DNA from: an uncultured Pseudomonadota bacterium
GTDB lineage: Bacteria; Bacillota; Sulfobacillia; JAUYEF01
Length of the DNA: 64,000 nucleotides
Assembly (NCBI GenBank): GCA_964417635.1
Contig: CAYQIY010000011.1
Coordinates: 33,741-97,740, forward strand
Reading direction: 5' to 3'
Both the position numbers and the translations under genes were made by a program. A model generated the notes under the pieces. The model made no database searches, was not told where the DNA came from, and worked only from the letters and a program-made list of their open reading frames with translations. Positions 1 to 64,000 of the stretch are shown here, one piece after another. Every line of letters begins with the position of its first letter. Position 1 is the stretch's first letter.

Positions 1-277
1 ACGACGAAAGCGCTCGCAGCCAATAGGGCTGCGCAGTGCAGGCAGCGTCTTCAAGAACCCACCGCAAGCAGCAGCAGGCTACCTGATAGAACAGGTCGGT
101 CTAAAAGGCACAAGAAGAGGCGGTGCAGGTTTCTCCAGCGTACATGCAAATTTCATTGTGAACTACGGCGGGGCGAGCGCGCGTGATGTGATGCACCTAA
201 TCCACGAAGCCAGGCAGAGAGTGAACGAGCGTTTTGGTGTGGTACTTGAGACGGAGATAAAGATACTTGTCGAGTAG
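1..277 (+). CDS. murB: UDP-N-acetylenolpyruvoylglucosamine reductase MurB, 3' partial (C-terminal ~90 aa)
   Basis: Frame-2 translation ...[64 protein letters not shown] is a typical MurB C-terminus; stop read at ~275-277; not in ORF track because truncated by window edge. Confidence 0.7.
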
Positions 278-289
278 GCGCAAGAGGAA

Positions 290-1588
290 GTGTTCCGGGG
301 GTGTGACACGTTGGAAGTGTACGAGGTGTACGGCAGAACCAGACTCCGAGGCGCCGTTAGGATAAGCGGCGCCAAGAACGCGGTGCTGCCTATGCTTGCG
401 GCAACACTGCTTACTGCAAAGACCTGCTCGATCGTGGACTGGCCTGACCTTCGGGATGTACACGTCATGATAAAGATTCTTCAAAGCCTTGGAGCGGAGG
501 TGGACTTTGAGACCGATGAGATTGGAAGAAAGGTGCTCAATGTCACAGCCCGGGAGTTAGTGACTCACGAGGTACCAGAAAGCCTTATGCGCCAGATGCG
601 GTCGTCAATATTCCTTATGGGGCCTCTTCTTGGAAGACTGCGCAAGGTGAGGGTGGTGTATCCGGGTGGATGTGCGATAGGTCCCCGGCCCATAGACTTG
701 CACCTTTCGAGCCTACAGGCGCTCGGCGTGAAGATAGATGAACGCGGGGGCTACATCGATGCATCCAGCCCCAAGCTCAGGGGCGCCGAGATACACCTTG
801 ATTTTCCGAGCGTAGGTGCGACCGAGAACATCATAATGGCTGCTGTGACTGCCAAGGGCCAGACCATTATTCGCAACGCGGCAAAAGAGCCGGAAATCGT
901 TGACCTGCAGAACTTCCTGAACGGTATGGGGGCCAACATAAAAGGAGCGGGGCTCGACATCATTCGCATCGAAGGCACAGATATGCTTGACGGCACCCGG
1001 CACACTGTTATACCAGATCGTATAGAGGCAGGTACCTTTCTTGCGGCAGCAGGCATAACCAGCGGGGAGGTGCGCATCGAAAACTGCATCCCAGAGCACA
1101 TTGAGTCCATAATCGCGAAACTGACAGAGGCAGGAGTCGAGATTGCCAATGCAGGCGACCACACTCTGTGGGCCAGAGGACCGAGGCGACTGCGCGCGGT
1201 GGATTTCAAAACGCTGCCGTACCCGGGGTTCCCGACAGATATGCAGCCACAGGTGATGGCGCTGATGTCTGTCGCGAATGGCACCAGCGTGATCACCGAA
1301 ACCATATTCGAAAACAGATTCAAGCAGGGAGAAGAGCTGAAGCGAATGGGCGCCAATATCAAGTCGGAGGGCCGTACGGCTGTGATAAAGGGTGTAGACA
1401 CGCTGTTTGGTGCCACAGTTGAAGCAAGTGACCTCAGAAGTGGTGCCGCACTGATTCTGGCAGGGCTTGCGGCGGACGGTATCACCAGAGTAGAGGGATG
1501 CCATCATATTGAACGAGGGTACGAGTTGATTGAGCAAAAGTTTGGCAATCTCGGAGCATCGGTAAAGAGAGTCACGGTTTTCCATTGA
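290..1588 (+). CDS. murA: UDP-N-acetylglucosamine 1-carboxyvinyltransferase
   Basis: ORF track 432 aa; RISGAKNAVLP N-terminus and full-length MurA-like sequence; true start may be a few codons downstream (~311). Confidence 0.93.
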   Translation: MFRGCDTLEVYEVYGRTRLRGAVRISGAKNAVLPMLAATLLTAKTCSIVDWPDLRDVHVMIKILQSLGAEVDFETDEIGRKVLNVTARELVTHEVPESLMRQMRSSIFLMGPLLGRLRKVRVVYPGGCAIGPRPIDLHLSSLQALGVKIDERGGYIDASSPKLRGAEIHLDFPSVGATENIIMAAVTAKGQTIIRNAAKEPEIVDLQNFLNGMGANIKGAGLDIIRIEGTDMLDGTRHTVIPDRIEAGTFLAAAGITSGEVRIENCIPEHIESIIAKLTEAGVEIANAGDHTLWARGPRRLRAVDFKTLPYPGFPTDMQPQVMALMSVANGTSVITETIFENRFKQGEELKRMGANIKSEGRTAVIKGVDTLFGATVEASDLRSGAALILAGLAADGITRVEGCHHIERGYELIEQKFGNLGASVKRVTVFH

Positions 1589-1698
1589 TTGGCTGTGTCT
1601 GTGGTCTATTTCGCGGACATATCCAGTTATGTTACAATAGGACAAAGGAAACTCCGGGGGCCCTCCGGCCCTCGTTTTTGACTGGTAGAGGTGATGTG

Positions 1699-2409
1699 AT
1701 GCGGTCGAGTCGCGTGCTCAGACTTGGTGTGCTGCTCACCGCGCTTGGAGTGGCTTCTTTTGTGCTGAGCAATGCAGCCTATTTCCGCGTACACGAGATA
1801 CGCGTAAAAGAAAGCACCAGGGTGCCCAAGGAAGAGATACTCGCTCTTTCTGGGCTTTCGATAGGTATGCACATCTACTCTTTCGATCCGAGAAGAGTTG
1901 AGGCGGCCATATGCAAGAATCCATGGATTCACACTGCCACCGTTACCCGATCTCTGCCCGGTTTGGTTAGCATAAGCACGAGTATGAGGCAACCAATCGC
2001 CGCTATACCTCATTACAGCGGCTTCTTCTTGATAGATAGCGATGCACGTGTTGTTGACTTTCAAGACGGTGGACAAGTTCTATATCCCGTCATAACCGGG
2101 TATGATTCTGGCAATACGCTCGCAGGCGATTTCATCAAGCATCCGAGTGTGCTTGCAGGTCTGAGGTGCCTTGAGTCGCTGACGCCCGAAATAACCGCGC
2201 AGCTCTCGGAAGTGAACGTAGACAAAGAGGGAGAAGTCACGCTTTTTCTCGTGGGTGGGCTTAGAGTATTCATAGGGCAAGCTGATGCTCAAACTGAAAG
2301 AAAAGCAAGGACTCTTGAATCGTTGCTTGAAGATATAAGGAAGTCCAGTCTCTCCGCGCTGCATGTGGACTTAAGGTATGAGCAACCGGTTATACGCCTG
2401 CGCGACTGA
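1699..2409 (+). CDS. ftsQ: Cell division protein FtsQ/DivIB (POTRA domain)
   Basis: ORF 1585..2409; start moved to Met39 (GGTAGAGGTGA RBS just upstream, avoids murA overlap); short cytoplasmic tail, one TM helix, POTRA-like region; dcw position. Confidence 0.8.
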   Translation: MRSSRVLRLGVLLTALGVASFVLSNAAYFRVHEIRVKESTRVPKEEILALSGLSIGMHIYSFDPRRVEAAICKNPWIHTATVTRSLPGLVSISTSMRQPIAAIPHYSGFFLIDSDARVVDFQDGGQVLYPVITGYDSGNTLAGDFIKHPSVLAGLRCLESLTPEITAQLSEVNVDKEGEVTLFLVGGLRVFIGQADAQTERKARTLESLLEDIRKSSLSALHVDLRYEQPVIRLRD

Positions 2410-2432
2410 GACGCTGTGCAGGAGGTGACGCT

Positions 2433-3137
2433 ATGAAACCAAGTAGGGGCAGCATCGCTATAGCATTAGTGTGCGTGCTGCTTGGTTTTGTACTGGCCAT
2501 CCAGTTCAGAGCACAGAGGGAGCTCGCGTCAGATGTATCACGTCTCCGCACGGCTGAACTCACAAGCTACATAACTGCATTGGAAAGAGAGCGCGAGCAG
2601 CTCCGGGATGAGGTAGCGGCGTTACGTCTCAGTATGTCTGAGATGGTTGATGGAAGGAGCATCATCACCTCTTTGCGTGCGGAATTGGAGAACCTTCAGG
2701 TATTAGCCGGTTTGACAGACTTGAAAGGACCTGGTATCACGGTGGTGATGGATGATAGCAAGCGTCCGCAGAAACCAGGCCAGGACCCGAACGCGTTTGT
2801 GATCCATGACGATGACGTGCTGAAACTCATAAATGAGCTAAAGGCGAGTGGTGCTGAAGCGCTCTCGATAAACGGGCAGCGCTATGTGGCCAGCACCGAG
2901 ATACGCTGTGTAGGACCCACGATTTCGATTAACAACACAAGGACGGCTCCTCCGATAGTTATAAAGGCGATTGGTAACCCTCAGACGATGGAGGCAGGGC
3001 TGAAAATGCGTGGCGGTATTGCAGAAAGCCTCGCGTTTTGGGGTATTAGCGTTACCATAAAGGTTGAAGAAGAGGTATACGTTCCCGCTTACAAAGGCGG
3101 TTTCAAGTTCGAGTATGCGCGGCAGGTCGGGAAGTGA
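2433..3137 (+). CDS. DUF881 family division-associated membrane protein (YlxW/YlxX-like)
   Basis: N-terminal TM helix, coiled coil, GPGITV..DD and SINGQR motifs typical of DUF881; same position as ylxW/ylxX in B. subtilis. Confidence 0.75.
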   Translation: MKPSRGSIAIALVCVLLGFVLAIQFRAQRELASDVSRLRTAELTSYITALEREREQLRDEVAALRLSMSEMVDGRSIITSLRAELENLQVLAGLTDLKGPGITVVMDDSKRPQKPGQDPNAFVIHDDDVLKLINELKASGAEALSINGQRYVASTEIRCVGPTISINNTRTAPPIVIKAIGNPQTMEAGLKMRGGIAESLAFWGISVTIKVEEEVYVPAYKGGFKFEYARQVGK

Positions 3138-3149
3138 GGTGAAGCAAAG

Positions 3150-3524
3150 GTGATGTTCCTGGCGATTGGTGGAGTCATTCTGGGCATCTACCTTGGCTTG
3201 CAACTTCCTATCACGCTTCCTGCGGTATACACAAGGTATCTATCTATTGCCGTGCTTGCAACTCTCGATTCAGTCTTCGGGGGCATACGCGCCAGTTTGG
3301 AGAACCGTTTTGATAATACGGTATTCGTTACAGGTTTCTTCAGTAACGCGGTGTTGGCCGCAGCGTTCACGTATCTGGGCGATAGGATCGGAGTCGAACT
3401 GTATAATGCGGCGGTGTTTGCACTCGGATATAGGATTTTTCAGAACCTCGGACTCTCGCGCCTTCTGTTGCTAAAAGGTAAGCAATACCGTTCTCAGGAC
3501 TCAGAATTGGGCCCTAAACTGTGA
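3150..3524 (+). CDS. sbp: Small basic protein Sbp (DUF1290)
   Basis: 124 aa membrane protein directly upstream of ftsA, as sbp in Bacillus. Confidence 0.7.
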   Translation: MMFLAIGGVILGIYLGLQLPITLPAVYTRYLSIAVLATLDSVFGGIRASLENRFDNTVFVTGFFSNAVLAAAFTYLGDRIGVELYNAAVFALGYRIFQNLGLSRLLLLKGKQYRSQDSELGPKL

Positions 3525-3591
3525 AGGTGCACTGACCTATGTTGTTGAATGATAGAGGCAAACCGCGGCTGATACTCGGAGGTGAGAACTC

Positions 3592-4818
3592 TTGCCAAGA
3601 CGCGACTTTGTGGTAGGTCTTGACATAGGCACAAGCAAAGTGTCTGTAGTCGCAGCCGAGATAGCCTCCGAGTCACAGGTGAATGTAATCGGAGTTGGTA
3701 CGAGCCCTTCCAACGGCATGAGGAAGGGCGTCGTCGTAGACATAGATGGGATAGTGCGTTCGATTGGTACGGCGCTTGAACAGGCTGAGCGAATGGCCGG
3801 GATCGACATCAAGTCGGCTTACATAGGCATAACGGGTGCTCACATATCTTCTTTGAACAACCGAGGCGTTGTGGCTGTTGGCAGAGAGGACAAAGAGATC
3901 ACCCAAGAAGACGTAGACCGTGTCATGGATGCCGCGCGTGTAATCAACATACCTTCGGATAGGGAGATCATCCACGTGTTGCCGCGTGAGTTTGTGGTCG
4001 ACGGCTACGATGGAGTCAGAGATCCGGTGGGCATGATGGGAGTCCGGCTTGAGGTCGAGGCGCAGATTGTGACTGGCGCTGTCACTTCAATGCAGAACCT
4101 GCTCCGGGCAGTGTACAAGTCTGGGCTTGAAGTAGATGACGTGGTGCTTGCACCGCTTGCTTCAGGCGAAGCGGTGCTACATCAAGCTGAGCGTGAGCTC
4201 GGTGTTGAAGTGGTGGATGTCGGCGGAGGCACTACCGATATTGCCATATTCGAAAACGGCAGCCTGTGGCATGCTGCGGTACTTCCGCTCGGAGGTGACC
4301 ATATCACCAACGACATAGCCGTAGGTCTCAGAACTCCGGTTTTCCAAGCAGAGAAGATTAAGAAGGACTATGGAGTTGCACGGGTGAGCCTCATTGAGGA
4401 TGACTCGAGTTTCCAGATGCCGCTTGTTGGGGGAACGAAAGAGAAAAGTGTAGCACGCGCCACACTTGCAGGCATTATTGAACCGCGTGTGCAAGAAATC
4501 CTGCTGATGCTTGACAGAGAGGTGAAGAAGGCAGGATACGGCAGCGTTCTTCCGGGAGGCGTGGTATTTACCGGTGGCACTTCTTTGCTTCCGGGCCTCG
4601 TTGATTTTGCGCAAGAGGTGTTGGACATGCCGGTCAGGCTCGGTGTTCCGAGCGGAATCGGCGGACTCAGAGATGTTGTGGCCAGTCCTGCCTATGCCAC
4701 GGCGGTAGGGCTTGTGTTGTTTGCAGCAAGCGAAAGAGACAAGTCTCTGCCTCGCCAGAAAGAAGGCGGAGGCGGTGTATTTAACAGGATCAAGAGTTGG
4801 TTTCGAGAATTCTTCTAG
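3592..4818 (+). CDS. ftsA: Cell division protein FtsA
   Basis: 408 aa; DIGTSKV actin-like N-terminus; TTG start preceded by GGAGGTGA; immediately upstream of ftsZ. Confidence 0.95.
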   Translation: MPRRDFVVGLDIGTSKVSVVAAEIASESQVNVIGVGTSPSNGMRKGVVVDIDGIVRSIGTALEQAERMAGIDIKSAYIGITGAHISSLNNRGVVAVGREDKEITQEDVDRVMDAARVINIPSDREIIHVLPREFVVDGYDGVRDPVGMMGVRLEVEAQIVTGAVTSMQNLLRAVYKSGLEVDDVVLAPLASGEAVLHQAERELGVEVVDVGGGTTDIAIFENGSLWHAAVLPLGGDHITNDIAVGLRTPVFQAEKIKKDYGVARVSLIEDDSSFQMPLVGGTKEKSVARATLAGIIEPRVQEILLMLDREVKKAGYGSVLPGGVVFTGGTSLLPGLVDFAQEVLDMPVRLGVPSGIGGLRDVVASPAYATAVGLVLFAASERDKSLPRQKEGGGGVFNRIKSWFREFF

Positions 4819-4844
4819 AACACTGACCCGTGAGGGGGAGCGCT

Positions 4845-5906
4845 ATGCTGGATTTTGATCTTGATACTGAACGCTTTGCGAACCTCAAAGTGGTAGGAGT
4901 AGGCGGGGGAGGTTCAAACGCCGTGAACCGGATGATAACTTCTGGTTTGAAGGGCGTTGACTTCATCGCGGTGAACACTGACGCTCAAGCCCTTGCGCTG
5001 TCGAACGCGCTGCGCAAGATACAAATAGGCCAGAACATTACGAGGGGCCTTGGTGCGGGTGCAAATCCTGAAATAGGATTCCAGGCCGCCGAGGAAAGCC
5101 GAGAGGAGATTATGGAAGCGCTCAAGGGCGCTGATATGGTGTTCATAACTGCCGGTATGGGTGGAGGCACCGGCACAGGCGGAGCGCCGGTTATCGCGGA
5201 GGTATCCAAAGAGATCGGCGCACTCACCGTAGGCGTGGTGACGAAGCCGTTCTCGTTCGAAGGCAAGCGACGCCAGCAGGTTGCCGAAAAAGGCATTCAG
5301 GAGCTTCGTCAGAAGGTTGACACACTGATCACCATACCGAACGATCGGCTGCTGCAGGTGGTGGACAAGAAGACGTCCATAGTGGAAGCGTTCAAGTACG
5401 CCGACGATGTGCTGCGGCAGGGAGTGCAGGGCATATCCGATCTCATAGCCGTACCCGGCCTGATAAACCTCGACTTCGCCGATGTCAAGACCATCATGGT
5501 TGATACCGGCTCGGCTCTCATGGGGATAGGCTCGGCGTGTGGCGAGACCAGAGCGGTAGAAGCTGCTCGTGCCGCGATATCTAGTCCTCTTCTCGAAACC
5601 TCGATTGAAGGAGCGAGGGGCATTCTGCTCAACATTACGGGAGGCTCCGACTTAGGTCTGTTCGAGGTGAACGAGGCGGCAGAGATAGTGGCCGAGGTTG
5701 CAGATCAGGACGCAAACTTCATCTTTGGTGCTGTGATCGATGAGTCGATGGGAGACGAGATCCGAGTAACGGTTATAGCGACGGCGTTTGACGGCAGACT
5801 GCCCAAGACAGAGAAGCGACCCGAGGAGGCAAAGGTGCCTGAGGTTGAGATAAAGCAGTATGGGGGAGATGAACTGGACATACCTGCCTTCTTGCGCAAG
5901 AAATAG
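4845..5906 (+). CDS. ftsZ: Cell division protein FtsZ
   Basis: ORF 4830..5906; start at Met6 after GAGGGGGAG RBS; GGGGSNAV and [12 protein letters not shown] tubulin signature. Confidence 0.97.
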
Positions 5907-5921
5907 AGACCGAACTAAGAA

Positions 5922-5952
5922 CCCCGCCGAACCCGGCGGGGTTTTGTCGTTT
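5922..5952 (+). terminator. Rho-independent terminator downstream of ftsZ
   Basis: CCCCGCCG-aacc-CGGCGGGG hairpin followed by TTTTGTCGTTT. Confidence 0.65.
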
Positions 5953-5967
5953 CAAAGCCAACAGTGC

Positions 5968-6001
5968 GTGACAGTATGCGCCATAGCGCTTCGCTTATAA
6001 T
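5968..6001 (+). promoter_or_regulatory. Candidate spoIIG-type promoter (-35-like GTGACA, ~22 nt spacer, TATAAT)
   Basis: GTGACA ... 22 nt ... TATAAT about 85 nt upstream of spoIIGA start; unusual spacing resembles the Spo0A-dependent spoIIG promoter of B. subtilis; a TGTCGTT (0A-box-like) lies ~20 nt further upstream. Confidence 0.3.
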
Positions 6002-6087
6002 GTAGACACGTTCTGAGACGCTATCTGAACGAATACTCTTGCTATAAGAGCAGGCATTACGTCTGTTAGAGCCTAGGGGTGGCCCCG

Positions 6088-6972
6088 ATGGTTCAGTATG
6101 TTTACGTGGACATTTTGTTCTTGGGCAACTGGCTGATGAACCTGCTGTTGCTCTGGGCTACAGCCAAGTTCGTGGGCATCAGCACGCGCCGATCAAGAAT
6201 GTGCCTGGCAGCGGCCATTGGAGCCGGGTACGCCGTTACAGTGTGTATTTGGCCGGAGATCCCACTTGGTCACGCAGTAGTCAAGATAATTGTGCTGTTA
6301 GCAATGATCTACGCTTGCTTCGGGCGGCTCAGACCTGCAGCCGGAGCGCGAATAGTGGCCTACTTTCTTACCTTCTGTTTCTCGGTTGCCGGTGCAGCCA
6401 CAGCGCTGGTGCATGCGGCTAGCGCCGGAGGCGCGAATCCGGAATGGATTCCGCTACTTGGGGGGGTTGGGTTGAGCGCCCTCGGAATACGGAGCGTGTG
6501 CGCTCGTGCAGCCAGACATTACAACCTCCCGGCAACGTTGCATACAGAGGTTACGGTGGATGGGCAAACCGTCTGCTTTCATTCGTTTGTAGACACAGGC
6601 AACCATCTGCTTGACCCGGTATCCGGCATGCCTGTGCTGGTATGCGAGAAGCATGCCGTAATGCCTCTTATGCCACCTCCTGTGAGCGCAGTTTTCAAAC
6701 GAGGCGCCGACGGTGTATGTAGCGTCGTCTGCAAAGAGAGCATCGGGTCATGGACGACGAGGCTGCGTGTGATACCTTATGCCAGCCTTGGCACTCCAAA
6801 CGGCATGTTGTTAGGGTTCAAACCCGACGAGGTTAGGCTGGGCCGAGAAGCAGCAGGCATGGTCAGCCCCAACGTGATCATCGGTGTATGCGAGAGTAAA
6901 CTGAGCCAAGACGGTGCGTACAGCGCGCTCGTGGGCCCTGCATTAACCGCACTGCTTAGAGAAGCGAGGTGA
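6088..6972 (+). CDS. spoIIGA: Sporulation sigma-E factor-processing peptidase SpoIIGA
   Basis: ORF 6079..6972; start at Met4 after AGGGGTGG; multi-TM N-terminal half, FVDTGN aspartic-protease motif; directly upstream of sigE. Confidence 0.9.
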
Positions 6973-7706
6973 CTGGCTTGACCAGTTTTGAGAGGCTGTG
7001 CTGGGCGGCGAGGTTACTGGTCGTGAAGATACTGCACTGTACAGGTTTGGCGCGCAATTCGCTGGATTACGTGGGTTCCAGCGAAGCGCTTCCTCCACCG
7101 CTGAGCTCGGATGAGGAACTGTTCTTACTGGCGCGGCTGGAGCGAGGCGAGAACACCGTCAGAAGCGTGCTGATCGAAAGAAATTTGAGGCTTGTGGTGT
7201 ACATAGCCAGGAAGTTTGAAAACACCGGTGTGGGTATAGAAGACCTGGTTTCCATAGGCACCATAGGGCTTATAAAGGCGGTAGGCACGTTTGACCCGTC
7301 CAAACGCATCAAACTTGCGACATATGCTTCGAAATGCATAGAGAACGAGATATTGATGTACCTTCGGAGGAACAACAAGACGAGGTCAGAGGTTTCGTTT
7401 GACGAACCACTTAACGTGGATTGGGACGGCAACGAACTGCTGCTGTCTGATGTATTGGGGACTGACAGCAACACCGTTAGCCGCGAACTGGAAGAAGAGG
7501 TTGACAGGACACTGCTGCGAAAGGCAATGGCCAACCTGAGTGGTCGCGAGAGATGCATAGTCGAACTGAGATTTGGGCTTTCAGGCGGTGTGGAACGCAC
7601 ACAAAAAGAAGTGGCCGACTATCTTGGGATTTCGCAGTCATACATATCGAGGCTGGAGAAAAAGATAATGAAACGCTTGAGGCGAGAGATGAAGCGCATG
7701 GAATGA
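6969..7706 (+). CDS. sigE: RNA polymerase sporulation sigma factor SigE (pro-sigma-E)
   Basis: N-terminal pro-sequence followed by [12 protein letters not shown] and near-identity to B. subtilis SigE through regions 2-4 ([19 protein letters not shown]..., [12 protein letters not shown]). Confidence 0.95.
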
Positions 7707-7726
7707 GACAATGCTGCTTATCAATG

Positions 7727-7754
7727 GCCCGGCGCTACCGGGCTTTCTTCATTT
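7727..7754 (+). terminator. Putative terminator/attenuator between sigE and sigG
   Basis: GCCCGG-cgcta-CCGGGC hairpin followed by TTTCTTCATTT. Confidence 0.45.
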
Positions 7755-7869
7755 ACCCCTCTGTGCCGCGTATCTACCAGTAATTGGTACCACCTCGAAT
7801 TAATCCGCACTTTCGGGAGCATAATTATCTTCGCAGGTTAGTCCATTTGTTTCCCGGGGGTCAGCTGGT

Positions 7870-8637
7870 GTGAACAAAGTCGAGATATGTGGAGTAAATA
7901 CCGCGAAGCTGCCTGTGCTATCCAACGCCAAGATGCGCGAACTGTTTGTCCAAATGCAAAATGGCGACGAATCCGCCAGGGACAGACTGGTGGGCGGTAA
8001 CCTAAGGCTTGTGTTAAGCGTTATACAGCGATTTAACAACAGGGGCGAGTATGTAGACGATCTATTCCAGGTCGGATGTATCGGGCTGATGAAAGCAATA
8101 GACAACTTCGACCTGTCACAAAATGTGAAGTTCTCAACTTACGCAGTGCCCATGATAATCGGGGAAATACGCCGCTATCTTAGAGACAACAATCCGATAC
8201 GTGTGTCGAGGTCATTGCGAGACGTAGCCTACAGAGCGCTACAAGTTCGCGATGCGCTTGTGACCCGGCATTCGCGAGAGCCCTCTATAAACGAGATCGC
8301 TCAAGAACTCGCGATGCCACGAGAAGAGGTTGTGTATGCACTCGACGCGATCCAAGAGCCCATATCGCTGTTTGAGCCGGTCTACCATGACGGCGGTGAC
8401 CCCATCTACGTGATGGATCAGATAAGCGATGAGAAAAATCAAGACCACAACTGGCTTGAAGGAATCTCAATTAGAGAGGCGCTACGCAAGCTGTCTCCGC
8501 GCGAAAAACGCATCCTGACACTGAGATTCTTTGACGGCAAAACGCAGATGGAAGTTGCCCAGGAAATCGGCATATCTCAAGCTCAGGTATCGAGGCTTGA
8601 GAAGGCCGCGTTGACACACATGCGTAAGCATATGTAA
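7870..8637 (+). CDS. sigG: RNA polymerase sporulation sigma factor SigG
   Basis: MNKVEICGV..., GNLRLVLSVIQRFNNRGEYVDDLFQVGCIGLMK, ISQAQVSRLEK; near-identical blocks to B. subtilis SigG. Confidence 0.95.
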   Translation: MNKVEICGVNTAKLPVLSNAKMRELFVQMQNGDESARDRLVGGNLRLVLSVIQRFNNRGEYVDDLFQVGCIGLMKAIDNFDLSQNVKFSTYAVPMIIGEIRRYLRDNNPIRVSRSLRDVAYRALQVRDALVTRHSREPSINEIAQELAMPREEVVYALDAIQEPISLFEPVYHDGGDPIYVMDQISDEKNQDHNWLEGISIREALRKLSPREKRILTLRFFDGKTQMEVAQEIGISQAQVSRLEKAALTHMRKHM

Positions 8638-8650
8638 GGGGTTGAAAAGC

Positions 8651-9283
8651 ATGAACTCAAGACGGCAGGCAATACTGCTGCTCGGGCTGGCCGTGGTGGT
8701 GGCGACGTGTATGGGTCTCATGCGCCCGGCTTTGGGCGCCGATTCTCACCCGCGCAACGATCTGTTGAGGCTGCACATTGTGGCGAACAGTGATTCTGAG
8801 CATGATCAACAGGTGAAACTGATGGTCAGAGATGCCATACTGAAGCACACGGCCGAAGCGTTGACCGGAGTTCGCACTGTGACAGAAGCTTTCGAGTATC
8901 TTACTGCCGAAAAAGACAACGTACGGAAAGTAGTCGAAAGCCAACTTGCTGAATGCGGTGTTTACCAGGAGTTTAGCATGCAGATCGGATGGATGAGGTT
9001 CCCTACTAGGGCATACAAAGACAAGATAGTCCCGGCAGGTGTTTACAGGGCTATACGAGTGGTGCTAGGAGATGGCGCAGGAGCCAACTGGTGGTGCGTG
9101 GTGTTTCCACCGCTCTGCCTGGGTAATACTGCAACAAAAAGCAACTCAAAGAGTGACTCGCGGCCGGAGGTAATCGATGACGAGTGCACGGAAAGACTCG
9201 AGGTAAGGCCCAAACTCGCAGTGTTGGAATGGGCCAGAGCCAAAAAAGACACGATTACGGCCATAGTGAGCCGAAAACACTAG
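8651..9283 (+). CDS. spoIIR: Stage II sporulation protein R
   Basis: ORF 8642..9283; start at Met4 after AAGGGG; signal peptide, LRLHIVANSDSEHDQQ and GANWWCVVFPPLC motifs characteristic of SpoIIR. Confidence 0.85.
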   Translation: MNSRRQAILLLGLAVVVATCMGLMRPALGADSHPRNDLLRLHIVANSDSEHDQQVKLMVRDAILKHTAEALTGVRTVTEAFEYLTAEKDNVRKVVESQLAECGVYQEFSMQIGWMRFPTRAYKDKIVPAGVYRAIRVVLGDGAGANWWCVVFPPLCLGNTATKSNSKSDSRPEVIDDECTERLEVRPKLAVLEWARAKKDTITAIVSRKH

Positions 9284-9364
9284 AATGGTTGCATAGTACG
9301 GGTTTATCTGTATCCAGCGCTCATATACTGTTGTGAGCAGGTGTGAGTGGGAGGAGGATACAGA

Positions 9365-9610
9365 TTGGCGAGGGCCTCTGATCTTGAAGCACGAGACGTC
9401 GTAAACATAGTAGACGGCAAACGACTAGGAAGCATCACCGATGTAGAATTCAGCCTCGATTCCGGGCGGATTACAGCGATTATCGTGCCCGGCTCACCCA
9501 AGATGCTGGGTCTTTTTGCGCGCGATTCTGAAGTTGTGATACCTTGGGAGAACATACGAAAGATCGGTGCTGATGTAATACTGGTCGAAGTCAAAGAATA
9601 CGGCGGATAG
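9365..9610 (+). CDS. ylmC: YlmC/YmxH family sporulation protein (PRC barrel)
   Basis: ORF 9347..9610; likely TTG start after GGGAGGAGGA; aligns with B. subtilis YmxH (..DVVNIVDGKRLG..IDL..GRI..IIVPG). Confidence 0.75.
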   Translation: MARASDLEARDVVNIVDGKRLGSITDVEFSLDSGRITAIIVPGSPKMLGLFARDSEVVIPWENIRKIGADVILVEVKEYGG

Positions 9611-9636
9611 CGATGAACTGATACGTCTCATAGAGG

Positions 9637-9668
9637 AACGCCCACGTTGTTGGGCGTATTCGTTGTGG
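9637..9668 (+). terminator. Possible weak terminator after ylmC
   Basis: ACGCCCA-cgttgt-TGGGCGT hairpin followed by ATTCGTTGTG; weak U-tract. Confidence 0.3.
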
Positions 9669-9713
9669 GTGGAGAGTTTGCAGAAGCCACAGACAGGAGA
9701 TCTGACGCATATC

Positions 9714-10496
9714 ATGTGTGCCGCTTTGCTTCGTATACCTGGTACGCCTCATGGATTCTCGGCTTTATTCACCACTCGTTCGGGTGGAGTATCAGACGGA
9801 GCCTACAAGAGCATGAACCTAGGCTTCACTGTGGATGACGACGAGCAATCTGTTCGCATTAACCGGAACAGGTTGTTCAGTACACTCGGTTGCAGACCGT
9901 CCGACGTAGTTGTCATGCAGCAGGTGCACGGCGCGGAGTGTAGACTCGTGAGTTCGATGGAGCGCTCTCTTGGGGCACTCGAGCAGCGCAGCGCATTAGC
10001 TGGTGTAGATGCGCTGACCACACGCGAGCAGCGCCTCGTGCTCATGGGGCTGTTTGCCGACTGCGTGCCGGTGTGCATATTTGACCCGGTGTCCAATGCG
10101 CTTGCGCTGTGTCATGCAAGCTGGAGAGGCACTGCTCGGCGAGTTGCACCGGCGGCGGTACGTTGTCTGGTTGAAAGCGGCAGTAAGGTGAACGATCTTA
10201 CCGCAGTGATCGGCCCGTGTATATGCCAAAGATGCTATGAAGTGGGAGATGATGTGGTAGACGCGCTCGGACTATATGATATGTCCATGCCGGGTGTGCT
10301 CGTGCCGAGTCGGCCAGGTAAGTGGTTACTCGACCTTAGAACGCTGAACAGCGCTCAACTCGCCGACTCAGGTGTGCCGATGCACAACATCAGCGTGTAC
10401 GACATGTGCACGGCCTGCAATGAGGATCTATTTTTCTCGCACAGGAGAGACGGCGCCAAGACCGGCCGAATGGCGATGGTCTGTTGGATTGAGTGA
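9714..10496 (+). CDS. pgeF: Purine nucleoside phosphorylase / laccase-domain protein PgeF (YlmD/YfiH, DUF152)
   Basis: ORF 9663..10496; start moved to Met18 by alignment with YlmD; TTRSGGVS..YKSMNLG, CHASWRG, GPCICQRCYEVG motifs. Confidence 0.8.
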   Translation: MCAALLRIPGTPHGFSALFTTRSGGVSDGAYKSMNLGFTVDDDEQSVRINRNRLFSTLGCRPSDVVVMQQVHGAECRLVSSMERSLGALEQRSALAGVDALTTREQRLVLMGLFADCVPVCIFDPVSNALALCHASWRGTARRVAPAAVRCLVESGSKVNDLTAVIGPCICQRCYEVGDDVVDALGLYDMSMPGVLVPSRPGKWLLDLRTLNSAQLADSGVPMHNISVYDMCTACNEDLFFSHRRDGAKTGRMAMVCWIE

Positions 10497-10566
10497 GGCT
10501 GTGGAGGAATAGAGATGGCTTCGAGAGAACAACCATTAGATACGACCTATGCCACGGAAGACCACT

Positions 10567-11856
10567 ATGACATCTCGTAAGACATCTGCCCCAAAGAAGC
10601 GTTCGGCTGTGAGACGGAGGAGGCCCAAGCAGAAGAAAACCGGCAGATTTAGGGTCGGATTCTTGCTGCTCATTCCGGTGCTTCTGTTTATCGCGTACTG
10701 GTGGGCCAAAGACGCGATACTGCCTGTCGTGGTGCTCTCGGCAACAGCTGAACCCGGTTATCTGGAGCGTTCTGTACACGCCAAAGCGCTTGTGGTGCGG
10801 CAGGAGACGGTGTACGTCGCGCCTGTCTCAGGCCGTCTTGTGCTCTTGGTCAACGAAGGCGAAAGAGTGCGGGCAGGCGCGTGGGTTGCCGAGATCTCGG
10901 ATCCTGCGACGCAGAAGGCTTTTGACGAGCAGATCGAAGCGTTGGACAGGCGGATCGCCGAATTCGAGCGCTCGAACGCATCAAGGATGTCTCAACTTGT
11001 ACACACGATGAAGCAGTTCGACACCAAGATTGCAGAGAGCGTGGCCGAAGCAAGAAAAGCGACATCTCTCAATGACGCAGCAAGGCTGCACGAGCTGGAC
11101 AAGATCGTCCGAGATTATCTGGATGCTAGGCTAACAGCTTCTATAGACCTTGCAAGACTCGACTCTGTACTCCAGGATTTGCTGGCAGAAAGACAGCGGC
11201 TGCTGGAGCTTTCGAAGAAAACCACAAATGTTATTGTAGCTCCGGGGCCCGGTGTAGTAAGCTTCGTGTTGGATGGGCTTGAACGCCAGTTTGCATTCGG
11301 TATGCTGGAGGGGCTCTCGGCAAGGACTGTGTTTACTGCACAGACCTCGAGTGAACAGAGTAGCACCGGCGATGAGGTGCGAGCGGGCAAACCAATACTG
11401 AAAATAATGGGGCTTGACAACGTCCAACTTGCCGTTCCGCTTAAAGCGGAAGACTTGGTAGATATGGTGGCAGTGCAGCACGTCGAAGTCAGGTCAGAAT
11501 TGTTTGGCCTAAGGGCGTATGCTGGTAAAGTGGTATCTGTTTCCGAGCCGGGAATTGACGGTTATGGCCTGGTCATGATTGGTCTCTCTTCGTTCCCTGA
11601 GGAACTGTTCAGAACGAGGGTGCTCGACGTCGAGCTTGTCAAAGACAGACGCGAGGGCATAGTACTGCCCGAAGAATGTCTTATTGAGAAGAACGGCGAG
11701 ACCGGCGTCTATGTAGTTTATAAGACCATGGCGAGCTTTCGCAAAGTCACAGTAAGGGCAAGGATAGACGGGAAGGTGGTTGTTGACGGTATATCCCCAG
11801 GGGTCGAGGTTATCAGGAATCACTGGCTGGTCAGAGAAGGATTAAAAGTACGCTAG
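10567..11856 (+). CDS. HlyD-family membrane-fusion (periplasmic adaptor-like) protein, orphan
   Basis: ORF 10549..11856; Lys/Arg-rich N-terminus, one TM helix, biotin-lipoyl-like half-motifs, long coiled coil, C-terminal beta-barrel/MP-like region (GIVLPEECLIEKNGETGVYVV); no cognate transporter gene adjacent. Confidence 0.65.
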   Translation: MTSRKTSAPKKRSAVRRRRPKQKKTGRFRVGFLLLIPVLLFIAYWWAKDAILPVVVLSATAEPGYLERSVHAKALVVRQETVYVAPVSGRLVLLVNEGERVRAGAWVAEISDPATQKAFDEQIEALDRRIAEFERSNASRMSQLVHTMKQFDTKIAESVAEARKATSLNDAARLHELDKIVRDYLDARLTASIDLARLDSVLQDLLAERQRLLELSKKTTNVIVAPGPGVVSFVLDGLERQFAFGMLEGLSARTVFTAQTSSEQSSTGDEVRAGKPILKIMGLDNVQLAVPLKAEDLVDMVAVQHVEVRSELFGLRAYAGKVVSVSEPGIDGYGLVMIGLSSFPEELFRTRVLDVELVKDRREGIVLPEECLIEKNGETGVYVVYKTMASFRKVTVRARIDGKVVVDGISPGVEVIRNHWLVREGLKVR

Positions 11857-11874
11857 ACACTACGGGGGAACACC

Positions 11875-12573
11875 ATGACACTTGAGGAACGTCTTGCATC
11901 GGTACGGCTGCGCATCGAGCGCGCCGCACAAAAGAGCGGCAGATCAGGTAGTGATGTCACGCTGGTTGCCGTAACCAAAGGGGTTAGTCTTGCCGATGTG
12001 GAAAGAGCATATCAGCTTGGGCAGAAGGATTTTGGCGAGAACCGGGTGCAGGAAGCTCGTGAGAAGATCGGCCTCTGCGACTTTGACGCGAACTGGCACA
12101 TGATAGGCCACCTGCAGACGAACAAGGCACGACACGCGTTGCAGATGTTTTCACTGATTCACTCGCTAGATAGGATCTCACTTGCCAAAGAACTGCAGAG
12201 ACAGTGCGAGCGCGAGGACAAGGTAGTTCGTACGCTGGTGCAGATCAACATAGCAGGGGAGTCAACCAAATTTGGAATCAGTCCGGAAGACGTGAGCGGT
12301 CTTGTCGAAAGAGTGAAAGCATATGACCGCATTTACATTGATGGTATCATGACCATCGCGCCTTACACGGATGATCCCGAAAGTGTGAGGCCGCATTTTG
12401 CGGAGATGGCTCGCATTCGGGACATGCTCAGCCAGAGGTCTCACGAGCGGCTGCGTATGCGCCACCTGTCGATGGGTATGAGTGGCGATTTTGAAGTGGC
12501 TATAGAAGAAGGTGCAACAATGGTCAGAATAGGCACGGCAGTCTTTGGTCCGAGGTCGGCGGCTGCGGTCTGA
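11875..12573 (+). CDS. ylmE: PLP-binding protein YggS/YlmE
   Basis: 232 aa; VTLVAVTK..., HMIGHLQTNK, SMGMSGDFEVAIEEGATMVRIG motifs of the YggS family. Confidence 0.9.
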   Translation: MTLEERLASVRLRIERAAQKSGRSGSDVTLVAVTKGVSLADVERAYQLGQKDFGENRVQEAREKIGLCDFDANWHMIGHLQTNKARHALQMFSLIHSLDRISLAKELQRQCEREDKVVRTLVQINIAGESTKFGISPEDVSGLVERVKAYDRIYIDGIMTIAPYTDDPESVRPHFAEMARIRDMLSQRSHERLRMRHLSMGMSGDFEVAIEEGATMVRIGTAVFGPRSAAAV

Positions 12574-12598
12574 GAGAGAGGTGTTCTGTTTGCAGGTG

Positions 12599-12853
12599 AT
12601 GCGTGTAATAGACGTCGCGCTTGAACTACTGCTTTGGGGGATGATCGTTCGGGCCATACTATCATGGTTTCCGGTTAGGTCACCCAGGGGTACGCTCTAC
12701 AGTGCCAGAAGGGTTCTTGAAGATCTGACAGACCCCATACTGGCTCCCATCAGGAAAGTTATACCGATTGTGGGTGGGTTGGATTTCTCGGTCTTTGTTG
12801 CGGTATTGCTGATTCAGGTTGTACGACAGTGGCTTAGGGTGCTTCCATTGTAG
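12599..12853 (+). CDS. ylmG: YggT family membrane protein (YlmG)
   Basis: ORF 12545..12853; start at Met19; small 2-TM protein with YGGT-like LSWFP motif. Confidence 0.75.
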   Translation: MRVIDVALELLLWGMIVRAILSWFPVRSPRGTLYSARRVLEDLTDPILAPIRKVIPIVGGLDFSVFVAVLLIQVVRQWLRVLPL

Positions 12854-12937
12854 TATTGCAGGAGCGGAATTCACGTTCTTCATAAGTTCAAATAGAGACC
12901 GTGAGCCCAGACGGATTCCGGTCGGGGAGGTATGTTA

Positions 12938-13405
12938 ATGCTGACTCCGCTTGATATTCATAACAAGGAGTTTAGCAAGGCCTTCAGGGGTTACAGTGAG
13001 GTAGAGGTGGACGAGTTTCTCGATGTTGTTGTGCGCAACTTCGAAGAACTGCTCCGCACGAACTCAGAGCAGAAAGCGCGTATTGAAGAGATGGAGGCCA
13101 AAGTCAACCAGTACAAGTCTTTGGAGGAGACGCTGAACAACACCCTGATAGTGGCTCAGCAGACGGCTGATGAGGTCAGGGCTAACGCAAATCGAGAAGC
13201 AGAACTGATAGTTGAGAAGGCGAAGATAGAAGCCAGCCGAATTGTTGACGAAGGCCAAGAAAGACTTGAGCAGGTGGTTCGCGAGTACGAGGATCTAAAA
13301 CGGCAGATGCAGGTCTTCAAGACGCGTATGCGCTCTCTTGTGAAATCGTATGAGCAGATGTTAGACGGCGTTGAGGAAGACTTAGAGGCTACGAAGGTAG
13401 TCTAG
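12938..13405 (+). CDS. divIVA: Cell division protein DivIVA
   Basis: ORF 12932..13405; MLTPLDIHNKEFSKAFRGY N-terminus and coiled-coil body; GGGGAGG RBS 7 nt upstream. Confidence 0.9.
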   Translation: MLTPLDIHNKEFSKAFRGYSEVEVDEFLDVVVRNFEELLRTNSEQKARIEEMEAKVNQYKSLEETLNNTLIVAQQTADEVRANANREAELIVEKAKIEASRIVDEGQERLEQVVREYEDLKRQMQVFKTRMRSLVKSYEQMLDGVEEDLEATKVV

Positions 13406-13702
13406 ATGGGCTCCAAAGCATTTGTCAGTGTAGTCGTCAAGACGCGTTCGAGAAGACCGGGAATACTCGGCTGGGTTGGAGCGTCGCTCAAAATGGGCGT
13501 CGCGTCTCCACCGGTGGACGGCAAGGCGAACTCCGAACTTGTCGGTGCGCTTTCTGACACGCTTGGTGTTCCCAGGAATGCCATAAGCATTGTGGCGGGC
13601 CAGAGTTCGTCAAAAAAACTGGTGGCCGTCTTGGGTATGGAGCCAGAAGAACTGCTTCGAAAGATAGAGGCACACACGCCGAGGCCACGCCAGTGGCCTT
13701 AA
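13406..13702 (+). CDS. DUF167 family protein (YggU-like)
   Basis: 98 aa; VDGKANSELVGALSDTLGVPRNAISIVAGQSSSKK resembles the YggU/UPF0235 family; start abuts divIVA stop. Confidence 0.7.
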   Translation: MGSKAFVSVVVKTRSRRPGILGWVGASLKMGVASPPVDGKANSELVGALSDTLGVPRNAISIVAGQSSSKKLVAVLGMEPEELLRKIEAHTPRPRQWP

Positions 13703-13724
13703 GTGTTCACCATCAAAGGGGGGC

Positions 13725-14423
13725 TTGCTTGCATTGCGCAAGAAGACGGTCGGTATTCTGGGGGGCATGGGCCCCGAAGCAACGGCAGATCTGTTTCTCA
13801 AGATCATAAAGGCTACACCTGCAAAGAAGGACCAGGAACACCTGCGCATTGTAGTGGACAATAACCCGGCGATTCCTGACAGGACGAGCGCCATACTTTC
13901 TGGGGGCGAAGACCCCACACCACTACTCGTAACAACCGCCAGGCGACTTGTTGATGCGGGAGCCCAACTGATAGTAATCCCGTGCAACACCGCGCACTAT
14001 TTCCATTCGAGTGTTGCGGAAGCCGTAGACGTTCCAGTTCTGCACATGATGGAAGAGACCGCGTGCTGTTTGGCGTCAAAAGGCGTGAAGAGAGCAGGTT
14101 TGCTCGCTTCGAGCGGCACGGTAGAGGCGCAGTTATACCACAAAGCGCTTAGTCAGAAGCGAATTGACACGATTGTGCCGTCTGAGGGGATGCAGGCCAG
14201 GGTCATGAATGCGATCTACGCTATCAAATCTGGTGAGTTCAGCGAATCCAAGAGTCGGCTGCTGCAGGCAGCGCATGAGCTAGTCGATGCAGGAGCCGGT
14301 GCAGTGATCGCAGGCTGCACTGAGATCCCGCTTGTGCTTTCTCGTGCAGATCTTTCTGTGATGGTGATTGATGCAACGTGGGTGCTTGCTCAAGCAGCTG
14401 TGAGAGAGGCTCTCAGCCAGTAG
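13725..14423 (+). CDS. Aspartate/glutamate-family racemase (aspartate racemase-like)
   Basis: GILGGMGPEAT N-terminal motif and two-Cys architecture (..IPCNTAHYF.., ..AGCTEIPLV..). Confidence 0.8.
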   Translation: MLALRKKTVGILGGMGPEATADLFLKIIKATPAKKDQEHLRIVVDNNPAIPDRTSAILSGGEDPTPLLVTTARRLVDAGAQLIVIPCNTAHYFHSSVAEAVDVPVLHMMEETACCLASKGVKRAGLLASSGTVEAQLYHKALSQKRIDTIVPSEGMQARVMNAIYAIKSGEFSESKSRLLQAAHELVDAGAGAVIAGCTEIPLVLSRADLSVMVIDATWVLAQAAVREALSQ

Positions 14424-14454
14424 CACAAATTCTAAGTACGGCCAGGAGGTCAAT

Positions 14455-16065
14455 ATGAGGTACCTAAAAGCCGATGCGGTTTTTGTTAATGGCAAAATTC
14501 GTACCCAAGATTTTCATGATCGCGTTGTACAGGCGATCGCCGTGAAGGACGGGAGAATACTGGTTGTTGGCCAGAACGCAGAGGTTCAGAATGTGTGCGG
14601 CGATCTGACCGAGTGTCACGACCTAGGTGGAAGGACTGTCATCCCAGGTCTGATAGACAGCCACCTTCACTTACTCAGTTTCGGGCAATCGCTCGACAGG
14701 ATTGTGTTGTCTGACACAGCGTCCATTGAGCAGATGAAGCGTGCGTTGTCGCAGAAGGTGGCAGAAGCAGAACCCCAGACGTGGCTGTTCGGTCGTGGTT
14801 GGGATCAGGACAGGCTTAGCGAAAGCCGGTATCCGAATAGGGATGACCTGGACGAGGTTTCGCCGGACAATCCGGTTGTGTTGACCCGCGCGTGCGGTCA
14901 CGTCTCGGTGGTCAACAGCGCGGCTCTCAAGATTGCAAACATTGACGAAAACACTCCCGATCCTGCAGGAGGGGTCATTGATAGAGACAATGATGGGCGT
15001 CCGACTGGAATATTCCGCGAGCGCGCCATGGATCTCATACGAGTACATATACCTGAGCCCTCACGAGAAGAACTGCTCGCATGCCTTAGAAATGCTATGC
15101 GGGCGGCAGTTCGCGCCGGGCTCACCTCGATTCACACCAATGACGGTGTGCAAGCAGGTCTGGACATCGTCCCGGAACTCTACCGTACACTCCATCGGCA
15201 GGGCGAAAGGCTTAGAGTGTACTGGGATGTGCCGTGTGCGCATGCTGACGAACTGCTGGCCTCGGCTTACAGAACCGGCTCGGGCGACGAGTATTTCAAG
15301 TTTGGTTCCGTTAAGATGTTTATCGATGGCTCGCTCGGAGGCAGGACGGCTGCTCTCGACGGCTGGTATGCCGATGAACCCGGCAACAACGGAGTGCTGG
15401 TGTTAGAGCCAGCCCAACTGGACGAACTTGTGCTTCGGTGTCACGCGGCAGGTATGCAGGTGGCAGCTCACGCGATAGGTGACAGAGGTGTAAGGTTGGT
15501 ACTCGACGCCATCCATAAAGCTGACATGCAGGTTCCGAGACCTGGGTCGCGGCACCGCGTGATCCACTGCCAGATAATGACACCCGAGCTGTATGACAGG
15601 TTTGCGGCGCTCGGAGTGGTGGCAGATATCCAGCCCAAGTTCGTCACGACCGACATGCTCTGGGCAGAGAACCGAGTCGGTCGAGACAAAGCAAAGACGT
15701 CGTATGCTTGGAAGACGTTCCTAGACCGTGGGATACCTGCGGCCGGTGGTTCTGACTGTCCGGTTGAACCGATTGAACCGATGCTCGGCATATACGCGGC
15801 AGTAACGCGCTGTGACATGCAGGGCCAGCCCGAAGACGGATGGATGCCTGAGCAGCGTCTCAGTGTCAACGAAGCGGTGCGTCTGTTTACCCAAGGCGGG
15901 GCGTTTGCAGCGTATGAGGAACATTCAAAGGGCACGCTTGAGGCTGGAAAACTTGCGGATTTTGTCGTGCTGGACAGCAATATATATGAGATTGACCCTA
16001 TGGATATTATCGGTGTAAGGCCTGTTATGACCGTGATCGGCGGCAAGGTGGTCTACTCAGTCTGA
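14455..16065 (+). CDS. Amidohydrolase-3 family metal-dependent hydrolase (YtcJ / D-aminoacylase-like)
   Basis: 536 aa; GLIDSHLHL metal-binding HxH, AAHAIGD and GSDCPVEP motifs typical of amidohydrolase family 3. Confidence 0.75.
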   Translation: MRYLKADAVFVNGKIRTQDFHDRVVQAIAVKDGRILVVGQNAEVQNVCGDLTECHDLGGRTVIPGLIDSHLHLLSFGQSLDRIVLSDTASIEQMKRALSQKVAEAEPQTWLFGRGWDQDRLSESRYPNRDDLDEVSPDNPVVLTRACGHVSVVNSAALKIANIDENTPDPAGGVIDRDNDGRPTGIFRERAMDLIRVHIPEPSREELLACLRNAMRAAVRAGLTSIHTNDGVQAGLDIVPELYRTLHRQGERLRVYWDVPCAHADELLASAYRTGSGDEYFKFGSVKMFIDGSLGGRTAALDGWYADEPGNNGVLVLEPAQLDELVLRCHAAGMQVAAHAIGDRGVRLVLDAIHKADMQVPRPGSRHRVIHCQIMTPELYDRFAALGVVADIQPKFVTTDMLWAENRVGRDKAKTSYAWKTFLDRGIPAAGGSDCPVEPIEPMLGIYAAVTRCDMQGQPEDGWMPEQRLSVNEAVRLFTQGGAFAAYEEHSKGTLEAGKLADFVVLDSNIYEIDPMDIIGVRPVMTVIGGKVVYSV

Positions 16066-16114
16066 CAGATTCCCCCGCGACACAAAACCGTTCAGAACGG
16101 GCAACATACACGTC

Positions 16115-16435
16115 GTGGGGGCGACAGAATTGCCGGATACCAGCGATCGCGACGCACTGCTCGAACTACTCAGACTTAGAGTAGAGCAGATGGCGCTGAA
16201 CATCGAAAAGATGAAGATAGCCGAATACGTCGAGCTGCTCGGCAACCCCTGGAGGTTGATGTACGTCAACTTCCTTGCCGGGGTGGCGCGCGGCATCGGC
16301 GCGGCAGTTGGCTGGGCTTTGCTTGCGACAGCGCTGCTTGCGGTGTTGCGAGCACTGGTGCTGGCAAACTTGCCTCTCATCGGCGGGCTCATCGCCGATT
16401 TGGTCGAGTTGGTGCAAAACCAGCTCGCACGCTGA
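16115..16435 (+). CDS. Hypothetical small membrane protein
   Basis: ORF track only; hydrophobic C-terminal half (NFLAGVARGIGAAVGWALLATALLAVL); start uncertain, no family recognised. Confidence 0.3.
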   Translation: MGATELPDTSDRDALLELLRLRVEQMALNIEKMKIAEYVELLGNPWRLMYVNFLAGVARGIGAAVGWALLATALLAVLRALVLANLPLIGGLIADLVELVQNQLAR

Positions 16436-16455
16436 CAAGAGGAGGCCGGACACCG

Positions 16456-16998
16456 GTGAACCATGCCAGGCAGAGACAGGTACTGAATGAGTTAAAGGTA
16501 GAAACGCAAGCGAGGATTAGACGGCTGACCCAAGATGTGGGCGCGCGTGAGTCTATCGGAGAATTGTCGATGTACGACAATCATCCTGCAGACGTGGGTA
16601 CAGAAACGTTTGAGCGAGCGCGAGACGTAGGTTCTCGGGTTTATGAGGTTCGTAGGCTTGAGCAGATTGATCACGCACTAGAGCGCATCGACTCGGGAGA
16701 ATACGCTAAGTGCGAGCACTGCGGCCATCGGATTGACGATGAACGACTAGAGGCCGTGCCCTGGGCTACTCGCTGCAGCCGGTGCCAGCAATCATTGGAC
16801 GAGTCGGGCACTAAGTGGCGGCCCGTTGAAGAAGATGTTATAAAGATGCCGTTCGGCAACTCAGACAGGGCAACAGAGTATCTGGGATACGACGGGCAAG
16901 ATGCGTGGGAAGACGCATCACAGCAATCTTCGTCCGACAGCCCTCAAGATCGGTCTGGCGAGGATGTTCATGCTGATAGACGCAGGTCCGTGAATTGA
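16456..16998 (+). CDS. DksA/TraR-family C4 zinc-finger protein (YteA/YlyA-like)
   Basis: CEHCGHRIDDERLEAVPWATRCSRCQ C4 zinc finger preceded by coiled coil; sits where ylyA lies upstream of lspA in B. subtilis. Confidence 0.7.
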   Translation: MNHARQRQVLNELKVETQARIRRLTQDVGARESIGELSMYDNHPADVGTETFERARDVGSRVYEVRRLEQIDHALERIDSGEYAKCEHCGHRIDDERLEAVPWATRCSRCQQSLDESGTKWRPVEEDVIKMPFGNSDRATEYLGYDGQDAWEDASQQSSSDSPQDRSGEDVHADRRRSVN

Positions 16999-17019
16999 TA
17001 CGTCGGAAGGGAGCAACAT

Positions 17020-17475
17020 GTGAACAAACTGTTCTGGTGTGTGGCCGGGATAGTGGTGGCCATCGACCGCCTGACAAAATGGATTATTGTAAGCAACATG
17101 GAGATATTGGAGTCTATCCCGGTGATACCGGGTTTGTTCCACATAACCCATATACAGAACCCGGGAGCCGCTTTCGGTCTTTTTAGAGATGCAAGAGCGC
17201 TCTTTCTCATGATATCGCTAGTAGTCATATTGGCAGTAATATGGTACTCACATCGTGTTGAGCGAGACCAGAAACTGCTGAGCATAGGTCTTGGACTGAC
17301 GCTTGCTGGCGCGTTTGGAAATATGATCGATAGACTGACCAGAGGGCTCGTGGTAGACTTTCTCGATTTTCGTATATGGCCGGTGTTTAACGTAGCCGAT
17401 TCGGCCATTGTGGTGGGCTCTGCGATAGTGGTGTACTTTCTACTCAAAATGCCGGTGGAGCCAAGGGGTAGGTGA
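17020..17475 (+). CDS. lspA: Lipoprotein signal peptidase (signal peptidase II)
   Basis: 151 aa; four TM helices, NPGAAFG and FNVADSAIVVG motifs; GTG start after GGAAGGGAG. Confidence 0.9.
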   Translation: MNKLFWCVAGIVVAIDRLTKWIIVSNMEILESIPVIPGLFHITHIQNPGAAFGLFRDARALFLMISLVVILAVIWYSHRVERDQKLLSIGLGLTLAGAFGNMIDRLTRGLVVDFLDFRIWPVFNVADSAIVVGSAIVVYFLLKMPVEPRGR

Positions 17476-17477
17476 GC

Positions 17478-18434
17478 ATGCAGAGAATCCGAGTCGATGA
17501 GCCAAACCACGGCGTAAGGTTAGACGTGCTCTTGTCTCTAGAGCCATCCTTCGGGCGCAGCCGCTCGTTCGCGCAGAAGATAATAGACGCCGGATTGGTG
17601 AGTATAAACGGTAAGTTGGCCAAGTCGTCGGCTAGGGTGCGAGCAGGTGATGAGATTGCTTTCGAAGTGCCCGCACCGCTACCTTCAGAAGCACTGCCAG
17701 AGAGCATTCCGATCGATGTAGTCTACGAAGATAGCCAGATCATAGTCGTGAACAAGCCTCGCGGAATGGTGGTGCATCCTGCGGCAGGCAATCGTTCGGG
17801 CACACTCGTAAACGCGCTGCTTGCACGCTGCCCGGATATTTCTGCGATAGGAGATCGCGTACGGCCTGGAATCGTGCACCGCCTTGACAAAGACACCACC
17901 GGCGTTCTGGTTGTGGCCAAGAACGAGCGATCACTCAAAGCTCTGCAGACGCAGATCAAAGCGCGCACCGCTAAGAGGCGTTATGTAGCGCTGGTGAACG
18001 GTGTGATCTTGAAGCCGGGCATGGTCGACGCTCCCATAGGCAGAGACCCGAAAAACCGCAAGAAGATGGCCGTGGTGCAAAACGGTAGGCCGGCAGTCAC
18101 AAAGTTCTGTGTAATTGAGAGATTTGAGCGCAGTTGTCTGCTCAGAATTGAGTTAGAGACCGGGCGTACACACCAGATAAGGGTGCACATGGCGCATATA
18201 GGACATCCGGTGGCCAATGATAGTGTCTACGGCCGAAAGAAGACGGCATCAACACTAAAAGGTCAGGCGTTGCATGCGTACGAACTCGGACTCTGTCATC
18301 CGGAAACAGGTGTGCAGATGCTCTTTAGAGCAGGCTTGCCTGAGGATTTCAGGGATGAGCTGCTGCGTATCGGGATGGAACCAGCAGCAGTTGACAGGTT
18401 GGTGTGCACTGAAGTATGCGAAAAGACGTCCTAA
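17478..18434 (+). CDS. rluD: 23S rRNA pseudouridine synthase RluD (RluA family)
   Basis: ORF 17472..18434; S4 domain then HRLDKDTTGVLVVAKN catalytic motif. Confidence 0.9.
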   Translation: MQRIRVDEPNHGVRLDVLLSLEPSFGRSRSFAQKIIDAGLVSINGKLAKSSARVRAGDEIAFEVPAPLPSEALPESIPIDVVYEDSQIIVVNKPRGMVVHPAAGNRSGTLVNALLARCPDISAIGDRVRPGIVHRLDKDTTGVLVVAKNERSLKALQTQIKARTAKRRYVALVNGVILKPGMVDAPIGRDPKNRKKMAVVQNGRPAVTKFCVIERFERSCLLRIELETGRTHQIRVHMAHIGHPVANDSVYGRKKTASTLKGQALHAYELGLCHPETGVQMLFRAGLPEDFRDELLRIGMEPAAVDRLVCTEVCEKTS

Positions 18435-18494
18435 ATATTACCTCGGTTTGGGCAGATATTTGCTTGACACACTAAATTCGTTCTGCTAGTGTTT

Positions 18495-19198
<704 letters not shown>

Positions 19199-19199
19199 A

Positions 19200-19290
19200 A
19201 ACCTAGACCCTTTAAGCCAGTACGAGATGCTGGAAAGGGTGGACGAGACGGACATACCCCGCCGTTCACCCGGACGGGGTTTTTTGACGC
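19200..19290 (+). promoter_or_regulatory. pyr operon attenuator 2 (PyrR-binding loop + terminator) upstream of pyrB
   Basis: CCCTTTAAGCCAGTACGAGATGCTGGAAAGGG repeats the attenuator-1 motif; then CCCCGCCG..CGGACGGGG hairpin + TTTTTT. Confidence 0.6.
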
Positions 19291-19316
19291 ACTAATCAGG
19301 TGAAGGAGGCAAGCCC

Positions 19317-20240
19317 TTGAGACTCCAGAGAAAGGACATACTGGGACTGGAAGAGATGACAGCAGGAGAAATGCTGCTGATTCTAGACACTGCTGACTCT
19401 ATGAAAGAAATACTTACCAGAACGATAAAAAAGGTTCCTACGCTGCGCGGGCGTTCCGTATGCACACTCTTTTACGAGCCGAGCACTCGTACACGTACTT
19501 CGTTTGAGATGGCTGCCAAGTACATGAGTGCCGATACGGTGAGCGTTGCGACCGCAACGTCGGCCGTGCAGAAGGGCGAGACTCTCAAGGATACCGCACT
19601 CACCATACAGGCAATGGGAATCGACGTAGTCATCATGAGACACCCTGTTTCGGGCTCATGCCACTTCCTCAGTAGGATCCTGGATGCGTCTGTGATAAAC
19701 GCAGGAGACGGCATGCACGAGCATCCCACGCAGGGGCTTCTTGACATGTTCACAATTCGTGAGAAGAAGGGTCAGATAGAAGGACTTGAAGTCACCATCC
19801 TGGGCGATGTGTACCACAGCCGGGTTGCACGGTCGAACATCTGGGGTCTCACGAAACTTGGAGCCAAAGTGAGGGTATGCGGGCCGTCAACTCTTCTACC
19901 GCCAGAGATCGAAAAGATGGGAGTCAAGGCGTACACAGATGTCAGCAAAGCGGTGGACGGAGCAGATGTAATCAACGTGCTCAGGTTGCAGCTTGAGCGT
20001 CAGCATAAAGGACTCTTCCCCAGTGTTCGTGAGTACTCGGCAATGTTCGGCCTTAACGCGGAGCGGGTGAAAGCGGCAAAACCGGATGTCCTTGTGATGC
20101 ATCCCGGGCCGATGAACAGGGGAGTCGAAATCTCGTCTGACGTAGCCGATGCGCCGTACGCCGTGATAGGCGAGCAGGTGACCAACGGCGTGGCCGTGCG
20201 AATGGCCATCCTGTATCTAATCCTGGGAGGAGTTGAGTAG
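19317..20240 (+). CDS. pyrB: Aspartate carbamoyltransferase catalytic subunit
   Basis: STRTR and HPTQ motifs; TTG start after GAAGGAGG. Confidence 0.95.
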
Positions 20241-20243
20241 CAG

Positions 20244-21539
20244 ATGAAGTTGTTGCTGAAAAACGGTAGGGTGGTTGACCCTGCAAACTCGATAGACAAA
20301 GTCATGGACGTGCTCATTGACCAGGGAAAGATAGCTCTTGTACAAGAGAGCGTCGACGTGTCCGAGATCGACCGCGTGATTGATCTGACGGGTAAGATAG
20401 TCGCGCCAGGACTTATAGACATGCATGTGCACTTAAGAGACCCGGGTTTTGAGTACAAAGAAGACATAGTCAGTGGCACACAGGCAGCCGTTGTCGGTGG
20501 CTTCACGAGCGTCGCCTGCATGCCTAACACGAACCCGGTTATGGACTCCCGCGCTATCGTGGAATACGTGGTAGAAAAGGCAAAGCGGGAAGCAAAGGCC
20601 AACGTATTCCCGATTGCAGCCGTTACCAAGGGCTCGAAAGGCGAAGAGATCACAGAGATGGGCGACATGAAGCAGGCGGGAGCGGTGGCATTTTCGGACG
20701 ACGGACTGCCCATAATGAACGCTGAAGTGATGCGCTGTGCGATGGAGTACGCTGCGATGATAGGCGCTCCGATCCTTGACCACTGCGAAGACAAGAACCT
20801 TGCTGCAGGCGGAGCCATGAATTTGGGGCTCGTTTCCACCATCATGGGTATTAAGGGTATACCCGCGGCGGCTGAAGAAGTGCAGGTGGCTCGAGACGTA
20901 GTATTGGCCAAAATGACCGGTGCTCACGTGCACATCTGCCATGTTAGCACGGCCGGATCGGTGGACATACTGAGATGGGCCAAATCTGACGGTGTACGGG
21001 TCACAGCCGAGGCGGCACCTCACCATTTTGGTGCTACCGATGAGCTCGTTAGAGAGCTTGCATACGATACTTCAACCAAGGTAAATCCACCGCTTCGTTC
21101 TCAGCAGGATGTTCGCGCCATTCGGCAAGGGTTAAAGGACGGCACAATTGACGCCATAGCAACTGACCACGCGCCTCACCACAAGAACGACAAAGACGTC
21201 GAATACATCTACGCCGCGAGTGGTATCTCCGGTATAGAGACCGCCGCATCCTTTGTGTTCACCAAACTCGTGAACGACGGTGTGTTAAGTCTAGCCCAGG
21301 CGATAGCCAAACTGAGTGTTGAGCCGGCTCGTATCCTCGGGCTCGATAGAGGAAGTCTTACTCCAGGCAGCGCTGCCGACGTAACTGTCATCGACCCGGA
21401 GGCGGATGTTATCGTGCGGCCCGAAAACTTCGTGTCGAAAGGCAAGAACAGCCCGTTCGGTGGTTGGAGACTGCGTGCGCGCCCAGTATTGACGGTCGTG
21501 GGCGGAAACATCCGGTTTGAGTATGCTGATCAGAATTAG
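20244..21539 (+). CDS. pyrC: Dihydroorotase
   Basis: 431 aa; DMHVHLRDPG metal-binding motif and DHAPH motif. Confidence 0.95.
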   Translation: MKLLLKNGRVVDPANSIDKVMDVLIDQGKIALVQESVDVSEIDRVIDLTGKIVAPGLIDMHVHLRDPGFEYKEDIVSGTQAAVVGGFTSVACMPNTNPVMDSRAIVEYVVEKAKREAKANVFPIAAVTKGSKGEEITEMGDMKQAGAVAFSDDGLPIMNAEVMRCAMEYAAMIGAPILDHCEDKNLAAGGAMNLGLVSTIMGIKGIPAAAEEVQVARDVVLAKMTGAHVHICHVSTAGSVDILRWAKSDGVRVTAEAAPHHFGATDELVRELAYDTSTKVNPPLRSQQDVRAIRQGLKDGTIDAIATDHAPHHKNDKDVEYIYAASGISGIETAASFVFTKLVNDGVLSLAQAIAKLSVEPARILGLDRGSLTPGSAADVTVIDPEADVIVRPENFVSKGKNSPFGGWRLRARPVLTVVGGNIRFEYADQN

Positions 21540-21635
21540 GCTCTTGACGAGAAGGCTCAATTAGGAATACACTACTGGGAAGAAAGCATATAGATACATA
21601 AGTATGTATAGATATGCAAGAGCCGGAGGTGTGTC

Positions 21636-22697
21636 ATGAAAGGAAGATTGGTGCTCGAGGACGGCACAGTGTTTGAGGGCGAGGTGCTCGGGTCGCAAGG
21701 CAAGGTGTCTGGTGAAGTGGTGTTTACCACGAACATGACCGGATACCAAGAAGTGCTCACTGACCCCTCTTTCTGCGGGCAGATCGTTGCGATGACATAC
21801 CCGCTCGTCGGTAACTACGGATTTAACCACTCTAACTCTCAGTCTGCCGCCACATGGGTCAGAGGGTTTGTGGTGCGAGAGGCTTGTGAATTGCCCAGTC
21901 ATTACCAGAGCTCAAAATGCATTTCAGAGTATCTGTGCGAGAATCAGGTGGTAGGCCTCACAGGCGTGGATACCCGTTCTCTCGCCAAGCATATAAGAGA
22001 TTGTGGTAGTATGCGCGGGGTGATCTGTACCAATGGCGAAGACACAAGCGAATTGGTCCGGTTTCTCAGTAACGAAGATTCCGCGAGCCTACTCGAGCAA
22101 GTTACAACTCCTAGGCCATACCGGATAATGGGAGATGGACCGAGGGTAGTCGTGCTCGACCTAGGTATCAAGACAGGCATATTGCGCCAGATGATGGCGC
22201 TCGATTTTGACATAAGCGTGATGCCCGCCGACACTCCAGTTGATGTACTCGCTGACATGAAGATGGACGGTTTGTTCTTGTCCAACGGCCCGGGTAATCC
22301 TGAAGAAGCCGAAGACGCGATAGAGGCAGTCACCAAACTGGCCGGAATTGTGCCGGTGTTCGGCATATGCCTTGGCCATCAAGCGATAGCTCTTGCTCTT
22401 GGGGCCCGCACTTACAAGATGAAGTACGGACACCGAGGCGGGAATCAGCCTGTCAAACACCTGGAATCGGGCAGAACTTACATCACATCTCAGAATCACG
22501 GGTACGCCGTGGACCGTGAGAGCCTGTGCGGGACGGGGCTGGTGGTTACTCATGAGAACCAGAACGACCGTACGGTTGAGGGAATGCGTCACGAGCAAAT
22601 GCCTATAGTGTCTGTGCAGTACCACCCAGAAGGTTTTCCGGGCCCCGAAGATTCGACTTATCTGTTTGCTGAGTTCATGAAGATGATGGAGAGATAG
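21636..22697 (+). CDS. carA: Carbamoyl-phosphate synthase small (glutaminase) subunit
   Basis: 353 aa; GICLGHQ catalytic Cys motif. Confidence 0.95.
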   Translation: MKGRLVLEDGTVFEGEVLGSQGKVSGEVVFTTNMTGYQEVLTDPSFCGQIVAMTYPLVGNYGFNHSNSQSAATWVRGFVVREACELPSHYQSSKCISEYLCENQVVGLTGVDTRSLAKHIRDCGSMRGVICTNGEDTSELVRFLSNEDSASLLEQVTTPRPYRIMGDGPRVVVLDLGIKTGILRQMMALDFDISVMPADTPVDVLADMKMDGLFLSNGPGNPEEAEDAIEAVTKLAGIVPVFGICLGHQAIALALGARTYKMKYGHRGGNQPVKHLESGRTYITSQNHGYAVDRESLCGTGLVVTHENQNDRTVEGMRHEQMPIVSVQYHPEGFPGPEDSTYLFAEFMKMMER

Positions 22698-22703
22698 CAG
22701 AGG

Positions 22704-25700
22704 ATGCCGAAGAGACAAGATGTTAAGAGGGTGCTGCTTTTAGGCTCGGGTCCTATAGTCATTGGACAGGCAGCAGAATTCGACTACGCAGGGAGCCAAG
22801 CGTGTCTCTCGCTCAAAGAAGAGGGTATACAGATTGTGCTTGTGAACTCCAACCCTGCCACCATAATGACCGATCCAACCATGGCAGACAGGGTGTACAT
22901 CGAACCGCTTACGCTGGATATAGTTGAGCAGGTAATATGCAAAGAAAAGCCCGACAGTCTGTTGCCTACGCTGGGTGGACAGGTCGGGCTCAATCTTGCC
23001 AAAGAGTTGCACGAGTCCGGTGTGCTGCAAAGACATGGTGTGCGTCTTCTGGGTACGCCTATTGATGCCATAAGACAGGCAGAAGACAGGCAGATGTTCA
23101 AAGACATGCTTCGCTCGATAGACCAGCCGGTACCCGAAAGTGTTGTCGTGACAAATGCTGATGACGCGTTGCGTTTTGCAACGCGTCACGGTTACCCTGT
23201 TGTTGTGCGTCCGGCGTACACGCTAGGCGGCACCGGGGGGGGCATAGCATACACCGAGAGCGAACTTGCTGAGATTGTGAGAAGAGCGCTCAAGATGAGC
23301 ATCATAGGACAGGCGCTAATAGAAAAATGTGTGTCTGGATGGAAAGAGATCGAGTATGAAGTGATGCGTGATTCGATCGGCAACTGCATCACCGTGTGCA
23401 ATATGGAAAACCTTGATCCGATGGGTATTCACACAGGTGATAGTGTGGTTGTCGCCCCAAGTCAGACCATCTCGCAAGATGAATACCAGATGCTCAGAAG
23501 CGCTTCTCTTAAGATCATAAGCGCGCTCGGTATTGAAGGCGGGTGCAACGTGCAGTTTGCGCTTGATCCTGAGAGCAGCAAGTACTATGTAATTGAGGTC
23601 AACCCCAGGGTGAGCCGTTCTAGCGCGCTCGCGTCCAAAGCCACAGGCTATCCGATTGCGCGTATTGCGGCCAAGATCGCCATTGGGCTCAACCTCGACG
23701 AAATCACAAACCCGATAACCCAGGCTGGCTGCGCCTGTTTTGAGCCAGCACTTGACTACGTCGTCGTCAAAATCCCGCGGTGGCCGTTCGACAAATTCTC
23801 CTTAGGCGATAGACGACTCGGCACGCAGATGAAAGCCACTGGCGAGGTAATGGCTATCGGGCGCAGCTTCGAGAGCGCGCTTCACAAGGCCGTATGTTGC
23901 CTTGAAGCAGACAACAAGGGGTTCTACCTCCCCGGATTGAAGGAGCGTTCGGTGCAGCAATTGCTTGAGCAGGTGGCCTGTGCTGATGACGAACGTCTTT
24001 TCGTTGTCGCCGAACTGCTGAGGCGAGGCGTTGATACCAAGCAGATTCGGTCTGTCTCCTGCATAGACCCGTGGTTTTTGTCTCGCATCAAGAGCATCGT
24101 GCTGATGGAACAGCAGATTGCTGCGGCGAGGCCAGATACCGGACAACCACTTGCAGACGCTCAGCTCGAGGCAGTGAAGCGCGCAAAGAGAATGGGCTTT
24201 CCAGATTCATCGATCGCCTCTATCTGGGGCGTTTCCGAAGCCCAGGTACGCTTGTTGCGTAAGCACAAAGCGCACACGTCGTATCGGATGGTGGACACGT
24301 GTGCGGGCGAATTCAGCGCGCTAACGCCGTACTACTACTCTGTGTTCGGAGAGGCTGACGAAGCTCAGCAATCGGCGGGCTCCGTGATCGTTGTGGGTTC
24401 TGGCCCCATACGTATTGGCCAGGGCATCGAGTTTGACTACTCCTGTGTGCGCGCTGTGCAGGCTTTTCGCAAACAAGGGATCAGGACTGTTGTCATAAAC
24501 AACAACCCTGAGACTGTTAGCACGGACTTCAGCATCTCTGACAGACTGTATTTCGAACCTCTGGCAGTTGAAGACGTGCTTGAAGTAGTGCGAAAGGAGG
24601 CGCCGCTCGGCATAGTGCTTCAGTTCGGCGGGCAGACAGCTATAAACCTTGCACGCTATCTGCACGAAGAAGGCATCCCGGTGCTTGGCACATCTCCGGA
24701 TACCATTGACATGGCTGAAGACAGGCAGCGGTTTGAAGAACTGCTTGCAGAGTTGGGCATAAGCCGTCCGGCCGGTGGCACCGCGCACTCTGTCGAAAGA
24801 GCGTGCGAGATAGCGTGCAACGTAGGATACCCTGTGCTGGTAAGACCTTCTTATGTCTTGGGCGGACGTGCTATGCAGGTTGTTTACAACGAAGCAGCTC
24901 TCAAAGAGTACATGCTGAGCGCCATAAAAGTGAGCCCTGAACACCCCGTGCTCATCGACCAGTATATAAGTGGAGTCGAGATTGAAATCGACGCGGTCGC
25001 AGACGGCGAAGACACACTTATCCCTGCTATCATGGAGCATGTGGAGCGAGCGGGCGTGCACAGCGGGGACAGCATAGCATTCTGTCCCTCGAAGACGCTT
25101 GACTCAGACATCGAGTCAGAGGTCGTGTCGTACGTCAGCAGGATTGCCAAAGCGCTTTCGGTAAGAGGGTTGCTTAATGCGCAGTTTGTGGTGCGAGACA
25201 AGAAAGTGTACGTGCTTGAGGTCAATCCAAGAGCGTCTCGGACCGTGCCGTTTGTGTCCAAAGTGACGGGAGTGCCGCTCGTGGACATAGCAGTAGCTGT
25301 TATGTGTGGTAACACTTTGAGGTCACTGGGCTATACTCCAGGACTCATGCCGCGTCCGACGGTAACCGGCGTCAAGGTACCGGTGTTCTCCTGGGCAAAA
25401 CTAACGCTCGTGGACACCAGCCTCGGGCCTGAGATGAAGTCTACAGGAGAAGTAATGGGAGTGGACACTGATCCCAACACAGCGCTTTACAAGGCGTTGC
25501 TAGCAGCTGGCATATCTTTGGACAGGCGCGGCAGTGTTCTCCTCACCGTGGCCGATAGGGACAAACATGAGTGCGTCAGCATCGCGAGAATGCTGATTGA
25601 AGCAAGGTATGCTCTGGTTGCCACGCCCGGAACGTGTGCTTACTTGCGTGAACACGGTCTAGATGTGCAGCAAGTGCCCAAACTCGACAAGGGAGATCAC

Positions 25701-25991
25701 ATCGTTGAGAGAATTGTCTCCGGAGAGATAACGCTTGTGGTCAACACTCTTACGGGTGGAGAGCGTCCTAGGACTGACGGATTCCGAATCAGGCGTGTGG
25801 CGGTAGAACACGGAATACCTTGCCTCACGAGTTTGGATACCGCACATGCGCTTTGCTCGGTGCTTTGTTCTGGTACTTCTCCCGAGTCCGTGAAAGTCTT
25901 GGCGCTTCAAGATCTGCACTTGGCTGAAGGGAGAGGACACGATGTGGCACAGAGTTGTAGCGGAGGTGCTGGACATCTTGCCGGTCGGTAA
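22704..25991 (+). CDS. carB: Carbamoyl-phosphate synthase large subunit
   Basis: 1095 aa; duplicated ATP-grasp halves and C-terminal MGS-like domain; 3' end overlaps pyrK start by ~50 nt. Confidence 0.95.
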   Translation: MPKRQDVKRVLLLGSGPIVIGQAAEFDYAGSQACLSLKEEGIQIVLVNSNPATIMTDPTMADRVYIEPLTLDIVEQVICKEKPDSLLPTLGGQVGLNLAKELHESGVLQRHGVRLLGTPIDAIRQAEDRQMFKDMLRSIDQPVPESVVVTNADDALRFATRHGYPVVVRPAYTLGGTGGGIAYTESELAEIVRRALKMSIIGQALIEKCVSGWKEIEYEVMRDSIGNCITVCNMENLDPMGIHTGDSVVVAPSQTISQDEYQMLRSASLKIISALGIEGGCNVQFALDPESSKYYVIEVNPRVSRSSALASKATGYPIARIAAKIAIGLNLDEITNPITQAGCACFEPALDYVVVKIPRWPFDKFSLGDRRLGTQMKATGEVMAIGRSFESALHKAVCCLEADNKGFYLPGLKERSVQQLLEQVACADDERLFVVAELLRRGVDTKQIRSVSCIDPWFLSRIKSIVLMEQQIAAARPDTGQPLADAQLEAVKRAKRMGFPDSSIASIWGVSEAQVRLLRKHKAHTSYRMVDTCAGEFSALTPYYYSVFGEADEAQQSAGSVIVVGSGPIRIGQGIEFDYSCVRAVQAFRKQGIRTVVINNNPETVSTDFSISDRLYFEPLAVEDVLEVVRKEAPLGIVLQFGGQTAINLARYLHEEGIPVLGTSPDTIDMAEDRQRFEELLAELGISRPAGGTAHSVERACEIACNVGYPVLVRPSYVLGGRAMQVVYNEAALKEYMLSAIKVSPEHPVLIDQYISGVEIEIDAVADGEDTLIPAIMEHVERAGVHSGDSIAFCPSKTLDSDIESEVVSYVSRIAKALSVRGLLNAQFVVRDKKVYVLEVNPRASRTVPFVSKVTGVPLVDIAVAVMCGNTLRSLGYTPGLMPRPTVTGVKVPVFSWAKLTLVDTSLGPEMKSTGEVMGVDTDPNTALYKALLAAGISLDRRGSVLLTVADRDKHECVSIARMLIEARYALVATPGTCAYLREHGLDVQQVPKLDKGDHIVERIVSGEITLVVNTLTGGERPRTDGFRIRRVAVEHGIPCLTSLDTAHALCSVLCSGTSPESVKVLALQDLHLAEGRGHDVAQSCSGGAGHLAGR

Positions 25992-26730
25992 GGATACCTA
26001 CCGGATGCGGCTTTCGGCACCTGAGTTAGTGCGTGACGCAAGAAGTGGCCAATTCGTAGAAGTGTTGTGTGGAGGAGTCTCGTTACCGTATCTCAGGCGA
26101 CCAATCAGCATCCACAGCCTGGACAAGCAGTGCGGTGTGCTGGGACTGCTTTTTCGTGTGGTCGGATCCGGCACAGAGTACATGGCTTCACTACGCGCAG
26201 GAGACAACGTCGACCTGTTAGGACCTCTTGGCAACGGGTGGCCGGATGTGTCAGCCAAGAACGTGCTGATGTTGGCGGGCGGAATAGGGATTGCGCCAAT
26301 GCCTGAAGCAGCTAAGACATACAAAGCTGCAGGCGCTGACGTAAGGTTCTTGTACGGTGCCAGATCCGAAGATGAACTAGTAGCGCTGGATGCGCTCGAG
26401 GATAGCGGGATACAGCCTGTGCTGGCCACTGACGATGGCTCTCGAGGGTACGAAGGGTTTGTCACCGATCTGCTCCCACAGCAGATTGAAGCGCTCGGCG
26501 ATGCTGTTGTAATGGCGTGTGGGCCAACTCCGATGCTGCGAGTGGCGCAGCGCATATGCCGCGATATGGGCGCTGTGTTATATGTGAGCCTGGAGCAGAA
26601 GATGGCGTGTGGCGTCGGAGCGTGTCTCGGTTGTGTGGTGGAGACTGTGCACCGGTCGCCTCGTTATGTGAAGGTGTGCGCCGACGGGCCTGTGTTCCGT
26701 GCGGATGAGGTGGTGATCGGTGATGTGTAA
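25942..26730 (+). CDS. pyrK: Dihydroorotate dehydrogenase electron-transfer subunit
   Basis: 262 aa; RRPISI FAD-binding motif and C-terminal MACGVGACLGC 2Fe-2S motif. Confidence 0.9.
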   Translation: MWHRVVAEVLDILPVGKDTYRMRLSAPELVRDARSGQFVEVLCGGVSLPYLRRPISIHSLDKQCGVLGLLFRVVGSGTEYMASLRAGDNVDLLGPLGNGWPDVSAKNVLMLAGGIGIAPMPEAAKTYKAAGADVRFLYGARSEDELVALDALEDSGIQPVLATDDGSRGYEGFVTDLLPQQIEALGDAVVMACGPTPMLRVAQRICRDMGAVLYVSLEQKMACGVGACLGCVVETVHRSPRYVKVCADGPVFRADEVVIGDV

Positions 26731-27637
26731 GATGGAAGTGAACCTGGCAGGACTCATACTGAAGAACCCGGTGATGACTGCATCCGGCACTTTTGGGTAC
26801 GGGCGTGAGTACGCGCATGTCGTGCCGCTTCGCGAACTCGGCGCGGTGGTTGTCAAAGGCACGACACTGCTTGCCCGTGACGGTAACCCACCGCCCCGCG
26901 TGGTTGAAACGCCTGCTGGGATGTTGAACGCTATCGGGCTTCAGAACGTGGGTGTAGATGCGTTCTTGCGCGATGAGCTGCCGTTTTTGAGAGACGCCGG
27001 AGCCACCGTGGTATTAAACCTCGCGGGCCACACCGTCAAGGACTACGAGGAGGCCACAGCGCGTGTGGATGGAGCACCGGGTTTGCATGCTATAGAAGTG
27101 AACATCTCGTGTCCGAACGTGTCTATGGGAGGCATGGCGTTCGGAGTTTCGCCTAAGAGCGCCTACGAGGTGGTCGCGGCTGTTAGAAAACGCACGGCGC
27201 TTCCTGTGATAGCAAAACTATCACCCAATGTGACAGACATAAAGCAGATAGCCACTGCGGTTGTTGAAGCGGGTGCGGACGCAGTGTCGCTCATCAATAC
27301 GCTTGTGGGTATGGCGATAGACGTCGATGCCAGACAGCCTGTGCTCAAGAATGTGACTGGAGGACTGTCGGGCCCTGCGGTAAGACCTGTGGCAGTGCGA
27401 ATGGTGTGGGATGTGTGCTCATGCGTTGACGTTCCGGTGGTAGGTATAGGTGGAATTAGCACTGCGCGCGATGCACTCGAGTTTATCATGGCGGGAGCGA
27501 GCGCTGTGCAGGTGGGCACAGCCATGTTCCGAGAGCCAACAGCACCGCTTGAGGTCATTAAGGGTATTGGCGAGTATCTAACGCAGAACTCACTGTGTCT
27601 TGAAGAAATAGTCGGGATAGCAAGGAGGAGTGCGTAG
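26720..27637 (+). CDS. pyrD: Dihydroorotate dehydrogenase catalytic subunit (class 1B)
   Basis: 305 aa; NPVMTASGTFGYG and TIM-barrel PyrD motifs; start may be Met5 (~26732). Confidence 0.95.
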   Translation: MMCKMEVNLAGLILKNPVMTASGTFGYGREYAHVVPLRELGAVVVKGTTLLARDGNPPPRVVETPAGMLNAIGLQNVGVDAFLRDELPFLRDAGATVVLNLAGHTVKDYEEATARVDGAPGLHAIEVNISCPNVSMGGMAFGVSPKSAYEVVAAVRKRTALPVIAKLSPNVTDIKQIATAVVEAGADAVSLINTLVGMAIDVDARQPVLKNVTGGLSGPAVRPVAVRMVWDVCSCVDVPVVGIGGISTARDALEFIMAGASAVQVGTAMFREPTAPLEVIKGIGEYLTQNSLCLEEIVGIARRSA

Positions 27638-27638
27638 A

Positions 27639-28364
27639 TTGAGCAAGAGAGACAGGATCATAGTCGCGCTCGACACCACCAATCTGAACGATGCTCGTGC
27701 TGTGGTCGAGAAACTTCAGGGCAGTGCCAGATGGTTTAAGGTAGGCATGGAGCTATTCTATTCAGCCGGCTGGCAGGCGGTCGAGATGGTGAGCGGCTCG
27801 GGGGCAAGCGTGTTCTTGGACCTTAAGTTCAACGATATCCCGAACACGGTGCAAGGAGCTTTCCGGTCTTGTCTTAGACCGGGGGTTGGGATGATCAACA
27901 TGCACACCACAGCCGGGCTTGAGGCGATGAAAAGTGCAATGCAGCAAGTGCAGCAGATCGAGGTCCATGCTAGGCCAATGGTGATCGGAGTTACGGTTCT
28001 CACGAGCCTTGACGAAGCCGCACTGAACGAGCAGTTAGGAATGCCCGGCAGTGTGATGCAAAATGTCACGCGACTGGCCGGTCTGGCGAAGCAGGCAGGG
28101 CTCTGCGGTGTGGTTGCGTCTCCACTCGAGACCCGCGCAATAAAGCAGGCGTGTGGGCAAGACATGATAGTTGTCACACCCGGCGTCAGGCCGGTGTGGT
28201 CGGGCACGCAGGACCAGAGGCGTTTTGCATCTCCGGCGCAGGCTTTTGCCGATGGAGCTGACTATATAGTGATCGGAAGACCTGTTACCGCCGCTGTCGA
28301 TCCTCTTAGCGCATATGAGCGGATCGCTGAAGAAGTAGAAGCACAACAGGGGGGAAGAGTGTGA
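27639..28364 (+). CDS. pyrF: Orotidine 5'-phosphate decarboxylase
   Basis: ORF 27630..28364; start moved to TTG (Leu4) after AAGGAGGAG; IIVALD and DLKFNDIPNT motifs. Confidence 0.9.
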   Translation: MSKRDRIIVALDTTNLNDARAVVEKLQGSARWFKVGMELFYSAGWQAVEMVSGSGASVFLDLKFNDIPNTVQGAFRSCLRPGVGMINMHTTAGLEAMKSAMQQVQQIEVHARPMVIGVTVLTSLDEAALNEQLGMPGSVMQNVTRLAGLAKQAGLCGVVASPLETRAIKQACGQDMIVVTPGVRPVWSGTQDQRRFASPAQAFADGADYIVIGRPVTAAVDPLSAYERIAEEVEAQQGGRV

Positions 28365-28933
28365 CAGAGAACGAGATCATCTCACTGTTTGAGGAGACAG
28401 GAGTCATTCTTACCGGCCATTTCCGCCTTACGAGCGGTAGGCACAGTGATCGTTTCCTCCAGTGTTCGCAGGTATTGCAGCATCCTGCTGCAACCGAGGC
28501 GCTGTGCAAACAGCTCGCGTCCAAATTCGCGGACGACAAAATCGATGTCGTGGCAGGCCCCGCTATGGGCGGAATCATATTGGCATACGAGGTCAGCAGA
28601 GCTCTTGGCGCGCGAGCAATATACGCCGAACGCGAAGATGGCCAGATGGTGTTACGTCGTGGATTCCACGTGGGACCGAACGAGAACGTGCTGTTGGTAG
28701 AAGACGCCGTAAGCACCGGAGGATCTGTCAATCAGGTCGCGGAAGTGATAGCCGCGTGTGGTGCAAGAATAGTGGGTATCGGGGCGCTTGTGGACAGGAC
28801 AGGTGGCAAAGTGTCTTTCGGCGTACCGTTCAGACCTCTCATTAGCATGGAGATCAAGTCGTATTCACCCGCAGAATGCCCGATGTGCCAACAAGGAATT
28901 CCACTGTATCTGCCGAAATCTGGCCGGCGCTAG
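28361..28933 (+). CDS. pyrE: Orotate phosphoribosyltransferase
   Basis: 190 aa; VLLVEDAVSTGGS PRPP-binding motif. Confidence 0.95.
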   Translation: MTENEIISLFEETGVILTGHFRLTSGRHSDRFLQCSQVLQHPAATEALCKQLASKFADDKIDVVAGPAMGGIILAYEVSRALGARAIYAEREDGQMVLRRGFHVGPNENVLLVEDAVSTGGSVNQVAEVIAACGARIVGIGALVDRTGGKVSFGVPFRPLISMEIKSYSPAECPMCQQGIPLYLPKSGRR

Positions 28934-28947
28934 TCAGGCGTACGATA

Positions 28948-28989
28948 CACCGGCTGTCCTACTGATGATGACAGCCGGTGTTTGCTTGA
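28948..28989 (+). terminator. Terminator downstream of pyrE
   Basis: Perfect 11-bp inverted repeat CACCGGCTGTC...GACAGCCGGTG followed by TTTGCTTG. Confidence 0.55.
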
Positions 28990-29078
28990 CTGGAGCGTGC
29001 TAGGCTAACATTGCCCAAGGCTGCAAAACCGCGAAAACGCGCGCTTGAGCGACGTCTAGTCAGAAAAAGGCACGGAGA

Positions 29079-29096
29079 TTGTGAAAAAAATCACTT
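29079..29096. promoter_or_regulatory. Rex-like operator half-palindrome overlapping a TTGACA -35 box
   Basis: TTGTGAAAAAAATCACTT: perfect TTGTGAA half-site plus partial TCAC partner, against the Rex consensus TTGTGAAnnnnTTCACAA; placed upstream of the hydrogenase locus. Confidence 0.35.
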
Positions 29097-29149
29097 GACA
29101 TATGTACAGTATAGATTCACACTTAGTTATGGAAAGGGGGGTTAACTTG

Positions 29150-29713
29150 ATGGCGCAGGAACAGGATGCGCTTGCGATGAGGGTCAAGCGCTTCAGAGAG
29201 AACAACAACATGTCTGTGCGAGCGCTTGCCGCAAGAGTAGGAGTGACTCCCAGTTTTATCTATCAGCTGGAACAGGGCAAGGTTTCGGCTTCATATTCGA
29301 CTCTTAAGAGCATAGCCTCCGCTCTGCACACTTCTGTATCGGTGCTTGCCGGTGACGAAGTACCGACTGAGTGGTTCCTAGTCAAAAAGCACGACAGACG
29401 GAAATTGGTGCTCGACGGCACGGGGATGGCTTACGAACTGCTGAACTTCACGGGAGCGCGTGCTAAGCGAATGCATCCGCTGTTTTTCACGCTGGATGCA
29501 GGTGCTGAGGAGCGAGGTACTCTGTACGAGCACGAGAGAGAAGAGTTTGTGTTTCTAATTGAGGGACAGTTGGAGATCGTGATGGCAGGCAAGAAATACA
29601 CGCTTGAGGGCGGAGACGCGCTGTACTTCATGTTTGAGAGGCCTGAGGTCATCAGGAACACAGGAGAGAGCAAAGCCCAAGGCATTCTGGTGGTATCACC
29701 TCCGGGCGTATAG
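29150..29713 (+). CDS. XRE-family transcriptional regulator with C-terminal cupin domain
   Basis: ORF 29102..29713; start at Met17 after GGAAAGGGGGG; N-terminal HTH (MSVRALAARVGVTPSFIYQLEQGK), C-terminal cupin-like beta segment. Confidence 0.8.
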   Translation: MAQEQDALAMRVKRFRENNNMSVRALAARVGVTPSFIYQLEQGKVSASYSTLKSIASALHTSVSVLAGDEVPTEWFLVKKHDRRKLVLDGTGMAYELLNFTGARAKRMHPLFFTLDAGAEERGTLYEHEREEFVFLIEGQLEIVMAGKKYTLEGGDALYFMFERPEVIRNTGESKAQGILVVSPPGV

Positions 29714-29741
29714 CAGCACAGTGAATGAGAGGTGTGTTGTA

Positions 29742-32177
29742 GTGGACGAACTAGCGATCGACCGCAAATTCGAGAAAGTCAACGAGATTGTCGAAAAACA
29801 CAACCGCAAAGTCTCGAGTCTGGTCACCATTTTGCAGGAGGTACAGCAAGAGTACAGGTACCTTCCGCAGGAAGTGATGACCTATATAGCTACTGCACTC
29901 GGGATACCGCCTGCGATGGTTTACGGCGTGGCCACGTTCTATTCACAGTTCTCGACCGAACCTAAGGGAAAGTACGTCGTAAGAGTATGCGACGGTACAG
30001 CTTGTCACGTGAGAGGATCAGATCCGGTACACTTCGCGATACGCAGAGCGGCGGGACTCAGTGGAGACAGAGTCACAACCGATGACCTCATGTTCACGGT
30101 TGAGACAGTCGCATGCGTCGGAGCGTGTGGGCTTGCACCGGTGGTGATGGTGAACGACGATAGGGTCTACGGCCAAGTGTCACCTCAGGAAGCAGCCATA
30201 CTCATAGAAGAACTGAGGACGGACAATCCGCCAGCAACCCGTTCCGAACAAGCGGTCGAGACAACCAAGTCGGCTGCGCGCGTCTTTGAACGGCTGAGCA
30301 ACAGGCGTGCCTTGGACGCGCTTCGCCAGTCTGCTCTTGACGCAGTGAAGAACCAGAAGGCACGGATTTTGGTGTGTATGGAGACTGCGTGCTTGGCAAA
30401 CGGCGCACAGCAGGTATATGAGGCGTTTAAGCAGCAAGTCAAGGCTAAGCAGCTGGGCGCAGAAGTAGTAGAACTGCGCGAGCCGGCTACACCCGGGGAT
30501 GTTGCGCTGGTAAAAGCAGGTTGCCACGGCTACTGTCAGATAGGTCCGCTGGTCAAGATTATGCCGCAAGACGTGTTGTACGCTCATGTCGGGCCAGAAG
30601 ACGTAGACGAAATCCTTGAGAAGACGATCGTAAAAGGCGAGATTATCGAGAGGCTGCTGTACAAAGACGCTGCAACGGGCGACACTGCAGTGTCTGAAGA
30701 ACAGAACCCGTTCTACAAAGGCCAGCGCAAAGTGGCGCTTGCTTTGTGTGGCCTAATAGACTCAGAAGACATATACGAGTACGTAGCATTTGGGGGATAC
30801 CAGGCGTTTGCCAAAGCGATATTCGAGTTATCACCCGAACGCGTGATCGATGAGGTTATTGGGTCTGGGCTGAGAGGCCGCGGAGGCGGTGGATTCCCCA
30901 CAGGTAAGAAGTGGCATTTCGCCAGGCAGGCTAAATCGGACACCAAGTACGTTATCTGTAATGCAGACGAGGGTGACCCCGGTGCGTTCATGGATAGAAG
31001 CGTCATGGAAGGCGACCCGCATCGGTTGCTCGAGGGAATGATGATAGCTGGCTATTCGATCGGCGCGAACGAGGGTTACATCTATGTTCGAGCCGAGTAT
31101 CCGTTGGCGGTGAAGAGACTGCGTAAGGCGATTGCTGAGGCTACTGCGCTTGGTCTTCTTGGAGACAACATTTTGGGCAGCGGCTTCGGGTTTCGCATTA
31201 ATATCAAAGAGGGAGCTGGTGCTTTCGTCTGCGGCGAGGAGACGGCACTTCTGGCATCGATGATGGGCGAAAGAGGCATGCCGAAGCCCAAACCTCCTTT
31301 TCCATCTGACTCAGGCCTTCTTGGAAAACCGACGATCATTAACAATGTCGAGACGTTTGTTAACGTACCCTCGATAATATCTGCTGGCAAGGAATGGTTC
31401 AGGTCGATGGGAACCGAACGAAGCCCCGGTACGAAGACCTTCGCTCTGGCCGGGCAAGTGGCGCGCACCGGTCTTATCGAGGTGCCCATGGGGATGAGTT
31501 TGAGAGATGTGGTGTTCGGAATCGGTGGCGGAATGCGGAGACCTGGGTACGAGTTCAAAGCGGTGCAGATAGGCGGGCCATCAGGAGGCTGTCTGACAAA
31601 AGAGCATCTCGACCTGCCGCTGGATTTCGATTCTCTAACCAGCGTAGGCGCCATGATAGGCTCAGGTGGTCTTGTGGTGGTGGACAGCGGAACGTGTATG
31701 GTTGAGATGGCCAAGTTCTTCATGGCGTTCGTGCAGAACGAGAGCTGCGGCAAGTGTGTACCGTGCAGAGAGGGCACCAAGCAGATGCTAGCTCTGCTGA
31801 ACAAGATAACCGAAGGCAAGGGTACGCTTCAGGACATAGACACGCTGTGCCACCTTGCGGATATGGTTAAGACGAGCGCGCTATGCGGACTGGGCAAGAC
31901 TGCTCCAAATCCAGTGCTGACCACGCTTCAGTATTTCAAGGACGAGTACCTTGCGCACGTCGTCTCAAAGCATTGCCCCGCCGGCGTATGCAAACAGCTA
32001 CAGAAGTACTGTATTGACTTGGAGAAGTGTAAGGGCTGCGGCTTGTGCAAGAAAGTGTGTCCCGTGGGCGCTATATCAGGCGAGATAAAGGGGCCTCACA
32101 CAATCGATCAAGAGAAATGCATCAAATGCGGGGCTTGCGTGGAACGCTGCAAGTTCAACGCGATCATCGTGTCATAG
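29742..32177 (+). CDS. Fused NuoE-like/NuoF-like NADH-binding hydrogenase subunit (HydC-HydB fusion)
   Basis: ORF 29604..32177 trimmed to GTG after GAGAGGTG (upstream part overlaps regulator); N-terminal 2Fe-2S NuoE-like domain (CDGTACH..CVGACGLAP), ~45 aa linker, then 2Fe-2S thioredoxin-like domain, NuoF FMN/NAD module (GRGGGGFPTGKKW, ESCGKCVPCREG) and C-terminal 2x[4Fe-4S]; no stop between the E-like and F-like parts. Confidence 0.85.
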   Translation: MDELAIDRKFEKVNEIVEKHNRKVSSLVTILQEVQQEYRYLPQEVMTYIATALGIPPAMVYGVATFYSQFSTEPKGKYVVRVCDGTACHVRGSDPVHFAIRRAAGLSGDRVTTDDLMFTVETVACVGACGLAPVVMVNDDRVYGQVSPQEAAILIEELRTDNPPATRSEQAVETTKSAARVFERLSNRRALDALRQSALDAVKNQKARILVCMETACLANGAQQVYEAFKQQVKAKQLGAEVVELREPATPGDVALVKAGCHGYCQIGPLVKIMPQDVLYAHVGPEDVDEILEKTIVKGEIIERLLYKDAATGDTAVSEEQNPFYKGQRKVALALCGLIDSEDIYEYVAFGGYQAFAKAIFELSPERVIDEVIGSGLRGRGGGGFPTGKKWHFARQAKSDTKYVICNADEGDPGAFMDRSVMEGDPHRLLEGMMIAGYSIGANEGYIYVRAEYPLAVKRLRKAIAEATALGLLGDNILGSGFGFRINIKEGAGAFVCGEETALLASMMGERGMPKPKPPFPSDSGLLGKPTIINNVETFVNVPSIISAGKEWFRSMGTERSPGTKTFALAGQVARTGLIEVPMGMSLRDVVFGIGGGMRRPGYEFKAVQIGGPSGGCLTKEHLDLPLDFDSLTSVGAMIGSGGLVVVDSGTCMVEMAKFFMAFVQNESCGKCVPCREGTKQMLALLNKITEGKGTLQDIDTLCHLADMVKTSALCGLGKTAPNPVLTTLQYFKDEYLAHVVSKHCPAGVCKQLQKYCIDLEKCKGCGLCKKVCPVGAISGEIKGPHTIDQEKCIKCGACVERCKFNAIIVS

Positions 32178-32189
32178 GGGGCGATATTC

Positions 32190-34208
32190 ATGGCAGGGGC
32201 TCCGTCAGTCAAGATCAACGGACGAGCGTGCAAGATAGACGGCGAAACCAACATACTCGAGTTGGCCAGAAAGCAAGGTATAGACATTCCATCGTTCTGT
32301 TACCACTCAGAATTGAGTGTGTACGGGGCGTGCAGAATGTGCCTGGTCGACGTTGAGGGAATGGGGCTTGTAGCAGCGTGCTCCACCGTGCCAAGAGATG
32401 GTATGGTCATCGAAACGATGACCGAAAAGGCACAAGCAGTGCGCAAGACGATACTCGAATTACTGCTTGCCAACCATGACAGAGAGTGTACGGCGTGCGA
32501 CAAAAACGGCTCGTGCAAGCTGCAAAAACTCGCATACCAGCTAGGCGTGGATAGAGTGCGCTTCGGTACGCCTGAACTCATGGCGCAAGTAGACCTAGAT
32601 GGACCTGCTATAGTGCGCAATCCCAACAGATGCATATTGTGCGGCGATTGCGTGAGAATGTGCCGCGAGATCCAGGGGATTGGCGTGCTGGACTTCACAC
32701 ACCGAGGCCCAAAGACGAGTGTGGAGCCCGCTTTCGGCAAGAAACTCACCGAAGTGGAGTGTGTCAACTGCGGTCAGTGCATAGCGGTGTGTCCGACCGG
32801 CGCGCTGACGGCAAAATCACAGGTTACCGGCGTGTGGGGTGCACTGCACGACGAGACTAAGACCGTCGTTGTGCAAATTGCGCCGGCCGTGCGTGTGGCT
32901 ATAGGCGAGGAGTTTGGACTGGGCGCGGGAGAGGTAGCAACAGGCAAGATTGCCGCGGCTATGAGGCTTATGGGGTTCGACTATGTGTTCGACACCACAT
33001 TCGCGGCAGATCTCACCTCGGTCGAAGAGACTCACGAATTCGTCCAAAGGCTTACGGCAGGTCAGAAACTGCCTCACCTTACGTCATGCTGTCCGGGCTG
33101 GGTGAAGTACTGTGAGCAGTTCTATCCTGGCATGCTCAAGAATCTGTCAACCTGCCGGTCGCCTCAGCAGATGTTTGGATCTATGGCAAAGCACTATTTT
33201 GCTTCCAGCATCAACAAGAAGGCTTCGGATCTGACTGTGGTGTCCGTGATGCCGTGCACTGCCAAGAAGTTCGAGGCAGAACGGCCAGAGTTCGCGGACA
33301 AAGACCAAAAAGATGTGGACTTCGTGCTCACAACCGTAGAACTAGCACGCATGATAAAAGAGTCCGGGATACTGTTTGACGAAATAGAGCCCGAGGCGAT
33401 GGATGTGCCTCTCGGACTGGGAACCGGAGCAGGCGTGATATACGGCGTCACCGGCGGCGTGGCTGAGGCGGTATTGCGCACAGCATACAGCATGTTAAGT
33501 GGCGGTAAGATCGACCATCTCGAGTACCAGGAAGTGCGCGGTATGGAGGGGGTCAAGACTGCCGAGATAGAAATCCTCGGAAACAAGGTCAAACTTGCCG
33601 TGGTGAGCGGCCTTGCCAACGCCAAGCGAGTGCTTGACGCCGTGAACGCCGGAGAGATGACATGCCACATCATAGAGGTCATGGCGTGTCCAGGCGGCTG
33701 CGTCGGAGGAGGCGGACAGCCGTACCCGAACGATACACGCGTCAGAGCACGTAGAGGGAAGGGGCTCTACACTCTCGACAGACAGATGCAGCTGAGACAT
33801 CCAACCGAGAACGTGTACGTCAAGATGCTGTACGATAAGTGGCTTGGTGAGCCAGGCAGTGAAGTGGCACATCGCGCACTGCACACGACCTACTATCCGA
33901 GACGCAGAATCAGTGGAGAAGTGATTGAAGGCATCATGAAGGCTCAGTGCGATGCGCCGGTGCGAGTGTCGGTCTGTGTGGGTACAGGTTGCTACACTCG
34001 CGGTTCGTACGAAGTGCTTGCGCGGATCCGCGAACTGGCAGAAGCATATGGGTTGGAGGGTTCTGTCGAAGTGACGGCGACGTTCTGTTTGGAGCGCTGT
34101 TCTGAGGGCGTGAGCGTAAGAGTTGGAGATCAGATCGTAACCGGAATAAATCCCGACAATGTCGAAGAACTGTTCAAGCACAAAGTGCTTGCGCAGGTCT
34201 CCAACTAA
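32190..34208 (+). CDS. hydA: [FeFe]-hydrogenase catalytic subunit HydA
   Basis: H-cluster motifs L1 TSCCPGW, L2 MPCTAKKFE, L3 EVMACPGGCVGGGGQP; N-terminal 2Fe-2S + [4Fe-4S] domains; extra C-terminal thioredoxin-like 2Fe-2S domain. Confidence 0.92.
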   Translation: MAGAPSVKINGRACKIDGETNILELARKQGIDIPSFCYHSELSVYGACRMCLVDVEGMGLVAACSTVPRDGMVIETMTEKAQAVRKTILELLLANHDRECTACDKNGSCKLQKLAYQLGVDRVRFGTPELMAQVDLDGPAIVRNPNRCILCGDCVRMCREIQGIGVLDFTHRGPKTSVEPAFGKKLTEVECVNCGQCIAVCPTGALTAKSQVTGVWGALHDETKTVVVQIAPAVRVAIGEEFGLGAGEVATGKIAAAMRLMGFDYVFDTTFAADLTSVEETHEFVQRLTAGQKLPHLTSCCPGWVKYCEQFYPGMLKNLSTCRSPQQMFGSMAKHYFASSINKKASDLTVVSVMPCTAKKFEAERPEFADKDQKDVDFVLTTVELARMIKESGILFDEIEPEAMDVPLGLGTGAGVIYGVTGGVAEAVLRTAYSMLSGGKIDHLEYQEVRGMEGVKTAEIEILGNKVKLAVVSGLANAKRVLDAVNAGEMTCHIIEVMACPGGCVGGGGQPYPNDTRVRARRGKGLYTLDRQMQLRHPTENVYVKMLYDKWLGEPGSEVAHRALHTTYYPRRRISGEVIEGIMKAQCDAPVRVSVCVGTGCYTRGSYEVLARIRELAEAYGLEGSVEVTATFCLERCSEGVSVRVGDQIVTGINPDNVEELFKHKVLAQVSN

Positions 34209-34250
34209 TGGAGAACGGTCGACTAACGGATATTCCGAAAGGAGTCGACA

Positions 34251-34502
34251 GTGTTGATTACCGTCCAGGTTTGCATGGGGAGCTCCTGCTATATAAGGGG
34301 TTCGGCCAAGGTGGTTGAGACGTTAAGAAGACTGATAGAGCGAAATGGTCTTCTGAACAAAGTCGTGCTGAAAGGCAGCTTCTGCATGGAGCGCTGCACG
34401 CACGGAGTCACAATCAAAATAGATGACAGCCTTTTTACAGGTGTTCACCCAGAGGACATTGAACAGCTGTTCAGTCGCGAAGTGCTCGCACGCATTTCGT
34501 GA
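34251..34502 (+). CDS. Small thioredoxin-like [2Fe-2S] ferredoxin (NuoE-like fold)
   Basis: 83 aa, four Cys (CMGSSC...CMERC); paralogous to the C-terminal domain of HydA; GTG start after AAAGGAG. Confidence 0.7.
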   Translation: MLITVQVCMGSSCYIRGSAKVVETLRRLIERNGLLNKVVLKGSFCMERCTHGVTIKIDDSLFTGVHPEDIEQLFSREVLARIS

Positions 34503-36265
34503 CCCGAATAGAGGAGGTGGCGGCTCTCGTGGGGATCATCTCGACGATAGAAGCTAGGTGCAAGGATTGCTACAAGTGCCTAAGGGCATGTCCGGTCAAG
34601 GCGATAAAATTTGTGCCGGGAGATGCATCGGGTGAATTGCACGCTCGCGTGGTCGACGATATGTGTGTGCTTTGTGGTACGTGTGTAAAAGAGTGCCCTC
34701 AAAACGCCAAGAAGGTTCGTGAAGACCTGGACGTTGTCAAGCACATGCTTGAGTCAAAGCGACCGGGCGTGCCCATCGGCGTTAGCATTGCACCGTCGTT
34801 TGTGTCGGGTATGATGCTTGAAGAGCCGCTCGGCATAGTGAGCGCACTCAAGCGACTGGGGTTCGATGTGGTAGAGGAAACCGCGATAGGTGCTGCGCTT
34901 GTGGCTAAGTTTCACTCAGAATACGAACCGGACTCACAGCCTAAAGTCATAGGTACTGCGTGTCCGGTAGTGGTGAACCTCGTAGAGAAGTACTATCCGG
35001 ACGCAATAAGCAGCATGACACCTGTCGTTTCTCCCATGATAGCGCATGCTCGCGACCTTCGCGCGCGCCACCCTGGGATTCAGGTTGTGTTCATCGGGCC
35101 TTGCTTTGCCAAGAAGAGTGAGGCAGAGGAAGCTTACGGCAGTTCTGAGGTGGCGGCGGTGTTGACGTTCGCCGAACTGGCGAAGTGGTTCGAAGAAGAG
35201 GGCATAGACCTCGAGCAGATGCAGCCAGCAGAATTCGAAGGGCCGAATCCAGGCACCGCACGCTTTTTCCCGCTAGAGGGCGGCCTGCCTCATACAGCTT
35301 CGATGGAAACCGGAGTAGGCGCAAAAACTACTCTCGCTGTATCAGGTATCGAAGAGTGCATGGATTTCCTTAAGATGGCGCAGGAAGACAACCCCCTGAT
35401 AAAAGACATCGCAGTGGCTGATCTTCTAGCATGCAGAGGCGGCTGCATAAACGGCCCGGGCATCGCGACTACTGCAGACCAGTTCACGCGAAGAGCACAC
35501 CTTGTGCAGTATGCTGCAGCGAAAAAGCGCTTGACGTGCGAGGTAGATGAACCCAGCGCCGAAGATATCGATCTCTCGCGCGCATTCTGCTCCAAACAGC
35601 CCAAACTGCGTCAGCCTACAGAACAAGAAATACGGCAGATTCTCGAGCGTACTGGCAAGATGACAGAGGCTGACGAACTGAACTGCGGTTCATGCGGATA
35701 CAGTTCGTGTAGGGCAAAAGCCATAGCGGTGTACCAAGGACTGGCTGAGATAGAGATGTGCCTTCCGTACATGCGCTCAAAGGCAGAGTCGCTCTCGAAC
35801 TCGGTTGTGGAGCATGCACCAGACGGCATCGTAGTCGTTGACAGTGCTTGCCGAATAGTCCAGGTAAACCGTTCGTTTGAACGGATGTTTGGGTCAGGTG
35901 CCAAGAACGTTTTGGGACAGCCACTTGCGAACATCATTGATTCTGAGAACTATGAGCGGGTTCTCAGTGAGCACAAGCCCATCATGGTGACATGTGCGTA
36001 TCCGAAATATGGAGTGGTGACGCTCCAGACCATATTCTATATGCCTGACCAGAGGCTCGCGGTCGGTATAATGGCCGACATCACCGAAGAAGAGAAGCGC
36101 AAAGAAGCCATGCTGAAACTCAAAGCCGCTACCATGACTCGGGCACAAGAGGTCATCAACAAGCAGATGAAGGTGGCGCAGGAAATAGCGAGCCTTCTGG
36201 GAGAGACTACCGCAGAGACCAAAGTGCTGCTTTCAAAAATCATTGAACTAAACCGCCAGGACTGA
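34499..36265 (+). CDS. hydS: Putative sensory [FeFe]-hydrogenase HydS (ferredoxin + degenerate H-cluster domain + PAS)
   Basis: N-terminal 2x[4Fe-4S] ferredoxin motifs; H-domain with altered motifs (TACPVV, GPCFAKK, LACRGGCINGPG); Cx2Cx4Cx16C motif (CGSCGYSSC...C) then PAS-like domain; start may be ~34529. Confidence 0.8.
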   Translation: MTRIEEVAALVGIISTIEARCKDCYKCLRACPVKAIKFVPGDASGELHARVVDDMCVLCGTCVKECPQNAKKVREDLDVVKHMLESKRPGVPIGVSIAPSFVSGMMLEEPLGIVSALKRLGFDVVEETAIGAALVAKFHSEYEPDSQPKVIGTACPVVVNLVEKYYPDAISSMTPVVSPMIAHARDLRARHPGIQVVFIGPCFAKKSEAEEAYGSSEVAAVLTFAELAKWFEEEGIDLEQMQPAEFEGPNPGTARFFPLEGGLPHTASMETGVGAKTTLAVSGIEECMDFLKMAQEDNPLIKDIAVADLLACRGGCINGPGIATTADQFTRRAHLVQYAAAKKRLTCEVDEPSAEDIDLSRAFCSKQPKLRQPTEQEIRQILERTGKMTEADELNCGSCGYSSCRAKAIAVYQGLAEIEMCLPYMRSKAESLSNSVVEHAPDGIVVVDSACRIVQVNRSFERMFGSGAKNVLGQPLANIIDSENYERVLSEHKPIMVTCAYPKYGVVTLQTIFYMPDQRLAVGIMADITEEEKRKEAMLKLKAATMTRAQEVINKQMKVAQEIASLLGETTAETKVLLSKIIELNRQD

Positions 36266-36272
36266 GGCCGAT

Positions 36273-37424
36273 ATGCAGCTTTTCTATGAAGTGGGATACT
36301 CGCAGCTCAACAAGAACAACGAAGAACTGTGTGGCGATAGCGTCGAAGTAACTCGCACTCGCCGCTCAACGATCGTCACGGTGTCTGACGGGCTGGGTAG
36401 CGGCGTCAAGGCTAACATTCTGTCGTCTCTGACCACCAAGATGGCAGCCACCATGCTGAAAAAAGGTTCAGCTGTGGACGAAGTGATCGAGACGCTGGTG
36501 GGTACGCTGCCCACATGTAAGGTCAGAAAGCTGGCCTACAGCACTTTCACCGTGGCAAAGTTGGATACTGACGGCAGCATCTACATAGCCGAATACGATA
36601 ACCCTCCGGTGATGTCGGGCTCAGCGCAGGCTCAGCTGGACGTAAGGTTTTGTGAGCGGGAAGTCGGCGAAAAGACGATTCGCGAGGCTCGGTTTCGGGC
36701 GAAGCCAGGAGACTGGCTCGTGATAGTGAGCGACGGCGTACTGCACGCCGGTATAGGAGGAGTCTGGAACCTCGGGTGGGGTTGGGACAGAGTATCCAGC
36801 TACGTGAGCCGACTCGCGGCGAGTGGTCTTAGCGCAGACGAACTGGCAGCAGATGTCACGTCTTTGTGCAACAGGCTCTACGGAGCAATGCCCGGGGATG
36901 ATGCCACTTGCGTGGCGATTAGAGTCAGGGAGCCGCGGCATCTCGCACTGATGGTAGGCCCACCGGCAGACCCAAAAGACGACGAGATTGCCGTGCAGCG
37001 CCTGCTCGAGTGCCCAGGCAGGAAGGTGGTCGCCGGTGGCACAACCGGGAACCTGGTAGCCCGTGCGCTAGGCAAGCCCATAACAGTCGACCTTGGTTCG
37101 TGTTACGAGGACGTGCCTCCGACAGGTGTTATCGAGGGCATCGATCTTGTGACCGAAGGTATGCTCACGCTTGTAAAGACGCTTGAACACCTGAGGAAGA
37201 ATACATCTCTGTCCCGGTTTGAAGGTAGAAGAGACGGTGCAAGCAGGCTGGCTCGCGCTTTGCTTGAAGCCGACAAGGTGCACGTAATAGTAGGACGCGC
37301 CATAAATCCGGCTCATCAGAGTCGTGATGTGCCTGCGGCACTTGCGCTAAAGAGCCAACTCATAGACGACATAATACGCGAACTACGAAAGAGGCAGAAG
37401 CGGGTGAGCGTTGAGTATCACTGA
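36273..37424 (+). CDS. SpoIIE/PP2C-family serine phosphatase with C-terminal uncharacterised domain
   Basis: 383 aa; PP2C-like N-terminal half (GDSVEV..VSDGLGSG..., VSDGVLHAG, DDATCVAI); follows hydS with 7-nt gap. Confidence 0.75.
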   Translation: MQLFYEVGYSQLNKNNEELCGDSVEVTRTRRSTIVTVSDGLGSGVKANILSSLTTKMAATMLKKGSAVDEVIETLVGTLPTCKVRKLAYSTFTVAKLDTDGSIYIAEYDNPPVMSGSAQAQLDVRFCEREVGEKTIREARFRAKPGDWLVIVSDGVLHAGIGGVWNLGWGWDRVSSYVSRLAASGLSADELAADVTSLCNRLYGAMPGDDATCVAIRVREPRHLALMVGPPADPKDDEIAVQRLLECPGRKVVAGGTTGNLVARALGKPITVDLGSCYEDVPPTGVIEGIDLVTEGMLTLVKTLEHLRKNTSLSRFEGRRDGASRLARALLEADKVHVIVGRAINPAHQSRDVPAALALKSQLIDDIIRELRKRQKRVSVEYH

Positions 37425-39139
37425 GGTTTGGCTGTGCGCGCATCTGTCGGGTCAACTGCTATCGTGCGGTGGTGGTCGTATATGACCATGCCCGGTCTTG
37501 AACCAGGCGGTTTTCGGACGTGCTTGACGTGCGTGTAATCCACGAGCACCTTTGTGGAATGCCTTGCCTTGCTGTACGCGGCTGCGATAGCGGCCGCTTC
37601 TTTGATTGACTGCTGCTGCACATCACCCCTGTTTCTCAGGATTACGTGCGCACCCGGAACATCTTTTGCGTGAAACCATAGATCGTCGGGTTTTGCCACG
37701 CGGTTAGTGAGGTAGTCGTTCTGCTTGTTGTTCGTTCCGAACAGTACTTCGTCTCCGAGCGAGGTCCGGATTGCCTGAAAATAGGGTGTTGACTGGCCAG
37801 TACGACTCGGCTTTGAGCGTGTTCTCGTTTCTCTGGGCTTGTAAAACCCTTGCTGTGTGAGTTCAGATCTGACGTCTTCAATGTGTTGTACTGAGCATGC
37901 AAATTCGAGCGATTCAAGCACGCCCTCAAGATAAGCGAGATCGGCCTGATCGCTCTGTACTTGAGGCAAGAGCGCCTCATACCTCGCTCTCTCTTTAGAG
38001 TACCTGCGGTAGTACGACTGAGCGTTCTCGGATGCCGACTTTCGTGGGTCAAGCTCGACTCTTATCGCCGTGCCTTCTGCTGGATCGAGCAGTTCGACCG
38101 AGCGCCCGCCGGCGGCCAATACAGACCTGACTTCGGGCAGGTAGGTGAGAATGAGGTCGGCCTTGTGTTTTAGTGCGTCGCGTTCTAGCGATTTGCTTAT
38201 CTCTTTGCTACGCACTTCAAGACGTCTCCTGATTCTCTGGATGCACGTGCCGAGCACCTGCCGGACAGAATGCGCCTGCGTTTGCACATCTTCAATAGAC
38301 TTGAGTTCTGAGTAGAAACGGTCGAGCGCTTCACTCACATCGCAGAAGGTTTCTCGACTGGTGTGCTGGATACCGAGTTCCACCACATGCACTTCAAGCG
38401 GTTTTCCGGATGCGTCGAAGTAGATGTGGGCTGCCTGCTGCTGTGATTCACGCCAGATATCACGCGTTGCCATGGATAGCGCCTCTGCAGGGCAGTAAAG
38501 CGTCTCCAGGTGTCTGGAGCGCTGACACACCTCGCGCGCAAGCAGCGGCCCAAAACCTCTAACACACGAAAGCACCGCTCGCTCGCAGTCTGTGACGGCA
38601 TTGCCGAACGTATCTTTTGTCACACACGTGGGCGGAGTTTTGCCAGGAGGAGGAGGAGGTTCATATGCCATACCGGGTAGTAACTGCCTATACCTGTTGT
38701 GCGAAGCGTGAACCGGACGCATAACCCCCGCTATCCCGAGATCAGAGTCACAGAGTATCAGGTTGCTTCGCTTCGCCATTATTTCGATTACCAGCGACAA
38801 CTTCTGTGCGTCTCCTATCTCGTTGCTGCTCAGCACATCTATATGCACCACTCGCTCCATCTCAGGCTGATACACTCGCTCAATTCGGCTTCCTTCAAGC
38901 CGGCGCCTCAGCAGCATACAGAACGCTGGCGGGTGGTCTCCTGTGCGCCTCGGGTTGTCCGTGAAGTGAAGCCTGGCATTACGCGCATCAATAGATACGA
39001 GCAGGTACATGTTAAGCCCCGACTTGCGGAGGCTGAGTATGACCTCGCTGACCGACGGCTGGTCAACTCTCATAACGCGTGCGCCTACGGAGCGAGCTGC
39101 AACCTGCTTTGCGACGACACTCAGCAAAAGTGCATCCAC
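37418..39139 (-). CDS. rqcH: NFACT-family ribosome quality-control protein RqcH / fibronectin-binding protein A
   Basis: ORF 37418..39202 (-); start trimmed to GTG (Val22) by alignment with RqcH N-termini (..RVDQPSVSEVILSLR.., FCMLLRRRLEG); start uncertain. Confidence 0.75.
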   Translation of the reverse strand: MDALLLSVVAKQVAARSVGARVMRVDQPSVSEVILSLRKSGLNMYLLVSIDARNARLHFTDNPRRTGDHPPAFCMLLRRRLEGSRIERVYQPEMERVVHIDVLSSNEIGDAQKLSLVIEIMAKRSNLILCDSDLGIAGVMRPVHASHNRYRQLLPGMAYEPPPPPGKTPPTCVTKDTFGNAVTDCERAVLSCVRGFGPLLAREVCQRSRHLETLYCPAEALSMATRDIWRESQQQAAHIYFDASGKPLEVHVVELGIQHTSRETFCDVSEALDRFYSELKSIEDVQTQAHSVRQVLGTCIQRIRRRLEVRSKEISKSLERDALKHKADLILTYLPEVRSVLAAGGRSVELLDPAEGTAIRVELDPRKSASENAQSYYRRYSKERARYEALLPQVQSDQADLAYLEGVLESLEFACSVQHIEDVRSELTQQGFYKPRETRTRSKPSRTGQSTPYFQAIRTSLGDEVLFGTNNKQNDYLTNRVAKPDDLWFHAKDVPGAHVILRNRGDVQQQSIKEAAAIAAAYSKARHSTKVLVDYTHVKHVRKPPGSRPGMVIYDHHRTIAVDPTDARTAKPQ

Positions 39140-39289
39140 GATGGTATTACACAGCCTTTCCGATTGCTGACTACACCAGTATACCACAGCCGTTGAGTGC
39201 ACTTTTTGCGAGGCACAAAGCCGAAATTAGGTGGTGCAAGCCGAACTCGGCAGGCGTAGAATTGTGCTTGTAGAGAGGGGTGAACTGCC

Positions 39290-40168
39290 ATGAGGTTTAC
39301 CAAGATGGAAGGTGCGGGAAACGACTATATCTACGTCAACTGTTTTGCAGAAGGAGTAGAACACGACTGGCCGGAGCTTGCAAGGCAGATCAGCGACAGG
39401 CACTACGGAGTCGGTTCCGACGGACTCATACTTGTCATGCCTTCTGCTTGCGCCGATTTCAGGATGCGCATGTACAACCGCGATGGTTCAGAAGGCGACA
39501 TGTGTGGTAATGGGATACGCTGCTTTGCAAGGTATGTGTACGACCACAGGCTCACAACTAATACGCAACTGTGTATCGAGACCAGAGCTGGCATCATGCG
39601 TTCGAGACTTGTCCTTGACGGGGACAAGGTGCACTCAGTCGAGGTTAACATGGGCAAGCCCGGGCTCAGGCCGGAAGATATACCCATGCGGGTGCCTGAT
39701 GGCTGGATGAGCGCGCAGAACGTTCCGGTATGCGTCGGAGCCACTACCTACAGTGTAACAGGAGTGAAAATGGGCAACCCCAATGGTGTTGTGTTTGTGC
39801 ACAACCTTGAAGATATCGATGTAGCCCGCGACGGGCGTCTGCTTGAACTGAGTCCGGTATTTACCGAAGGTGCGAACATAGAGTTTGTCCAGGTTCTAGC
39901 GCCCGAGCTCATCAAGATGAAGGTGTGGGAGAGAGGCTCCGGAGAGACTCTCTCCTGCGGAACCGGAGCGTGTGCTGCGTTGGTCGCGGCAGCTAACTCA
40001 GGTAGCACCCGTAGAGCGGCCGAGGTGCTGTTACCAGGCGGGCGGCTGTACATTGAGTGGAGACAAGACGGTGACGTGATGATGACCGGTCCTGCCAACG
40101 AAGTGTGTTCTGGTGTATTCACCAGGTGGACTCGGCAGCACGACTACGTGGTTACGTCAGTCGGGTAG
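39290..40168 (+). CDS. dapF: Diaminopimelate epimerase
   Basis: 292 aa; MRFTKMEGAGNDYIYV, catalytic CGNG and C-terminal SCGTGACA Cys motifs. Confidence 0.95.
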   Translation: MRFTKMEGAGNDYIYVNCFAEGVEHDWPELARQISDRHYGVGSDGLILVMPSACADFRMRMYNRDGSEGDMCGNGIRCFARYVYDHRLTTNTQLCIETRAGIMRSRLVLDGDKVHSVEVNMGKPGLRPEDIPMRVPDGWMSAQNVPVCVGATTYSVTGVKMGNPNGVVFVHNLEDIDVARDGRLLELSPVFTEGANIEFVQVLAPELIKMKVWERGSGETLSCGTGACAALVAAANSGSTRRAAEVLLPGGRLYIEWRQDGDVMMTGPANEVCSGVFTRWTRQHDYVVTSVG

Positions 40169-41438
40169 AGAATATGTCATCTAGTCCTGCTTGTTTGACA
40201 CGAGTCTTGGCGGCAAGAGAATCAGGCGTGTAAAGCGATTTGCTCTTCATGTGCTCGAAGAATACAGAGCCGGCAAAGGTGTAAGATTGCTGCAGACCTT
40301 CAGCAGACTTCATCTTTTCGTTCGTGTATGCGATGAATTCGCCAATAGCCGTTGAACGTGACAGGCCGACAAGCGGCATTGCCAGTGCTTTTCGTACTGC
40401 GTTGTGTCCCGCAAGTGTACCGGTTACAATTGCCTCGGTGTGTCCGATCAGCGTACCAGCTTTTTCTCCGGCACAAAGCAGGTTATCCATACCTTCGACT
40501 TGAAGGAACTGGTCTCTCGGCGCAAGCGCGAGAAACCTGACTGAATTTCCGCGACCTCCTGAATAAGGGTCGGCATAGCGTGCCCGTTGGAACCCCGATA
40601 TACTGCGCAGCGAGTCAAGTGGTAGAAAAGGAGTCATGAGTTTGGCGTGGCCCGTATCTAACAGCACGAGATGCTCGGCGTACTCAGATAGTGCGTACTG
40701 CTGGCATGCCTTTATTGAGAGCTTCGCAGAACTGATTAGCGAAGCCGGTAGAGGCGCCACAAACATGCCTGTTCGGTTAAGGGCACCCACGACAGAGCGC
40801 GCCAGGGACTCTTTCGCGATCTTGCAGCTGCCGCTCATTGCGCCAAATACGCCGGGCGTCTTAGTGGCCTGTGATTCGTGTACACCCGCTTTCGCGGCAA
40901 TGCTCACACGAGGGCCGTAAGTCGGACAGCGCTGTACGCACATAGCGCAGCCGTTTCCGAACCTGCTACAGTTTCCCATTGGACCCGATGTGCCTGTCGC
41001 GTCCACAAACACATCTGCCGAGAATTCGTTTGTATGCTCGTCTATGACTGATTTGATCAGCCTGGGACCGGATTTGTGCACGTCCACAACGCGGCACTCC
41101 AGATGCACGCTGACGCCGCGCGAGCCGAGCAACGAACGCACAGCAGGTTCCACTCGATGCACGTCGTACAGCGTTGCATGCAGGTGTCCTGGGAAATCCA
41201 CATCCTTGTGCCGGGCGTGTCTGTCGGTGAGCTTGAACAGATCTCCGCCTCCCATGGCAATTGCTTCTTCGGCCGCTGTGTACCTGCCGTTATTGCGCAT
41301 AATTCCGCCAACAAGTCCTGCTCCGAGAAGCATATCTGTCCTTTCCAGTAAGCTGACTTGCGCACCAGCGCGCTTTGCAGCTATTGCAGCCGCAACCCCC
41401 GACCAGCCGCCTCCGATTACTATTATCTTGGGTTTCAT
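40152..41438 (-). CDS. FAD-dependent oxidoreductase with Cys-cluster insert (GidA/TrmFO-like fold), function unknown
   Basis: 428 aa; N-terminal Rossmann IIVIGGGWSGVAAAIAAKRAG; internal CSRFGNGCAMCVQRCP motif; C-terminal ..CAGEKAGTLIGHTEAIVTGTLAGHNA..TAIGEFIAYTNE resembling TrmFO/GidA C-termini. Confidence 0.55.
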   Translation of the reverse strand: MKPKIIVIGGGWSGVAAAIAAKRAGAQVSLLERTDMLLGAGLVGGIMRNNGRYTAAEEAIAMGGGDLFKLTDRHARHKDVDFPGHLHATLYDVHRVEPAVRSLLGSRGVSVHLECRVVDVHKSGPRLIKSVIDEHTNEFSADVFVDATGTSGPMGNCSRFGNGCAMCVQRCPTYGPRVSIAAKAGVHESQATKTPGVFGAMSGSCKIAKESLARSVVGALNRTGMFVAPLPASLISSAKLSIKACQQYALSEYAEHLVLLDTGHAKLMTPFLPLDSLRSISGFQRARYADPYSGGRGNSVRFLALAPRDQFLQVEGMDNLLCAGEKAGTLIGHTEAIVTGTLAGHNAVRKALAMPLVGLSRSTAIGEFIAYTNEKMKSAEGLQQSYTFAGSVFFEHMKSKSLYTPDSLAAKTRVKQAGLDDIFSTRLT

Positions 41439-41462
41439 AGCGCAGTACCTCCGTACGGACGT

Positions 41463-42416
41463 TTAGAACCTCAGTATGTTGACGGGCGGCATAACTTTGC
41501 ACGCTCTGGCCGGAGCGGCGGCACCCGAGACCGTACAAGAACCACAAATGCCTTCCCCGCAGCACATCAGCGCATTATTCGTATATGCCGTTCTCGATCT
41601 CGGCGCTATCTCATTCGCAAGCGTCTGTAGCATCCGGTGCTGAATGTCTGGACCTGCGCTTATGATAAGGTCGCTCGCGGTGCTACGGATCAGCGTACGG
41701 ATGTCACCTGAATTGTGGTCATCAGTCTTGTCGAGCATCACAATTCTGGCATCACCGTCTGACAACCAGCGTCTCGCGAATACAGCGTCTGAACTGCCTT
41801 GCCCGACCGCCAGCGTGACCGGCGTCTTGCGGTCTGCAAAATACCGAGTGATGTGCGCTGCGCATCCCTGAGCCACCCCCTTTGCAACGATCAGCACGTG
41901 TTTTGCCGGTTGTTTTAAGTTGTTTAGGCCCAGGATTCCACCAAAATACGCGCCCCGAACCGCGAAACTAGTACAAGAGTCCAAGGAGAGCGCACGGCTC
42001 TTGGGGCCGACAACCTGAACGGCAAAATCGACTGTGCTGTCGGACGCGCTTACCTGAGCTGGCGAGAGCGGCACGTCAAAATGGGTGGGGTGGTCGTGCG
42101 GCCTGACAAACACAAAGCTGCCCGGAGGGCTAAGCCTTGCCGAGAACCAGGTAGGCATTTTGATCTTGATGATGAAAGTGTTCGAAGAAACGTGATTTCT
42201 TAGCACCAATTCAGAGCGTACACTCTGTCGCAAGTTTTCGGCTTTCTCAAGTCTCCATCTGAACTCTGCATGAGCACACGAGCCACACCACGCGCACTCG
42301 CAATGGTCGAACCCTGCAAGCAGTGAGCAGTTCACGCATTGTCCGAGTTCTGCCAGATAACACGGGCAGTACCAAGAGCCCGCGTCCACGCAAGGCAGAG
42401 AATGCCAGTCTCGCAT
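41463..42416 (-). CDS. PyrK-like FNR-type flavin reductase with N-terminal Cys-rich domain and C-terminal 2Fe-2S motif
   Basis: 317 aa; GAGGTG RBS 5 nt upstream of ATG; nine Cys in first 50 aa (CPCYLAELGQCVNC..CECAWCGSC); FNR-like body; MCCGEGICGSC like PyrK MACGxGxCGxC. Confidence 0.6.
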   Translation of the reverse strand: MRDWHSLPCVDAGSWYCPCYLAELGQCVNCSLLAGFDHCECAWCGSCAHAEFRWRLEKAENLRQSVRSELVLRNHVSSNTFIIKIKMPTWFSARLSPPGSFVFVRPHDHPTHFDVPLSPAQVSASDSTVDFAVQVVGPKSRALSLDSCTSFAVRGAYFGGILGLNNLKQPAKHVLIVAKGVAQGCAAHITRYFADRKTPVTLAVGQGSSDAVFARRWLSDGDARIVMLDKTDDHNSGDIRTLIRSTASDLIISAGPDIQHRMLQTLANEIAPRSRTAYTNNALMCCGEGICGSCTVSGAAAPARACKVMPPVNILRF

Positions 42417-42643
42417 GACAGCACCTCAAGTGTAGTGTCCGAGATAGCGTATGTGGCATCGCTCAAGGGTGTTACCTCGGGTGACGGTAATCGCTGTAAG
42501 CCAGAATTGAATGAGAGAACCTGCTAATTGGCATACTAAACCATCCATTTTTGGCAAAGTGGCGCGGCCTCAGAGGAATTCAGCGTTTTACCCAGAACCA
42601 GATAACGGTGGTTTTGTTGCGTCTTGCAGGGAGGATACCTCGA

Positions 42644-43522
42644 GTGCCGTGTAGTATGACTGGATATGGAAGAGGAGAGGCCGCATCGAGCGCGGTTCGG
42701 GTGGTGGCAGAGATGAAGTCTGTGAACCACCGATACTGCGACATCTCGATAAGGCTTCCAAAGGGATTGCTTGCGCTTGAAGACAGAGTGCGCAAACTGG
42801 TATCTGAGCAGGTGAATCGCGGGCGGATCGACGTTATGCTGAGCGTGGAGATGCTTCTGGCCGGAGACAAGTCGGTGAGGCTTGACTCGGTACTTGCCCG
42901 AGGATACTACGATGCGTTACTTGAACTCAAAGAAGCGCTTGCTCTGCAGGATCGGGTCACTTTGGCCGAAATAGTGAGTTTGCCGGATGTGCTAAGTGTC
43001 GAAGAACGTGTGATCGATCTTGAAGAAGTGTGGACTTACGCTGCTCCTGCAGTATCTGACGCTCTCACAAACTTGATTGAAATGAGGCAACAAGAAGGCG
43101 ATGCGCTTGTACTGAGCATTCGAGAGAAGTGTGATACAATTCGCTCTCTCGTAGACGGCATAGCCGATCGCGCCCCGCTTGTTGTCGACGAGTTCCGTAG
43201 ACGGCTCGAAAGACGACTTGAGGAAGTAGTGCCGTCAGGGCTTCTCGATGAAGCACGCCTCGGGCTTGAGGTCGCGATATTAGCCGAACGAGCTAGCATT
43301 GAGGAGGAACTCGTTCGTCTTGAGAGCCATCTTAATCAGGTGAATGCCATCTTGTCCCAGCAAGGTGCTGTGGGGCGAAAACTCGATTTTCTGATGCAGG
43401 AGATCAACCGCGAAGTCAACACAATCTCCTCTAAGTCGCAGGACCTGCAGCTCGCAGGGTCTGTGGTGGAAATCAAGAGCGAACTGGAGAAGATCCGAGA
43501 ACAAGTTCAGAACCTGGAGTAA
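42644..43522 (+). CDS. yicC: YicC family stress-induced protein (YloC)
   Basis: ORF 42551..43522; start trimmed to ~Val32/Met36 (MTGYGRGEA is the usual YicC N-terminus). Confidence 0.85.
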   Translation: MPCSMTGYGRGEAASSAVRVVAEMKSVNHRYCDISIRLPKGLLALEDRVRKLVSEQVNRGRIDVMLSVEMLLAGDKSVRLDSVLARGYYDALLELKEALALQDRVTLAEIVSLPDVLSVEERVIDLEEVWTYAAPAVSDALTNLIEMRQQEGDALVLSIREKCDTIRSLVDGIADRAPLVVDEFRRRLERRLEEVVPSGLLDEARLGLEVAILAERASIEEELVRLESHLNQVNAILSQQGAVGRKLDFLMQEINREVNTISSKSQDLQLAGSVVEIKSELEKIREQVQNLE

Positions 43523-43540
43523 AAGAAGGAGGGACATGAA

Positions 43541-43855
43541 TTGGCACTCCCCAAACTGAGTCCGAAAGAGAAGAGGGAAGCACTAGAGAAAGCGCAGAGG
43601 ATGCGCAGAGAACGTAGCCTTCTTCGTGCCCGTCTGAAGAAAGGTGAGGTCGACTTCAGCACGATCTTAGACGGTGAAAACGAGGTCACGGCGCGTATGC
43701 GAGTTGCCTATCTTTTGAGATCGTTGCCTAGGATCGGAAAAGTCAAGGCGCAACGGATGATGGAAGAAATCGGTATTGACGAAGCGCGTCGCGTTCAAGG
43801 ACTCGGCAAGAGACAGAAGGAAGCATTGCTGGCGAGGTTGGGTCAGAGAAAGTAG
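43541..43855 (+). CDS. Integration host factor, actinobacterial-type (mIHF-like) small DNA-binding protein
   Basis: 104 aa; MALPKLSPKEKREALEKAQ...LPRIGKVKAQRMMEEIGIDEARRVQGLGKRQKEALLARLG aligns closely with mycobacterial mIHF as recalled; TTG start after AAGGAGGG. Confidence 0.6.
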   Translation: MALPKLSPKEKREALEKAQRMRRERSLLRARLKKGEVDFSTILDGENEVTARMRVAYLLRSLPRIGKVKAQRMMEEIGIDEARRVQGLGKRQKEALLARLGQRK

Positions 43856-43864
43856 GGGGAGCTC

Positions 43865-44134
43865 ATGGACATCAAGCTCATCAACATTGGCTTCGGTAAC
43901 ATTGTCTCAGCAAACCGTATCGTGGCGATAGTGAGCCCTGAGTCTGCGCCGATTAAGAGGATTATTACGGAGGCCAGAGACAGAGGTATGCTTATAGACG
44001 CCACTTACGGGCGTCGCACCAGAGCCGTAATAATCTCGGATTCTGACCACGTGATTTTGTCTGCTGTCCAGCCCGAGACAGTCGCTAACCGTCTCAACAG
44101 CAGAGAGCCAGAACCCGAAGAAGCCGTCGAGTAG
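43865..44134 (+). CDS. remA: Extracellular matrix regulator RemA (DUF370, YlzA)
   Basis: [57 protein letters not shown]... nearly identical to B. subtilis RemA. Confidence 0.88.
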
Positions 44135-44154
44135 ACCGATATAACTAGGGTGAT

Positions 44155-44751
44155 GTGGTGTCCAGGAGAGGACTATTGTTCTGTATTTCGGGGCCTTCGG
44201 GGACGGGAAAAGGTACGATCCGCGAGGCGTTTGAGAGAAAGCACCCAGACCTTGAGTTCTGTGTATCGGTTACCACGAGGCTGCCGAGGCCCAATGAAGA
44301 GCCGGGTGTGAGTTACATCTTCGTGGGGGTGGACGAGTTCCATCAGATGGCCGAAAGAGGAGAATTCCTCGAGACGGCTAACGTCTATGGAAACTACTAT
44401 GGCACGCCGAGAGAACCGGTGACAAGGTTGCTCGAGCAGGGTGTCGATGTGCTGCTCGAAAAGGATGTACAGGGCGCGCTCGCGATCAAACAGAAGATGC
44501 CCGAAGCGGTACTGGTGTTCATAGCGCCGCCTTCTTTCGATGAACTTCGAGCCCGCATAATGAAGCGGGGCACGGAGACTGATAATGATGTCGAGGTACG
44601 GCTCGGATGGGCAGAAGCAGAACTTAAGCAAGTAAGGCACTTTGACTACGTTGTGGTAAACTATGAGGTAGCGGAGTCGGTGAGAGTGCTGGATGCTATT
44701 GTGGTTGCCGAGCGGCACAGGACCAAGCGTCTTCGAGAGTATATCCGATAA
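44155..44751 (+). CDS. gmk: Guanylate kinase
   Basis: ISGPSGTGKGT P-loop and guanylate kinase fold motifs. Confidence 0.95.
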   Translation: MVSRRGLLFCISGPSGTGKGTIREAFERKHPDLEFCVSVTTRLPRPNEEPGVSYIFVGVDEFHQMAERGEFLETANVYGNYYGTPREPVTRLLEQGVDVLLEKDVQGALAIKQKMPEAVLVFIAPPSFDELRARIMKRGTETDNDVEVRLGWAEAELKQVRHFDYVVVNYEVAESVRVLDAIVVAERHRTKRLREYIR

Positions 44752-44776
44752 ACTTCATTGTTGAGGAGCCTGTCAT

Positions 44777-44989
44777 ATGATGCTGTACCCGCCTTTAGAA
44801 GATTTGCTTTTGAAAGTGGATAGCAAGTACACTCTTGTGGTTGCATCTGCCAAACGCGCGCGAGATGTGATGGCAGGAAAAGACCAGCCGCGGATAGAGA
44901 CTTACTCCAACAAGCCGGTTTCTGTGGCACTTGAGGAAATTGCCGCAGGAGCAGTGTACTTCGAGCGTGCGCGAGCACAAGTGCGTTAG
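44777..44989 (+). CDS. rpoZ: DNA-directed RNA polymerase subunit omega
   Basis: 70 aa; LLKVDSKYTLVVASAKRARDV omega motif; follows gmk as in B. subtilis. Confidence 0.9.
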   Translation: MMLYPPLEDLLLKVDSKYTLVVASAKRARDVMAGKDQPRIETYSNKPVSVALEEIAAGAVYFERARAQVR

Positions 44990-45065
44990 TGCACCGAGCG
45001 TTCGACTGAAGCATTTTGGGGGCGCATCGGGCGCCCCTGATTCATAGGTTCAAGGGGGGACGCAC

Positions 45066-46262
45066 GTGTTCGCGGGCAAGACTGTTGTCTTTGGCGTAAC
45101 AGGCTGCATTGCAGCTTATAAGGCGGTCGACGTGGTGAGTCGTCTACGAAAGCTGGGTGCCGACGTTTTCGTCATTATGACCAAGAATGCCACCCGCTTA
45201 GTAAATCCGCTGACGTTCCGCACGATCTCGGATAACCCTGTTACTGTAGAGATGTTCGAAGAGCCTAAGCAGTGGAATGTGGAGCACATTGCGCTTGCTG
45301 AGAGAGCCGATTTGTTCATGGTATGCCCCGCAACGGCAAATATCATTGGGAAGGTTGCCTCTGGGATAGCAGACGACTTTCTTTCCACAACAATAATGGC
45401 CACCCGTGCTCCAACTGTTTTCGTGCCGGCGATGAACAACAACATGTACGAGAACCCAATTACCCAAAGGAACATAGCATACCTGAAATCGCTTGGATAC
45501 CATTTGATGGAGCCGGATTATGGCAGGCTTGCCTCAGGTAAGTACGGCAAAGGTAGGTTTCCCGAGCCTTGCCGAATAGTTGAGTTTGCGGCCGGAGTGC
45601 TAGACAGTAGCGCACTTCTTTCGGGTAAGCGCGTGCTTGTTACTGCGGGACCAACGCGTGAGATTGCTGATCCTGTGTGGTTTGTGTCGAACTGGTCCTC
45701 AGGCAAGATGGGGTATGCGCTCGCGCAACAGGCTGCGAGAATGGGTGCGCAGGTTGTGCTTGTGAGCGGGCCTTCTGACTTAGAACCTCCACAAGGTGTT
45801 GAAGTCGCGAAAGTCGTTAGCACCGAGCAGATGATGCGAGAAGTAATGTCGCGGTTTTGCGACATGGATATCGTGGTCATGGCAGCTGCACCGGTGGACT
45901 ACCGTCCCGCGGAGGTTTCGGGTCACAAGTTGAAAAAGGGCGGCGAGACTTACACGCTTAGGCTTGTAAAGAATCCCGACATCCTTGCGTTGGCTGGCAA
46001 GAGCAAGAGCAAGCAGGTGCTCGTCGGTTTTGCCGGTGAGACAGAGGACTTTGTGAACCGCGCCAGGCAGAAGCTTGTGGCAAAGAACGCAGACATGATA
46101 GTCGCAAACGACATCTCGAAAGCGTTCGGCAAAGACGACAACCAGGCTACGATCGTACTGGCTGACGGCACAGAAGAGCCGCTGCCGAACATGCCAAAGA
46201 GCGAACTGGCAAGGCATATTCTCGCAAGAGCCGCCGAACTGTGCTCTGGGAGAACGCAGTGA
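45066..46262 (+). CDS. coaBC: Bifunctional phosphopantothenoylcysteine decarboxylase / phosphopantothenate-cysteine ligase
   Basis: 398 aa; flavoprotein N-terminal half (VTGCIAAYKA, PAMNNNMYENP) and CoaB half. Confidence 0.95.
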   Translation: MFAGKTVVFGVTGCIAAYKAVDVVSRLRKLGADVFVIMTKNATRLVNPLTFRTISDNPVTVEMFEEPKQWNVEHIALAERADLFMVCPATANIIGKVASGIADDFLSTTIMATRAPTVFVPAMNNNMYENPITQRNIAYLKSLGYHLMEPDYGRLASGKYGKGRFPEPCRIVEFAAGVLDSSALLSGKRVLVTAGPTREIADPVWFVSNWSSGKMGYALAQQAARMGAQVVLVSGPSDLEPPQGVEVAKVVSTEQMMREVMSRFCDMDIVVMAAAPVDYRPAEVSGHKLKKGGETYTLRLVKNPDILALAGKSKSKQVLVGFAGETEDFVNRARQKLVAKNADMIVANDISKAFGKDDNQATIVLADGTEEPLPNMPKSELARHILARAAELCSGRTQ

Positions 46263-47086
46263 GTCTGCTTACCAACTACCATGTTCATACGGAGCACTCG
46301 GTGGATGCGGAAGGAAGCGTAATGAAGGTGGTAGCCGCGGCCAGGCGCGCAGGCATCCGGGACATCGCGCTAACAGACCACCTTGATTTTGTGCCCGAAG
46401 ACCCAAGTTGTGGCTTTTTCGATCCTGACGCGTATCTTAGGGACGTGGCAGAAGCCCGCAGAGAGGCTCGCGACCAAATCGTGGTTAGAAGTGCAGTTGA
46501 ACTCGGCATAGAGCATGAGTTTGTGCACAAAGCACGCGAGGTTGCCTATGCTGATTTCTACTCTGAACTGGATTTCGTCATAGGTTCTGTGCATGCGGTT
46601 GAAGGTGCCCTACTATCGGCGAAATACTACCGTTCGAGAAACAGAAAGCAGAGTTACGAAGACTACTTCTGCGCTCTCAGGCGGGCCATACTAGCTGTTC
46701 GAAGCGAGAGGATTATTGACGTTGTGGGACATGTCGATTTGGTGAAGAGATATGCTCCGGCTCAATACCGTCATGCGTGGCTTGATGAGGTGCGAGATGT
46801 GGTTACAGATCTGATGGATACCGTGGTCGAGTCGGGTCTTGGGATTGAGATTAACGTTAGTGGCCTCATACAGGCTCCACAAGAGCAGTTCCCGGCACTC
46901 GATGTACTGCGGATATATCGCCAGCAGGGAGGAGAAATACTTACAATAGGCTCTGATTCGCACTCGGTCACAGGTCTAGAAGACTGCGTCAGTGAACTGC
47001 GTTTGGGCAGGCAAGTCGCGCTTGCAGCGGGATTTCGCCACATCTGCACGTTTGCACGAAGAAGACCCAGTTTTGTGAGGCTTTAG
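46259..47086 (+). CDS. PHP-domain phosphoesterase (histidinol-phosphatase family)
   Basis: ORF 46241..47086; likely GTG start at ~46259; YHVHTEHS and later His/Asp metal-binding motifs of the PHP fold. Confidence 0.7.
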   Translation: MSLLTNYHVHTEHSVDAEGSVMKVVAAARRAGIRDIALTDHLDFVPEDPSCGFFDPDAYLRDVAEARREARDQIVVRSAVELGIEHEFVHKAREVAYADFYSELDFVIGSVHAVEGALLSAKYYRSRNRKQSYEDYFCALRRAILAVRSERIIDVVGHVDLVKRYAPAQYRHAWLDEVRDVVTDLMDTVVESGLGIEINVSGLIQAPQEQFPALDVLRIYRQQGGEILTIGSDSHSVTGLEDCVSELRLGRQVALAAGFRHICTFARRRPSFVRL

Positions 47087-47088
47087 GA

Positions 47089-48021
47089 TTACTTCTTGCG
47101 GCTGGAGGAACGAGTGAAGTAGAATAGGTAGTTCTGTGCGTAACCTCTGTGATGCTCAAAATGGTCTTGCGCGAACTCCCGAAGCACGTTCAGGTTTTGT
47201 CCCTCGCCCGCGAAGTACTGATGCTCCAATCCACGCTTAATCCATACGTCTATCGGAAAGGCGTCAAGCTTTCCTACACCGAAAAGCAATACGCAGTCGG
47301 CAACTTTGCGGCCGATGCCTCGCTGCTGCATCAGAATCTCTCTAGCCTCATCCGTCGACATCTCGGACAGGCTGTCAAGATCGAGCATCCCTGAAGATAC
47401 CTTACCGGCAGCTTCAACCAGTGCCAATGCCCTATAGCCAAGTCCCAGCTGCTTACCTTCTTCTTCTGTCGCAGAAGCAAGGCTCTCAGGCGAAGGAAAC
47501 TGCCACCAACAGTGTGCTCCTTCCGTACGCCGAGCGCCCCACCGGCTGCACAGTCGGTGAACCATCTGTTTTATGCGTGGGATATTGTTGTTTTGAGACA
47601 AAATGAAGCACACAAGTGTTTCCCATGCGTCCTGCCGCAAGAGCCTCAGCCCCGGACAGTAGTCGACAGCCTCTGCCACTTTCGAATCAGAACCGCGCAA
47701 CAGGGTACACAACTCGTTATAGTCAGTGTCTATGTCAAAGTAAGCGCGAGCCCACGAGGCAGGGTCGGTGCATGACGGCGATGAGACAACCAATTCTGTG
47801 TCTTCCGACCGCACGAAGAACAGATGACCAGCCGCAACGCCTGTGTACCCACCTTGGTGACGTTCCCACCTAAATGACTGCCCAGATTCAAGTGTAGCGG
47901 CCAGATCAAGAGGGCCCCGAGTGGGGATACGTTGTTCCACGTTACCATCTCGCTCATCAATTGTTTTCACAAAGTAGGTGCTTCTCGATGCTCTGAGCCA
48001 GCTCCTTTGGGTAATCATCAA
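47089..48021 (-). CDS. 8-oxoguanine DNA glycosylase / N-glycosylase-DNA lyase (HhH-GPD, OGG-like)
   Basis: 310 aa; LESGQSFRW N-terminal motif and HhH-GPD region (..GIGRKVADCVLLFG..D..FPIDVW); annotated start overlaps HD-GYP gene by ~65 nt, so true start probably downstream. Confidence 0.7.
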   Translation of the reverse strand: MMITQRSWLRASRSTYFVKTIDERDGNVEQRIPTRGPLDLAATLESGQSFRWERHQGGYTGVAAGHLFFVRSEDTELVVSSPSCTDPASWARAYFDIDTDYNELCTLLRGSDSKVAEAVDYCPGLRLLRQDAWETLVCFILSQNNNIPRIKQMVHRLCSRWGARRTEGAHCWWQFPSPESLASATEEEGKQLGLGYRALALVEAAGKVSSGMLDLDSLSEMSTDEAREILMQQRGIGRKVADCVLLFGVGKLDAFPIDVWIKRGLEHQYFAGEGQNLNVLREFAQDHFEHHRGYAQNYLFYFTRSSSRKK

Positions 48022-49132
48022 GCACTTTATGGATTGCTATTTCGGAGTGAACGGCTAAATCAATGTCGTGGGGTTCGACAAACACACCGTCGTGCGTGCT
48101 CAGCACTCGCACTCTCGGCCTCATGGGGTCATGGGTCTGTTCAGTGACGACTGCTACTCTTCCGTCTTCGAATAGCAATACGGCGCCTTCAGAGTAGAGA
48201 GCAATCCTAGACATCAAGATGTGCAGCAGACTTTGGTCCATTCCCGTGCTCGGTCTGGACAACAGCGATAACGCATCGCCGGGTGGTAGTGCTTCGCGGT
48301 ACGGCCGGTCTGTAGTGAGCGCGTCGTAAACATCCGCAATTGCAGCTATCCTTCCGTATTCGTGGATCTCTCCATTCTTGAGGCCGCGCGGGTATCCTGA
48401 GCCATCGGTTCGCTCATGATGCTGTAGGGCTACATGCGCAGATACCGCGCTTGTCTTCTGGCTGAGCATCTCAAAGCCTGCATATGAGTGAGTACGCACT
48501 ATCTCAAATTCCTCGTTGGTGAGTTGTCCAGGCTTGTTGAGGATTGACGATGGCACATGAATCTTCCCTAGGTCGTGCAGTAGAGCACCGGTTGCCAGTT
48601 TCTTGAGGTCATACCGGTTGTAGCCGAGAACCTGGCCAATCAATATACACAGGATACACACGTTTACACTATGTACGTAAGTGTAATCATCAAAACTGCG
48701 AACTGCGCACAGACTGTGGACGACATTTCGGTTCGACTGGATATCCTGCAAAATGCTCTCGACCGCGCTGTGTGGGCCGGTGATGTCAAAGGTATGTGAG
48801 CGTTCGGCCTCGAGCAGTGCCATCCGTACGGCGCCTGTTGCTTTAACTCGAGTCAGCACGCTTACCGGATCGCTGTGTCTGATTCCTCTGATGATCTCGT
48901 CTTCGATGGCTATGCGTGAGTAGCCCCAACGTTCGAGGCCTTCCACATACGACTGAGTCAGTACTGTGCCAGAGTTTAGCAGGATACGCCCGTCTGCGGC
49001 ATACACGGGTAAGGCAAGCGTCCTGCCAATTATGCTCTGGCCCACTCGCGCGATTCTCATGTGTTTACTCCAATCTGTCTGGTCGCGGTGCCTGCTAAGA
49101 AGGAGAGGCAACGGCTGCTCCGAAGTAATCAC
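47957..49132 (-). CDS. HD-GYP domain phosphohydrolase (putative c-di-GMP phosphodiesterase) with N-terminal uncharacterised domain
   Basis: HDLGK...HHERTDGSGYPRGL HD-GYP signature; likely start at Met25 (~49060). Confidence 0.8.
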   Translation of the reverse strand: MITSEQPLPLLLSRHRDQTDWSKHMRIARVGQSIIGRTLALPVYAADGRILLNSGTVLTQSYVEGLERWGYSRIAIEDEIIRGIRHSDPVSVLTRVKATGAVRMALLEAERSHTFDITGPHSAVESILQDIQSNRNVVHSLCAVRSFDDYTYVHSVNVCILCILIGQVLGYNRYDLKKLATGALLHDLGKIHVPSSILNKPGQLTNEEFEIVRTHSYAGFEMLSQKTSAVSAHVALQHHERTDGSGYPRGLKNGEIHEYGRIAAIADVYDALTTDRPYREALPPGDALSLLSRPSTGMDQSLLHILMSRIALYSEGAVLLFEDGRVAVVTEQTHDPMRPRVRVLSTHDGVFVEPHDIDLAVHSEIAIHKVLDDYPKELAQSIEKHLLCENN

Positions 49133-49217
49133 ATAGCATTACCGGCACACTATTATATCGTGTGATAGATGGCTCAAAGCATAGTGCTTTTTGTCGGTTG
49201 AGGAGAGACTAAATCGC

Positions 49218-51395
49218 ATGGTTCACAAAAGAGCGGTATACGCACGTGTAATCGTTGCTGAACGCACCCACGATGGCGCCGCCGCTTTTGACTATATGAT
49301 ACCTCCTGAGTTGATAGGCAGGTTGTCGCTTGGAGCGGGTGTGGCAGTTCCGTTCGGCAAAAAGGTCACGCATGCTTGTGTGACCTCTCTACTGCAGCAT
49401 TCCGAACGTGCCACAAAGCAGATAATCGATGTGCTGCCACGCGAGATGTGGCCTGGAGAAGAACTGTGCCGTCTCGCGCTTTGGGTTGCGGGAAGGTACA
49501 TGTGCGGAGTGGGAGTTGCGCTGCGCGCAGTGCTCATCGGAGGTGCTCGTGTGCCGACACAGGCACGCTATTCGCTTTCAGCAAGCGACGCACAGGCTAC
49601 GCTTACGGCTCAACCCCTGATTGAGTTGCTCAGAGACGGCCCCAAGACCAAGAGGAGCATTTCGAGGGCGCTCGGAGCAACCTGGCAAGAAGAACTCCAA
49701 AGCAGCATAAGAGCCGGACTCGTTGTTGAGACCGAAGAATTCAAGGTCAAGCACACAGCCAAGAAGACAGCCGTACGTGCGCAGCACGAGTATTCGGTCT
49801 TGTGCCAACCGGAGCCCGAACTCACAGACGCTCAGCACAGCGCACGTACAAGAATTGTGTCCGGTGACGGAGTGTTCGTGCTGTTTGGAGTCACTGCATC
49901 AGGCAAGACAGAAGTGTACCTTAAGGTTGTAGAGCAGCACTTAGAACGCGGGAGGGGCGCGATAGTGTTGATCCCTGAAATAGCGCTTACTCCGCAAACG
50001 GTGGGCAGGTTCAAGCAGCAGTTCGGTGAGCAGGTTGCTGTGCTTCATAGCGGTCTATCGCAGGGCGAGCGGCATGAGCAATGGCTCAGAATCAGATCTG
50101 GTGCCGCAAAGATAGCGGTGGGCCCGAGATCGTGCGTATTTGCGCCGGTTAAAAGCCTATCCTTGGTTGTCATCGATGAAGAGCACGACCGTGCGTACAA
50201 GCAGCAAGAAGAACCCAAATACCATGCCCGGGAAGTAGCCATAAGACGAGCTTCAAGCGTTGTGCTGGGTAGTGCCACCCCGTCGCTTGAATCGTTTCAC
50301 AAAGCGCTTACGAAGCAGTACAACCTGATCGAAATGCCTGACAGGCTGCCTGGGCTTGCGCTTCCTTCGTGCAGCATCGTGGATATGCGAGCAGAACTTG
50401 CGTCCGGTAATCGCAGCATATTCTCTGAAGCGCTGACGGAGTCGCTTAAAGAACGACTCGATAGAAAAGAGCAGGCGGTGCTTTTTCTTAACAGGCGAGG
50501 CTATGCGACGTTTTTGCTCTGCCGTGAATGCGGCCATGTGATAAGATGCCCGTGGTGCGATGTTTCGGGTGTGCTGCATGTATCGGAAAACAGGGTCAGG
50601 TGCCACTACTGCAACTGGTCTCTCAAGGCGCCCGACAGGTGTCCGGAGTGTGGCTCGAGCCACATAAGGCAGTTTGGTACCGGCACGGAGAAAGTGGCCG
50701 CCGAGGTCAGCGCGCTCTTTCCGGGTGCGAAAGTGTTGCGAATGGACAGAGATACGACGTCACGCAGGGGTTCGCACGAAGCGATCTTGACCGCGTTCCA
50801 ACGGCGTGAAGCAGACGTACTAGTGGGCACTCAGATGATATCCAAAGGACATGACTTGCACGGAGTAAGCCTTGTGGGTATCATCAATGCTGACACTGCA
50901 CTGAACATGCCTGATTTCCGGTCGAGTGAACGCACCTTCCAACTGATAGCTCAAGTGTCTGGACGCGCCGGGCGAGGAGAACAGCCGGGTGAAGTGGTGA
51001 TACAGACTTATTGCCCTGGTCACTACGCAATACGCTCTGCGGCTACACTGGATTACAGGAGTTTTTACGACACCGAAATTCGGTTCCGTGAAGAGCTCGG
51101 CTACCCGCCGTTCGGAGAACTGCTCGCTGTCTCTATCCGAGGCAAGAGCGCGGATGAGTGTCGGGAAACAGGGAGCAAAACTGTTGAACTGCTCACAAGT
51201 TCAAGCATTGGTGCTGAACTCGAGGTCTTGGGTCCGGCTCCGTGCCAGGTATCAAGGGTAAAAAGGGTTCACAGGTGGCAGATCCTGATAAAGTCTCGGA
51301 CTAGAGCCAAAGTGCGTGAAGCGGGAAGAATACTCTTGCGCCATTTGGATACGCGTCGAGTCTTGTTGGATGTTGATCCAGAACATATTACTTGA
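49218..51395 (+). CDS. priA: Primosomal protein N' (replication restart helicase PriA)
   Basis: ORF 49191..51395; start at Met10 after GAGGAGAG; Walker A GVTASGKTEV, DEEHD, Cys-rich zinc-binding region (CRECGHVIRCPWCD..CHYCNW..CPECGS). Confidence 0.9.
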   Translation: MVHKRAVYARVIVAERTHDGAAAFDYMIPPELIGRLSLGAGVAVPFGKKVTHACVTSLLQHSERATKQIIDVLPREMWPGEELCRLALWVAGRYMCGVGVALRAVLIGGARVPTQARYSLSASDAQATLTAQPLIELLRDGPKTKRSISRALGATWQEELQSSIRAGLVVETEEFKVKHTAKKTAVRAQHEYSVLCQPEPELTDAQHSARTRIVSGDGVFVLFGVTASGKTEVYLKVVEQHLERGRGAIVLIPEIALTPQTVGRFKQQFGEQVAVLHSGLSQGERHEQWLRIRSGAAKIAVGPRSCVFAPVKSLSLVVIDEEHDRAYKQQEEPKYHAREVAIRRASSVVLGSATPSLESFHKALTKQYNLIEMPDRLPGLALPSCSIVDMRAELASGNRSIFSEALTESLKERLDRKEQAVLFLNRRGYATFLLCRECGHVIRCPWCDVSGVLHVSENRVRCHYCNWSLKAPDRCPECGSSHIRQFGTGTEKVAAEVSALFPGAKVLRMDRDTTSRRGSHEAILTAFQRREADVLVGTQMISKGHDLHGVSLVGIINADTALNMPDFRSSERTFQLIAQVSGRAGRGEQPGEVVIQTYCPGHYAIRSAATLDYRSFYDTEIRFREELGYPPFGELLAVSIRGKSADECRETGSKTVELLTSSSIGAELEVLGPAPCQVSRVKRVHRWQILIKSRTRAKVREAGRILLRHLDTRRVLLDVDPEHIT

Positions 51396-51405
51396 TGGAG
51401 GACAT

Positions 51406-52836
51406 ATGGCAACCGAAATAGTGACTGAAGGCGAACCTGTACTCAGGCACAAGGCCAAGCCTGTGAAGCGTGTGAACACGTCCATACGCCGTCTTCTTGA
51501 TGAGATGGTAGACACTATGCGCGAAGCCAACGGTGTCGGACTTGCTGCTCCACAAATAGGCGTATCCAAGAGAGTGATTGTGGTTGACATAGGTCAGGGG
51601 CTTCACGAGATCATAAACCCTGAAATACTCAGCAGTGAGGGCTCGGTTCAAGGAATAGAGGGTTGCCTATCAGTGCCAGGTTGGATAGGTGAAGTCGAGC
51701 GCGCCGAAAGCATCAGGGTGACAGGATTGGACCGCGACGGCAGGCAGATCTGGCTCGATGCCTGTGGTTTTCTAGCGCGCGCATTGCAGCATGAGATCGA
51801 CCATCTCGACGGGGTGCTGTTTGTGGACAAAGCCATAAGCATCACCGAGGTCAAGGACGAAGATGAAGCGCAGGCTGAAGACTTGCCTGCTTCGAAACTT
51901 GAGCCATTTCGTATCGTATATATGGGGACACCCGAATTTGCGATTGCGCCGCTTGAATGCCTGCTTGCGGCGGGGCATCAAGTGGTACAGGTTGTTACCC
52001 AGCCTGACAGAAAAGGCAATCGTGGACGAATAGAGGTGCCTGCTGTAAAGCAGTACGCGCTTGACGCTGGATTGGCTGTTGTGCAGCCGCATAACGTCCG
52101 AGATGAGCAGTTTGTAGACCTTATTGCCAAACTTGAGCCCGACTTCATAGTGGTTGCCGCGTTCGGACAGATACTACCTGCTGCCCTGCTCGATGTGCCT
52201 AAGTTCGGAGCAGTGAACGTTCATGCGTCGCTTCTGCCAGCGTATCGAGGCGCAGCTCCTGTACAGCGTGCGATCATGAATGGTGAGCAATTTACCGGAG
52301 TCACTATCATGAAGATGGACATCGGACTTGACACGGGGGATATCATATTACAGGAGAAGGTTGCGATCGAAGCAGACGATGACTCCGGGACACTGGCTCA
52401 CAAGATTGCTGCAGTCGGCGCAAATCTGCTACCGAAGGCGCTGTTGATGCTGACCAGGCAGGATGTAGAACTGCGCAAGCAAGATGACGCAAACGCGTCG
52501 TATGCGCCCAGGCTTACCGCACGAGACGAAATAGTCGACTGGAGCCTGAGTGCCAGGCAGATAGCTCTTCAGGTGAGAGCGCTGTCTCCTCTGCCGGGTG
52601 CAAGGACGAAGTATAAAGACAGGTGGCTCAAGATATGGAAGGCGTCGGTGTGTTATGGTGGGCCGAACGGATTACCGGGTACGCTCGTGCGGGCCGAGGA
52701 AAGCGAACTCCTCGTCCTGACATCCGACCAAACTTTGCGTATAATTGAGTTGCAGCCCGCGGGTAAGAAGCGGATGACGGCAGAAGAGTTCTTACGCGGA
52801 TATCGGCCTGAGCCCGCGGCCAGGTTCTCGATGTAA
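51406..52836 (+). CDS. Peptide deformylase - methionyl-tRNA formyltransferase fusion (Def-Fmt in one reading frame)
   Basis: ORF 51316..52836; start at Met31 after GGAGGA; Def motifs GVGLAAPQ, EGCLS, QHEIDHL (aa 1-148), acidic linker KDEDEAQAEDLPASKLEPF, then Fmt domain (RIVYMGTPEFA..., HASLLPAYRG); no in-frame stop between the two domains. Confidence 0.8.
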   Translation: MATEIVTEGEPVLRHKAKPVKRVNTSIRRLLDEMVDTMREANGVGLAAPQIGVSKRVIVVDIGQGLHEIINPEILSSEGSVQGIEGCLSVPGWIGEVERAESIRVTGLDRDGRQIWLDACGFLARALQHEIDHLDGVLFVDKAISITEVKDEDEAQAEDLPASKLEPFRIVYMGTPEFAIAPLECLLAAGHQVVQVVTQPDRKGNRGRIEVPAVKQYALDAGLAVVQPHNVRDEQFVDLIAKLEPDFIVVAAFGQILPAALLDVPKFGAVNVHASLLPAYRGAAPVQRAIMNGEQFTGVTIMKMDIGLDTGDIILQEKVAIEADDDSGTLAHKIAAVGANLLPKALLMLTRQDVELRKQDDANASYAPRLTARDEIVDWSLSARQIALQVRALSPLPGARTKYKDRWLKIWKASVCYGGPNGLPGTLVRAEESELLVLTSDQTLRIIELQPAGKKRMTAEEFLRGYRPEPAARFSM

Positions 52837-52862
52837 GCATGGAGACCAGGAGGTAAGCGGCA

Positions 52863-53546
52863 GTGTTCTTTTTTGACACAGGTTATCTGATTTATGTGTT
52901 GCCCGCGATGATATTTGCGATGTGGGCGCAGTCGCGGGTTAGTTCAGCATTTCAGACTTATTCTCGACAAATGTCTTCGAGTGGACTCTCCGGAGCGCAA
53001 GTAGCGCGTGAGCTCTTGAACTCATCTGGTCTGACAGGCGTGCGCATTGAAACCACTTCGGCCACACTTGGAGACCATTACGATCCAAGGAGCAAAGTGC
53101 TGCGGCTTTCACGAAACGTGTATTCTTCAAGCTCTGTGGCCGCCTTGGGTGTAGCTGCACACGAAGTGGGCCACGCGATTCAGGACGCAACAGGGTATGC
53201 TCCCTTGTATTTGCGTAACGGGCTCGTGCCAATAGCTCAGTTTGGCTCTTCGGCAGCATGGCCGCTCTTTTTGGTGGGCTTCTTGTTTCAGTCGGAGATG
53301 CTGATGAATGTGGGCCTTCTTTTCTTCGCGGGTGCGGTGCTCTTTACGCTAGTTACTTTGCCTGTTGAATACAACGCATCAGGACGTGCTATTGGACTGT
53401 TGGAAGCCGGAGGCTACGTTAGAGGTAACGAGGTAGCCGCAGTGCGCAAGGTGCTCGACGCTGCAGCTCTAACATACCTCGCTGCAACAGCAGTGGCTGT
53501 TGCTCAGTTTCTACGGCTGCTTATGCTTCGAGGCAGAAGAAGATAG
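52863..53546 (+). CDS. Zinc metallopeptidase, YugP-like (HExxH membrane protease)
   Basis: 227 aa; HEVGHAIQ motif, TM segments; strong similarity to B. subtilis YugP as recalled. Confidence 0.75.
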   Translation: MFFFDTGYLIYVLPAMIFAMWAQSRVSSAFQTYSRQMSSSGLSGAQVARELLNSSGLTGVRIETTSATLGDHYDPRSKVLRLSRNVYSSSSVAALGVAAHEVGHAIQDATGYAPLYLRNGLVPIAQFGSSAAWPLFLVGFLFQSEMLMNVGLLFFAGAVLFTLVTLPVEYNASGRAIGLLEAGGYVRGNEVAAVRKVLDAAALTYLAATAVAVAQFLRLLMLRGRRR

Positions 53547-53582
53547 CTCACCCGAGACATATTCAGCTGCAAGGCCGCGCTC

Positions 53583-54983
53583 GTGTTCGAGTACGGCCTT
53601 GCTTGGCAGTCTGGCCTAAGGGGGGCGTGTGTTTTAGTAGAGGGACTGACGGCTAGACAACTGGTATTTCGAGTGTTGAGAAAAGTCCTTTTTGAGGGCG
53701 CATATGCTGACTTGGCGTTGAGCGCCGAACTCTCGCGCTCAAGTCTCGCGTCTGTTGACCGCGCGCTTGCCACTGAACTCTGCTACGGCGTGTTGAGGAA
53801 TCTCACCCTGTTGGACTGGACGCTGGATTCTTTTCTGAAACAGCCTATCTGTGATGCCCTGCCAGCAACTCAAGTATTGCTGCGCCTCGGGGCATACCAG
53901 ATACTTATGCTGGATAGGATCCCTCCTTATGCCGCTGTGAATAGCTGTGTTGAGATTGCCAAGCGCTTCGGTGCGCATCCATCACTGGTGAACGCAGTGT
54001 TACGCAGAATAGTGTCTTCTGGCCCACGCGAGTTGCCTGATTGGGATGATCCTGAGGCACGTATTTCGGTCGAGTACTCGCATCCAAACTGGCTGGTAAG
54101 TTACTTGCTTGAGACTTTTGGGCTCGAAGAGGCCGTACAGATCTGTCGGGCAAATAACAAGCCGGCTGCGCTCACGGTGAGAGTAAACTCAATTCGGTCA
54201 GATGTGCAGCACGCAGCTCAGCTGTTTTCAGAAGACGGAGTCAAGACTGAGCGGTGCGTGTATGCTGCTGAAGGTCTCAAGATCGTATCGCAGCAGATAC
54301 CGTTGGAAAAGACTCGGGCGCATACTCAGGGTATGACATATGCCATGGATGAGGCAGCAATGCTCGCTGCGCCACTTATGGGAGAGTGCGATGGGAAGAG
54401 CGTGCTCGATGCGTGTGCTGCCCCGGGGGGCAAGACGCTGCATCTTGCCGCGCTTATGAGAAACCGAGGAAGCATACTTGCGCTTGATGTGAGCCGTGCG
54501 CGATTAGGGTTGCTCAGCCAAAACGCCGCCAGGCTGGGCGCAGAGATAGTGCGCACAGAGTTGCTCGACGCGCGTGAAGCCAAGACTCGCTATTCTGGCG
54601 CATTTGACGCAGCGCTGTGTGATGTGCCGTGCTCTGGCCTGGGCGTCATACGAAGGCGGCCAGACCTGAGGTGGCGTAAGCATACGCTTCAGATATCGGG
54701 ACTGCGCAAATTGCAGCTTCAGATATTGGACTCGGTAGCACAGTGTGTGAAGCCGGGAGGAGTGCTGGTGTACACAACTTGTAGCATCCATCAAGACGAA
54801 AACGAACACAACGTGCACGAATTCCTTTCACAGAACTCTGAGTGGAGGCTTGACTCTGTGCTGGGTTATGTGCCCGAGAACCTAAAGCGTTTCGTCACAC
54901 ATGGCTGGCTGCAACTCTATACTCACCTGCATGGTACGGATGGGTTTTACTTTGCTCGACTGAAAAGAGCAGGGGGGCAGTGA
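53583..54983 (+). CDS. rsmB: 16S rRNA (cytosine967-C5)-methyltransferase RsmB (Sun)
   Basis: 466 aa; NusB-like N-terminal domain, SAM-binding DACAAPGGKT, catalytic DVPCSGLG and TCS motifs. Confidence 0.9.
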   Translation: MFEYGLAWQSGLRGACVLVEGLTARQLVFRVLRKVLFEGAYADLALSAELSRSSLASVDRALATELCYGVLRNLTLLDWTLDSFLKQPICDALPATQVLLRLGAYQILMLDRIPPYAAVNSCVEIAKRFGAHPSLVNAVLRRIVSSGPRELPDWDDPEARISVEYSHPNWLVSYLLETFGLEEAVQICRANNKPAALTVRVNSIRSDVQHAAQLFSEDGVKTERCVYAAEGLKIVSQQIPLEKTRAHTQGMTYAMDEAAMLAAPLMGECDGKSVLDACAAPGGKTLHLAALMRNRGSILALDVSRARLGLLSQNAARLGAEIVRTELLDAREAKTRYSGAFDAALCDVPCSGLGVIRRRPDLRWRKHTLQISGLRKLQLQILDSVAQCVKPGGVLVYTTCSIHQDENEHNVHEFLSQNSEWRLDSVLGYVPENLKRFVTHGWLQLYTHLHGTDGFYFARLKRAGGQ

Positions 54984-56065
54984 TGTTGTCTATATGTGTT
55001 CAGGGTCTTGAGAAAGCCGAACTACACGAGATAGCCGAGAGACTTGGAGAAAAACCTTTTAGAGGCACACAGGTTTTCGAGTGGGTTCACAAGAAACGTG
55101 CAATCGATTTTGAGCAAATGAGCAATATTGGGGTGGCAACGCGCGCGCTGTTTGAATCGGAGTTCAATCTCGAGTCACTAGAACTGGCAGAGAAACAAAC
55201 CGCCAGAGACGGAAGTCAAAAGTATGTGTTTAGGTGTAGTGACGGCCAGGCGATCGAGTCCGTTCTTATACCGCACAACTATGGCTACAGCGTATGCGTT
55301 TCTACTCAAGCGGGTTGCCGCATGGCATGCGTTTTCTGTGCCTCTGCTACCGGCGGACTAGCAAGAGACCTAAGCGCAGCGGAGATTGTGGGCCAAGTGC
55401 TGTATGTGCAGCGAGGCTTGGACGATTGCGGGCAGCGGGTTTCGCGGGTGGATTTCATGGGTTGTGGAGAACCGCTTGATAACTATGATAACGTCGTAAA
55501 GAGCATAAGAATCATGACTGACCCGTCAGGGCTTGCGATTGGGGCACGTAAGATAACGCTTTCAACGTGCGGACTTGCGCCGGAGATAAGACGACTCGCA
55601 AGAGAAGGGCTGCAGGTCACTTTGTCTGTTTCGCTTCACGCTCCTGACGACGCGACACGTACGACAATCATGCCTGTGAACAAGCGCTATCCTCTCAAGC
55701 AGGTACTCGAGGCTTGTGGCGAGTATTCTAGAATGACCGGGCGCAGAGTGACGTACGAGTACGCACTCATCGACGGTCTAAACGACAGTGTAAACTGTGC
55801 GCGTGACCTTTCGAGGCTTCTGCGTGGCAAGATGGCGCATGTGAACCTGATTCCGCTAAACCCCGTGTCCGGCCGTACGTACGTGAGAAGCGATGCTCAG
55901 AGCGTGATGGCGTTTTGCCGCGAACTCGAGCGTCATGGCGTGCCAGCTAGCATAAGGCGAGAGATGGGAAGTGAGATTGCGGCAGCATGCGGTCAGCTCA
56001 GGAGGAGAGAACTTGATGCAGATGGGCGCCGGCTCGAGAAAAGGGCGGGCAAGAGAGATAAATGA
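54980..56065 (+). CDS. rlmN: 23S rRNA/tRNA (adenine-C2)-methyltransferase RlmN (radical SAM)
   Basis: 361 aa; radical-SAM motif CRMACVFCAS. Confidence 0.95.
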   Translation: MMLSICVQGLEKAELHEIAERLGEKPFRGTQVFEWVHKKRAIDFEQMSNIGVATRALFESEFNLESLELAEKQTARDGSQKYVFRCSDGQAIESVLIPHNYGYSVCVSTQAGCRMACVFCASATGGLARDLSAAEIVGQVLYVQRGLDDCGQRVSRVDFMGCGEPLDNYDNVVKSIRIMTDPSGLAIGARKITLSTCGLAPEIRRLAREGLQVTLSVSLHAPDDATRTTIMPVNKRYPLKQVLEACGEYSRMTGRRVTYEYALIDGLNDSVNCARDLSRLLRGKMAHVNLIPLNPVSGRTYVRSDAQSVMAFCRELERHGVPASIRREMGSEIAAACGQLRRRELDADGRRLEKRAGKRDK

Positions 56066-56777
56066 AGATGCTTATCTTGCGAAGCAGATAGACAGCACTC
56101 GGGACATTTACCTGCTTGCAGTGGCCGACGGTATGGGAGGTCACCTGGCGGGCGAGATTGCTTCGTCTACTGCAGTCGCCGCGCTTTATGAGAGTATTAA
56201 GCAAGCGCTTGCTTCCGGAGAGTTGGAGCATTCTGTATCTGGATGCATGCTGCAGGCGTTCACAGATGCTAACGAAGCGATTATCTCCGGGGCGAACGAG
56301 TACAGGTCCAGACGAGGTATGGGAACCACGTTCACGGCCGCATTGCTCATGGGCAATAGGGTATGCATAGCACATGTGGGTGATTCAAGGGCTTATGTTC
56401 TCACAGAAGGCCGACTGAGACGCATCACGCAAGACCATTCGCTGGTTGCGGAAATGGTGCGAAATGGCGGATTGTCCGAAGAAGAGGCTGCATCCCACCC
56501 GCAGCGCAACGTGCTGACAAGAGCACTTGGCAGCCAGTCGAACGTCAGTGTAGATGTGGTCGAGTTTGATTTCACAGATAGGTACGTGACGGTGCTGGTT
56601 AGCGATGGTGTGTCGGGGTTGATAGCCGACCACGAAATCCAAGAAGCGCTTAGCAATATATGCAGCGCGCAACACGCTGCCGATACGCTTTGTGAGATTG
56701 CGATGTCGCGGGGTGGATATGACGATGCCACCTGCGTAATTGCATGCAGCCATTCACAGGGAGGTGAGGCTGTTTGA
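56016..56777 (+). CDS. prpC: PP2C-type Ser/Thr protein phosphatase (Stp/PrpC)
   Basis: ORF 55971..56777; start at Met16 after GGAGGAG; EDAYL, AVADGMGGH, DGVSG motifs; directly upstream of prkC. Confidence 0.9.
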   Translation: MQMGAGSRKGRAREINEDAYLAKQIDSTRDIYLLAVADGMGGHLAGEIASSTAVAALYESIKQALASGELEHSVSGCMLQAFTDANEAIISGANEYRSRRGMGTTFTAALLMGNRVCIAHVGDSRAYVLTEGRLRRITQDHSLVAEMVRNGGLSEEEAASHPQRNVLTRALGSQSNVSVDVVEFDFTDRYVTVLVSDGVSGLIADHEIQEALSNICSAQHAADTLCEIAMSRGGYDDATCVIACSHSQGGEAV

Positions 56778-58687
56778 CGGGTGCGAAATTGGGAAACCGG
56801 TATGAACTGCTCGAACGAATCGGCGGAGGCGGGATGTCTCTTGTGTATAAGGCTCGAGATATGCTGCTAGATCGCACCGTTGCTGTCAAAGTGTTGCGTG
56901 CGGCGTACGCGAGCGATGAAGATGTCATAAGGAGGCTGCGCAGAGAGGCCCAGGCAGCTGCCAGCCTTTCACATCCGAACATAGTCGGCATGTACGACGT
57001 GGGCCAGGAAGGCGATGCGCATTACCTGGTGATGGAGTACATTGCCGGTCAGACTCTTAAGCAAAAGATCCAGCGTCTAGGTTCGCTTCCGGTGCAAGAC
57101 GCGCTTGTTATATCCGAGCAGATATGCGAAGCGCTGGAACATGCGCACGCTCACGGCGTTATACACAGGGATATCAAGCCGCATAACATAATGCTCACGC
57201 AGGGAGGCAAAGTGAAAGTTGCCGACTTTGGAATTGCGCGAGCTGCGGCGTCGTCTACGCTGACGCATTCCGGAACCATCATAGGCTCTGTTCACTATTT
57301 TTCGCCTGAGCAGGCGAGAGGTGCGTTTGCTGGCGAAAAGTCGGATATCTACTCGCTCGGCGTAGTGATGTACGAGATGCTTACGGGCAAAGTGCCCTTT
57401 GAAGGCGACAGTCCGATTACGATAGCTCTCAAACACGTTCAGGAAGAAGTGGTCGCGCCTCGCAGGTTAAAACCGGACATTCCGGCGGAAGTCGAGCGCG
57501 TTGTTATGACTGCACTTGCAAAGGAGCAGTCCAGGAGGTATCAGTCTGCGGCCGAGATGCTTGCCGATATACGCAAAGTGTCTGGGAAGAGCGATCTGAC
57601 AGAGGTTGATTCAGCGCTTAAGAATGAATATAAGGAAGGATCGAACAGGCCTGTGCGCAATTCTAAATCTGTGAGAGCCGCAAGACAGGAGAAAAAGCCC
57701 AGAACAGACAGTGCGGCGAGAAACGATAGACGAGATGCCAGGTCAGGCAGGAGGAAGAGACGATTCCCGTGGTTCATTCTGCTTGTGTTGCTTATGGCGG
57801 CTCTTGCCTGGGGAGGTTTGTCACTTCTGAGGGGTTGGCTCGAAGTTCCGACCGTAGCAGTGCCAGATGTGACAGGCAAGAGCCTCAGCGAGGCAAACAG
57901 AATGCTGCAGGAAGCAGGGCTTGTGGGCGCAGTAGTAGCAGAGAAGTACGACGAAAGCGTTGCGTCGAGTCACATCATAAGCCAACAACCCGAGCCTGGA
58001 GAGATGGTGCGCGCTGGAAGAACGATTAACCTTACCGTAAGCATGGGACAGGAGTTCACCGTTGTGCCCGAACTGGCAGATCTATCTGTGCGCGAAGCGA
58101 TGTTGCAGCTTAGCGCAGAAGGCCTAGAGCTCGGTAGCGTCAGAACCAGGAACCATCCGACGGTACCGGCGGACACGATCATATCGCAGAACCCGAGAGC
58201 GGGTACTCGTGTCGCAAAAGGTACGCAGGTTGACGTCGAAGTAAGCGCGGGCGCAGAGACGCTGACGGTCGTAGTACCGAACCTGGTGGGGGATACGCAA
58301 GGCGGTGCAGTCGGCAAACTTGAATCACTCAAGCTTGAGGCCGGCGCGATTTCACGTCGCGTCAGTAATATACCTGAAGGAATTGTGCTTGATCAAGATC
58401 CGACTCCTGGAACAGAACTCAAAGAGGGCTCAACTGTAGACCTCGTGGTCTCTGCAGGCCCTACACAGCAGACAAGACGCAGCAGCCTATCGTTCTTGGT
58501 GCCGTCGCACCAGCCGTCGTCATGGATACGCATAACTGTTACCGATTCTAGCGGCACCAACAAGGTGTACGAACAGCGACACAGTGCAGGAACCACTCTT
58601 GAACTGGAAATAGAGTGGATGGGCACAGAGGCAAAAGCGATGATCTACGTAGATAATGTGCCATACCGTGAGGAGGTATTGCGTTAG
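56774..58687 (+). CDS. prkC: Ser/Thr protein kinase PrkC (kinase + TM + PASTA repeats)
   Basis: 637 aa; GGGGMSLVYKA, HRDIKPHN, DFG-like ADFGIA kinase motifs; TM helix; three PASTA-like repeats. Confidence 0.95.
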   Translation: MTGAKLGNRYELLERIGGGGMSLVYKARDMLLDRTVAVKVLRAAYASDEDVIRRLRREAQAAASLSHPNIVGMYDVGQEGDAHYLVMEYIAGQTLKQKIQRLGSLPVQDALVISEQICEALEHAHAHGVIHRDIKPHNIMLTQGGKVKVADFGIARAAASSTLTHSGTIIGSVHYFSPEQARGAFAGEKSDIYSLGVVMYEMLTGKVPFEGDSPITIALKHVQEEVVAPRRLKPDIPAEVERVVMTALAKEQSRRYQSAAEMLADIRKVSGKSDLTEVDSALKNEYKEGSNRPVRNSKSVRAARQEKKPRTDSAARNDRRDARSGRRKRRFPWFILLVLLMAALAWGGLSLLRGWLEVPTVAVPDVTGKSLSEANRMLQEAGLVGAVVAEKYDESVASSHIISQQPEPGEMVRAGRTINLTVSMGQEFTVVPELADLSVREAMLQLSAEGLELGSVRTRNHPTVPADTIISQNPRAGTRVAKGTQVDVEVSAGAETLTVVVPNLVGDTQGGAVGKLESLKLEAGAISRRVSNIPEGIVLDQDPTPGTELKEGSTVDLVVSAGPTQQTRRSSLSFLVPSHQPSSWIRITVTDSSGTNKVYEQRHSAGTTLELEIEWMGTEAKAMIYVDNVPYREEVLR

Positions 58688-58693
58688 CGAACT

Positions 58694-59584
58694 TTGGATA
58701 AAACGGAGGAAATCTGCAGCGGAATAGTGGTTAAGGCAATGAGCAGCTTCTACCACGTACTGGTGGGTGACAGCCGACTCGTGGCCAGGCCAAGAGGGCG
58801 CTTCAAGATACGCTCGCAAGATGTGCTTGCGGGTGACAGAGTCACGGTGTGCATCGCCGAGGACGGAATGGGCTACATTGACAGCGTTGAGGAGAGGAGA
58901 AATTGCTTGGTCAGGCCGCCTGTTGCGAACATCGACCAGGCTTGTGTCGTTTTTACTTACCGCGATCCCCCGCTGGTACCTGAACTCATAGATCGTATAC
59001 TTGTTCACACCGGTGTGGTGGGAGTGTCACCGTTACTGGTGCTAAACAAGGCTGATCTGATGAGCGCAGAAGAAGTTGATACTGTGCTTGAGATGTACTC
59101 TCATTTGAGCTGTCCGTTGTTTGTCACAAGTGCAGTTGTGGGAACAGGCGTAGACGTACTGCGTGCACAACTTGCAGCAAAGACGTCGGTAATGGTCGGA
59201 CAGAGTGGGGTCGGCAAGTCCAGATTGCTGAATGCTCTCGTGCCGGGCGCAGGAAGAAGCACGCAAGAGGTAAGTAGAAAGGTGCGCAGAGGAAGACACA
59301 CGACACGCCACGTAGAACTTATCAGTATCAGTGATGGCTTCATAGCAGATACTCCAGGATTCAGCTTGCTCGAGCCCGTGAAGGTAAGTCCTTGGGAACT
59401 TTCGGCGTTCTTTGAGGAGATACACGCCGTCGAACACAGTTGCCGTTTCACGGATTGTCTACATAGAGACGAACCCGGTTGTGCAGTTAAGGATGCGGTC
59501 CGAGACGGTAGGATTCCTGTGTCTCGATATGAGAACTACCTTACGATGTTGAGCGAGGCAGAGACTGAAAGCAGGAGGTACTGA
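58694..59584 (+). CDS. rsgA: Ribosome small-subunit-dependent GTPase A (RsgA/CpgA)
   Basis: 296 aa; OB fold, GTPase motifs (VLNKADL, GQSGVGKS), C-terminal zinc finger (CRFTDCLHRDEPGC). Confidence 0.9.
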   Translation: MDKTEEICSGIVVKAMSSFYHVLVGDSRLVARPRGRFKIRSQDVLAGDRVTVCIAEDGMGYIDSVEERRNCLVRPPVANIDQACVVFTYRDPPLVPELIDRILVHTGVVGVSPLLVLNKADLMSAEEVDTVLEMYSHLSCPLFVTSAVVGTGVDVLRAQLAAKTSVMVGQSGVGKSRLLNALVPGAGRSTQEVSRKVRRGRHTTRHVELISISDGFIADTPGFSLLEPVKVSPWELSAFFEEIHAVEHSCRFTDCLHRDEPGCAVKDAVRDGRIPVSRYENYLTMLSEAETESRRY

Positions 59585-59585
59585 G

Positions 59586-60251
59586 ATGGCTAGGATATCC
59601 GCTTCAATACTGTCGGCCGATCTCGGAAGGCTGGCCGAGGAAGTCGCCAGAGTGGAATCTGCGGGTGTCGATCTGCTGCACTTAGATATCATGGACGGTC
59701 ACTTCGTGCCGAATCTGAGTTTCGGGCCCGCGTTGATGGGTTCTATACGACGTGTATCGTCTCTGCCAATGCACGCGCACCTGATGGTTAATGATCCCAC
59801 CTGGATGATAGATGAATGTGTGGCTCATGGGGCGCAATTTGTAACAGTGCACGCTGAGGCATGTGCACACCTGCACCGTACTCTATCAAGAATAAGAGAG
59901 AGTGGAATAAGTCCTGGAGTGGCTCTGAATCCCGCTACGCCTCTTACTAACATAGAATGGGTGTTGACCCTCGTTGATAACGTCACGCTAATGAGTGTGA
60001 ACCCAGGTTTTGGCGGTCAGAAGTTCATATCGTCGGTTCTGGCCAAAATCAGTGCGCTATGTGAGTTGGCGGCGAGGCTCAATCCTGCTCTGGATATAAT
60101 AGTCGACGGAGGAATCAACGATCTGACGGCCAGGGCAGTGGTTGAAGCAGGTGCGAGTACACTTGTCGTAGGGTCTTATCTGTTTGGGCAGAACACGTGC
60201 TCAAGGGTTCAGACTATAAGGCAGGCTATCCGGCATGAAGTAAGTTGTTAG
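59586..60251 (+). CDS. rpe: Ribulose-phosphate 3-epimerase
   Basis: 221 aa; LHLDIMDGHFVPN and MSVNPGFGGQKF motifs. Confidence 0.95.
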   Translation: MARISASILSADLGRLAEEVARVESAGVDLLHLDIMDGHFVPNLSFGPALMGSIRRVSSLPMHAHLMVNDPTWMIDECVAHGAQFVTVHAEACAHLHRTLSRIRESGISPGVALNPATPLTNIEWVLTLVDNVTLMSVNPGFGGQKFISSVLAKISALCELAARLNPALDIIVDGGINDLTARAVVEAGASTLVVGSYLFGQNTCSRVQTIRQAIRHEVSC

Positions 60252-60268
60252 CTACATGTTGAGTTGTG

Positions 60269-60297
60269 TTTACTGAGCGAGTATGCAGTGCTATAAT
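60269..60297 (+). promoter_or_regulatory. Candidate sigma-A promoter for the FMN riboswitch-ribU unit
   Basis: TTTACT - 17 nt - TGcTATAAT (extended -10) about 20-30 nt upstream of the riboswitch. Confidence 0.4.
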
Positions 60298-60317
60298 GAG
60301 TGATGCAAAAACACATA

Positions 60318-60515
60318 TGTGCAAACCTTCGGGGCTGGGTGAGAGGGCGTGCCCTCAATTCCCTACCGGCGGTGGGGCCAGGTCTGGCCGAGCCCGCGAC
60401 CCCCGTTAAGAACGGGGCTGATCCGGCGAAGAACCGGAGCCGACAGTATAGTCTGGATGGGAGAAGGTGTGTTTTGGTGTAGTTCCCCGGGGTTTCGCCC
60501 GGGTTTTTTGCTGCC
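60318..60515 (+). ncRNA. FMN riboswitch (RFN element) with terminator-type expression platform
   Basis: CTTCGGGGCTGGGTGAGAG..AATTCCCTACCGGCGGT..GCCCGCGACCC..GATCCGG..CCGGAGCCGACAGTATAGTCTGGATGGGAGAAGG matches conserved RFN blocks; followed by CCCGGGgtttcgCCCGGG hairpin + TTTTTT immediately upstream of ribU RBS. Confidence 0.8.
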
Positions 60516-60541
60516 CGGGACGAAAGAGGAGGAGTCAATTG

Positions 60542-61093
60542 GTGAAAGACAAGAGTGTTCAGATGGTGGTTCGTATCGGGTTTCTATCGGCTGTCGGGTT
60601 GGTGCTCACGTTCTTTGAGTTTCCCATTCTTCCGAGTGCTCCGTTTCTCAAGTACGACGCTTCAGAAGTGCCTGCGTTGATCGCCGCTTTCGGTATGGGG
60701 CCCTTGGCCGGTTTTCTGACGGTATTTCTTAAGAGCTTGCTTTTCCATTTCTCGGGCAAGAACATGACGGGCATAGTCGGTACGAGCGCAATGATAGTGG
60801 CGGGAACGGCGCTTGTGGTGCCGGCGGGAATAGTCTACGCAAGAATGAAGAACATTCGAGGCGCGGTGTTGGGTCTTCTCTCCGGCATAGTGGGAATAAC
60901 GGTTATAATGTTCTTTGCCAATCTGTATGTACTGCTCCCGCTTTGGGGAATACCGGAAGAGATTCGGGCGTCTCTCGTGAGAAGTGCGGTTGTGCCGTTT
61001 AACATTATCAAGGGGTTTACCAGCTCAATAGTCACCTTCCTGCTTTACAAGAGGGTCTCCTCGATAGTAAGGCTAGACAAGCCTATTGTCTAA
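60542..61093 (+). CDS. ribU: Riboflavin ECF-transporter substrate-specific (S) component RibU
   Basis: ORF 60467..61093; GTG start after AAAGAGGAGGAG; multi-TM protein aligning with B. subtilis RibU/YpaA (FEFPILP..., DASEVPALIAAFGMGPLAG); FMN riboswitch upstream. Confidence 0.8.
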   Translation: MKDKSVQMVVRIGFLSAVGLVLTFFEFPILPSAPFLKYDASEVPALIAAFGMGPLAGFLTVFLKSLLFHFSGKNMTGIVGTSAMIVAGTALVVPAGIVYARMKNIRGAVLGLLSGIVGITVIMFFANLYVLLPLWGIPEEIRASLVRSAVVPFNIIKGFTSSIVTFLLYKRVSSIVRLDKPIV

Positions 61094-61106
61094 GCAGCGG
61101 TTAGAA

Positions 61107-61142
61107 GCGGGCGCCACAGATATCAGGGTGCCCGTCTTTTTT
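61107..61142 (+). terminator. Terminator downstream of ribU
   Basis: GGGCGCC-loop-GGTGCCC hairpin followed by GTCTTTTTT. Confidence 0.5.
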
Positions 61143-61201
61143 CACGCCTTGGGGCGTCTCCCGAATACTATAAGATAGTGAGTGCTGGAGGCGGAGAGGC
61201 A

Positions 61202-61366
61202 GTGTTTAAGAGATCGAAGAACCGCACAATGCGATGTGCCGTAGGTCTCTTGCTCATGGCCGTGGGCGTGGTGCTGGTTTGGGCGGCGCCAGCTTGGCTG
61301 TTCAGATTCGTGTGTGGCGCTGGCCTAATTGGGCTGGGCTGGTCCATTCTAAGAAGGGATGGATGA
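61202..61366 (+). CDS. Hypothetical small membrane protein (~54 aa)
   Basis: ORF 61178..61366 trimmed to GTG after GGAGGCGGAGAGG; basic N-terminus (KRSKNR) then two hydrophobic segments; same frame and 3 nt upstream of spoVM. Confidence 0.4.
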   Translation: MFKRSKNRTMRCAVGLLLMAVGVVLVWAAPAWLFRFVCGAGLIGLGWSILRRDG

Positions 61367-61369
61367 TCG

Positions 61370-61465
61370 ATGTCGGTGAGGATCAAGGTGGTCAAAGTGC
61401 CGAGGCCTGTCGGAGCAGTGCTGAGGGCAATGCTTGGCATATTCGGCAGAAACTCCCGCTCTTAA
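61370..61465 (+). CDS. spoVM: Stage V sporulation protein M (SpoVM), ~31 aa micro-protein
   Basis: Not in ORF track (too short); translation MSVRIKVVKVPRPVGAVLRAMLGIFGRNSRS aligns with B. subtilis SpoVM MKFYTIKLPKFLGGIVRAMLGSFRKD (recalled); conserved position next to rpmB. Confidence 0.6.
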   Translation: MSVRIKVVKVPRPVGAVLRAMLGIFGRNSRS

Positions 61466-61472
61466 AGGGCGG

Positions 61473-61496
61473 AAACAGGGCACGAGTGCCCTGTTT
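61473..61496. terminator. Perfect inverted-repeat hairpin between convergent spoVM and rpmB
   Basis: AAACAGGGCAC-ga-GTGCCCTGTTT; flanked by A-run upstream and T-run downstream, could act bidirectionally. Confidence 0.4.
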
Positions 61497-61514
61497 CTAA
61501 GTATGGGACAGGCT

Positions 61515-61552
61515 TAGCAAAACACGAAGACTCTTCGAGCGTACGAAGAGTC
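61515..61552 (-). terminator. Terminator downstream of rpmB (minus strand)
   Basis: GACTCTTCG-agcgta-CGAAGAGTC hairpin; on the minus strand followed by TTCGTGTTTTGC. Confidence 0.45.
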
Positions 61553-61567
61553 CCGGGTACAGAAGTG

Positions 61568-61759
61568 TTATACTGCTCTTTCAACCTTTCCGGAACGCAA
61601 GCAGCTGGTGCACACATACATCCGAGCAGCACGGCCTTTAACAAGAACACGAACCTTTTGGATGTTGGGTGCCCAGATACGCTTTGTCTTAATGTTTGAA
61701 TGGCTTACGTGATGTCCGAAACCCACTTTCTTTCCGCATACCTCGCATATCTTTGCCAA
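61568..61759 (-). CDS. rpmB: 50S ribosomal protein L28
   Basis: ORF 61568..61918 (-) trimmed to TTG at Leu54 after AGGAGGTG; product MAKICEVCGKKVGFGHHVSHSNIKTKRIWAPNIQKVRVLVKGRAARMYVCTSCLRSGKVERAV. Confidence 0.9.
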   Translation of the reverse strand: MAKICEVCGKKVGFGHHVSHSNIKTKRIWAPNIQKVRVLVKGRAARMYVCTSCLRSGKVERAV

Positions 61760-61787
61760 AGGTCGCACCTCCTGCATAACGGGATTC

Positions 61788-61816
61788 ATTCTAACACAGA
61801 GCTTTTGGTATTGCAA
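61788..61816 (-). promoter_or_regulatory. Candidate sigma-A promoter for rpmB
   Basis: On the minus strand: TTGCAA - 17 nt - TAGAAT about 30 nt upstream of the rpmB RBS. Confidence 0.45.
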
Positions 61817-61961
61817 GGTGCACTGCCTAGTACGATAATGTAGACTTGTAGTGGAGCACGCGCGTTTGATGTTGACGGCACCGGTTGATGCTAAGAAGGA
61901 AAATCGGTGTGTGCGCAAAATACGTAAATACTTAGGGCCAAGTCAATGGAGGGTTTCTCAG

Positions 61962-62321
61962 ATGGACCGCGAGATTACCAACGAACTCGGACGTCTCAGC
62001 GTGTCTGAAGATGTCATCGCCACCATTGCAGGCGTGGCCGCAACCGAGTGCTACGGCATAGTCGGCATGTCGTCTCGAAGGATGGCGGACGGGATCGCGG
62101 AACTCTTGGGCCGGGAGAACTTGAGCCGCGGAGTAGAAGTTGCCGTTGAAGGGGATAAGGCGACGATCACCTTGAACGTGATAGTCGGATACGGTACCAG
62201 GATATCCGAAGTGGCAAGAAACGTAGTGGATAAGGTCAAGTACACAGTAGAGAACGCCACCGATCTGAAGGTGGCCAAAGTCAAAGTAAATGTTCAGGGC
62301 GTGAAGGTTGGTCCTAGATAG
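61962..62321 (+). CDS. Asp23/Gls24 family envelope stress protein (YloU-like)
   Basis: ORF 61851..62321; start at Met38 after GGAGGG; ..VIATIAGVAATECYGIVGM.. Asp23 signature. Confidence 0.85.
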   Translation: MDREITNELGRLSVSEDVIATIAGVAATECYGIVGMSSRRMADGIAELLGRENLSRGVEVAVEGDKATITLNVIVGYGTRISEVARNVVDKVKYTVENATDLKVAKVKVNVQGVKVGPR

Positions 62322-62333
62322 GGGAGGCCCGTA

Positions 62334-63974
62334 TTGAGCGGGGAGTGCATAACGGGAAATTTGTTTCGCAGAATGATCGCCGGTGCAACAGAGGTCTTAA
62401 AACAGAACAAGGCTACCGTGGACGCGCTAAACGTGTTTCCGGTGCCCGATGGGGACACCGGGACGAACATGTCGCTTACCATGCTGTCTGCTACTGCCGA
62501 GGCGCAGAAGTCAAGGTCTGAGAATCTGTCTGCGGTAGCCGAGCAAGTCGCACTCGGTTCACTGATGGGAGCTCGAGGCAACTCGGGCGTCATACTGAGC
62601 CAGCTTTTCCGAGGAATAGCGAAAGGGCTCTCGGGCCACGAAAAAGCATCAGCAGAGGTGCTTGCTGAGGCTTTTGAACAAGGCGTCGAGACAGCCTACA
62701 AGGCGGTTATGAAGCCGGTCGAGGGGACTATCCTAACGGTGGCGCGTGAAGCCTCTAGAGCTGCTAGGACTGCCGAGCAAATGGGGAAGGACGTCTACGC
62801 GGTGTGGGAGGCGGCATGTAGAGAGGCAGAGGCTGCACTCGCAAGGACGCCGGAACAGCTGCCAGTGCTTAAGCAGGCCAAAGTGGTTGATGCGGGTGGA
62901 AAAGGGTTGGTGTATATCCTAAAGGGCGCTCTTGACGTGTTACGCGACCAGAGCCCGGTAAAGAAGACCAATGTGGTGTTACGGCCCGTGGCGGAAGAGG
63001 CGACGATCACCGATGACATGGGAGAGATTGCTTACCCGTACGACACCCAACTTCTGGTTAAGGCTACTTCGGTAGACGTTGATAGTCTTCGCGAGCAGCT
63101 TGAGCCGCTGGGCGACTCGCTTCTTGTAGTGGGTTCTGAAGAAGTGGCCAGAGTGCACATCCACACCGAGCGACCGGACGAGGTCTTGCGCATCTGTCTT
63201 GCCCATGGATTTGTGTCACGTGTTACGGTGGACAACATGAGAGAGCAGTACCTAGAGATGAAAGAGGGCGCTTCGACAAGTCACGAGCAGCAGCCATCTC
63301 GAGATGACGCCGAAGAAAAGGAAGTTGGAGTCGTGGCCGTAGTGTCGGGACAAGGGCTCATTGAAGTGGTCAAGAGCTTGGGCGCCGACATGATAATAGA
63401 TGGTGGTCAGACGATGAATCCCAGCACTGAGGATGTTGTGACCGCTGTGAACTCGGTGAAGGCAAAGAGAGTCATATTCCTCCCGAACAACGGCAACATA
63501 TTTCTTGCGGCAAAACAGGCAAAGAGGATATGCGATAAGCGAATGTACGTAGTGCCCACAAGGACAATACCTCAGGGAATCTCTGCTCTGTTGGCCTTGC
63601 ATCTCGATGCTAACATGGAAACGAATCTCAAGCGGATGGCGAAGGCGGTCAAGCAGGTGAAGACGGGCGAGATTACGTTTGCGGTTAGAAAGAGCCAGTA
63701 CAATGGGTTTGCGATATCTGAAGGAGACGTACTTGGGCTCATCGACGGCGAGATAGCGTTGACCGGCAGTGATGCCTCATCGGTGTTGAATGATCTGCTG
63801 GATAAGATGGTTGATGAAGACGATGAGGTAATTACCGTGTTTTACGGCAACGGACTCGATGAAGAAAGCGTCTGGAATGCCACTTCTGATCTCTCTTCAC
63901 GCTTCCCCAACTGCGAGATAGAAATAAGAAACGGCGGCCAGCCACTTTACTATTACATTGTGTCCGTTGAGTGA
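62334..63974 (+). CDS. yloV: DAK2-domain fusion protein YloV
   Basis: 546 aa; N-terminal DhaL-like domain (LNVFPVPDGDTGTNM) and C-terminal YloV-type domain; follows asp23 as in B. subtilis. Confidence 0.9.
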   Translation: MSGECITGNLFRRMIAGATEVLKQNKATVDALNVFPVPDGDTGTNMSLTMLSATAEAQKSRSENLSAVAEQVALGSLMGARGNSGVILSQLFRGIAKGLSGHEKASAEVLAEAFEQGVETAYKAVMKPVEGTILTVAREASRAARTAEQMGKDVYAVWEAACREAEAALARTPEQLPVLKQAKVVDAGGKGLVYILKGALDVLRDQSPVKKTNVVLRPVAEEATITDDMGEIAYPYDTQLLVKATSVDVDSLREQLEPLGDSLLVVGSEEVARVHIHTERPDEVLRICLAHGFVSRVTVDNMREQYLEMKEGASTSHEQQPSRDDAEEKEVGVVAVVSGQGLIEVVKSLGADMIIDGGQTMNPSTEDVVTAVNSVKAKRVIFLPNNGNIFLAAKQAKRICDKRMYVVPTRTIPQGISALLALHLDANMETNLKRMAKAVKQVKTGEITFAVRKSQYNGFAISEGDVLGLIDGEIALTGSDASSVLNDLLDKMVDEDDEVITVFYGNGLDEESVWNATSDLSSRFPNCEIEIRNGGQPLYYYIVSVE

Positions 63975-64000
63975 TGGGTATGCGCAATGCGAGAGATACC

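What the first reader, a model, noticed from the sequence alone, without database searches (positions are those of the whole stretch)
40152..42416. Uncharacterised two-gene redox module: Cys-rich FNR/PyrK-like reductase plus GidA/TrmFO-like flavoprotein with an Fe-S-type insert
On the minus strand a 317-aa PyrK-like protein (nine Cys in the first 50 residues, C-terminal MCCGEGICGSC 2Fe-2S motif) is followed 24 nt later by a 428-aa FAD protein with a TrmFO/GidA-like C-terminus and an internal CX6CX2CX3CP motif. I cannot assign either to a characterised enzyme. The pairing resembles PyrK-PyrD or SudB-SudA logic (NAD(P)H reductase feeding a flavoenzyme), so it may be an undescribed NAD(P)H-dependent flavin-dependent modification or reduction system.
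Basis: partly seen in the sequence, partly recalled or inferred. Interest (0 to 1): 0.55.

Follow-up and report, generated by a model that had tools for sequence, protein, structure and literature searches.

The report
Sporulation-linked two-subunit iron-sulfur flavoenzyme
A conserved two-gene operon encodes an uncharacterised iron-sulfur flavoprotein and its PyrK-like electron-transfer partner; it seems to be switched on late in spore formation and is tied to lysine/dipicolinate chemistry, so it may be a missing enzyme of spore metabolism.

Summary

Pairing is real. All 29 same-strand A homologues sit directly upstream of a B, often with a 4-nt overlap, and the reverse look-ups agree. B occurs in three clade-specific contexts: with A, with a novel transporter, or in a B12-aminomutase-like cluster.

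Two regulatory clues are new. A sigmaK-type promoter motif (xxAC-N15-16-CATAnnnTA) precedes 25/32 A-B operons, including this one, in a genome that encodes spoIIGA-sigE-sigG. Terminator-type lysine riboswitches precede four B-transporter operons.

Best reading: a late mother-cell redox enzyme acting on a lysine/diaminopimelate-branch small molecule, possibly dihydrodipicolinate/dipicolinate. The substrate is unproven. No characterised enzyme matches.

The parts
41463..42416 (-). Gene A: 317-aa electron-transfer subunit. It has an NfnA/PyrK/FNR-like two-domain core, an N-terminal 8-Cys module and a C-terminal 2Fe-2S-type motif.
   Evidence: ORF. NCBIfam NF004470 (PRK05802) end-to-end, E 6e-76, 255 bits, below the 313-bit cut-off. 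PDB phmmer best hits NfnI small subunit 5jca_S and 4ylf_A. AF2 core pLDDT above 90; Foldseek best hits 4ylf_A, 5jca_S and DHOD B PyrK 1ep1_B.
42276..42392 (-). Coding region for A residues 9-47: the motif C-x7-CPC-x7-C-x2-C-x8-CxC-x5-C. It has no Pfam match. It is presumed to bind metal or Fe-S clusters and to be the B-facing or donor-facing module.
   Evidence: Eight Cys are invariant in 23/23 homologues. The motif is kept even in A-like genes that have lost the C-terminal 2Fe-2S motif (L007, L069). AF2 confidence is low here, so the fold is unknown.
41499..41564 (-). Coding region for A residues 285-306: CCGEGICGSC...C, a PyrK/NfnA-type [2Fe-2S] ligand set.
   Evidence: C286, C291, C294 and C306 are invariant. 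They align with the cluster region of NfnI-S and NfnA.
40152..41438 (-). Gene B: 428-aa FAD protein with the TrmFO/MnmG (GidA) fold and a Cys4 insert. It is the presumed catalytic subunit.
40923..40970 (-). Coding region for B residues 157-172: GNC-x6-C-x2-C-x3-CP, a ferredoxin-like [4Fe-4S]-type motif within the insertion domain.
   Evidence: C157, C164, C167, C171 and P172 are invariant. Cofactor identity is inferred from the motif only. The AF2 loop 151-171 has low confidence.
41397..41414 (-). Coding region for B residues 9-14: GGGWSG, the dinucleotide (FAD) binding motif.
   Evidence: Invariant GGGWxG. It aligns with the MnmG GxGxxG motif.
42445..42475 (-). SigmaK-type promoter-like element GTAACA-N16-CATACGCTA. 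Its 3' end lies 28 nt upstream of A's ATG.
   Evidence: It is the only strict match in 64 kb on both strands (0.42 expected). The same architecture precedes 25/32 A-B operons, against 1.8 in shuffles and 4/50 upstream of B genes without A. A -35 'AC' with a -10 'CATA' is sigmaK-type according to PMC3789822. The genome encodes spoIIGA-sigE-sigG-spoIIR.
42422..42427 (-). Ribosome-binding site GAGGTG of gene A.
   Evidence: Sequence.
41448..41452 (-). Ribosome-binding site GGAGG of gene B, inside the 24-nt spacer.
   Evidence: Sequence. No terminator-like site lies between A and B.

Best explanation
A and B form one operon that encodes a heteromeric iron-sulfur flavoenzyme. It is transcribed from a sigmaK-type promoter, that is, late in the mother cell during sporulation.

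B is the catalytic subunit. It carries FAD in a TrmFO/MnmG-type domain and, by inference, a [4Fe-4S] cluster on the invariant Cys4 insert. A is its dedicated electron-transfer subunit. It has an FNR/PyrK-like core with a PyrK-type [2Fe-2S] site and a further 8-Cys metal module. It wires B's cluster and flavin to a soluble carrier, most likely NAD(P)(H), with ferredoxin as the alternative.

The substrate is a small molecule of the lysine/diaminopimelate branch, not RNA. My most specific guess is the dihydrodipicolinate (HTPA/DHDP) / dipicolinate couple:
- In the sporulating mother cell, A-B would dehydrogenate the DapA product to dipicolinate and pass the electrons through A. This is analogous to the way PyrK-PyrD aromatises dihydroorotate.
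- The A-less paralogues, which sit with transporters under lysine riboswitches, would run the same chemistry for salvage towards lysine.
- The paralogues in the B12-aminomutase-like cluster would use it for catabolism.

Shown here: the folds, the conserved Cys sets, the obligate A-B linkage, the three clade-specific contexts, the promoter motif and the riboswitches. Inferred: the cofactors, the physical complex, sigmaK dependence, the direction of electron flow and the substrate.

Rough sub-probabilities:
- Heteromeric redox enzyme with a sporulation-type promoter: about 0.75.
- Substrate in the lysine/DAP branch: about 0.45.
- Specifically DHDP/dipicolinate: about 0.2-0.25.
For: Pairing:
- 31/80 B loci carry an A homologue.
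- All 29 same-strand A copies lie immediately upstream of a B, with gaps of -41 to +98 nt and many 4-nt overlaps.
- The two closest relatives (72% and 66% identical) keep A-B in different neighbourhoods.
- Three look-ups starting from A all find an adjacent B, once in the order B-A.
- A-like genes that keep the 8-Cys module also occur inside the B12-type cluster.

Folds and cofactor motifs.

Small-molecule substrate:
- B proteins from all three contexts share 117 near-invariant residues, and the clades follow context.
- The contexts include a 463-aa DctM-like membrane protein (29 loci), a class I aminotransferase, a D-2-hydroxyacid dehydrogenase, RidA, a SelA/DgaE-like PLP enzyme, a B12 protein most like the lysine/ornithine aminomutase B12 subunits, and a KamB-like reactivase (241 bits against a 210 cut-off).

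Lysine link:
- Rfam lysine riboswitches at 62-108 bits (gathering score 30) lie directly upstream of B operons in L024, L028, L066 and L015.
- In L028 the riboswitch is followed by a hairpin and a T-run before B, which makes it an OFF switch.
- dapF abuts B in the window.

Sporulation link:
- The conserved promoter motif.
- The sigmaE/sigmaK consensus, and sigmaK control of dpaAB, as described in PMC3789822.
- The window encodes spoIIGA, sigE, sigG and spoIIR.
- In Clostridia, A-B sits among scpAB, ytfJ, dacB and a pdaA-like gene.
- A homologues occur almost only in Bacillota.

Background: cluster I clostridia make dipicolinate without dpaAB (PMC3533761; bioRxiv 10.1101/803486).
Against: - There is no biochemical or genetic evidence for any substrate.
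- The riboswitches belong to paralogues, not to A-B operons. None was found in 11 A-B loci or in the window. They were seen in only 4 of about 36 loci that have neither A nor the B12 cluster.
- The sigma assignment rests on a consensus match plus cross-species conservation, not on mapped transcripts.
- EtfA has been reported as the dipicolinate-forming enzyme of C. perfringens (cited), and I could not show that cluster I model species carry A-B.
- Some lineages with A-B may also have dpaAB. This could not be tested.
- B homologues occur in bacteria that do not form spores (Chloroflexota, Thermodesulfobacteriota, Ignavibacteriales). Reduction of dipicolinate there would need very low-potential electrons.
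- A lacks the conserved Arg of the FNR flavin motif, and this copy has AKGVAQG instead of GGxGxxP, so FAD and NAD(P)H binding by A are uncertain.
- The closest structural relatives of B are RNA-modifying enzymes.
Confidence: 0.4

Rival explanations
1. Same architecture, but B acts on a different lysine-related amine or amino acid. It would be an anaerobic, Fe-S-linked dehydrogenase for D-lysine, pipecolate, a piperideine carboxylate, diaminopimelate or an N-epsilon-modified lysine. It would yield an imine or 2-oxo acid, or release lysine.
For: - Lysine riboswitches upstream of B-transporter operons.
- Neighbours include RidA (an imine hydrolase), a ProC/F420-oxidoreductase-like reductase, a class I aminotransferase, a D-2-hydroxyacid dehydrogenase, and a B12 protein most like the D-lysine/D-ornithine aminomutase subunits with a KamB-like reactivase.
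- Two-subunit Fe-S flavoprotein amine dehydrogenases are an established type (my own knowledge of opine oxidases and archaeal proline dehydrogenases; not tested here).
Against: - It does not explain why the A-linked form carries a late mother-cell promoter.
- B has no detectable similarity to the DAO/amine-oxidase families beyond the dinucleotide-binding motif.
Confidence: 0.22
2. B is an RNA uridine-C5/C6 enzyme, like its structural relatives TrmFO and MnmG, with A regenerating the reduced flavin. One candidate role is the unidentified clostridial rRNA dihydrouridine / 5-methyldihydrouridine synthase.
For: - A-B lies next to the pseudouridine synthase gene rluB in many Clostridia. In an unrelated locus the order is B-A-rluB, followed by an HI0933/RdsA-family flavoprotein.
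- PMC11317573 notes that C. sporogenes has m5D2449 and D2500 but no RdsA, 'suggesting another unidentified type of Dus'.
Against: - B paralogues with 55-60% identity and 117 shared near-invariant residues are operonic with transporters, aminotransferases and lysine riboswitches.
- MnmG Cys47 aligns to an invariant Val in B, and the MnmE-binding C-terminal domain is absent.
- HMM scores are about 30 bits against cut-offs of 262-525.
- The rluB adjacency is largely inherited dacB...rluB synteny.
Confidence: 0.08
3. A-B has no organic substrate. It would be an Nfn-like NAD(P)H/ferredoxin oxidoreductase or transhydrogenase, or a protective oxidoreductase (oxygen, peroxide or disulfide detoxification) made for the spore or mother cell.
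For: - A's nearest solved relatives are NfnA/NfnI small subunits.
- The predicted cofactor chain (flavin, 2Fe-2S, extra Cys clusters, 4Fe-4S, FAD) resembles bifurcating enzymes.
- B keeps two further conserved Cys (C205, C245), which could be a redox pair.
Against: - B is not GltD/NfnB-like and has no second dinucleotide motif.
- Transporter, aminotransferase and riboswitch linkage of the paralogues argues for a metabolite substrate.
Confidence: 0.1
4. The pair is simply a divergent copy of a known enzyme: PyrK-PyrD, glutamate synthase/Sud/Nfn, or anaerobic sulfite reductase AsrB with a partner.
For: A gives weak hits to PyrK, AsrB and GltD-fusion models.
Against: - All of these scores are far below their cut-offs.
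- The genuine pyrK-pyrD pair is elsewhere in the window.
- B has a GidA fold, not a PyrD TIM barrel, a GltD fold or a siroheme protein fold.
Confidence: 0.01

Closest known systems
Dihydroorotate dehydrogenase B (PyrK-PyrD) and NfnAB/SudAB
   Same: A has the same FNR-like two-domain fold and the same C-terminal four-Cys [2Fe-2S] site as PyrK and NfnA. It is encoded directly upstream of, and is often translationally coupled to, a flavoprotein partner. The likely logic is the same: an electron-transfer subunit wires a catalytic flavoenzyme to a pyridine nucleotide.
   Different: - The partner is a GidA-fold protein, not a PyrD TIM barrel or a GltD-like NfnB/SudA.
- A has an extra invariant 8-Cys N-terminal module that has no Pfam match.
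- The flavin-motif Arg is lost and the nucleotide motif is degenerate.
- Scores are far below the family cut-offs.
- The true pyrK-pyrD pair is present separately.
TrmFO and MnmG (GidA family of folate/FAD-dependent tRNA uridine-C5 enzymes)
   Different: - Only 17-21% identity.
- The middle region of about 120 residues is unique and carries an invariant Cys4 Fe-S-type motif.
- MnmG Cys47 is replaced by Val.
- There is no MnmE-binding C-terminal domain.
- The partner is a PyrK-like reductase rather than MnmE.
- The genomic contexts of the family point to small-molecule metabolism.
Dipicolinate synthase DpaAB (SpoVF)
   Same: The resemblance is functional only. DpaAB is a two-gene, sigmaK-dependent mother-cell operon encoding a nucleotide-binding subunit and a flavoprotein that draws on the lysine pathway intermediate made by DapA (PMC3789822; bioRxiv 10.1101/803486). 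A-B has a sigmaK-type promoter motif, and its family is tied to lysine regulation.
   Different: No DpaA or DpaB model appeared among the listed NCBIfam matches (only the best 25 of 86 are shown for B). The folds differ, Fe-S clusters are predicted, and activity is entirely untested.
NCBIfam NF004470 / PRK05802 'sulfide/dihydroorotate dehydrogenase-like FAD/NAD-binding protein'
   Same: A matches end to end (residues 6-309 against model positions 5-317 of 330, E 6e-76). Its homologues are given this name by NCBI.
   Different: The score (255.5 bits) is below the curated cut-off (313). The name is descriptive only, and no function is attached to the family.

Membership tests
PyrK (DHOD B electron-transfer subunit) | FNR-like FAD/NAD two-domain fold | tested here: met
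   Foldseek best hits include 1ep1_B and 5ksw_B (PyrK) and NfnA 4ylf_A (E about 1e-11 to 1e-12). The core pLDDT is above 90.
PyrK (DHOD B electron-transfer subunit) | C-terminal four-Cys [2Fe-2S] site | tested here: met
   C286, C291, C294 and C306 are invariant in 23/23 sequences.
PyrK (DHOD B electron-transfer subunit) | Score above the curated equivalog cut-off | tested here: not met
   Best PyrK model scores 46.8 bits against a 224 cut-off.
PyrK (DHOD B electron-transfer subunit) | Encoded with pyrD in the pyrimidine operon | tested here: not met
   The partner is a GidA-fold protein. The genuine pyrK (25942-26730; 193.6 bits to NF000799, 172.5 bits to NF000798) and pyrD (26720-27637) lie in the pyr operon.
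PyrK/NfnA/FNR | Conserved Arg and Ser/Thr of the flavin-binding R-x-(Y/P)-(S/T) motif, and the GGxGxxP nucleotide motif | tested here: inconclusive
   The NfnI 'ERIPLT' motif aligns to 'FDVPLS': Pro and Ser are kept but the Arg is lost. 'GGGVG' aligns to 'AKGVAQ'. Some homologues retain GGGIG.
NfnAB / SudAB | Large subunit of GltD type with two [4Fe-4S] clusters, FAD and an NADPH site | tested here: not met
   B is GidA fold with a single Cys4 motif and a single dinucleotide motif.
NF004470 / PRK05802 | Full-length match at or above the curated cut-off | tested here: not met
   255.5 bits against 313, although the match is end to end at E 6e-76. This is a divergent member or sister of the family.
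MnmG (GidA) | GidA-type FAD domain fold | tested here: met
MnmG (GidA) | Score above the equivalog cut-off | tested here: not met
   30.1 bits against 524.85.
MnmG (GidA) | Conserved Cys of the 'SCNPAIGG' motif (E. coli C47; the numbering is from my own knowledge) | tested here: not met
   In the profile alignment the MnmG Cys aligns to the invariant V43 of B.
MnmG (GidA) | C-terminal helical MnmE-binding domain (protein of about 620-650 aa) | tested here: not met
   B ends at residue 428. The profile alignments to MnmG chains end at about residue 400-430 of the MnmG chain.
TrmFO | Fold | tested here: met
TrmFO | Score above the equivalog cut-off | tested here: not met
   30.5 bits against 262, and 26.1 bits against 428.65.
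TrmFO | Catalytic Cys pair and folate pocket | not testable with these tools
   No residue-level structural alignment or coordinates were available. B has conserved C205 and C245 in the insertion domain, but their equivalence to the TrmFO cysteines is only a lead.
Dipicolinate synthase (functional class) | SigmaK-dependent mother-cell expression | tested here: inconclusive
   A conserved xxAC-N15-16-(C/A)ATAnnnTA motif precedes 25/32 A-B operons, and it is the only strict hit in the window. No transcript data exist.
Dipicolinate synthase (functional class) | Conversion of the DapA product to dipicolinate | not testable with these tools
   Requires an enzyme assay or a mutant.

The most novel reading that the evidence does not exclude
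The B family is a dihydrodipicolinate/dipicolinate oxidoreductase.
- The sigmaK-driven A-B operon would be an unrecognised, Fe-S-dependent dipicolinate synthase of anaerobic spore formers. This bears on the old puzzle of how clostridia that lack dpaAB make their spore dipicolinate.
- The A-less paralogues, with transporters under lysine riboswitches, would salvage environmental dipicolinate to lysine.
- The paralogues in the B12-aminomutase-like cluster would belong to the unknown anaerobic dipicolinate/diaminopimelate degradation pathway.
Probability: 0.2. Interest if true: 0.85.

Novelty: new variant of a known kind. Interest (0 to 1): 0.62.

Why it matters
B represents a family of thousands of proteins that are 55-70% identical across several phyla yet have no name, no structure and no paper that I could find. 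It is also a third, Fe-S-containing branch of a fold known so far mainly from two tRNA/rRNA-modifying enzyme types.

The pair adds a new partner type to the PyrK/NfnA electron-transfer subunits.

The two regulatory signals found here turn 'unknown oxidoreductase' into a testable proposal in spore metabolism. The signals are a late mother-cell promoter on A-B and lysine riboswitches on the paralogues. Measuring spore dipicolinate in a knockout, and assaying the enzyme with the DapA product, would be direct tests.

If the dipicolinate reading is right, it would revise the accepted EtfA-only account for clostridia and would open up anaerobic dipicolinate turnover. If it is wrong, the same experiments would still assign a function to a very large family.

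Tried and rejected
- **Known enzyme pair.** PyrK-PyrD, glutamate synthase/Nfn/Sud and AsrB are rejected on HMM scores, on the separate true pyrK-pyrD, and on B's fold.
- **Solved structure.** There is no solved close relative for either protein.
- **Literature.** Searches for GidA-like/PyrK, DUF6917, PRK05802, PF12831 and TrmFO/MnmG with 4Fe-4S found nothing on this family. All ten searches are now used.
- **A-B fusion proteins.** I looked for fusions as evidence of a complex. None appeared among the listed hits.
- **Riboswitch in the window or in A-B loci.** None in the window at E<=1. None upstream of A in 11 loci; the FMN, glycine and TPP riboswitches seen in these and other loci belong to other genes. 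None in 21 B12-cluster loci.
- **AFDB fold search.** The library was not available.
- **rluB / rRNA-methylase adjacency.** I considered this as evidence for an RNA function and judged it mostly inherited synteny, because the B12-type cluster occupies the same dacB...rluB slot.
- **Other sigma factors or an operator.** I considered ECF-sigma, sigmaA or an operator for the upstream motif. The -10 box CATAnnnTA in GC-rich genomes fits the mother-cell sigma factors, and the -35 'AC' fits sigmaK.
- **Checks I could not make.** I could not test whether C. perfringens, C. botulinum or C. sporogenes carry A-B, or whether A-B and dpaAB are complementary across genomes.
- **Tree quality.** The neighbour-joining tree is crude and unsupported by bootstrap.

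Full report
**1. Observation.**
The ORF list shows a 317-aa ORF at 41463..42416 and a 428-aa ORF at 40152..41438, both on the minus strand. A's stop (TAA, 41465-41463) and B's ATG (41438) are separated by 24 nt, and this spacer holds a GGAGG ribosome-binding site. A is preceded by GAGGTG. No terminator-like site lies between the genes. B's 3' end overlaps the 3' end of the convergent dapF by 17 nt.

**2. What the proteins are.**

*Gene A.*
- It has no significant Pfam domain.
- It matches NCBIfam NF004470 (PRK05802, 'sulfide/dihydroorotate dehydrogenase-like FAD/NAD-binding protein') end to end at E 6e-76. The score is 255 bits, below the 313-bit cut-off.
- PyrK, AsrB and GltD-fusion models score 20-50 bits against cut-offs of 220-1900.
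- Its nearest solved relatives by sequence are the NfnI/NfnA small subunits (E 4e-6).
- The AlphaFold model has a confident core (residues about 60-285), and its best structural matches are NfnA, NfnI-S and PyrK.
- In 23 homologues that are only 25-39% identical, eight N-terminal Cys (C-x7-CPC-x7-C-x2-C-x8-CxC-x5-C) and the four C-terminal PyrK-type Cys are invariant.
- The Arg of the FNR-type flavin motif is not conserved ('FDVPLS' against 'ERIPLT'). The GGxG nucleotide motif is 'AKGVAQ' here, although some homologues keep GGGIG. FAD and NAD(P)H binding are therefore plausible but unproven.
- A is not PyrK. A bona fide pyrK-pyrD pair sits in the pyr operon of the same window (25942-27637).

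*Gene B.*
- It matches Pfam GIDA (5.9e-30) and FAD_oxidored, but no specific NCBIfam model. MnmG and TrmFO score about 30 bits against cut-offs of 262-525.
- Profile alignment to MnmG covers B residues 3-148 and 272-367, which is the FAD domain with its family signatures. The middle 120 residues, which hold the Cys4 motif, are unique.
- MnmG's motif Cys aligns to an invariant Val, and the MnmE-binding domain is absent.
- B is therefore a separate, Fe-S-bearing branch of the GidA fold, not an MnmG or TrmFO orthologue.

**3. The family.**
- B has more than 7376 homologues of 425-435 aa that are 57-72% identical. They come from Bacillota, Chloroflexota, Ignavibacteriales, Thermodesulfobacteriota and others, and almost all are named only 'FAD-dependent oxidoreductase'.
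- A profile search of 1.8 billion representatives finds only 198 clusters at E<=1e-30, so the family is compact and sharply bounded.
- Invariant features include GGGWxG, LLGxGLVGGIxRNNGR, FPGHxHAxLYD, GNCxxYGNGCxMCxxRCP, MSGSCK, KxCQQYAL, LLDTGHxKxM and GEKxGxxxGHTEA.

**4. Is the pairing real?**
I examined 80 genomic loci with a B gene.
- An A homologue is present in 31 of them.
- All 29 same-strand copies lie immediately upstream of a B gene. Gaps range from -41 to +98 nt, and many are 4-nt overlaps.
- The two closest relatives of the window's B (72% and 66% identity) also have A upstream. One shares the window's synteny and the other lies in an unrelated neighbourhood with a 4-nt overlap.
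- Starting from three distant A homologues, B was adjacent every time, once in the order B-A.
- A evolves much faster than B (about 30% against about 60% identity). This is typical of an accessory electron-transfer subunit.
- No A-B fusion was seen.

**5. Three contexts of B.**
Clustering of neighbouring ORFs gives three contexts:
- **(i) A-B.** In Clostridia it typically appears as scpA-scpB-ytfI/J-dacB-[A-B]-rluB.
- **(ii) B followed by a 463-aa polytopic membrane protein.** This protein shows only weak DctM similarity and occurs in 29 loci. It sometimes has a class I aminotransferase and D-2-hydroxyacid dehydrogenases upstream.
- **(iii) B inside a larger cluster.** The cluster holds DUF6917, RidA, a SelA/DgaE-like PLP protein, a GntR/FCD regulator and a 609-aa B12-binding protein. 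The B12 domain of that protein is most like the B12-binding domains of D-lysine 5,6-aminomutase (beta subunit) and D-ornithine aminomutase (OraE). A KamB-like reactivase (241 bits against a 210 cut-off) is also present.

In three genomes cluster (iii) is followed directly by a second copy, A-B. In two others an A-like gene that keeps the 8-Cys module but lacks the 2Fe-2S motif sits inside cluster (iii).

A neighbour-joining tree groups B sequences by context, and the window's B falls in an A-linked lineage. Yet 117 of 428 positions are near-invariant across all contexts, and only nine positions distinguish the A-linked group. The chemistry, and probably the substrate class, is therefore shared. 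The transporter and amino-acid-enzyme neighbours argue for a small molecule.

**6. Regulatory evidence.**

*(a) Lysine riboswitches.*
- Rfam lysine riboswitches at 62-108 bits (gathering score 30) lie directly upstream of B operons in four loci (L024, L028, L066, L015).
- In L028 a sigmaA-like promoter, the aptamer, and a hairpin with a T-run precede B. This is a classical lysine-OFF terminator switch.
- In L015 the regulated operon is NIF3-like, then a Gate-domain membrane protein, then B, followed by a pdaA-like gene.
- No riboswitch was found in A-B loci, in cluster (iii) loci, or in the window.

*(b) A sporulation-type promoter.*
- Upstream of A there is a conserved promoter-like element, G(T/G)xAC(A/C)-N14-16-(C/A)ATAnnnTA.
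- The strict pattern occurs in 14/27 A-upstream regions at a fixed distance, against 0.05 in shuffles and 1/50 upstream of B genes without A.
- With a relaxed -35 it occurs in 25/32 operons, against 1.8 (maximum 6) in shuffles and 4/50 controls.
- GC-rich relatives show it plainly: GTAACA-N16-CATAGGCTA, GTCACG-N16-CATAGAGTA and GCACCA-N15-CATAGACTA.
- In the window it is GTAACA-N16-CATACGCTA at 42475-42445. Its 3' end lies 28 nt upstream of A's ATG, and it is the only strict match in 64 kb on both strands.
- According to Saujet et al. (PMC3789822), sigmaE and sigmaK promoters share a CATA-type -10 box and differ at -35, which is ATA for sigmaE and AC for sigmaK. The same paper states that dipicolinate synthase dpaAB is sigmaK-dependent in C. 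difficile and B. subtilis.
- The window itself encodes spoIIGA, sigE, sigG and spoIIR (6079-9283), so the organism has the sporulation sigma cascade.

This is a consensus match strengthened by cross-species conservation. It is not a mapped promoter.

**7. Synthesis.**

*The supported picture.* A-B is a self-contained operon for a heteromeric Fe-S flavoenzyme made late in the mother cell. B is the catalytic subunit and A is its electron-transfer subunit. The family works on a small molecule connected with lysine supply.

*Where the clues intersect.* The clues are:
- sigmaK-type control of A-B;
- lysine-OFF riboswitches with transporters on the paralogues;
- a lysine-aminomutase-like catabolic cluster;
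- dapF next to B in the window;
- a PyrK-like partner, as in the enzyme that aromatises dihydroorotate.

They meet at the dihydrodipicolinate/dipicolinate node of the lysine pathway. That is my most specific proposal.

*Literature background.* Cluster I clostridia lack dpaAB yet make dipicolinate, a role currently attributed to EtfA.

*Caveats.* This remains inference.
- The riboswitches are on paralogues.
- B also occurs in bacteria that do not form spores.
- The thermodynamics of dipicolinate reduction are demanding.
- EtfA is a published alternative.
- I could not test phyletic complementarity with dpaAB.

I put about 0.75 on 'sporulation-type heteromeric redox enzyme', about 0.45 on 'lysine/DAP-branch substrate', and about 0.2-0.25 on dipicolinate specifically.

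**8. Rivals.**
- A different lysine-related amine or amino acid as substrate (D-lysine, pipecolate, piperideine carboxylates, DAP, modified lysine) fits the RidA, ProC-like, aminotransferase and aminomutase neighbours equally well. It does not explain the late mother-cell promoter.
- An RNA uridine enzyme is suggested by the fold, by the rluB adjacency (including a B-A-rluB-HI0933 locus), and by the open question of the missing clostridial rRNA dihydrouridine/m5D synthase (PMC11317573). It is disfavoured by the near-identical paralogues in metabolic operons and by the missing MnmG features.
- An Nfn-like or protective oxidoreductase with no organic substrate is possible but does not explain the transporter and riboswitch linkage.
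- A divergent known enzyme pair is excluded.

**9. Novelty.**
None of the HMM libraries, the solved structures or the literature searched assigns a function to either protein. The closest known kinds are PyrK-PyrD / NfnAB for the architecture and TrmFO/MnmG for B's fold. The combination, the Fe-S insert, the 8-Cys module and the regulatory links are new. I rate it a new variant of a known kind of two-subunit Fe-S flavoenzyme, with an unknown reaction that may be important.

**10. Limits.**
- Cofactors are inferred from motifs, and both Cys-rich regions are modelled with low confidence.
- Only the best 80 of at least 594 genomic loci were examined, and many are MAGs.
- The tree is a simple neighbour-joining tree.
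- No multimer prediction, coordinates or whole-genome profiles were available.
- The statements about MnmG and TrmFO catalytic residue numbers, and the sigma consensus beyond what PMC3789822 states, come from my own knowledge.

Noticed in passing
L001, L006, L008, L013, L019, L023, L039 and others (e.g. L001:3490-12573): About 25 of the 80 loci carry a recurrent, apparently uncharacterised cluster: DUF6917, RidA, a 488-aa SelA/DgaE-like PLP protein, B, (the 463-aa membrane protein), a GntR/FCD regulator, a 609-aa B12-binding protein with an aminomutase-like B12 domain, a KamB-like reactivase, and sometimes a ProC-like reductase. It looks like an unknown B12/PLP-dependent amino-acid (lysine/DAP-like) pathway.
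   Followed up: partly
L024:925-1099, L028:3675-3849, L066:5712-5885, L015:2671-2908: Lysine riboswitches (62-108 bits) control operons of a B homologue plus a novel 463-aa membrane protein, or NIF3-like plus a Gate-domain membrane protein plus B. These gene types are not mentioned in the 2017 survey of lysine-riboswitch regulons that I consulted (PMC5584792).
   Followed up: partly
window 29604-37424: A hydrogenase locus comprising a fused NuoE/NuoF-like 857-aa protein, a group A6 NADH-dependent [FeFe] hydrogenase (672 aa), an 83-aa ORF, a 588-aa hydrogenase-like protein with a PAS domain (a sensory HydS-type arrangement), and a 383-aa ORF with no NCBIfam match at E<=1e-10 (it looked PP2C-like to me on reading the sequence; this was not tested).
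   Followed up: partly
window 6079-9283: spoIIGA, sigE, sigG and spoIIR lie in a row after ftsA-ftsZ. The source organism is therefore an endospore-forming (or recently sporogenous) member of the Bacillota with about 54% GC.
   Followed up: yes
window 19317-28364: A complete pyrimidine operon (pyrB, pyrC, carA, carB, pyrK, pyrD and following genes). The genuine PyrK (25942-26730) is the paralogue that gene A resembles.
   Followed up: yes
window 40152-40168: The 3' ends of gene B (-) and dapF (+) overlap by 17 nt, and no terminator-like site was found there. Convergent transcription could couple their expression.
   Followed up: no
L007:7318-8475 (-), L069:8793-9659 (-): A-like genes that keep the N-terminal 8-Cys motif and the FNR-like core but lack the C-terminal 2Fe-2S motif. 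They lie antisense inside the B12-type cluster next to B. This suggests that the 8-Cys module is the part needed to work with B.
   Followed up: partly
L014, L018, L021, L040, L062, L064, L070, L080 (about 50-70 nt upstream of A): In AT-rich Clostridia a second conserved block, (C/T)TAATAnTA(T/G)AG, follows the -10 box of the A-B promoter motif. It could be the start-site region or a regulator site (a GerE/SpoIIID-type site is possible). It remains unexplained.
   Followed up: no
L084:4704-9056: In one lineage the order is B-A-rluB-like, followed by an HI0933/RdsA-family flavoprotein, downstream of selU and rodZ. This is a second, independent adjacency of the pair to an rRNA pseudouridine synthase gene.
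   Followed up: no
window 13725-14423: A 232-aa amino-acid racemase scores above the cut-off for NCBIfam 'cysteate racemase CuyB' (263.6 bits against 190).
   Followed up: no
L086:5391-9737: Downstream of A-B in one lineage lies a 1448-aa BcrAD_BadFG + DUF2229 protein. It has the domain composition I recall for clostridial plasmalogen synthase PlsA (from memory, not tested).
   Followed up: no

Follow-up and report, generated by a model that had tools for sequence, protein, structure and literature searches.

The window, as we call the whole 64-kb stretch of DNA that was analysed, carries at positions 51406–52836 (+ strand) a single open reading frame, without interruption, that encodes a 476 a.a. 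protein comprising a complete peptide deformylase (Def) followed by an equally complete methionyl-tRNA formyltransferase (Fmt). Its ATG start codon (51406) lies 10 nt past the stop codon of priA (TGA, 51393–51395), and the frame is closed by a TAA stop codon at 52834–52836. A longer version of the frame, starting at GTG 51316 and overlapping priA, appeared in the ORF listing; this extension is unsupported, as aligned homologs begin level with the Met at 51406. No second def or fmt and no rRNA were found within the 64-kb window, and a promoter and terminator scan gave chance-level counts and hence no evidence of signals separating def from fmt. The features of the locus are:

51397..51401, + strand: strong Shine–Dalgarno (SD) sequence GGAGG, read from the sequence, 4 nt before ATG 51406
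51406..52836, + strand: fused def::fmt ORF, 476 codons plus the TAA stop; identical protein in three assemblies (L001–L003)
51406..51846, + strand: peptide deformylase domain, a.a. 1–147 (PF01327 at a.a. 4–145; TIGR00079; AlphaFold2 pLDDT >90)
51532..51555, + strand: Def motif 1, GVGLAAPQ, a.a. 43–50 (G43, G45, L46, A47, and Q50 invariant in 32 fused homologs)
51658..51672, + strand: Def motif 2, EGCLS, a.a. 85–89, with metal ligand Cys87 (from the sequence and homolog alignment)
51787..51813, + strand: Def motif 3, QHEIDHLDG, a.a. 128–136, with metal ligands His129 and His133 and catalytic Glu130
51847..51906, + strand: acidic disordered linker EVKDEDEAQAEDLPASKLEP, a.a. 148–167 (net charge −6; AlphaFold2 pLDDT <50 at a.a. 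154–164)
51907..51909, + strand: TTT (Phe168) at the ancestral Fmt initiator Met position; the former start codon is gone
51907..52443, + strand: Fmt N-terminal formyltransferase domain, a.a. 168–346 (PF00551 at a.a. 170–346; aligns with E. coli 1fmt)
52216..52224, + strand: Fmt catalytic Asn271-Val-His273 (aligned to E. coli 1fmt; invariant in 32 homologs)
52228–52239, + strand: Fmt SLLP motif, a.a. 275–278
52330–52332, + strand: Fmt Asp309 (aligned to E. coli 1fmt; invariant in 32 homologs)
52513..52806, + strand: Fmt C-terminal tRNA-binding domain, a.a. 370–467 (PF02911, Formyl_trans_C, 88 bits)

The deformylase module was recognized both by the Pfam family Pep_deformylase (170.5 bits against a cutoff of 22.8) and by the NCBIfam def model (163 bits against a cutoff of 104), and its three motifs satisfy the peptide deformylase (PDF) definitions GxGxAAxQ, EGCxS, and QHExDHxxG given in PMC12690207. 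The Fmt module occupies a.a. 168–476, with a Formyl_trans_N domain scoring 143 bits in Pfam and the NCBIfam fmt model TIGR00460 scoring 288 bits (cutoff 201.5) over positions 1–308 of its 315. By alignment with 1fmt, N271, H273, and D309 of the window protein correspond to Asn108, His110, and Asp146 of E. coli Fmt, while TQPDRKGNRG (a.a. 198–207) aligns with the Fmt-specific N-domain loop TQPDRPAGRG of the E. coli enzyme, which we take from the 2fmt structural work to contact the acceptor arm of the initiator tRNA. All catalytic residues of both Def and Fmt are invariant across the 32 fused homologs. The first-pass annotation of this DNA, which had described def and fmt joined in one frame of ~476 a.a. 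without a stop codon, three intact Def catalytic motifs, an acidic linker of ~20 a.a., and a full Fmt domain, was accurate in each of these respects. A formyltransferase module homologous to Fmt also occurs in ArnA, likewise a bifunctional protein (formyltransferase/decarboxylase), where the partner domain is a dehydrogenase/decarboxylase of the same pathway. The window protein has no dehydrogenase domain and scored 184 bits against the ArnA model NF005998, far under the cutoff of 777, and is therefore not an ArnA member.

AlphaFold2 modelled the window protein with a mean pLDDT of 92.6 and a pTM of 0.66, with only the central residues of the linker falling below 50, a prediction that fits two rigid, independent modules on a flexible tether. 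Linker length and sequence differ among the fused homologs; the linkers are net negative in 98 of 118 fused proteins (D+E 31% vs. 13% background), across different junction classes. Eight relatives belong to the window's own clade (P0002–P0009, 55–61% identity). The fusion is present in all eight, their linkers vary, and either Phe or Leu occupies the place where Met1 of Fmt once stood. At the DNA level, read for five clade members, a Phe codon (TTT or TTC) takes the place of the Met1 codon in every case.

The first-pass annotation had also pointed to TTG 51883 and ATG 51922 as places to look for an internal fmt start. Both are indeed in frame, but neither is preceded by an SD-like motif, and no such motif was found before the in-frame start codons of the window linker. 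As the former start codon has become Phe and no ribosome-binding site is left, Fmt would be obtainable only within the fusion, and one bifunctional polypeptide is therefore the expected product. A different outcome, in which the ORF is fused yet Fmt (and perhaps Def) is still made as a separate unit through internal initiation or linker proteolysis, such that the two remain distinct proteins, seems to us distinctly improbable. It would draw on the presence of these two in-frame codons, on a linker predicted to be disordered and therefore protease-accessible, and on the junction of a Thermaerobacter MAG (L006; CCG GAG AGC GAG TTG), where GGAG is followed, after 6 nt, by a TTG precisely at the old fmt start. 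Against this, a product initiated at ATG 51922 would lack FRIVY, the beta-strand with which the Fmt fold begins. The codon at the old Met1, besides being TTT or TTC in the window clade, is CTG (two loci), CTC (one), or TAC (one) at four of the five loci from the wider family, so there is no conserved internal start; a relic start as a family-wide mechanism was rejected on the same codons. Furthermore, as no stop codon intervenes, the full-length fusion would be produced in any case. The L006 junction is one instance of a "PPE..L" pattern common to many homologs with short linkers.

The same 476 a.a. protein was recovered in three independent metagenome assemblies from different samples (source assemblies ENA ERZ27252302 and ERZ27252299 and JGI 3300033172), two of which are 100% identical at the DNA level, with the third showing a single synonymous SNP at 52083. 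The best 120 database matches (41–60% identity, 85–100% coverage) all contain the three domains, and one of them is encoded in a complete genome, that of Thermaerobacter marianensis DSM 12885 (CP002344). Comparison with close genomes, as proposed at first pass, likewise upheld the fusion. For the clade, DNA was obtained via exact-protein look-ups, and the neighbourhood priA-def::fmt-Zn_peptidase_2-rsmB-rlmN-PP2C is kept in all four contigs read, as far as the contigs reach.

These results bear on the suggestion, made at first pass, that a sequencing error might have removed the def stop codon. According to this explanation, def and fmt are truly separate genes and a base error either deleted the stop codon or shifted the frame. 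Singleton fusions do occur in public data; P0186 is fused yet keeps a GGAGG-like sequence and an ATG at the junction, and its Fmt half is 77–89% identical to the stand-alone Fmt of Neobacillus. For the window, however, the exact replication across assemblies, the fusion of all eight clade relatives with differing linkers and a replaced Met1, and the loss of both the old start codon and its SD sequence, which needs several mutations instead of one error, make an artefact so improbable as to be negligible. The error once suspected is also contradicted by the fused state of homologs with as little as 41–61% identity, the finished genome among them.

Selection was gauged in one pair of clade members (P0004 and P0007), for which dN/dS was 0.086 overall (Def, 0.085; Fmt, 0.087); the linker showed zero amino-acid changes although dS was 0.22. 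Judged from this pair, both domains are under purifying selection (dN/dS ~0.09). This bears on the idea that one module is a decaying or regulatory pseudo-domain, with the true enzyme encoded elsewhere in the genome. Precedents of a kind exist, namely a second intact PDF in the Exiguobacterium genomes that carry a def-fmt fusion and, in public data, tandem Def-Def proteins whose first copy is degenerate. Here, however, the catalytic residues are intact and invariant in Def and Fmt alike, each half scores above its equivalog cutoff, and constraint is equally strong on both, so we regard a pseudo-domain as very unlikely. The integrity of both domains, the purifying selection on them, and the lack of an internal start signal support reading the locus as a real fusion.

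Taken as a whole, the sequence evidence makes it very probable that def and fmt are genuinely fused here, that the fusion is fixed in evolution, and that its product is one bifunctional polypeptide. Its first module would act as a metal-dependent peptide deformylase, taking the N-formyl group off nascent proteins, and its second as a complete two-domain methionyl-tRNA formyltransferase, using 10-formyl-tetrahydrofolate to formylate initiator Met-tRNA. We infer for the window protein both enzyme activities, a single polypeptide in vivo, and a selective advantage. The fusion would have originated from an adjacent def-fmt pair in which the def stop codon was lost and the short spacer became translated; in the window clade, the former fmt start codon would later have changed to Phe. 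An unfused relative (L005) illustrates the starting point: its def TGA and fmt TTG share one reading frame across a spacer of 15 nt, a layout in which the loss of one stop codon would yield such a fusion.

The two modules most likely work independently, each on its own usual substrate, and what the fusion would alter is expression, by enforcing strict 1:1 co-production of Def and Fmt. Initiator tRNA would therefore never be formylated in a cell without deformylase; always having the deformylase matters because it is essential only while formylation is active. The benefit is most likely this obligatory 1:1 co-expression rather than substrate channelling, which is not indicated, as Def does not take the Fmt product as its substrate. 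The functional coupling raised at first pass is thus supported only in a weak form, as enforced co-expression; the structure prediction gives two independent modules. Should the genome here also encode a second PDF, as in Exiguobacterium, the argument from obligatory coupling would be weaker. The fusion could also be selectively neutral, and cleavage in the exposed linker after translation, or low-level SD-independent internal initiation, may occur.

We consider it unlikely that the fusion amounts to more than enforced co-expression, with the only Def and Fmt of an entire deep-branching, largely uncultured Bacillota-related lineage permanently tethered, a functional acidic linker, and a fusion that arose repeatedly because it was advantageous. 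The linker might, for example, use Def to keep Fmt close to the ribosome, or might serve as a nucleic-acid mimic that tunes tRNA binding by Fmt.

The def and fmt genes form a canonical operon in E. coli and Bacillus (Meinnel & Blanquet 1993, as cited in PMC12690207). The window locus shares with it the enzymes, gene order, and co-transcription, and sits in a Bacillota-type neighbourhood (priA-def-fmt-rsmB-rlmN-prpC-prkC-rsgA-rpe). However, the canonical operon yields two polypeptides, with a stop codon after def and an SD sequence and start codon belonging to fmt, whereas the window locus is expected to yield one.

A def-fmt fusion into a single gene has been reported in Exiguobacterium, in E. 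alkaliphilum and three other reference genomes (Mol Biol Evol 2025, PMC12690207), where the E. alkaliphilum Def-Fmt protein rescues an E. coli strain deleted for def-fmt, showing that a fusion of this kind supports both activities. All fusion-bearing Exiguobacterium genomes also have a second PDF, and the fusion was treated as confined to that genus (PMC12690207). Going by the published description, the window locus resembles the Exiguobacterium fusion in being a single ORF with Def N-terminal, Fmt C-terminal, and no stop between, but its host is an uncultured Bacillota-like lineage, whereas Exiguobacterium belongs to the Bacillales. An independent origin of the two fusions is probable, as unfused Bacillales (Paenibacillus L007 and L008) fall between both groups and as none of 100 bootstraps joined the window protein to the fused family of Bacilli type that includes P0415. 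The rarity implied by the first-pass annotation holds, the fusion being a minority state, but the implied novelty does not, since a validated fusion is published (PMC12690207) and databases carry the label "Multifunctional fusion protein".

The nearest named relatives of the window lineage are Thermaerobacter and Ca. Fermentithermobacillaceae. The proteins of T. marianensis DSM 12885 and T. subterraneus contain the same three domains (43–45% identity over 96–98% of the length of the window protein) in the same neighbourhood (priA-def::fmt-Zn_peptidase_2-rsmB-rlmN). They differ from the window protein in having a minimal linker (…VVELPPESDL-RVVFMGTP) instead of an acidic one of 20 a.a., Leu (CTG) instead of Phe at the old Met1, and extra N-terminal and C-domain insertions (550 a.a. 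in total). In 47 of 100 bootstraps, the window and Thermaerobacter proteins were placed together in a group made up of fused proteins only.

To gauge frequency, we used the genome-contig and metagenome-contig scan loci among the matches listed as two background samples, mostly unfused and distant, in which 2 of 80 and 0 of 79 loci were fused. In these scans, tblastn matches spanning query residues ~4–467 had looked fused, but inspection of the ORFs revealed a stop codon or frame change in 156 of the 158 loci with both genes. When a junction-spanning query was run against 1.84 billion representatives, a domain check identified 51 Def>Fmt proteins among the best 150 matches; E-value thresholds were unable to separate fused from single-domain matches of this query (7 at 1e-30).

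In the first NJ tree, one all-fused group held 109 of the 118 fused proteins. A single origin of the fusion was nevertheless rejected, as the addition of 14 sequences broke this group into sets of 60, 32, and 13 and smaller ones. Bootstraps of the tree demand 7–13 fused/unfused state changes. The tree is not robust, and we therefore limit our claim to a consistently fused window clade and multiple gains or losses. On the evidence of these trees, def-fmt fusion recurs in several lineages, and the sampled proteins require no fewer than seven changes of state.

The window def::fmt is thus a new example of a rare fusion that has already been published and tested, and its mechanism is ordinary. Its importance is modest, as the mechanism of either enzyme is unchanged by these findings. 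The literature nonetheless greatly understates how widespread the fusion is: it is fixed in many diverse, mainly uncultured Bacillota-related lineages, among them the cultivable Thermaerobacter. Its repeated changes of state offer a natural experiment on why formylation and deformylation stay in strict balance, and on whether a deformylase must have its C-terminus free in order to function at the ribosome. Antibiotics target peptide deformylase, with resistance usually arising via loss of fmt, and a covalent Def-Fmt unit would be a handy single-gene tool for studying this relationship. For annotation, fused def-fmt ORFs should escape frameshift and stop-loss error flags, and merit the name bifunctional Def/Fmt in place of the current label, which is "methionyl-tRNA formyltransferase" only. 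The Thermaerobacter proteins, for instance, are named "Multifunctional fusion protein" in UniRef and "methionyl-tRNA formyltransferase" at NCBI.

The fused gene def::fmt, encoding peptide deformylase (Def, PDF) joined to methionyl-tRNA formyltransferase (Fmt), comprises the following signals and domains:

51393-51395, + strand, TGA stop codon of priA, with the ATG of def::fmt 10 nt downstream
51397-51401, + strand, Shine-Dalgarno sequence GGAGG, 4 nt before ATG 51406
ATG 51406 to TAA 52834-52836, + strand, def::fmt ORF, open frame throughout, 476 codons
aa 4-145, Pep_deformylase domain (Pfam)
aa 170-346, Formyl_trans_N domain (Pfam)
aa 370-467, Formyl_trans_C domain (Pfam)

This frame (51406-52836) and its length agree with the first-pass annotation, which had also described intact Def motifs and an acidic linker of ~20 aa. 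Both were found: the three deformylase motifs are all intact (GVGLAAPQ, aa 43-50; EGCLS, aa 85-89; QHEIDHLDG, aa 128-136), and the interdomain linker, EVKDEDEAQAEDLPASKLEP (aa 148-167), carries a net charge of -6. Asn108, His110, and Asp146 of E. coli Fmt (1fmt) align exactly with Asn271, His273, and Asp309 of the window protein, which scored 288 bits against the NCBIfam fmt equivalog (TIGR00460; cutoff 201.5) and 163 bits against the def equivalog (TIGR00079; cutoff 104).

The suggestion that a sequencing error had removed the def stop codon is refuted by conserved fused homologs and by an identical 476-aa protein on contigs of three independent metagenome assemblies (ENA ERZ27252302, ENA ERZ27252299, and JGI 3300033172). 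At the DNA level, two of these are 100% identical to the window, and a single synonymous SNP (52083 G>T) sets the third apart. Stronger evidence than the three assemblies comes from a homolog search covering 5.8 billion protein clusters, in which the best 120 matches (41–60% identity and 85–100% coverage, one being a partial record) all contained the three Pfam domains; these include a protein of the finished Thermaerobacter marianensis DSM 12885 genome, with the UniRef name "Multifunctional fusion protein". The fusion is present in every member of the window's own clade (P0002-P0009, 55–61% identity), and in all four clade contigs examined the window order of priA, def::fmt, Zn_peptidase_2, rsmB, rlmN, and PP2C is kept up to the contig ends, with a Phe codon (TTT or TTC) where the ancestral Fmt had its initiator Met (old Met1). 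For the closest clade pair (P0004 and P0007, 89% amino-acid identity), dN/dS was 0.086 for the whole protein, 0.085 for Def, and 0.087 for Fmt, while the linker showed zero amino-acid changes at a dS of 0.22. The three assemblies, the 120 three-domain homologs, and the always-fused clade rule out a sequencing error at this locus. The alternative reading in the first-pass annotation, a bifunctional fusion, is supported by this conservation and by both equivalog scores, and we consider it highly probable that the window encodes a real, bifunctional, single-polypeptide fusion. A contrasting case is P0186 (JGI metagenome), a singleton fusion whose Fmt half is 77–89% identical to stand-alone Neobacillus Fmt and whose junction, GGEAKMM, still holds an SD-like GGAGG and an ATG; either the stop was lost very recently or the sequence is in error, and the protein serves as a negative example.

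Two candidate internal fmt starts had also been named for checking, TTG 51883 and ATG 51922. Both are present in frame, both have no Shine-Dalgarno-like sequence upstream, and a start at ATG 51922 would cost the Fmt fold its first beta-strand. At a Thermaerobacter sp. MAG locus (DATCKH010000243), the junction holds GGAG, 6 nt, and a rare TTG at the old fmt start in a gene of 73% GC, which looks, from the sequence, like the remnant of a ribosome-binding site and start codon within the fused frame; this TTG is not conserved, being CTG in T. marianensis and absent in the other relatives examined. The recurrent "PPE..L" junction of short-linker homologs was considered as a translated SD and start relic still in use. 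The Thermaerobacter MAG locus fits this idea, which was nevertheless rejected family-wide, with four further loci reading CTG, CTG, CTC, and TAC at that codon. Because no stop codon lies between def and fmt, the full-length fusion must be made; cleavage within the linker of the window protein may then yield separate products.

AlphaFold2 modeling (32-sequence alignment) gave a mean pLDDT of 92.6 and a pTM of 0.66, with pLDDT below 50 solely at residues 154–164. The predicted structure is of two confidently folded modules of undefined mutual orientation with a disordered tether between them, a flexibility that speaks against the two sharing one rigid active site. No PDB chain containing Def and Fmt domains together was found; aa 166-467 matched E. 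coli Fmt (1fmt/2fmt) best, aa 3-155 matched a range of deformylases of 147–209 aa, and the alignment to E. coli PDF stops near E. coli residue 149. E. coli PDF docks on the ribosome through a basic C-terminal helix (reportedly shown by Bingel-Erlenmeyer et al. 2008), a helix without counterpart in the window Def. The Def of an unfused relative, L005, likewise ends shortly past the HExxH helix, so the short Def C-terminus probably predates the fusion, and no docking helix would have needed disrupting.

In their usual roles, the Fmt module would formylate Met-tRNAfMet ahead of initiation, and the Def module would strip the formyl group from nascent chains. Channelling between them is not expected, because Def does not act on what Fmt produces. 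The fusion would ensure equimolar and simultaneous synthesis of both activities. Deformylase is essential only with active formylation: E. coli lacking both def and fmt survives, though it grows slowly (PMC12690207, citing Mazel et al. 1994). Coupling Def to Fmt would therefore remove the risk of formylation without deformylation. From this, we infer a benefit of coupled synthesis; neutral fixation of the fusion is also possible.

Given that tblastn merges neighbouring genes into one match, every related locus was checked for a continuous ORF and not by tblastn span alone. Among the matches listed, two of 80 species-representative genome loci were fused (one Ca. Fermentithermobacillaceae MAG and one Thermaerobacter MAG), while 55 had a same-frame stop, 22 had def and fmt in different frames, and one had no def match; among the 80 metagenome matches listed, none was fused and one had no def match. 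In the sampled loci, def and fmt are thus normally neighbouring but distinct genes, in line with the first-pass annotation. In L005, the def TGA is followed by 15 nt and then the fmt TTG start, all in one frame, which is likely the precursor state of the fusion, where one stop-codon substitution would join the genes.

Across 118 fused homologs, linkers are 5–67 residues long (median 12), rich in Glu, Pro, Ala, and Gly, and net negative in 98 proteins, with Asp and Glu making up 31% of linker residues versus 13% of whole proteins. Only 4 of these homologs have Met at the old Met1 position; residues in the others include Leu (73), Pro (17), Phe (8), Val (8), and Ile (4). When 1.84 billion representatives at 50% identity were searched with a query spanning the junction, 51 of the best 150 matches were Def>Fmt proteins.

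Neighbour-joining trees were built on concatenated Def and Fmt domains, their deep branching being poorly resolved. The first tree placed 109 of the 118 fused proteins in a single all-fused group, with 3–8 state changes over the bootstraps; with added sequences, this group splits and the state changes number 7–13. Three results hold robustly: every bootstrap replicate keeps the window clade free of unfused members, a Bacilli-type fused family (P0415, P0417, P0422, and P0430; NCBI/JGI) fell in the window's group in 0/100, and small fused groups adjoin unfused Lachnospiraceae and MAGs labelled Chloroflexota. The window clade and Thermaerobacter shared an all-fused group in 47/100, and may or may not descend from one fusion event. 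Evidently, gain or loss of the fusion has happened more than once. The Bacilli-type family, with the junction "...EEL..LQ[VI]K[ED]T-RIVFMGTP" and Thr at old Met1, may be the type published from Exiguobacterium. MAG taxon labels are inconsistent, and a phylum-level spread of the fusion based on source names should not be trusted unless bins are checked. The 90%-identity cluster of P0010/P0121 carries two labels, "Ignavibacteriales bacterium" and "Bacillota bacterium", and other fused proteins (P0095 and P0322) bear the name Acetobacteraceae or Rhodopseudomonas palustris.

A 2025 survey of peptide deformylases noted def and fmt fused in four Exiguobacterium reference genomes, termed an unusual case, with a second PDF present in the genomes with the fusion; the E. 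alkaliphilum fusion restores growth to an E. coli def-fmt deletion (PMC12690207). No further report of a def-fmt fusion was found in the literature searched. The window protein has the same architecture and therefore belongs to a known type with proven function; it differs in coming from another lineage, and is probably independent of the Exiguobacterium event. The window fusion is real and conserved, mechanistically ordinary, and of a kind already described. What goes beyond the literature is the fixation of such fusions across a wide variety of Bacillota-related lineages, most of them uncultured, and in the cultivable Thermaerobacter, and the main value lies in how widespread and recurrent the fusion proves.

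The window gene order is the classic one of Bacillota: coaBC, PHP, two minus-strand genes (ogg and one for an HD protein), priA, def::fmt, Zn_peptidase_2, rsmB, and rlmN, then a PP2C phosphatase, a PASTA kinase, rsgA, rpe, and the following riboswitch:

60321-60472, + strand, FMN riboswitch (RF00050), 92.6 bits versus a gathering score of 66.2

It sits immediately upstream of ORF 60467-61093, with a slight overlap, and is presumably the leader of a riboflavin biosynthesis or transport operon. The 64-kb window contains no second def or fmt and no rRNA. Promoter-like and terminator-like matches around def::fmt occur at chance level, among them a sigma-70-like match (CTGACA-17 nt-TATAAT, 52717-52745, + strand, 11 of 12) inside the fmt 3' end, ~120 nt upstream of Zn_peptidase_2 (52863).

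Two other arrangements were seen among public representatives. P0278, P0290, P0298, P0311, P0344, and P0317 (330–700 aa) are tandem Def-Def proteins, each matching PF01327 in two places; P0298 has degenerate motifs in its N-terminal copy (GMAAIMAG, ESSIS, and QHEIDYLDG) and an intact C-terminal copy, and such proteins may pair a pseudo-enzyme with an enzyme. P0246, P0252, P0253, P0271, P0289, P0294, P0338, and P0375 are short (113–205 aa), joining Fmt residues 1 to 30–110 to the C-terminal half of Def without Def motif 1, a domain order reverse to the genomic def-fmt; they may have arisen as chimeras during assembly or through deletion.

Follow-up and report, generated by a model that had tools for sequence, protein, structure and literature searches.

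A 31-codon open reading frame convergent with rpmB (the two stop codons lie 102 nt apart), found in the window (the whole 64,000-nucleotide stretch of DNA analysed here), is a real gene that is conserved, is under purifying selection, and is homologous and syntenic to spoVM. We consider it very probable that this is a genuine coding gene, the spoVM orthologue of an uncultured endospore-forming Bacillota lineage, and that its product acts as proposed below. SpoVM is the very small membrane peptide by which endospore formers anchor their spore coat, and the gene is a new divergent member in a lineage where curated models fail. The features of the window that bear on this identification are collected in Table 1.

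Table 1 Features of the window, with positions counted from its first nucleotide
Feature	Position	Strand	Details
SpoIIGA	6079..6972	+	172 bits against an NCBIfam cut-off of 209.6
SigE	6969..7706	+	404 bits, above the NCBIfam cut-off
SigG	7870..8637	+	503 bits, above the NCBIfam cut-off
SpoIIR	8642..9283	+	148.9 bits against an NCBIfam cut-off of 151.9
rsgA	58694..59584		
rpe	59586..60251		
FMN riboswitch	60321..60472	+	Rfam RF00050, 92.6 bits against a gathering threshold of 66.2, E = 5e-21
ECF transporter S component (ribU-like)	60563..61093	+	Pfam ECF_trnsprt, 86.4 bits
Intrinsic terminator of the ribU unit	61103..61142	+	G+C-rich hairpin, then six T
Mother-cell-type promoter motif	61144..61172	+	-35 AC (61144-61145), 18-nt spacer, -10 AATACTATA (61164-61172)
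Two-helix membrane micro-protein, 54 aa	61202..61366	+	MFKRSKNRTMRCAVGLLLMAVGVVLVWAAPAWLFRFVCGAGLIGLGWSILRRDG; GTG start, GGAGG at 61187-61191; longest ORF from 61178
spoVM orthologue (very probable)	61370..61465	+	ATG, 31 codons and TAA; translation MSVRIKVVKVPRPVGAVLRAMLGIFGRNSRS
Terminator-like 12-bp hairpin	61471..61498	+	5 nt past the spoVM stop; weak U-tract UUUCU, partly in the stem
Terminator-like hairpin of rpmB	61527..61554	-	consensus scan; 11-pair stem, then T-rich tail
rpmB (L28)	61568..61759	-	TTG start; Pfam Ribosomal_L28 83 bits; TIGR00009 78.3 bits against 48.3
Asp23-family gene	61959..62321		
Dak2/FakA-type gene	62334..63974		

The initial annotation had reported a 31-codon frame that was unlisted in the ORF track, and this frame exists at the position given in Table 1 with exactly the translation claimed. 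It becomes visible once the minimum ORF length is set to 20 amino acids, and its absence from the track is expected because the default minimum of the tool is 60. The accompanying statement that gene callers skip ORFs this small is borne out by L081, a JGI metagenome contig with a gene order identical to that of the window: in this near-identical locus the upstream small gene and rpmB are called and nothing is called at the SpoVM position. A look-up of the exact micro-ORF peptide and its neighbours in a collection of 15 billion proteins returned no identical entry, which fits the point on missed gene calls. The frame had been placed between ribU and rpmB. Both flanking genes are as stated, but a 54-residue ORF with two transmembrane (TM) segments also lies between them and had been overlooked. 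Adjacency to rpmB as in Bacillus is confirmed by the same arrangement in two Bacillaceae loci (L067 and L078), and proximity of spoVM to rpmB is a published, conserved feature (Ribis et al. 2017, PMC5607322).

Conservation was assessed in 80 loci from species-representative genomes, fetched with the neighbouring Asp23 protein. Closest to the window is L001, from an unclassified Bacillota MAG (85% Asp23 identity); other Bacillota MAGs and Symbiobacteriaceae come next. All ORFs of 18-70 codons in these loci and the window were translated (15,110 in total). The window peptide and B. subtilis SpoVM then served as queries, and each recovered micro-ORFs convergent with rpmB in about 25 loci. The initial annotation had named absence of the ORF from related genomes as evidence against the call; instead, an ORF was found at this position in about 27 loci, across which length and frame are kept. 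The syntenic micro-ORFs sit upstream of the Asp23 and Dak2 genes. When an HMM built from them was run against the 15,110 small ORFs, its members scored at least 34 bits, all at the same position, two further positional ORFs scored 14 and 9 bits, and all others scored at most 8 bits.

The start codon could be placed by comparison with the two closest relatives, L001 and L081. The codon aligned to the window ATG at 61370 is GTG in both, and their third codon is GTC. Because GTC is unable to initiate, the start in this clade is assigned to the position of 61370, which gives the peptide two more N-terminal residues than most SpoVMs have. An in-frame GTG at 61376, which would yield 29 residues in perfect register with M1 of the B. 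subtilis protein, was rejected as the primary start on the same grounds. The Shine-Dalgarno spacing is not ideal, with GGATGA 3 nt and GAAGGGA 10 nt before the ATG. The ATG sits 3 nt past the TGA stop of the 54-residue ORF, so that translational coupling with the upstream ORF is possible.

Differences between the window micro-ORF and those of L001 and L081 are concentrated at third codon positions, and pairwise pN/pS values among the three are 0.35, 0.30 and 0.08. Judged from these substitution patterns, the micro-ORF is under clear purifying selection among close relatives. Three overlapping ORFs, 61234..61500 on the plus strand and 61168..61440 and 61349..61483 on the minus strand, were set aside; the codon-position pattern backs the SpoVM frame.

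The claimed core similarity to B. subtilis SpoVM was upheld by formal alignment against NCBIfam and the PDB and by profile-profile comparison. Two NCBIfam models match the 31-residue peptide and both are SpoVM models. PRK14741 (NF011327) scores 16.6-17.2 bits against a cut-off of 55 (16.6 bits, E = 0.0046, for the 31-mer), and NF033436 (SpoVM_broad) scores 15.5 bits (E = 0.013) against a cut-off of 31. In the 29-residue register the NF033436 score is 19.0 bits (E = 0.001) over profile positions 1-23 of 26. Pfam PF08183 (threshold 20.6 bits) gave no match to the peptide, even at E = 10. The window peptide reaches none of these three curated family thresholds. The curated SpoVM cut-offs are operational and were trained mostly on Bacilli and classical Clostridia. 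Among 177,635 distinct PDB sequences the sole matches were SpoVM itself (2MVH, E = 0.022) and its P9A variant (2MVJ); 9 of the 23 residues aligned with 2MVH are identical, including the P, the R and the block RAMLG..F, and a profile of the clade matches 2MVH with E = 4.8e-4. When 1.84 billion representatives were searched exhaustively with phmmer, no significant match was obtained, a result that is uninformative because a 31-residue query can hardly attain the ~41 bits needed.

The sequence of B. subtilis SpoVM (MKFYTIKLPKFLGGIVRAMLGSFRKD) appears in Fig. S4 of Galperin et al. 2012, and four of its residues have been mapped functionally: K2, I6 (SpoIVA binding), P9 and I15 (PMC5607322). Pro9 is the only invariant SpoVM residue (Ribis et al. 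2017, PMC5607322) and is needed for curvature discrimination (PMC5607322, PMC12004969). In the gap-free register the counterparts of these four residues in the window peptide are R4, V8, P11 and V17. P11 aligns with P9, and by residue type K2, I6 and I15 are conservatively replaced. A second proline, P13, replaces B. subtilis F11, giving 'PRP' instead of 'PKF'; this change is specific to the clade, which also bears short N- and C-terminal extensions. The length of 31 residues falls in the span of the syntenic homologues (23-37 amino acids). When the sub-threshold 'PRP' clade (A1) was aligned with curated-type SpoVMs (A2) using hhalign, the probability was 97.7% with E = 1.4e-12 over 24 gap-free columns, and the proline is invariant in both sets. 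Taken together, the alignments show that the similarity to SpoVM is real but weak by single sequence, and under the curated thresholds.

The syntenic peptides fall into a series. The window and L001 share the pattern MSVRI[KR]V[VI]KVPRPVGA[VL]L[RK]A[MI]LG.F; Symbiobacteriaceae peptides are represented by MRITVIKLPRPLGRMVMAILAIFSGK..., clostridial peptides by MRIYVIKLPKFLGRL... and Bacillaceae peptides by MKFYTIKLPRFLGGMVRAVIGTFKKD. Arranged in this order, they form a continuum that grades from the 'PRP' type through the clostridial forms to the SpoVM of Bacillaceae. Five of the syntenic peptides (L006, L035, L058, L033 and L067) clear the NF033436 cut-off with 31.0-59.4 bits, and the whole 'PRP' clade lies under it with 15-25.5 bits. 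No SpoVM-like ORF was found in 16 control loci with the same rpmB-Asp23 layout, 14 of them with the label of Dormibacterota or of another phylum outside Bacillota, and two from Staphylococcaceae. The taxa named on these 16 labels are not known to form endospores. In the loci that lack spoVM, a regular-expression scan aimed at SpoVM-like ORFs of greater divergence gave only off-position chance matches.

Two other patterns were seen in the set of loci. In Symbiobacteriaceae-type loci spoVM is near but not adjacent to rpmB because an Hsp33 chaperone gene intervenes. This gene is called between the two in L082 (3459..4343) and L084 (3447..4322), and presumably it also fills the 1.1-1.4 kb that separate spoVM from rpmB in L010-L013, L016, L017 and L020. 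Separately, six loci (L005, L014, L032, L061, L068 and L072) carry the labels Chloroflexota, Sumerlaeota, Caulobacteraceae, Acidiferrales or Saccharimonadales, and their Asp23 loci most resemble those of Bacillota or Dormibacterota. The one labelled Caulobacteraceae (L032) holds a clostridial-type two-TM micro-protein. The oddly labelled Asp23 contigs may reflect mis-binning in those MAGs.

A single-sequence AlphaFold2 model places residues 1-11 in a non-helical segment and residues 12-29 in a helix (mean pLDDT 78.5). Hydrophobic residues make up most of the predicted helix, which contains one Arg, and the net charge of the peptide is +7. Amphipathicity, which the initial annotation had listed as a check, is also predicted: the hydrophobic moment of 0.37, at a mean hydrophobicity of 0.55, exceeds 97% of shuffles (0.53 and 0.32, respectively, for B. 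subtilis SpoVM). The peptide is thereby predicted to have the flexible N-terminus and membrane-embedded helix that characterise SpoVM.

The window also contains the run ftsA, ftsZ, spoIIGA, sigE, sigG and spoIIR (3592..9283, plus strand). Because SpoIIGA, SigE, SigG and SpoIIR are present, we conclude that the organism is equipped with the sigma-E activation module known from endospore formers. SpoIIGA and SpoIIR fall just below their cut-offs, so curated sporulation models generally under-score this lineage. Within the 64-kb window, which is part of the genome, spoIVA is absent. The source lineage has its nearest relatives among MAGs close to Symbiobacteriaceae. From 1 to 64000 the GC skew stays positive throughout (0.06-0.17), GC content is 53-56%, and most long ORFs are on the plus strand; the skew and the ORF orientation place the whole window on one leading-strand replichore.

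Upstream of the micro-ORF, the FMN riboswitch is the only Rfam match over 58000-64000, and is followed by a terminator-like hairpin and T-run at 60486..60503. The ECF S-component gene behind the riboswitch fits a ribU-type transporter. Its listed start, GTG 60467, falls within the riboswitch and therefore the true start is probably ATG 60563 (MVVRIG...), an assignment that also uses the position of the terminator-like element. The region 61090..61150, which holds the intrinsic terminator of the ribU unit, folds with -25.6 kcal/mol (z = -3.7), and none of 200 shuffles was as stable. On the other side of spoVM, the region 61460..61510 folds with -20.7 kcal/mol (z = -3.4), again with 0 of 200 shuffles as stable; the hairpin at 61471..61498 was not called by a simple terminator scan. 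The placing of the promoter and terminator elements around the two-TM ORF and spoVM suggests that the two form one transcription unit.

The promoter motif immediately follows the terminator of the ribU unit. The pattern AC-N16-18-[C/A]ATAnnnT is found at the corresponding position of 21 out of 22 related loci and in 2.1% of background 100-nt windows, figures obtained with a pattern that was refined after viewing the same loci, which are phylogenetically related and not independent. In the aligned upstream regions of related loci it lies 34-68 nt before the start codon of the two-TM ORF. The -10 element of the window begins with A instead of C. It looks compatible with both mother-cell sigma factors, and the -35 looks more sigma-K-like (AC) than sigma-E-like (ATA). 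The check for a sigma-E type promoter proposed in the initial annotation thus had a mixed outcome: a mother-cell-type motif is indeed located upstream, but its -35 is of the sigma-K type. In the sequence immediately before spoVM and before the two-TM ORF, neither a canonical sigma-E promoter with an ATA-type -35 nor a sigma-A promoter was convincing. At motif level, a candidate mother-cell promoter upstream of the two-gene unit is well supported. In B. subtilis and C. difficile, spoVM is sigma-E-dependent (PMC517825; PMC5607322).

By homology with known SpoVMs, the peptide would be made in the mother cell during sporulation from the sigma-E/sigma-K-type promoter at 61144..61172, probably as the second cistron behind the two-TM micro-protein. 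Its hydrophobic helix (residues ~12-29) would enter the outer forespore membrane, and the flexible N-terminus, set off by P11, would give it a preference for the convex forespore surface. There it would tether the SpoIVA ATPase, the basement layer of the spore coat, so that coat assembly could start. SpoVM is nearly dispensable in C. difficile, and its essentiality may therefore vary by lineage.

The dispensability in C. difficile also bears on an alternative in which the peptide is a true SpoVM homologue with a different role, either largely dispensable or working mainly with the two-TM micro-protein and not as a SpoIVA anchor. In C. difficile, spoVM mutants lose heat resistance only 3- to 5-fold, and spoVM is co-transcribed with a 50-amino-acid gene of unknown function (PMC5607322). 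A small membrane-protein gene, with its stop 3 nt before the ATG, also precedes spoVM in the window, the two-TM gene persists in 12 loci with no detectable spoVM, and the window's clade carries an extra proline and terminal extensions. Against this, every functionally mapped SpoVM residue is conserved or conservatively replaced and purifying selection is clear; in addition, C. difficile SpoVM is reported still to bind SpoIVA in vitro (PMC5607322). We regard such a change of role as unlikely, and retain a SpoVM that acts on SpoIVA as the preferred reading.

It is still less plausible that the peptide belongs to another class of small hydrophobic proteins (a type I toxin, leader peptide or regulatory micro-protein) that converged on a SpoVM-like composition. 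Short basic-plus-hydrophobic peptides are common and easily confused, and a charge of +7 with a hydrophobic helix would suit them. The likeness to SpoVM is however positional rather than compositional (gap-free register, invariant Pro, RAMLG..F), the chromosomal position is the orthologous one, and the motif that precedes the unit is a sporulation-type one, without any signature of an antisense RNA or an attenuator. The idea of a chance open frame between two terminators, with a coincidental likeness to SpoVM, draws on the 31-codon length, the single-sequence E-values of 0.001-0.02 and the scores below the curated cut-offs. It is effectively refuted, and is the least probable of the alternatives: position, length and frame are kept in about 27 loci whose peptides are 38-69% identical to that of the window and are thus not assembly duplicates, pN/pS is well below 1, the profile-profile comparison is highly significant (E = 1.4e-12), the HMM matches nothing else among the 15,110 small ORFs, and the ORF is missing from control loci with non-spore-former labels.

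The micro-protein encoded upstream of spoVM belongs to a family of its own. Homologues lie directly upstream of spoVM in about 20 loci, with their stops 3-45 nt before the spoVM start. Family members include L001 3128..3376, L081 3001..3186 and L082 3001..3168, together with about 40 other loci. They have 46-70 amino acids and are annotated, if at all, as hypothetical proteins with no Pfam domain; Pfam and NCBIfam searches of 27 members gave only scattered sub-threshold matches to unrelated membrane families. Four positions (G, P, G, G) are invariant, the family motif is G..L...G......P.W.W....G..L...G, and AlphaFold2 predicts a helical hairpin (H8-28 and H31-53, pLDDT 70). Run against 3,576 ORFs of 35-110 amino acids from all loci and the entire window, the family HMM (A4) found matches at a single chromosomal position only, where the ORFs are on the plus strand and immediately precede either spoVM or the 3' end of rpmB.

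Twelve loci in which no spoVM could be detected still have the two-TM gene at this position. Clostridia-like examples, all with the gene directly convergent with rpmB, are L028 3259..3581, L030 3109..3444, L037 3205..3525, L039 3084..3446, L043 3374..3559, L066 3354..3530, L070 3375..3560 and L079 3243..3449. L028, L030, L037 and L039 carry tandem two-TM pairs, and the AC-N16-18-[C/A]ATAnnnT pattern also occurs upstream in the SpoVM-less loci L066, L079, L070, L043 and L039. Bacillaceae loci do not have the family, and thiN precedes spoVM there. We tentatively suggest, at somewhat short of even probability, that these proteins are a widespread unclassified family of mother-cell-expressed sporulation proteins and, in Bacillota other than Bacilli, the ancestral partner of SpoVM in its operon, lost in Bacilli, retained and sometimes duplicated in SpoVM-less Clostridia, and possibly including CD25622 of C. 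difficile. In that case the protein would help to mark the forespore surface, either alongside SpoVM as its membrane partner or in its place. The family occurs in more lineages than SpoVM and is a candidate for a part of forespore-surface organisation that has been overlooked in Clostridia; as a by-product of the analysis, it could matter more than the SpoVM call.

The identification of SpoVM is not new in kind, since missed spoVM genes and the linkage to rpmB have both been published: spoVM had been missed in 70 genomes, including that of Symbiobacterium thermophilum, and was then re-translated (Galperin et al. 2012). Because NF033436 and PF08183 miss the 'PRP' clade around Symbiobacteriaceae, automated annotation and presence/absence surveys will score spoVM as missing in this lineage and in the rest of that clade. 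This bears on when SpoVM arose and on whether it was originally required for the localisation of SpoIVA. The alignment of the 'PRP' clade can be used for widening both models.

Three known systems are close to the arrangement in the window. In C. difficile, the CD25622-spoVM unit has spoVM in second place behind a gene for a ~50-amino-acid protein, under mother-cell sigma control and close to rpmB (Ribis et al. 2017, PMC5607322). CD25622 and the 54-residue two-TM protein are alike in position and size, and by this analogy the latter may be a counterpart of CD25622. No C. difficile protein was matched in two profile searches with the two-TM family. CD25622 has been described as restricted to Peptostreptococcaceae (PMC5607322), whereas the two-TM family spans many Clostridia-like lineages.

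The SpoVM of S. thermophilum, newly translated at coordinates 1504044-1504121 (Galperin et al. 2012, Fig. S4), had also escaped the original annotation, and is of the 'RLPRPLG...A.....FSG' subtype that is also seen in L016 and its relatives. The window peptide is 38-48% identical to the Symbiobacteriaceae versions and keeps the Bacillus-like RAMLG block, and its gene adjoins rpmB directly, whereas in Symbiobacteriaceae-type loci the Hsp33 gene lies between. B. subtilis SpoVM (BSU15810; 26 amino acids; NMR structure 2MVH, P9A variant 2MVJ) aligns in the same gap-free register and has M, K7, P9, G13, R17, A18, M19, L20, G21 and F23 in common with the window peptide. A non-helical N-terminus followed by a hydrophobic helix, here predicted, is another shared property, as is the position of the gene, which follows rsgA-rpe, faces rpmB in convergent orientation and precedes the Asp23 and Dak2 genes. 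Unlike B. subtilis SpoVM, the window peptide has 31 residues instead of 26, with an extra N-terminal 'MS' and a C-terminal 'GRNSRS', and its gene is preceded by the two-TM gene and not by thiN, with 'AC' as the -35 of the candidate promoter.
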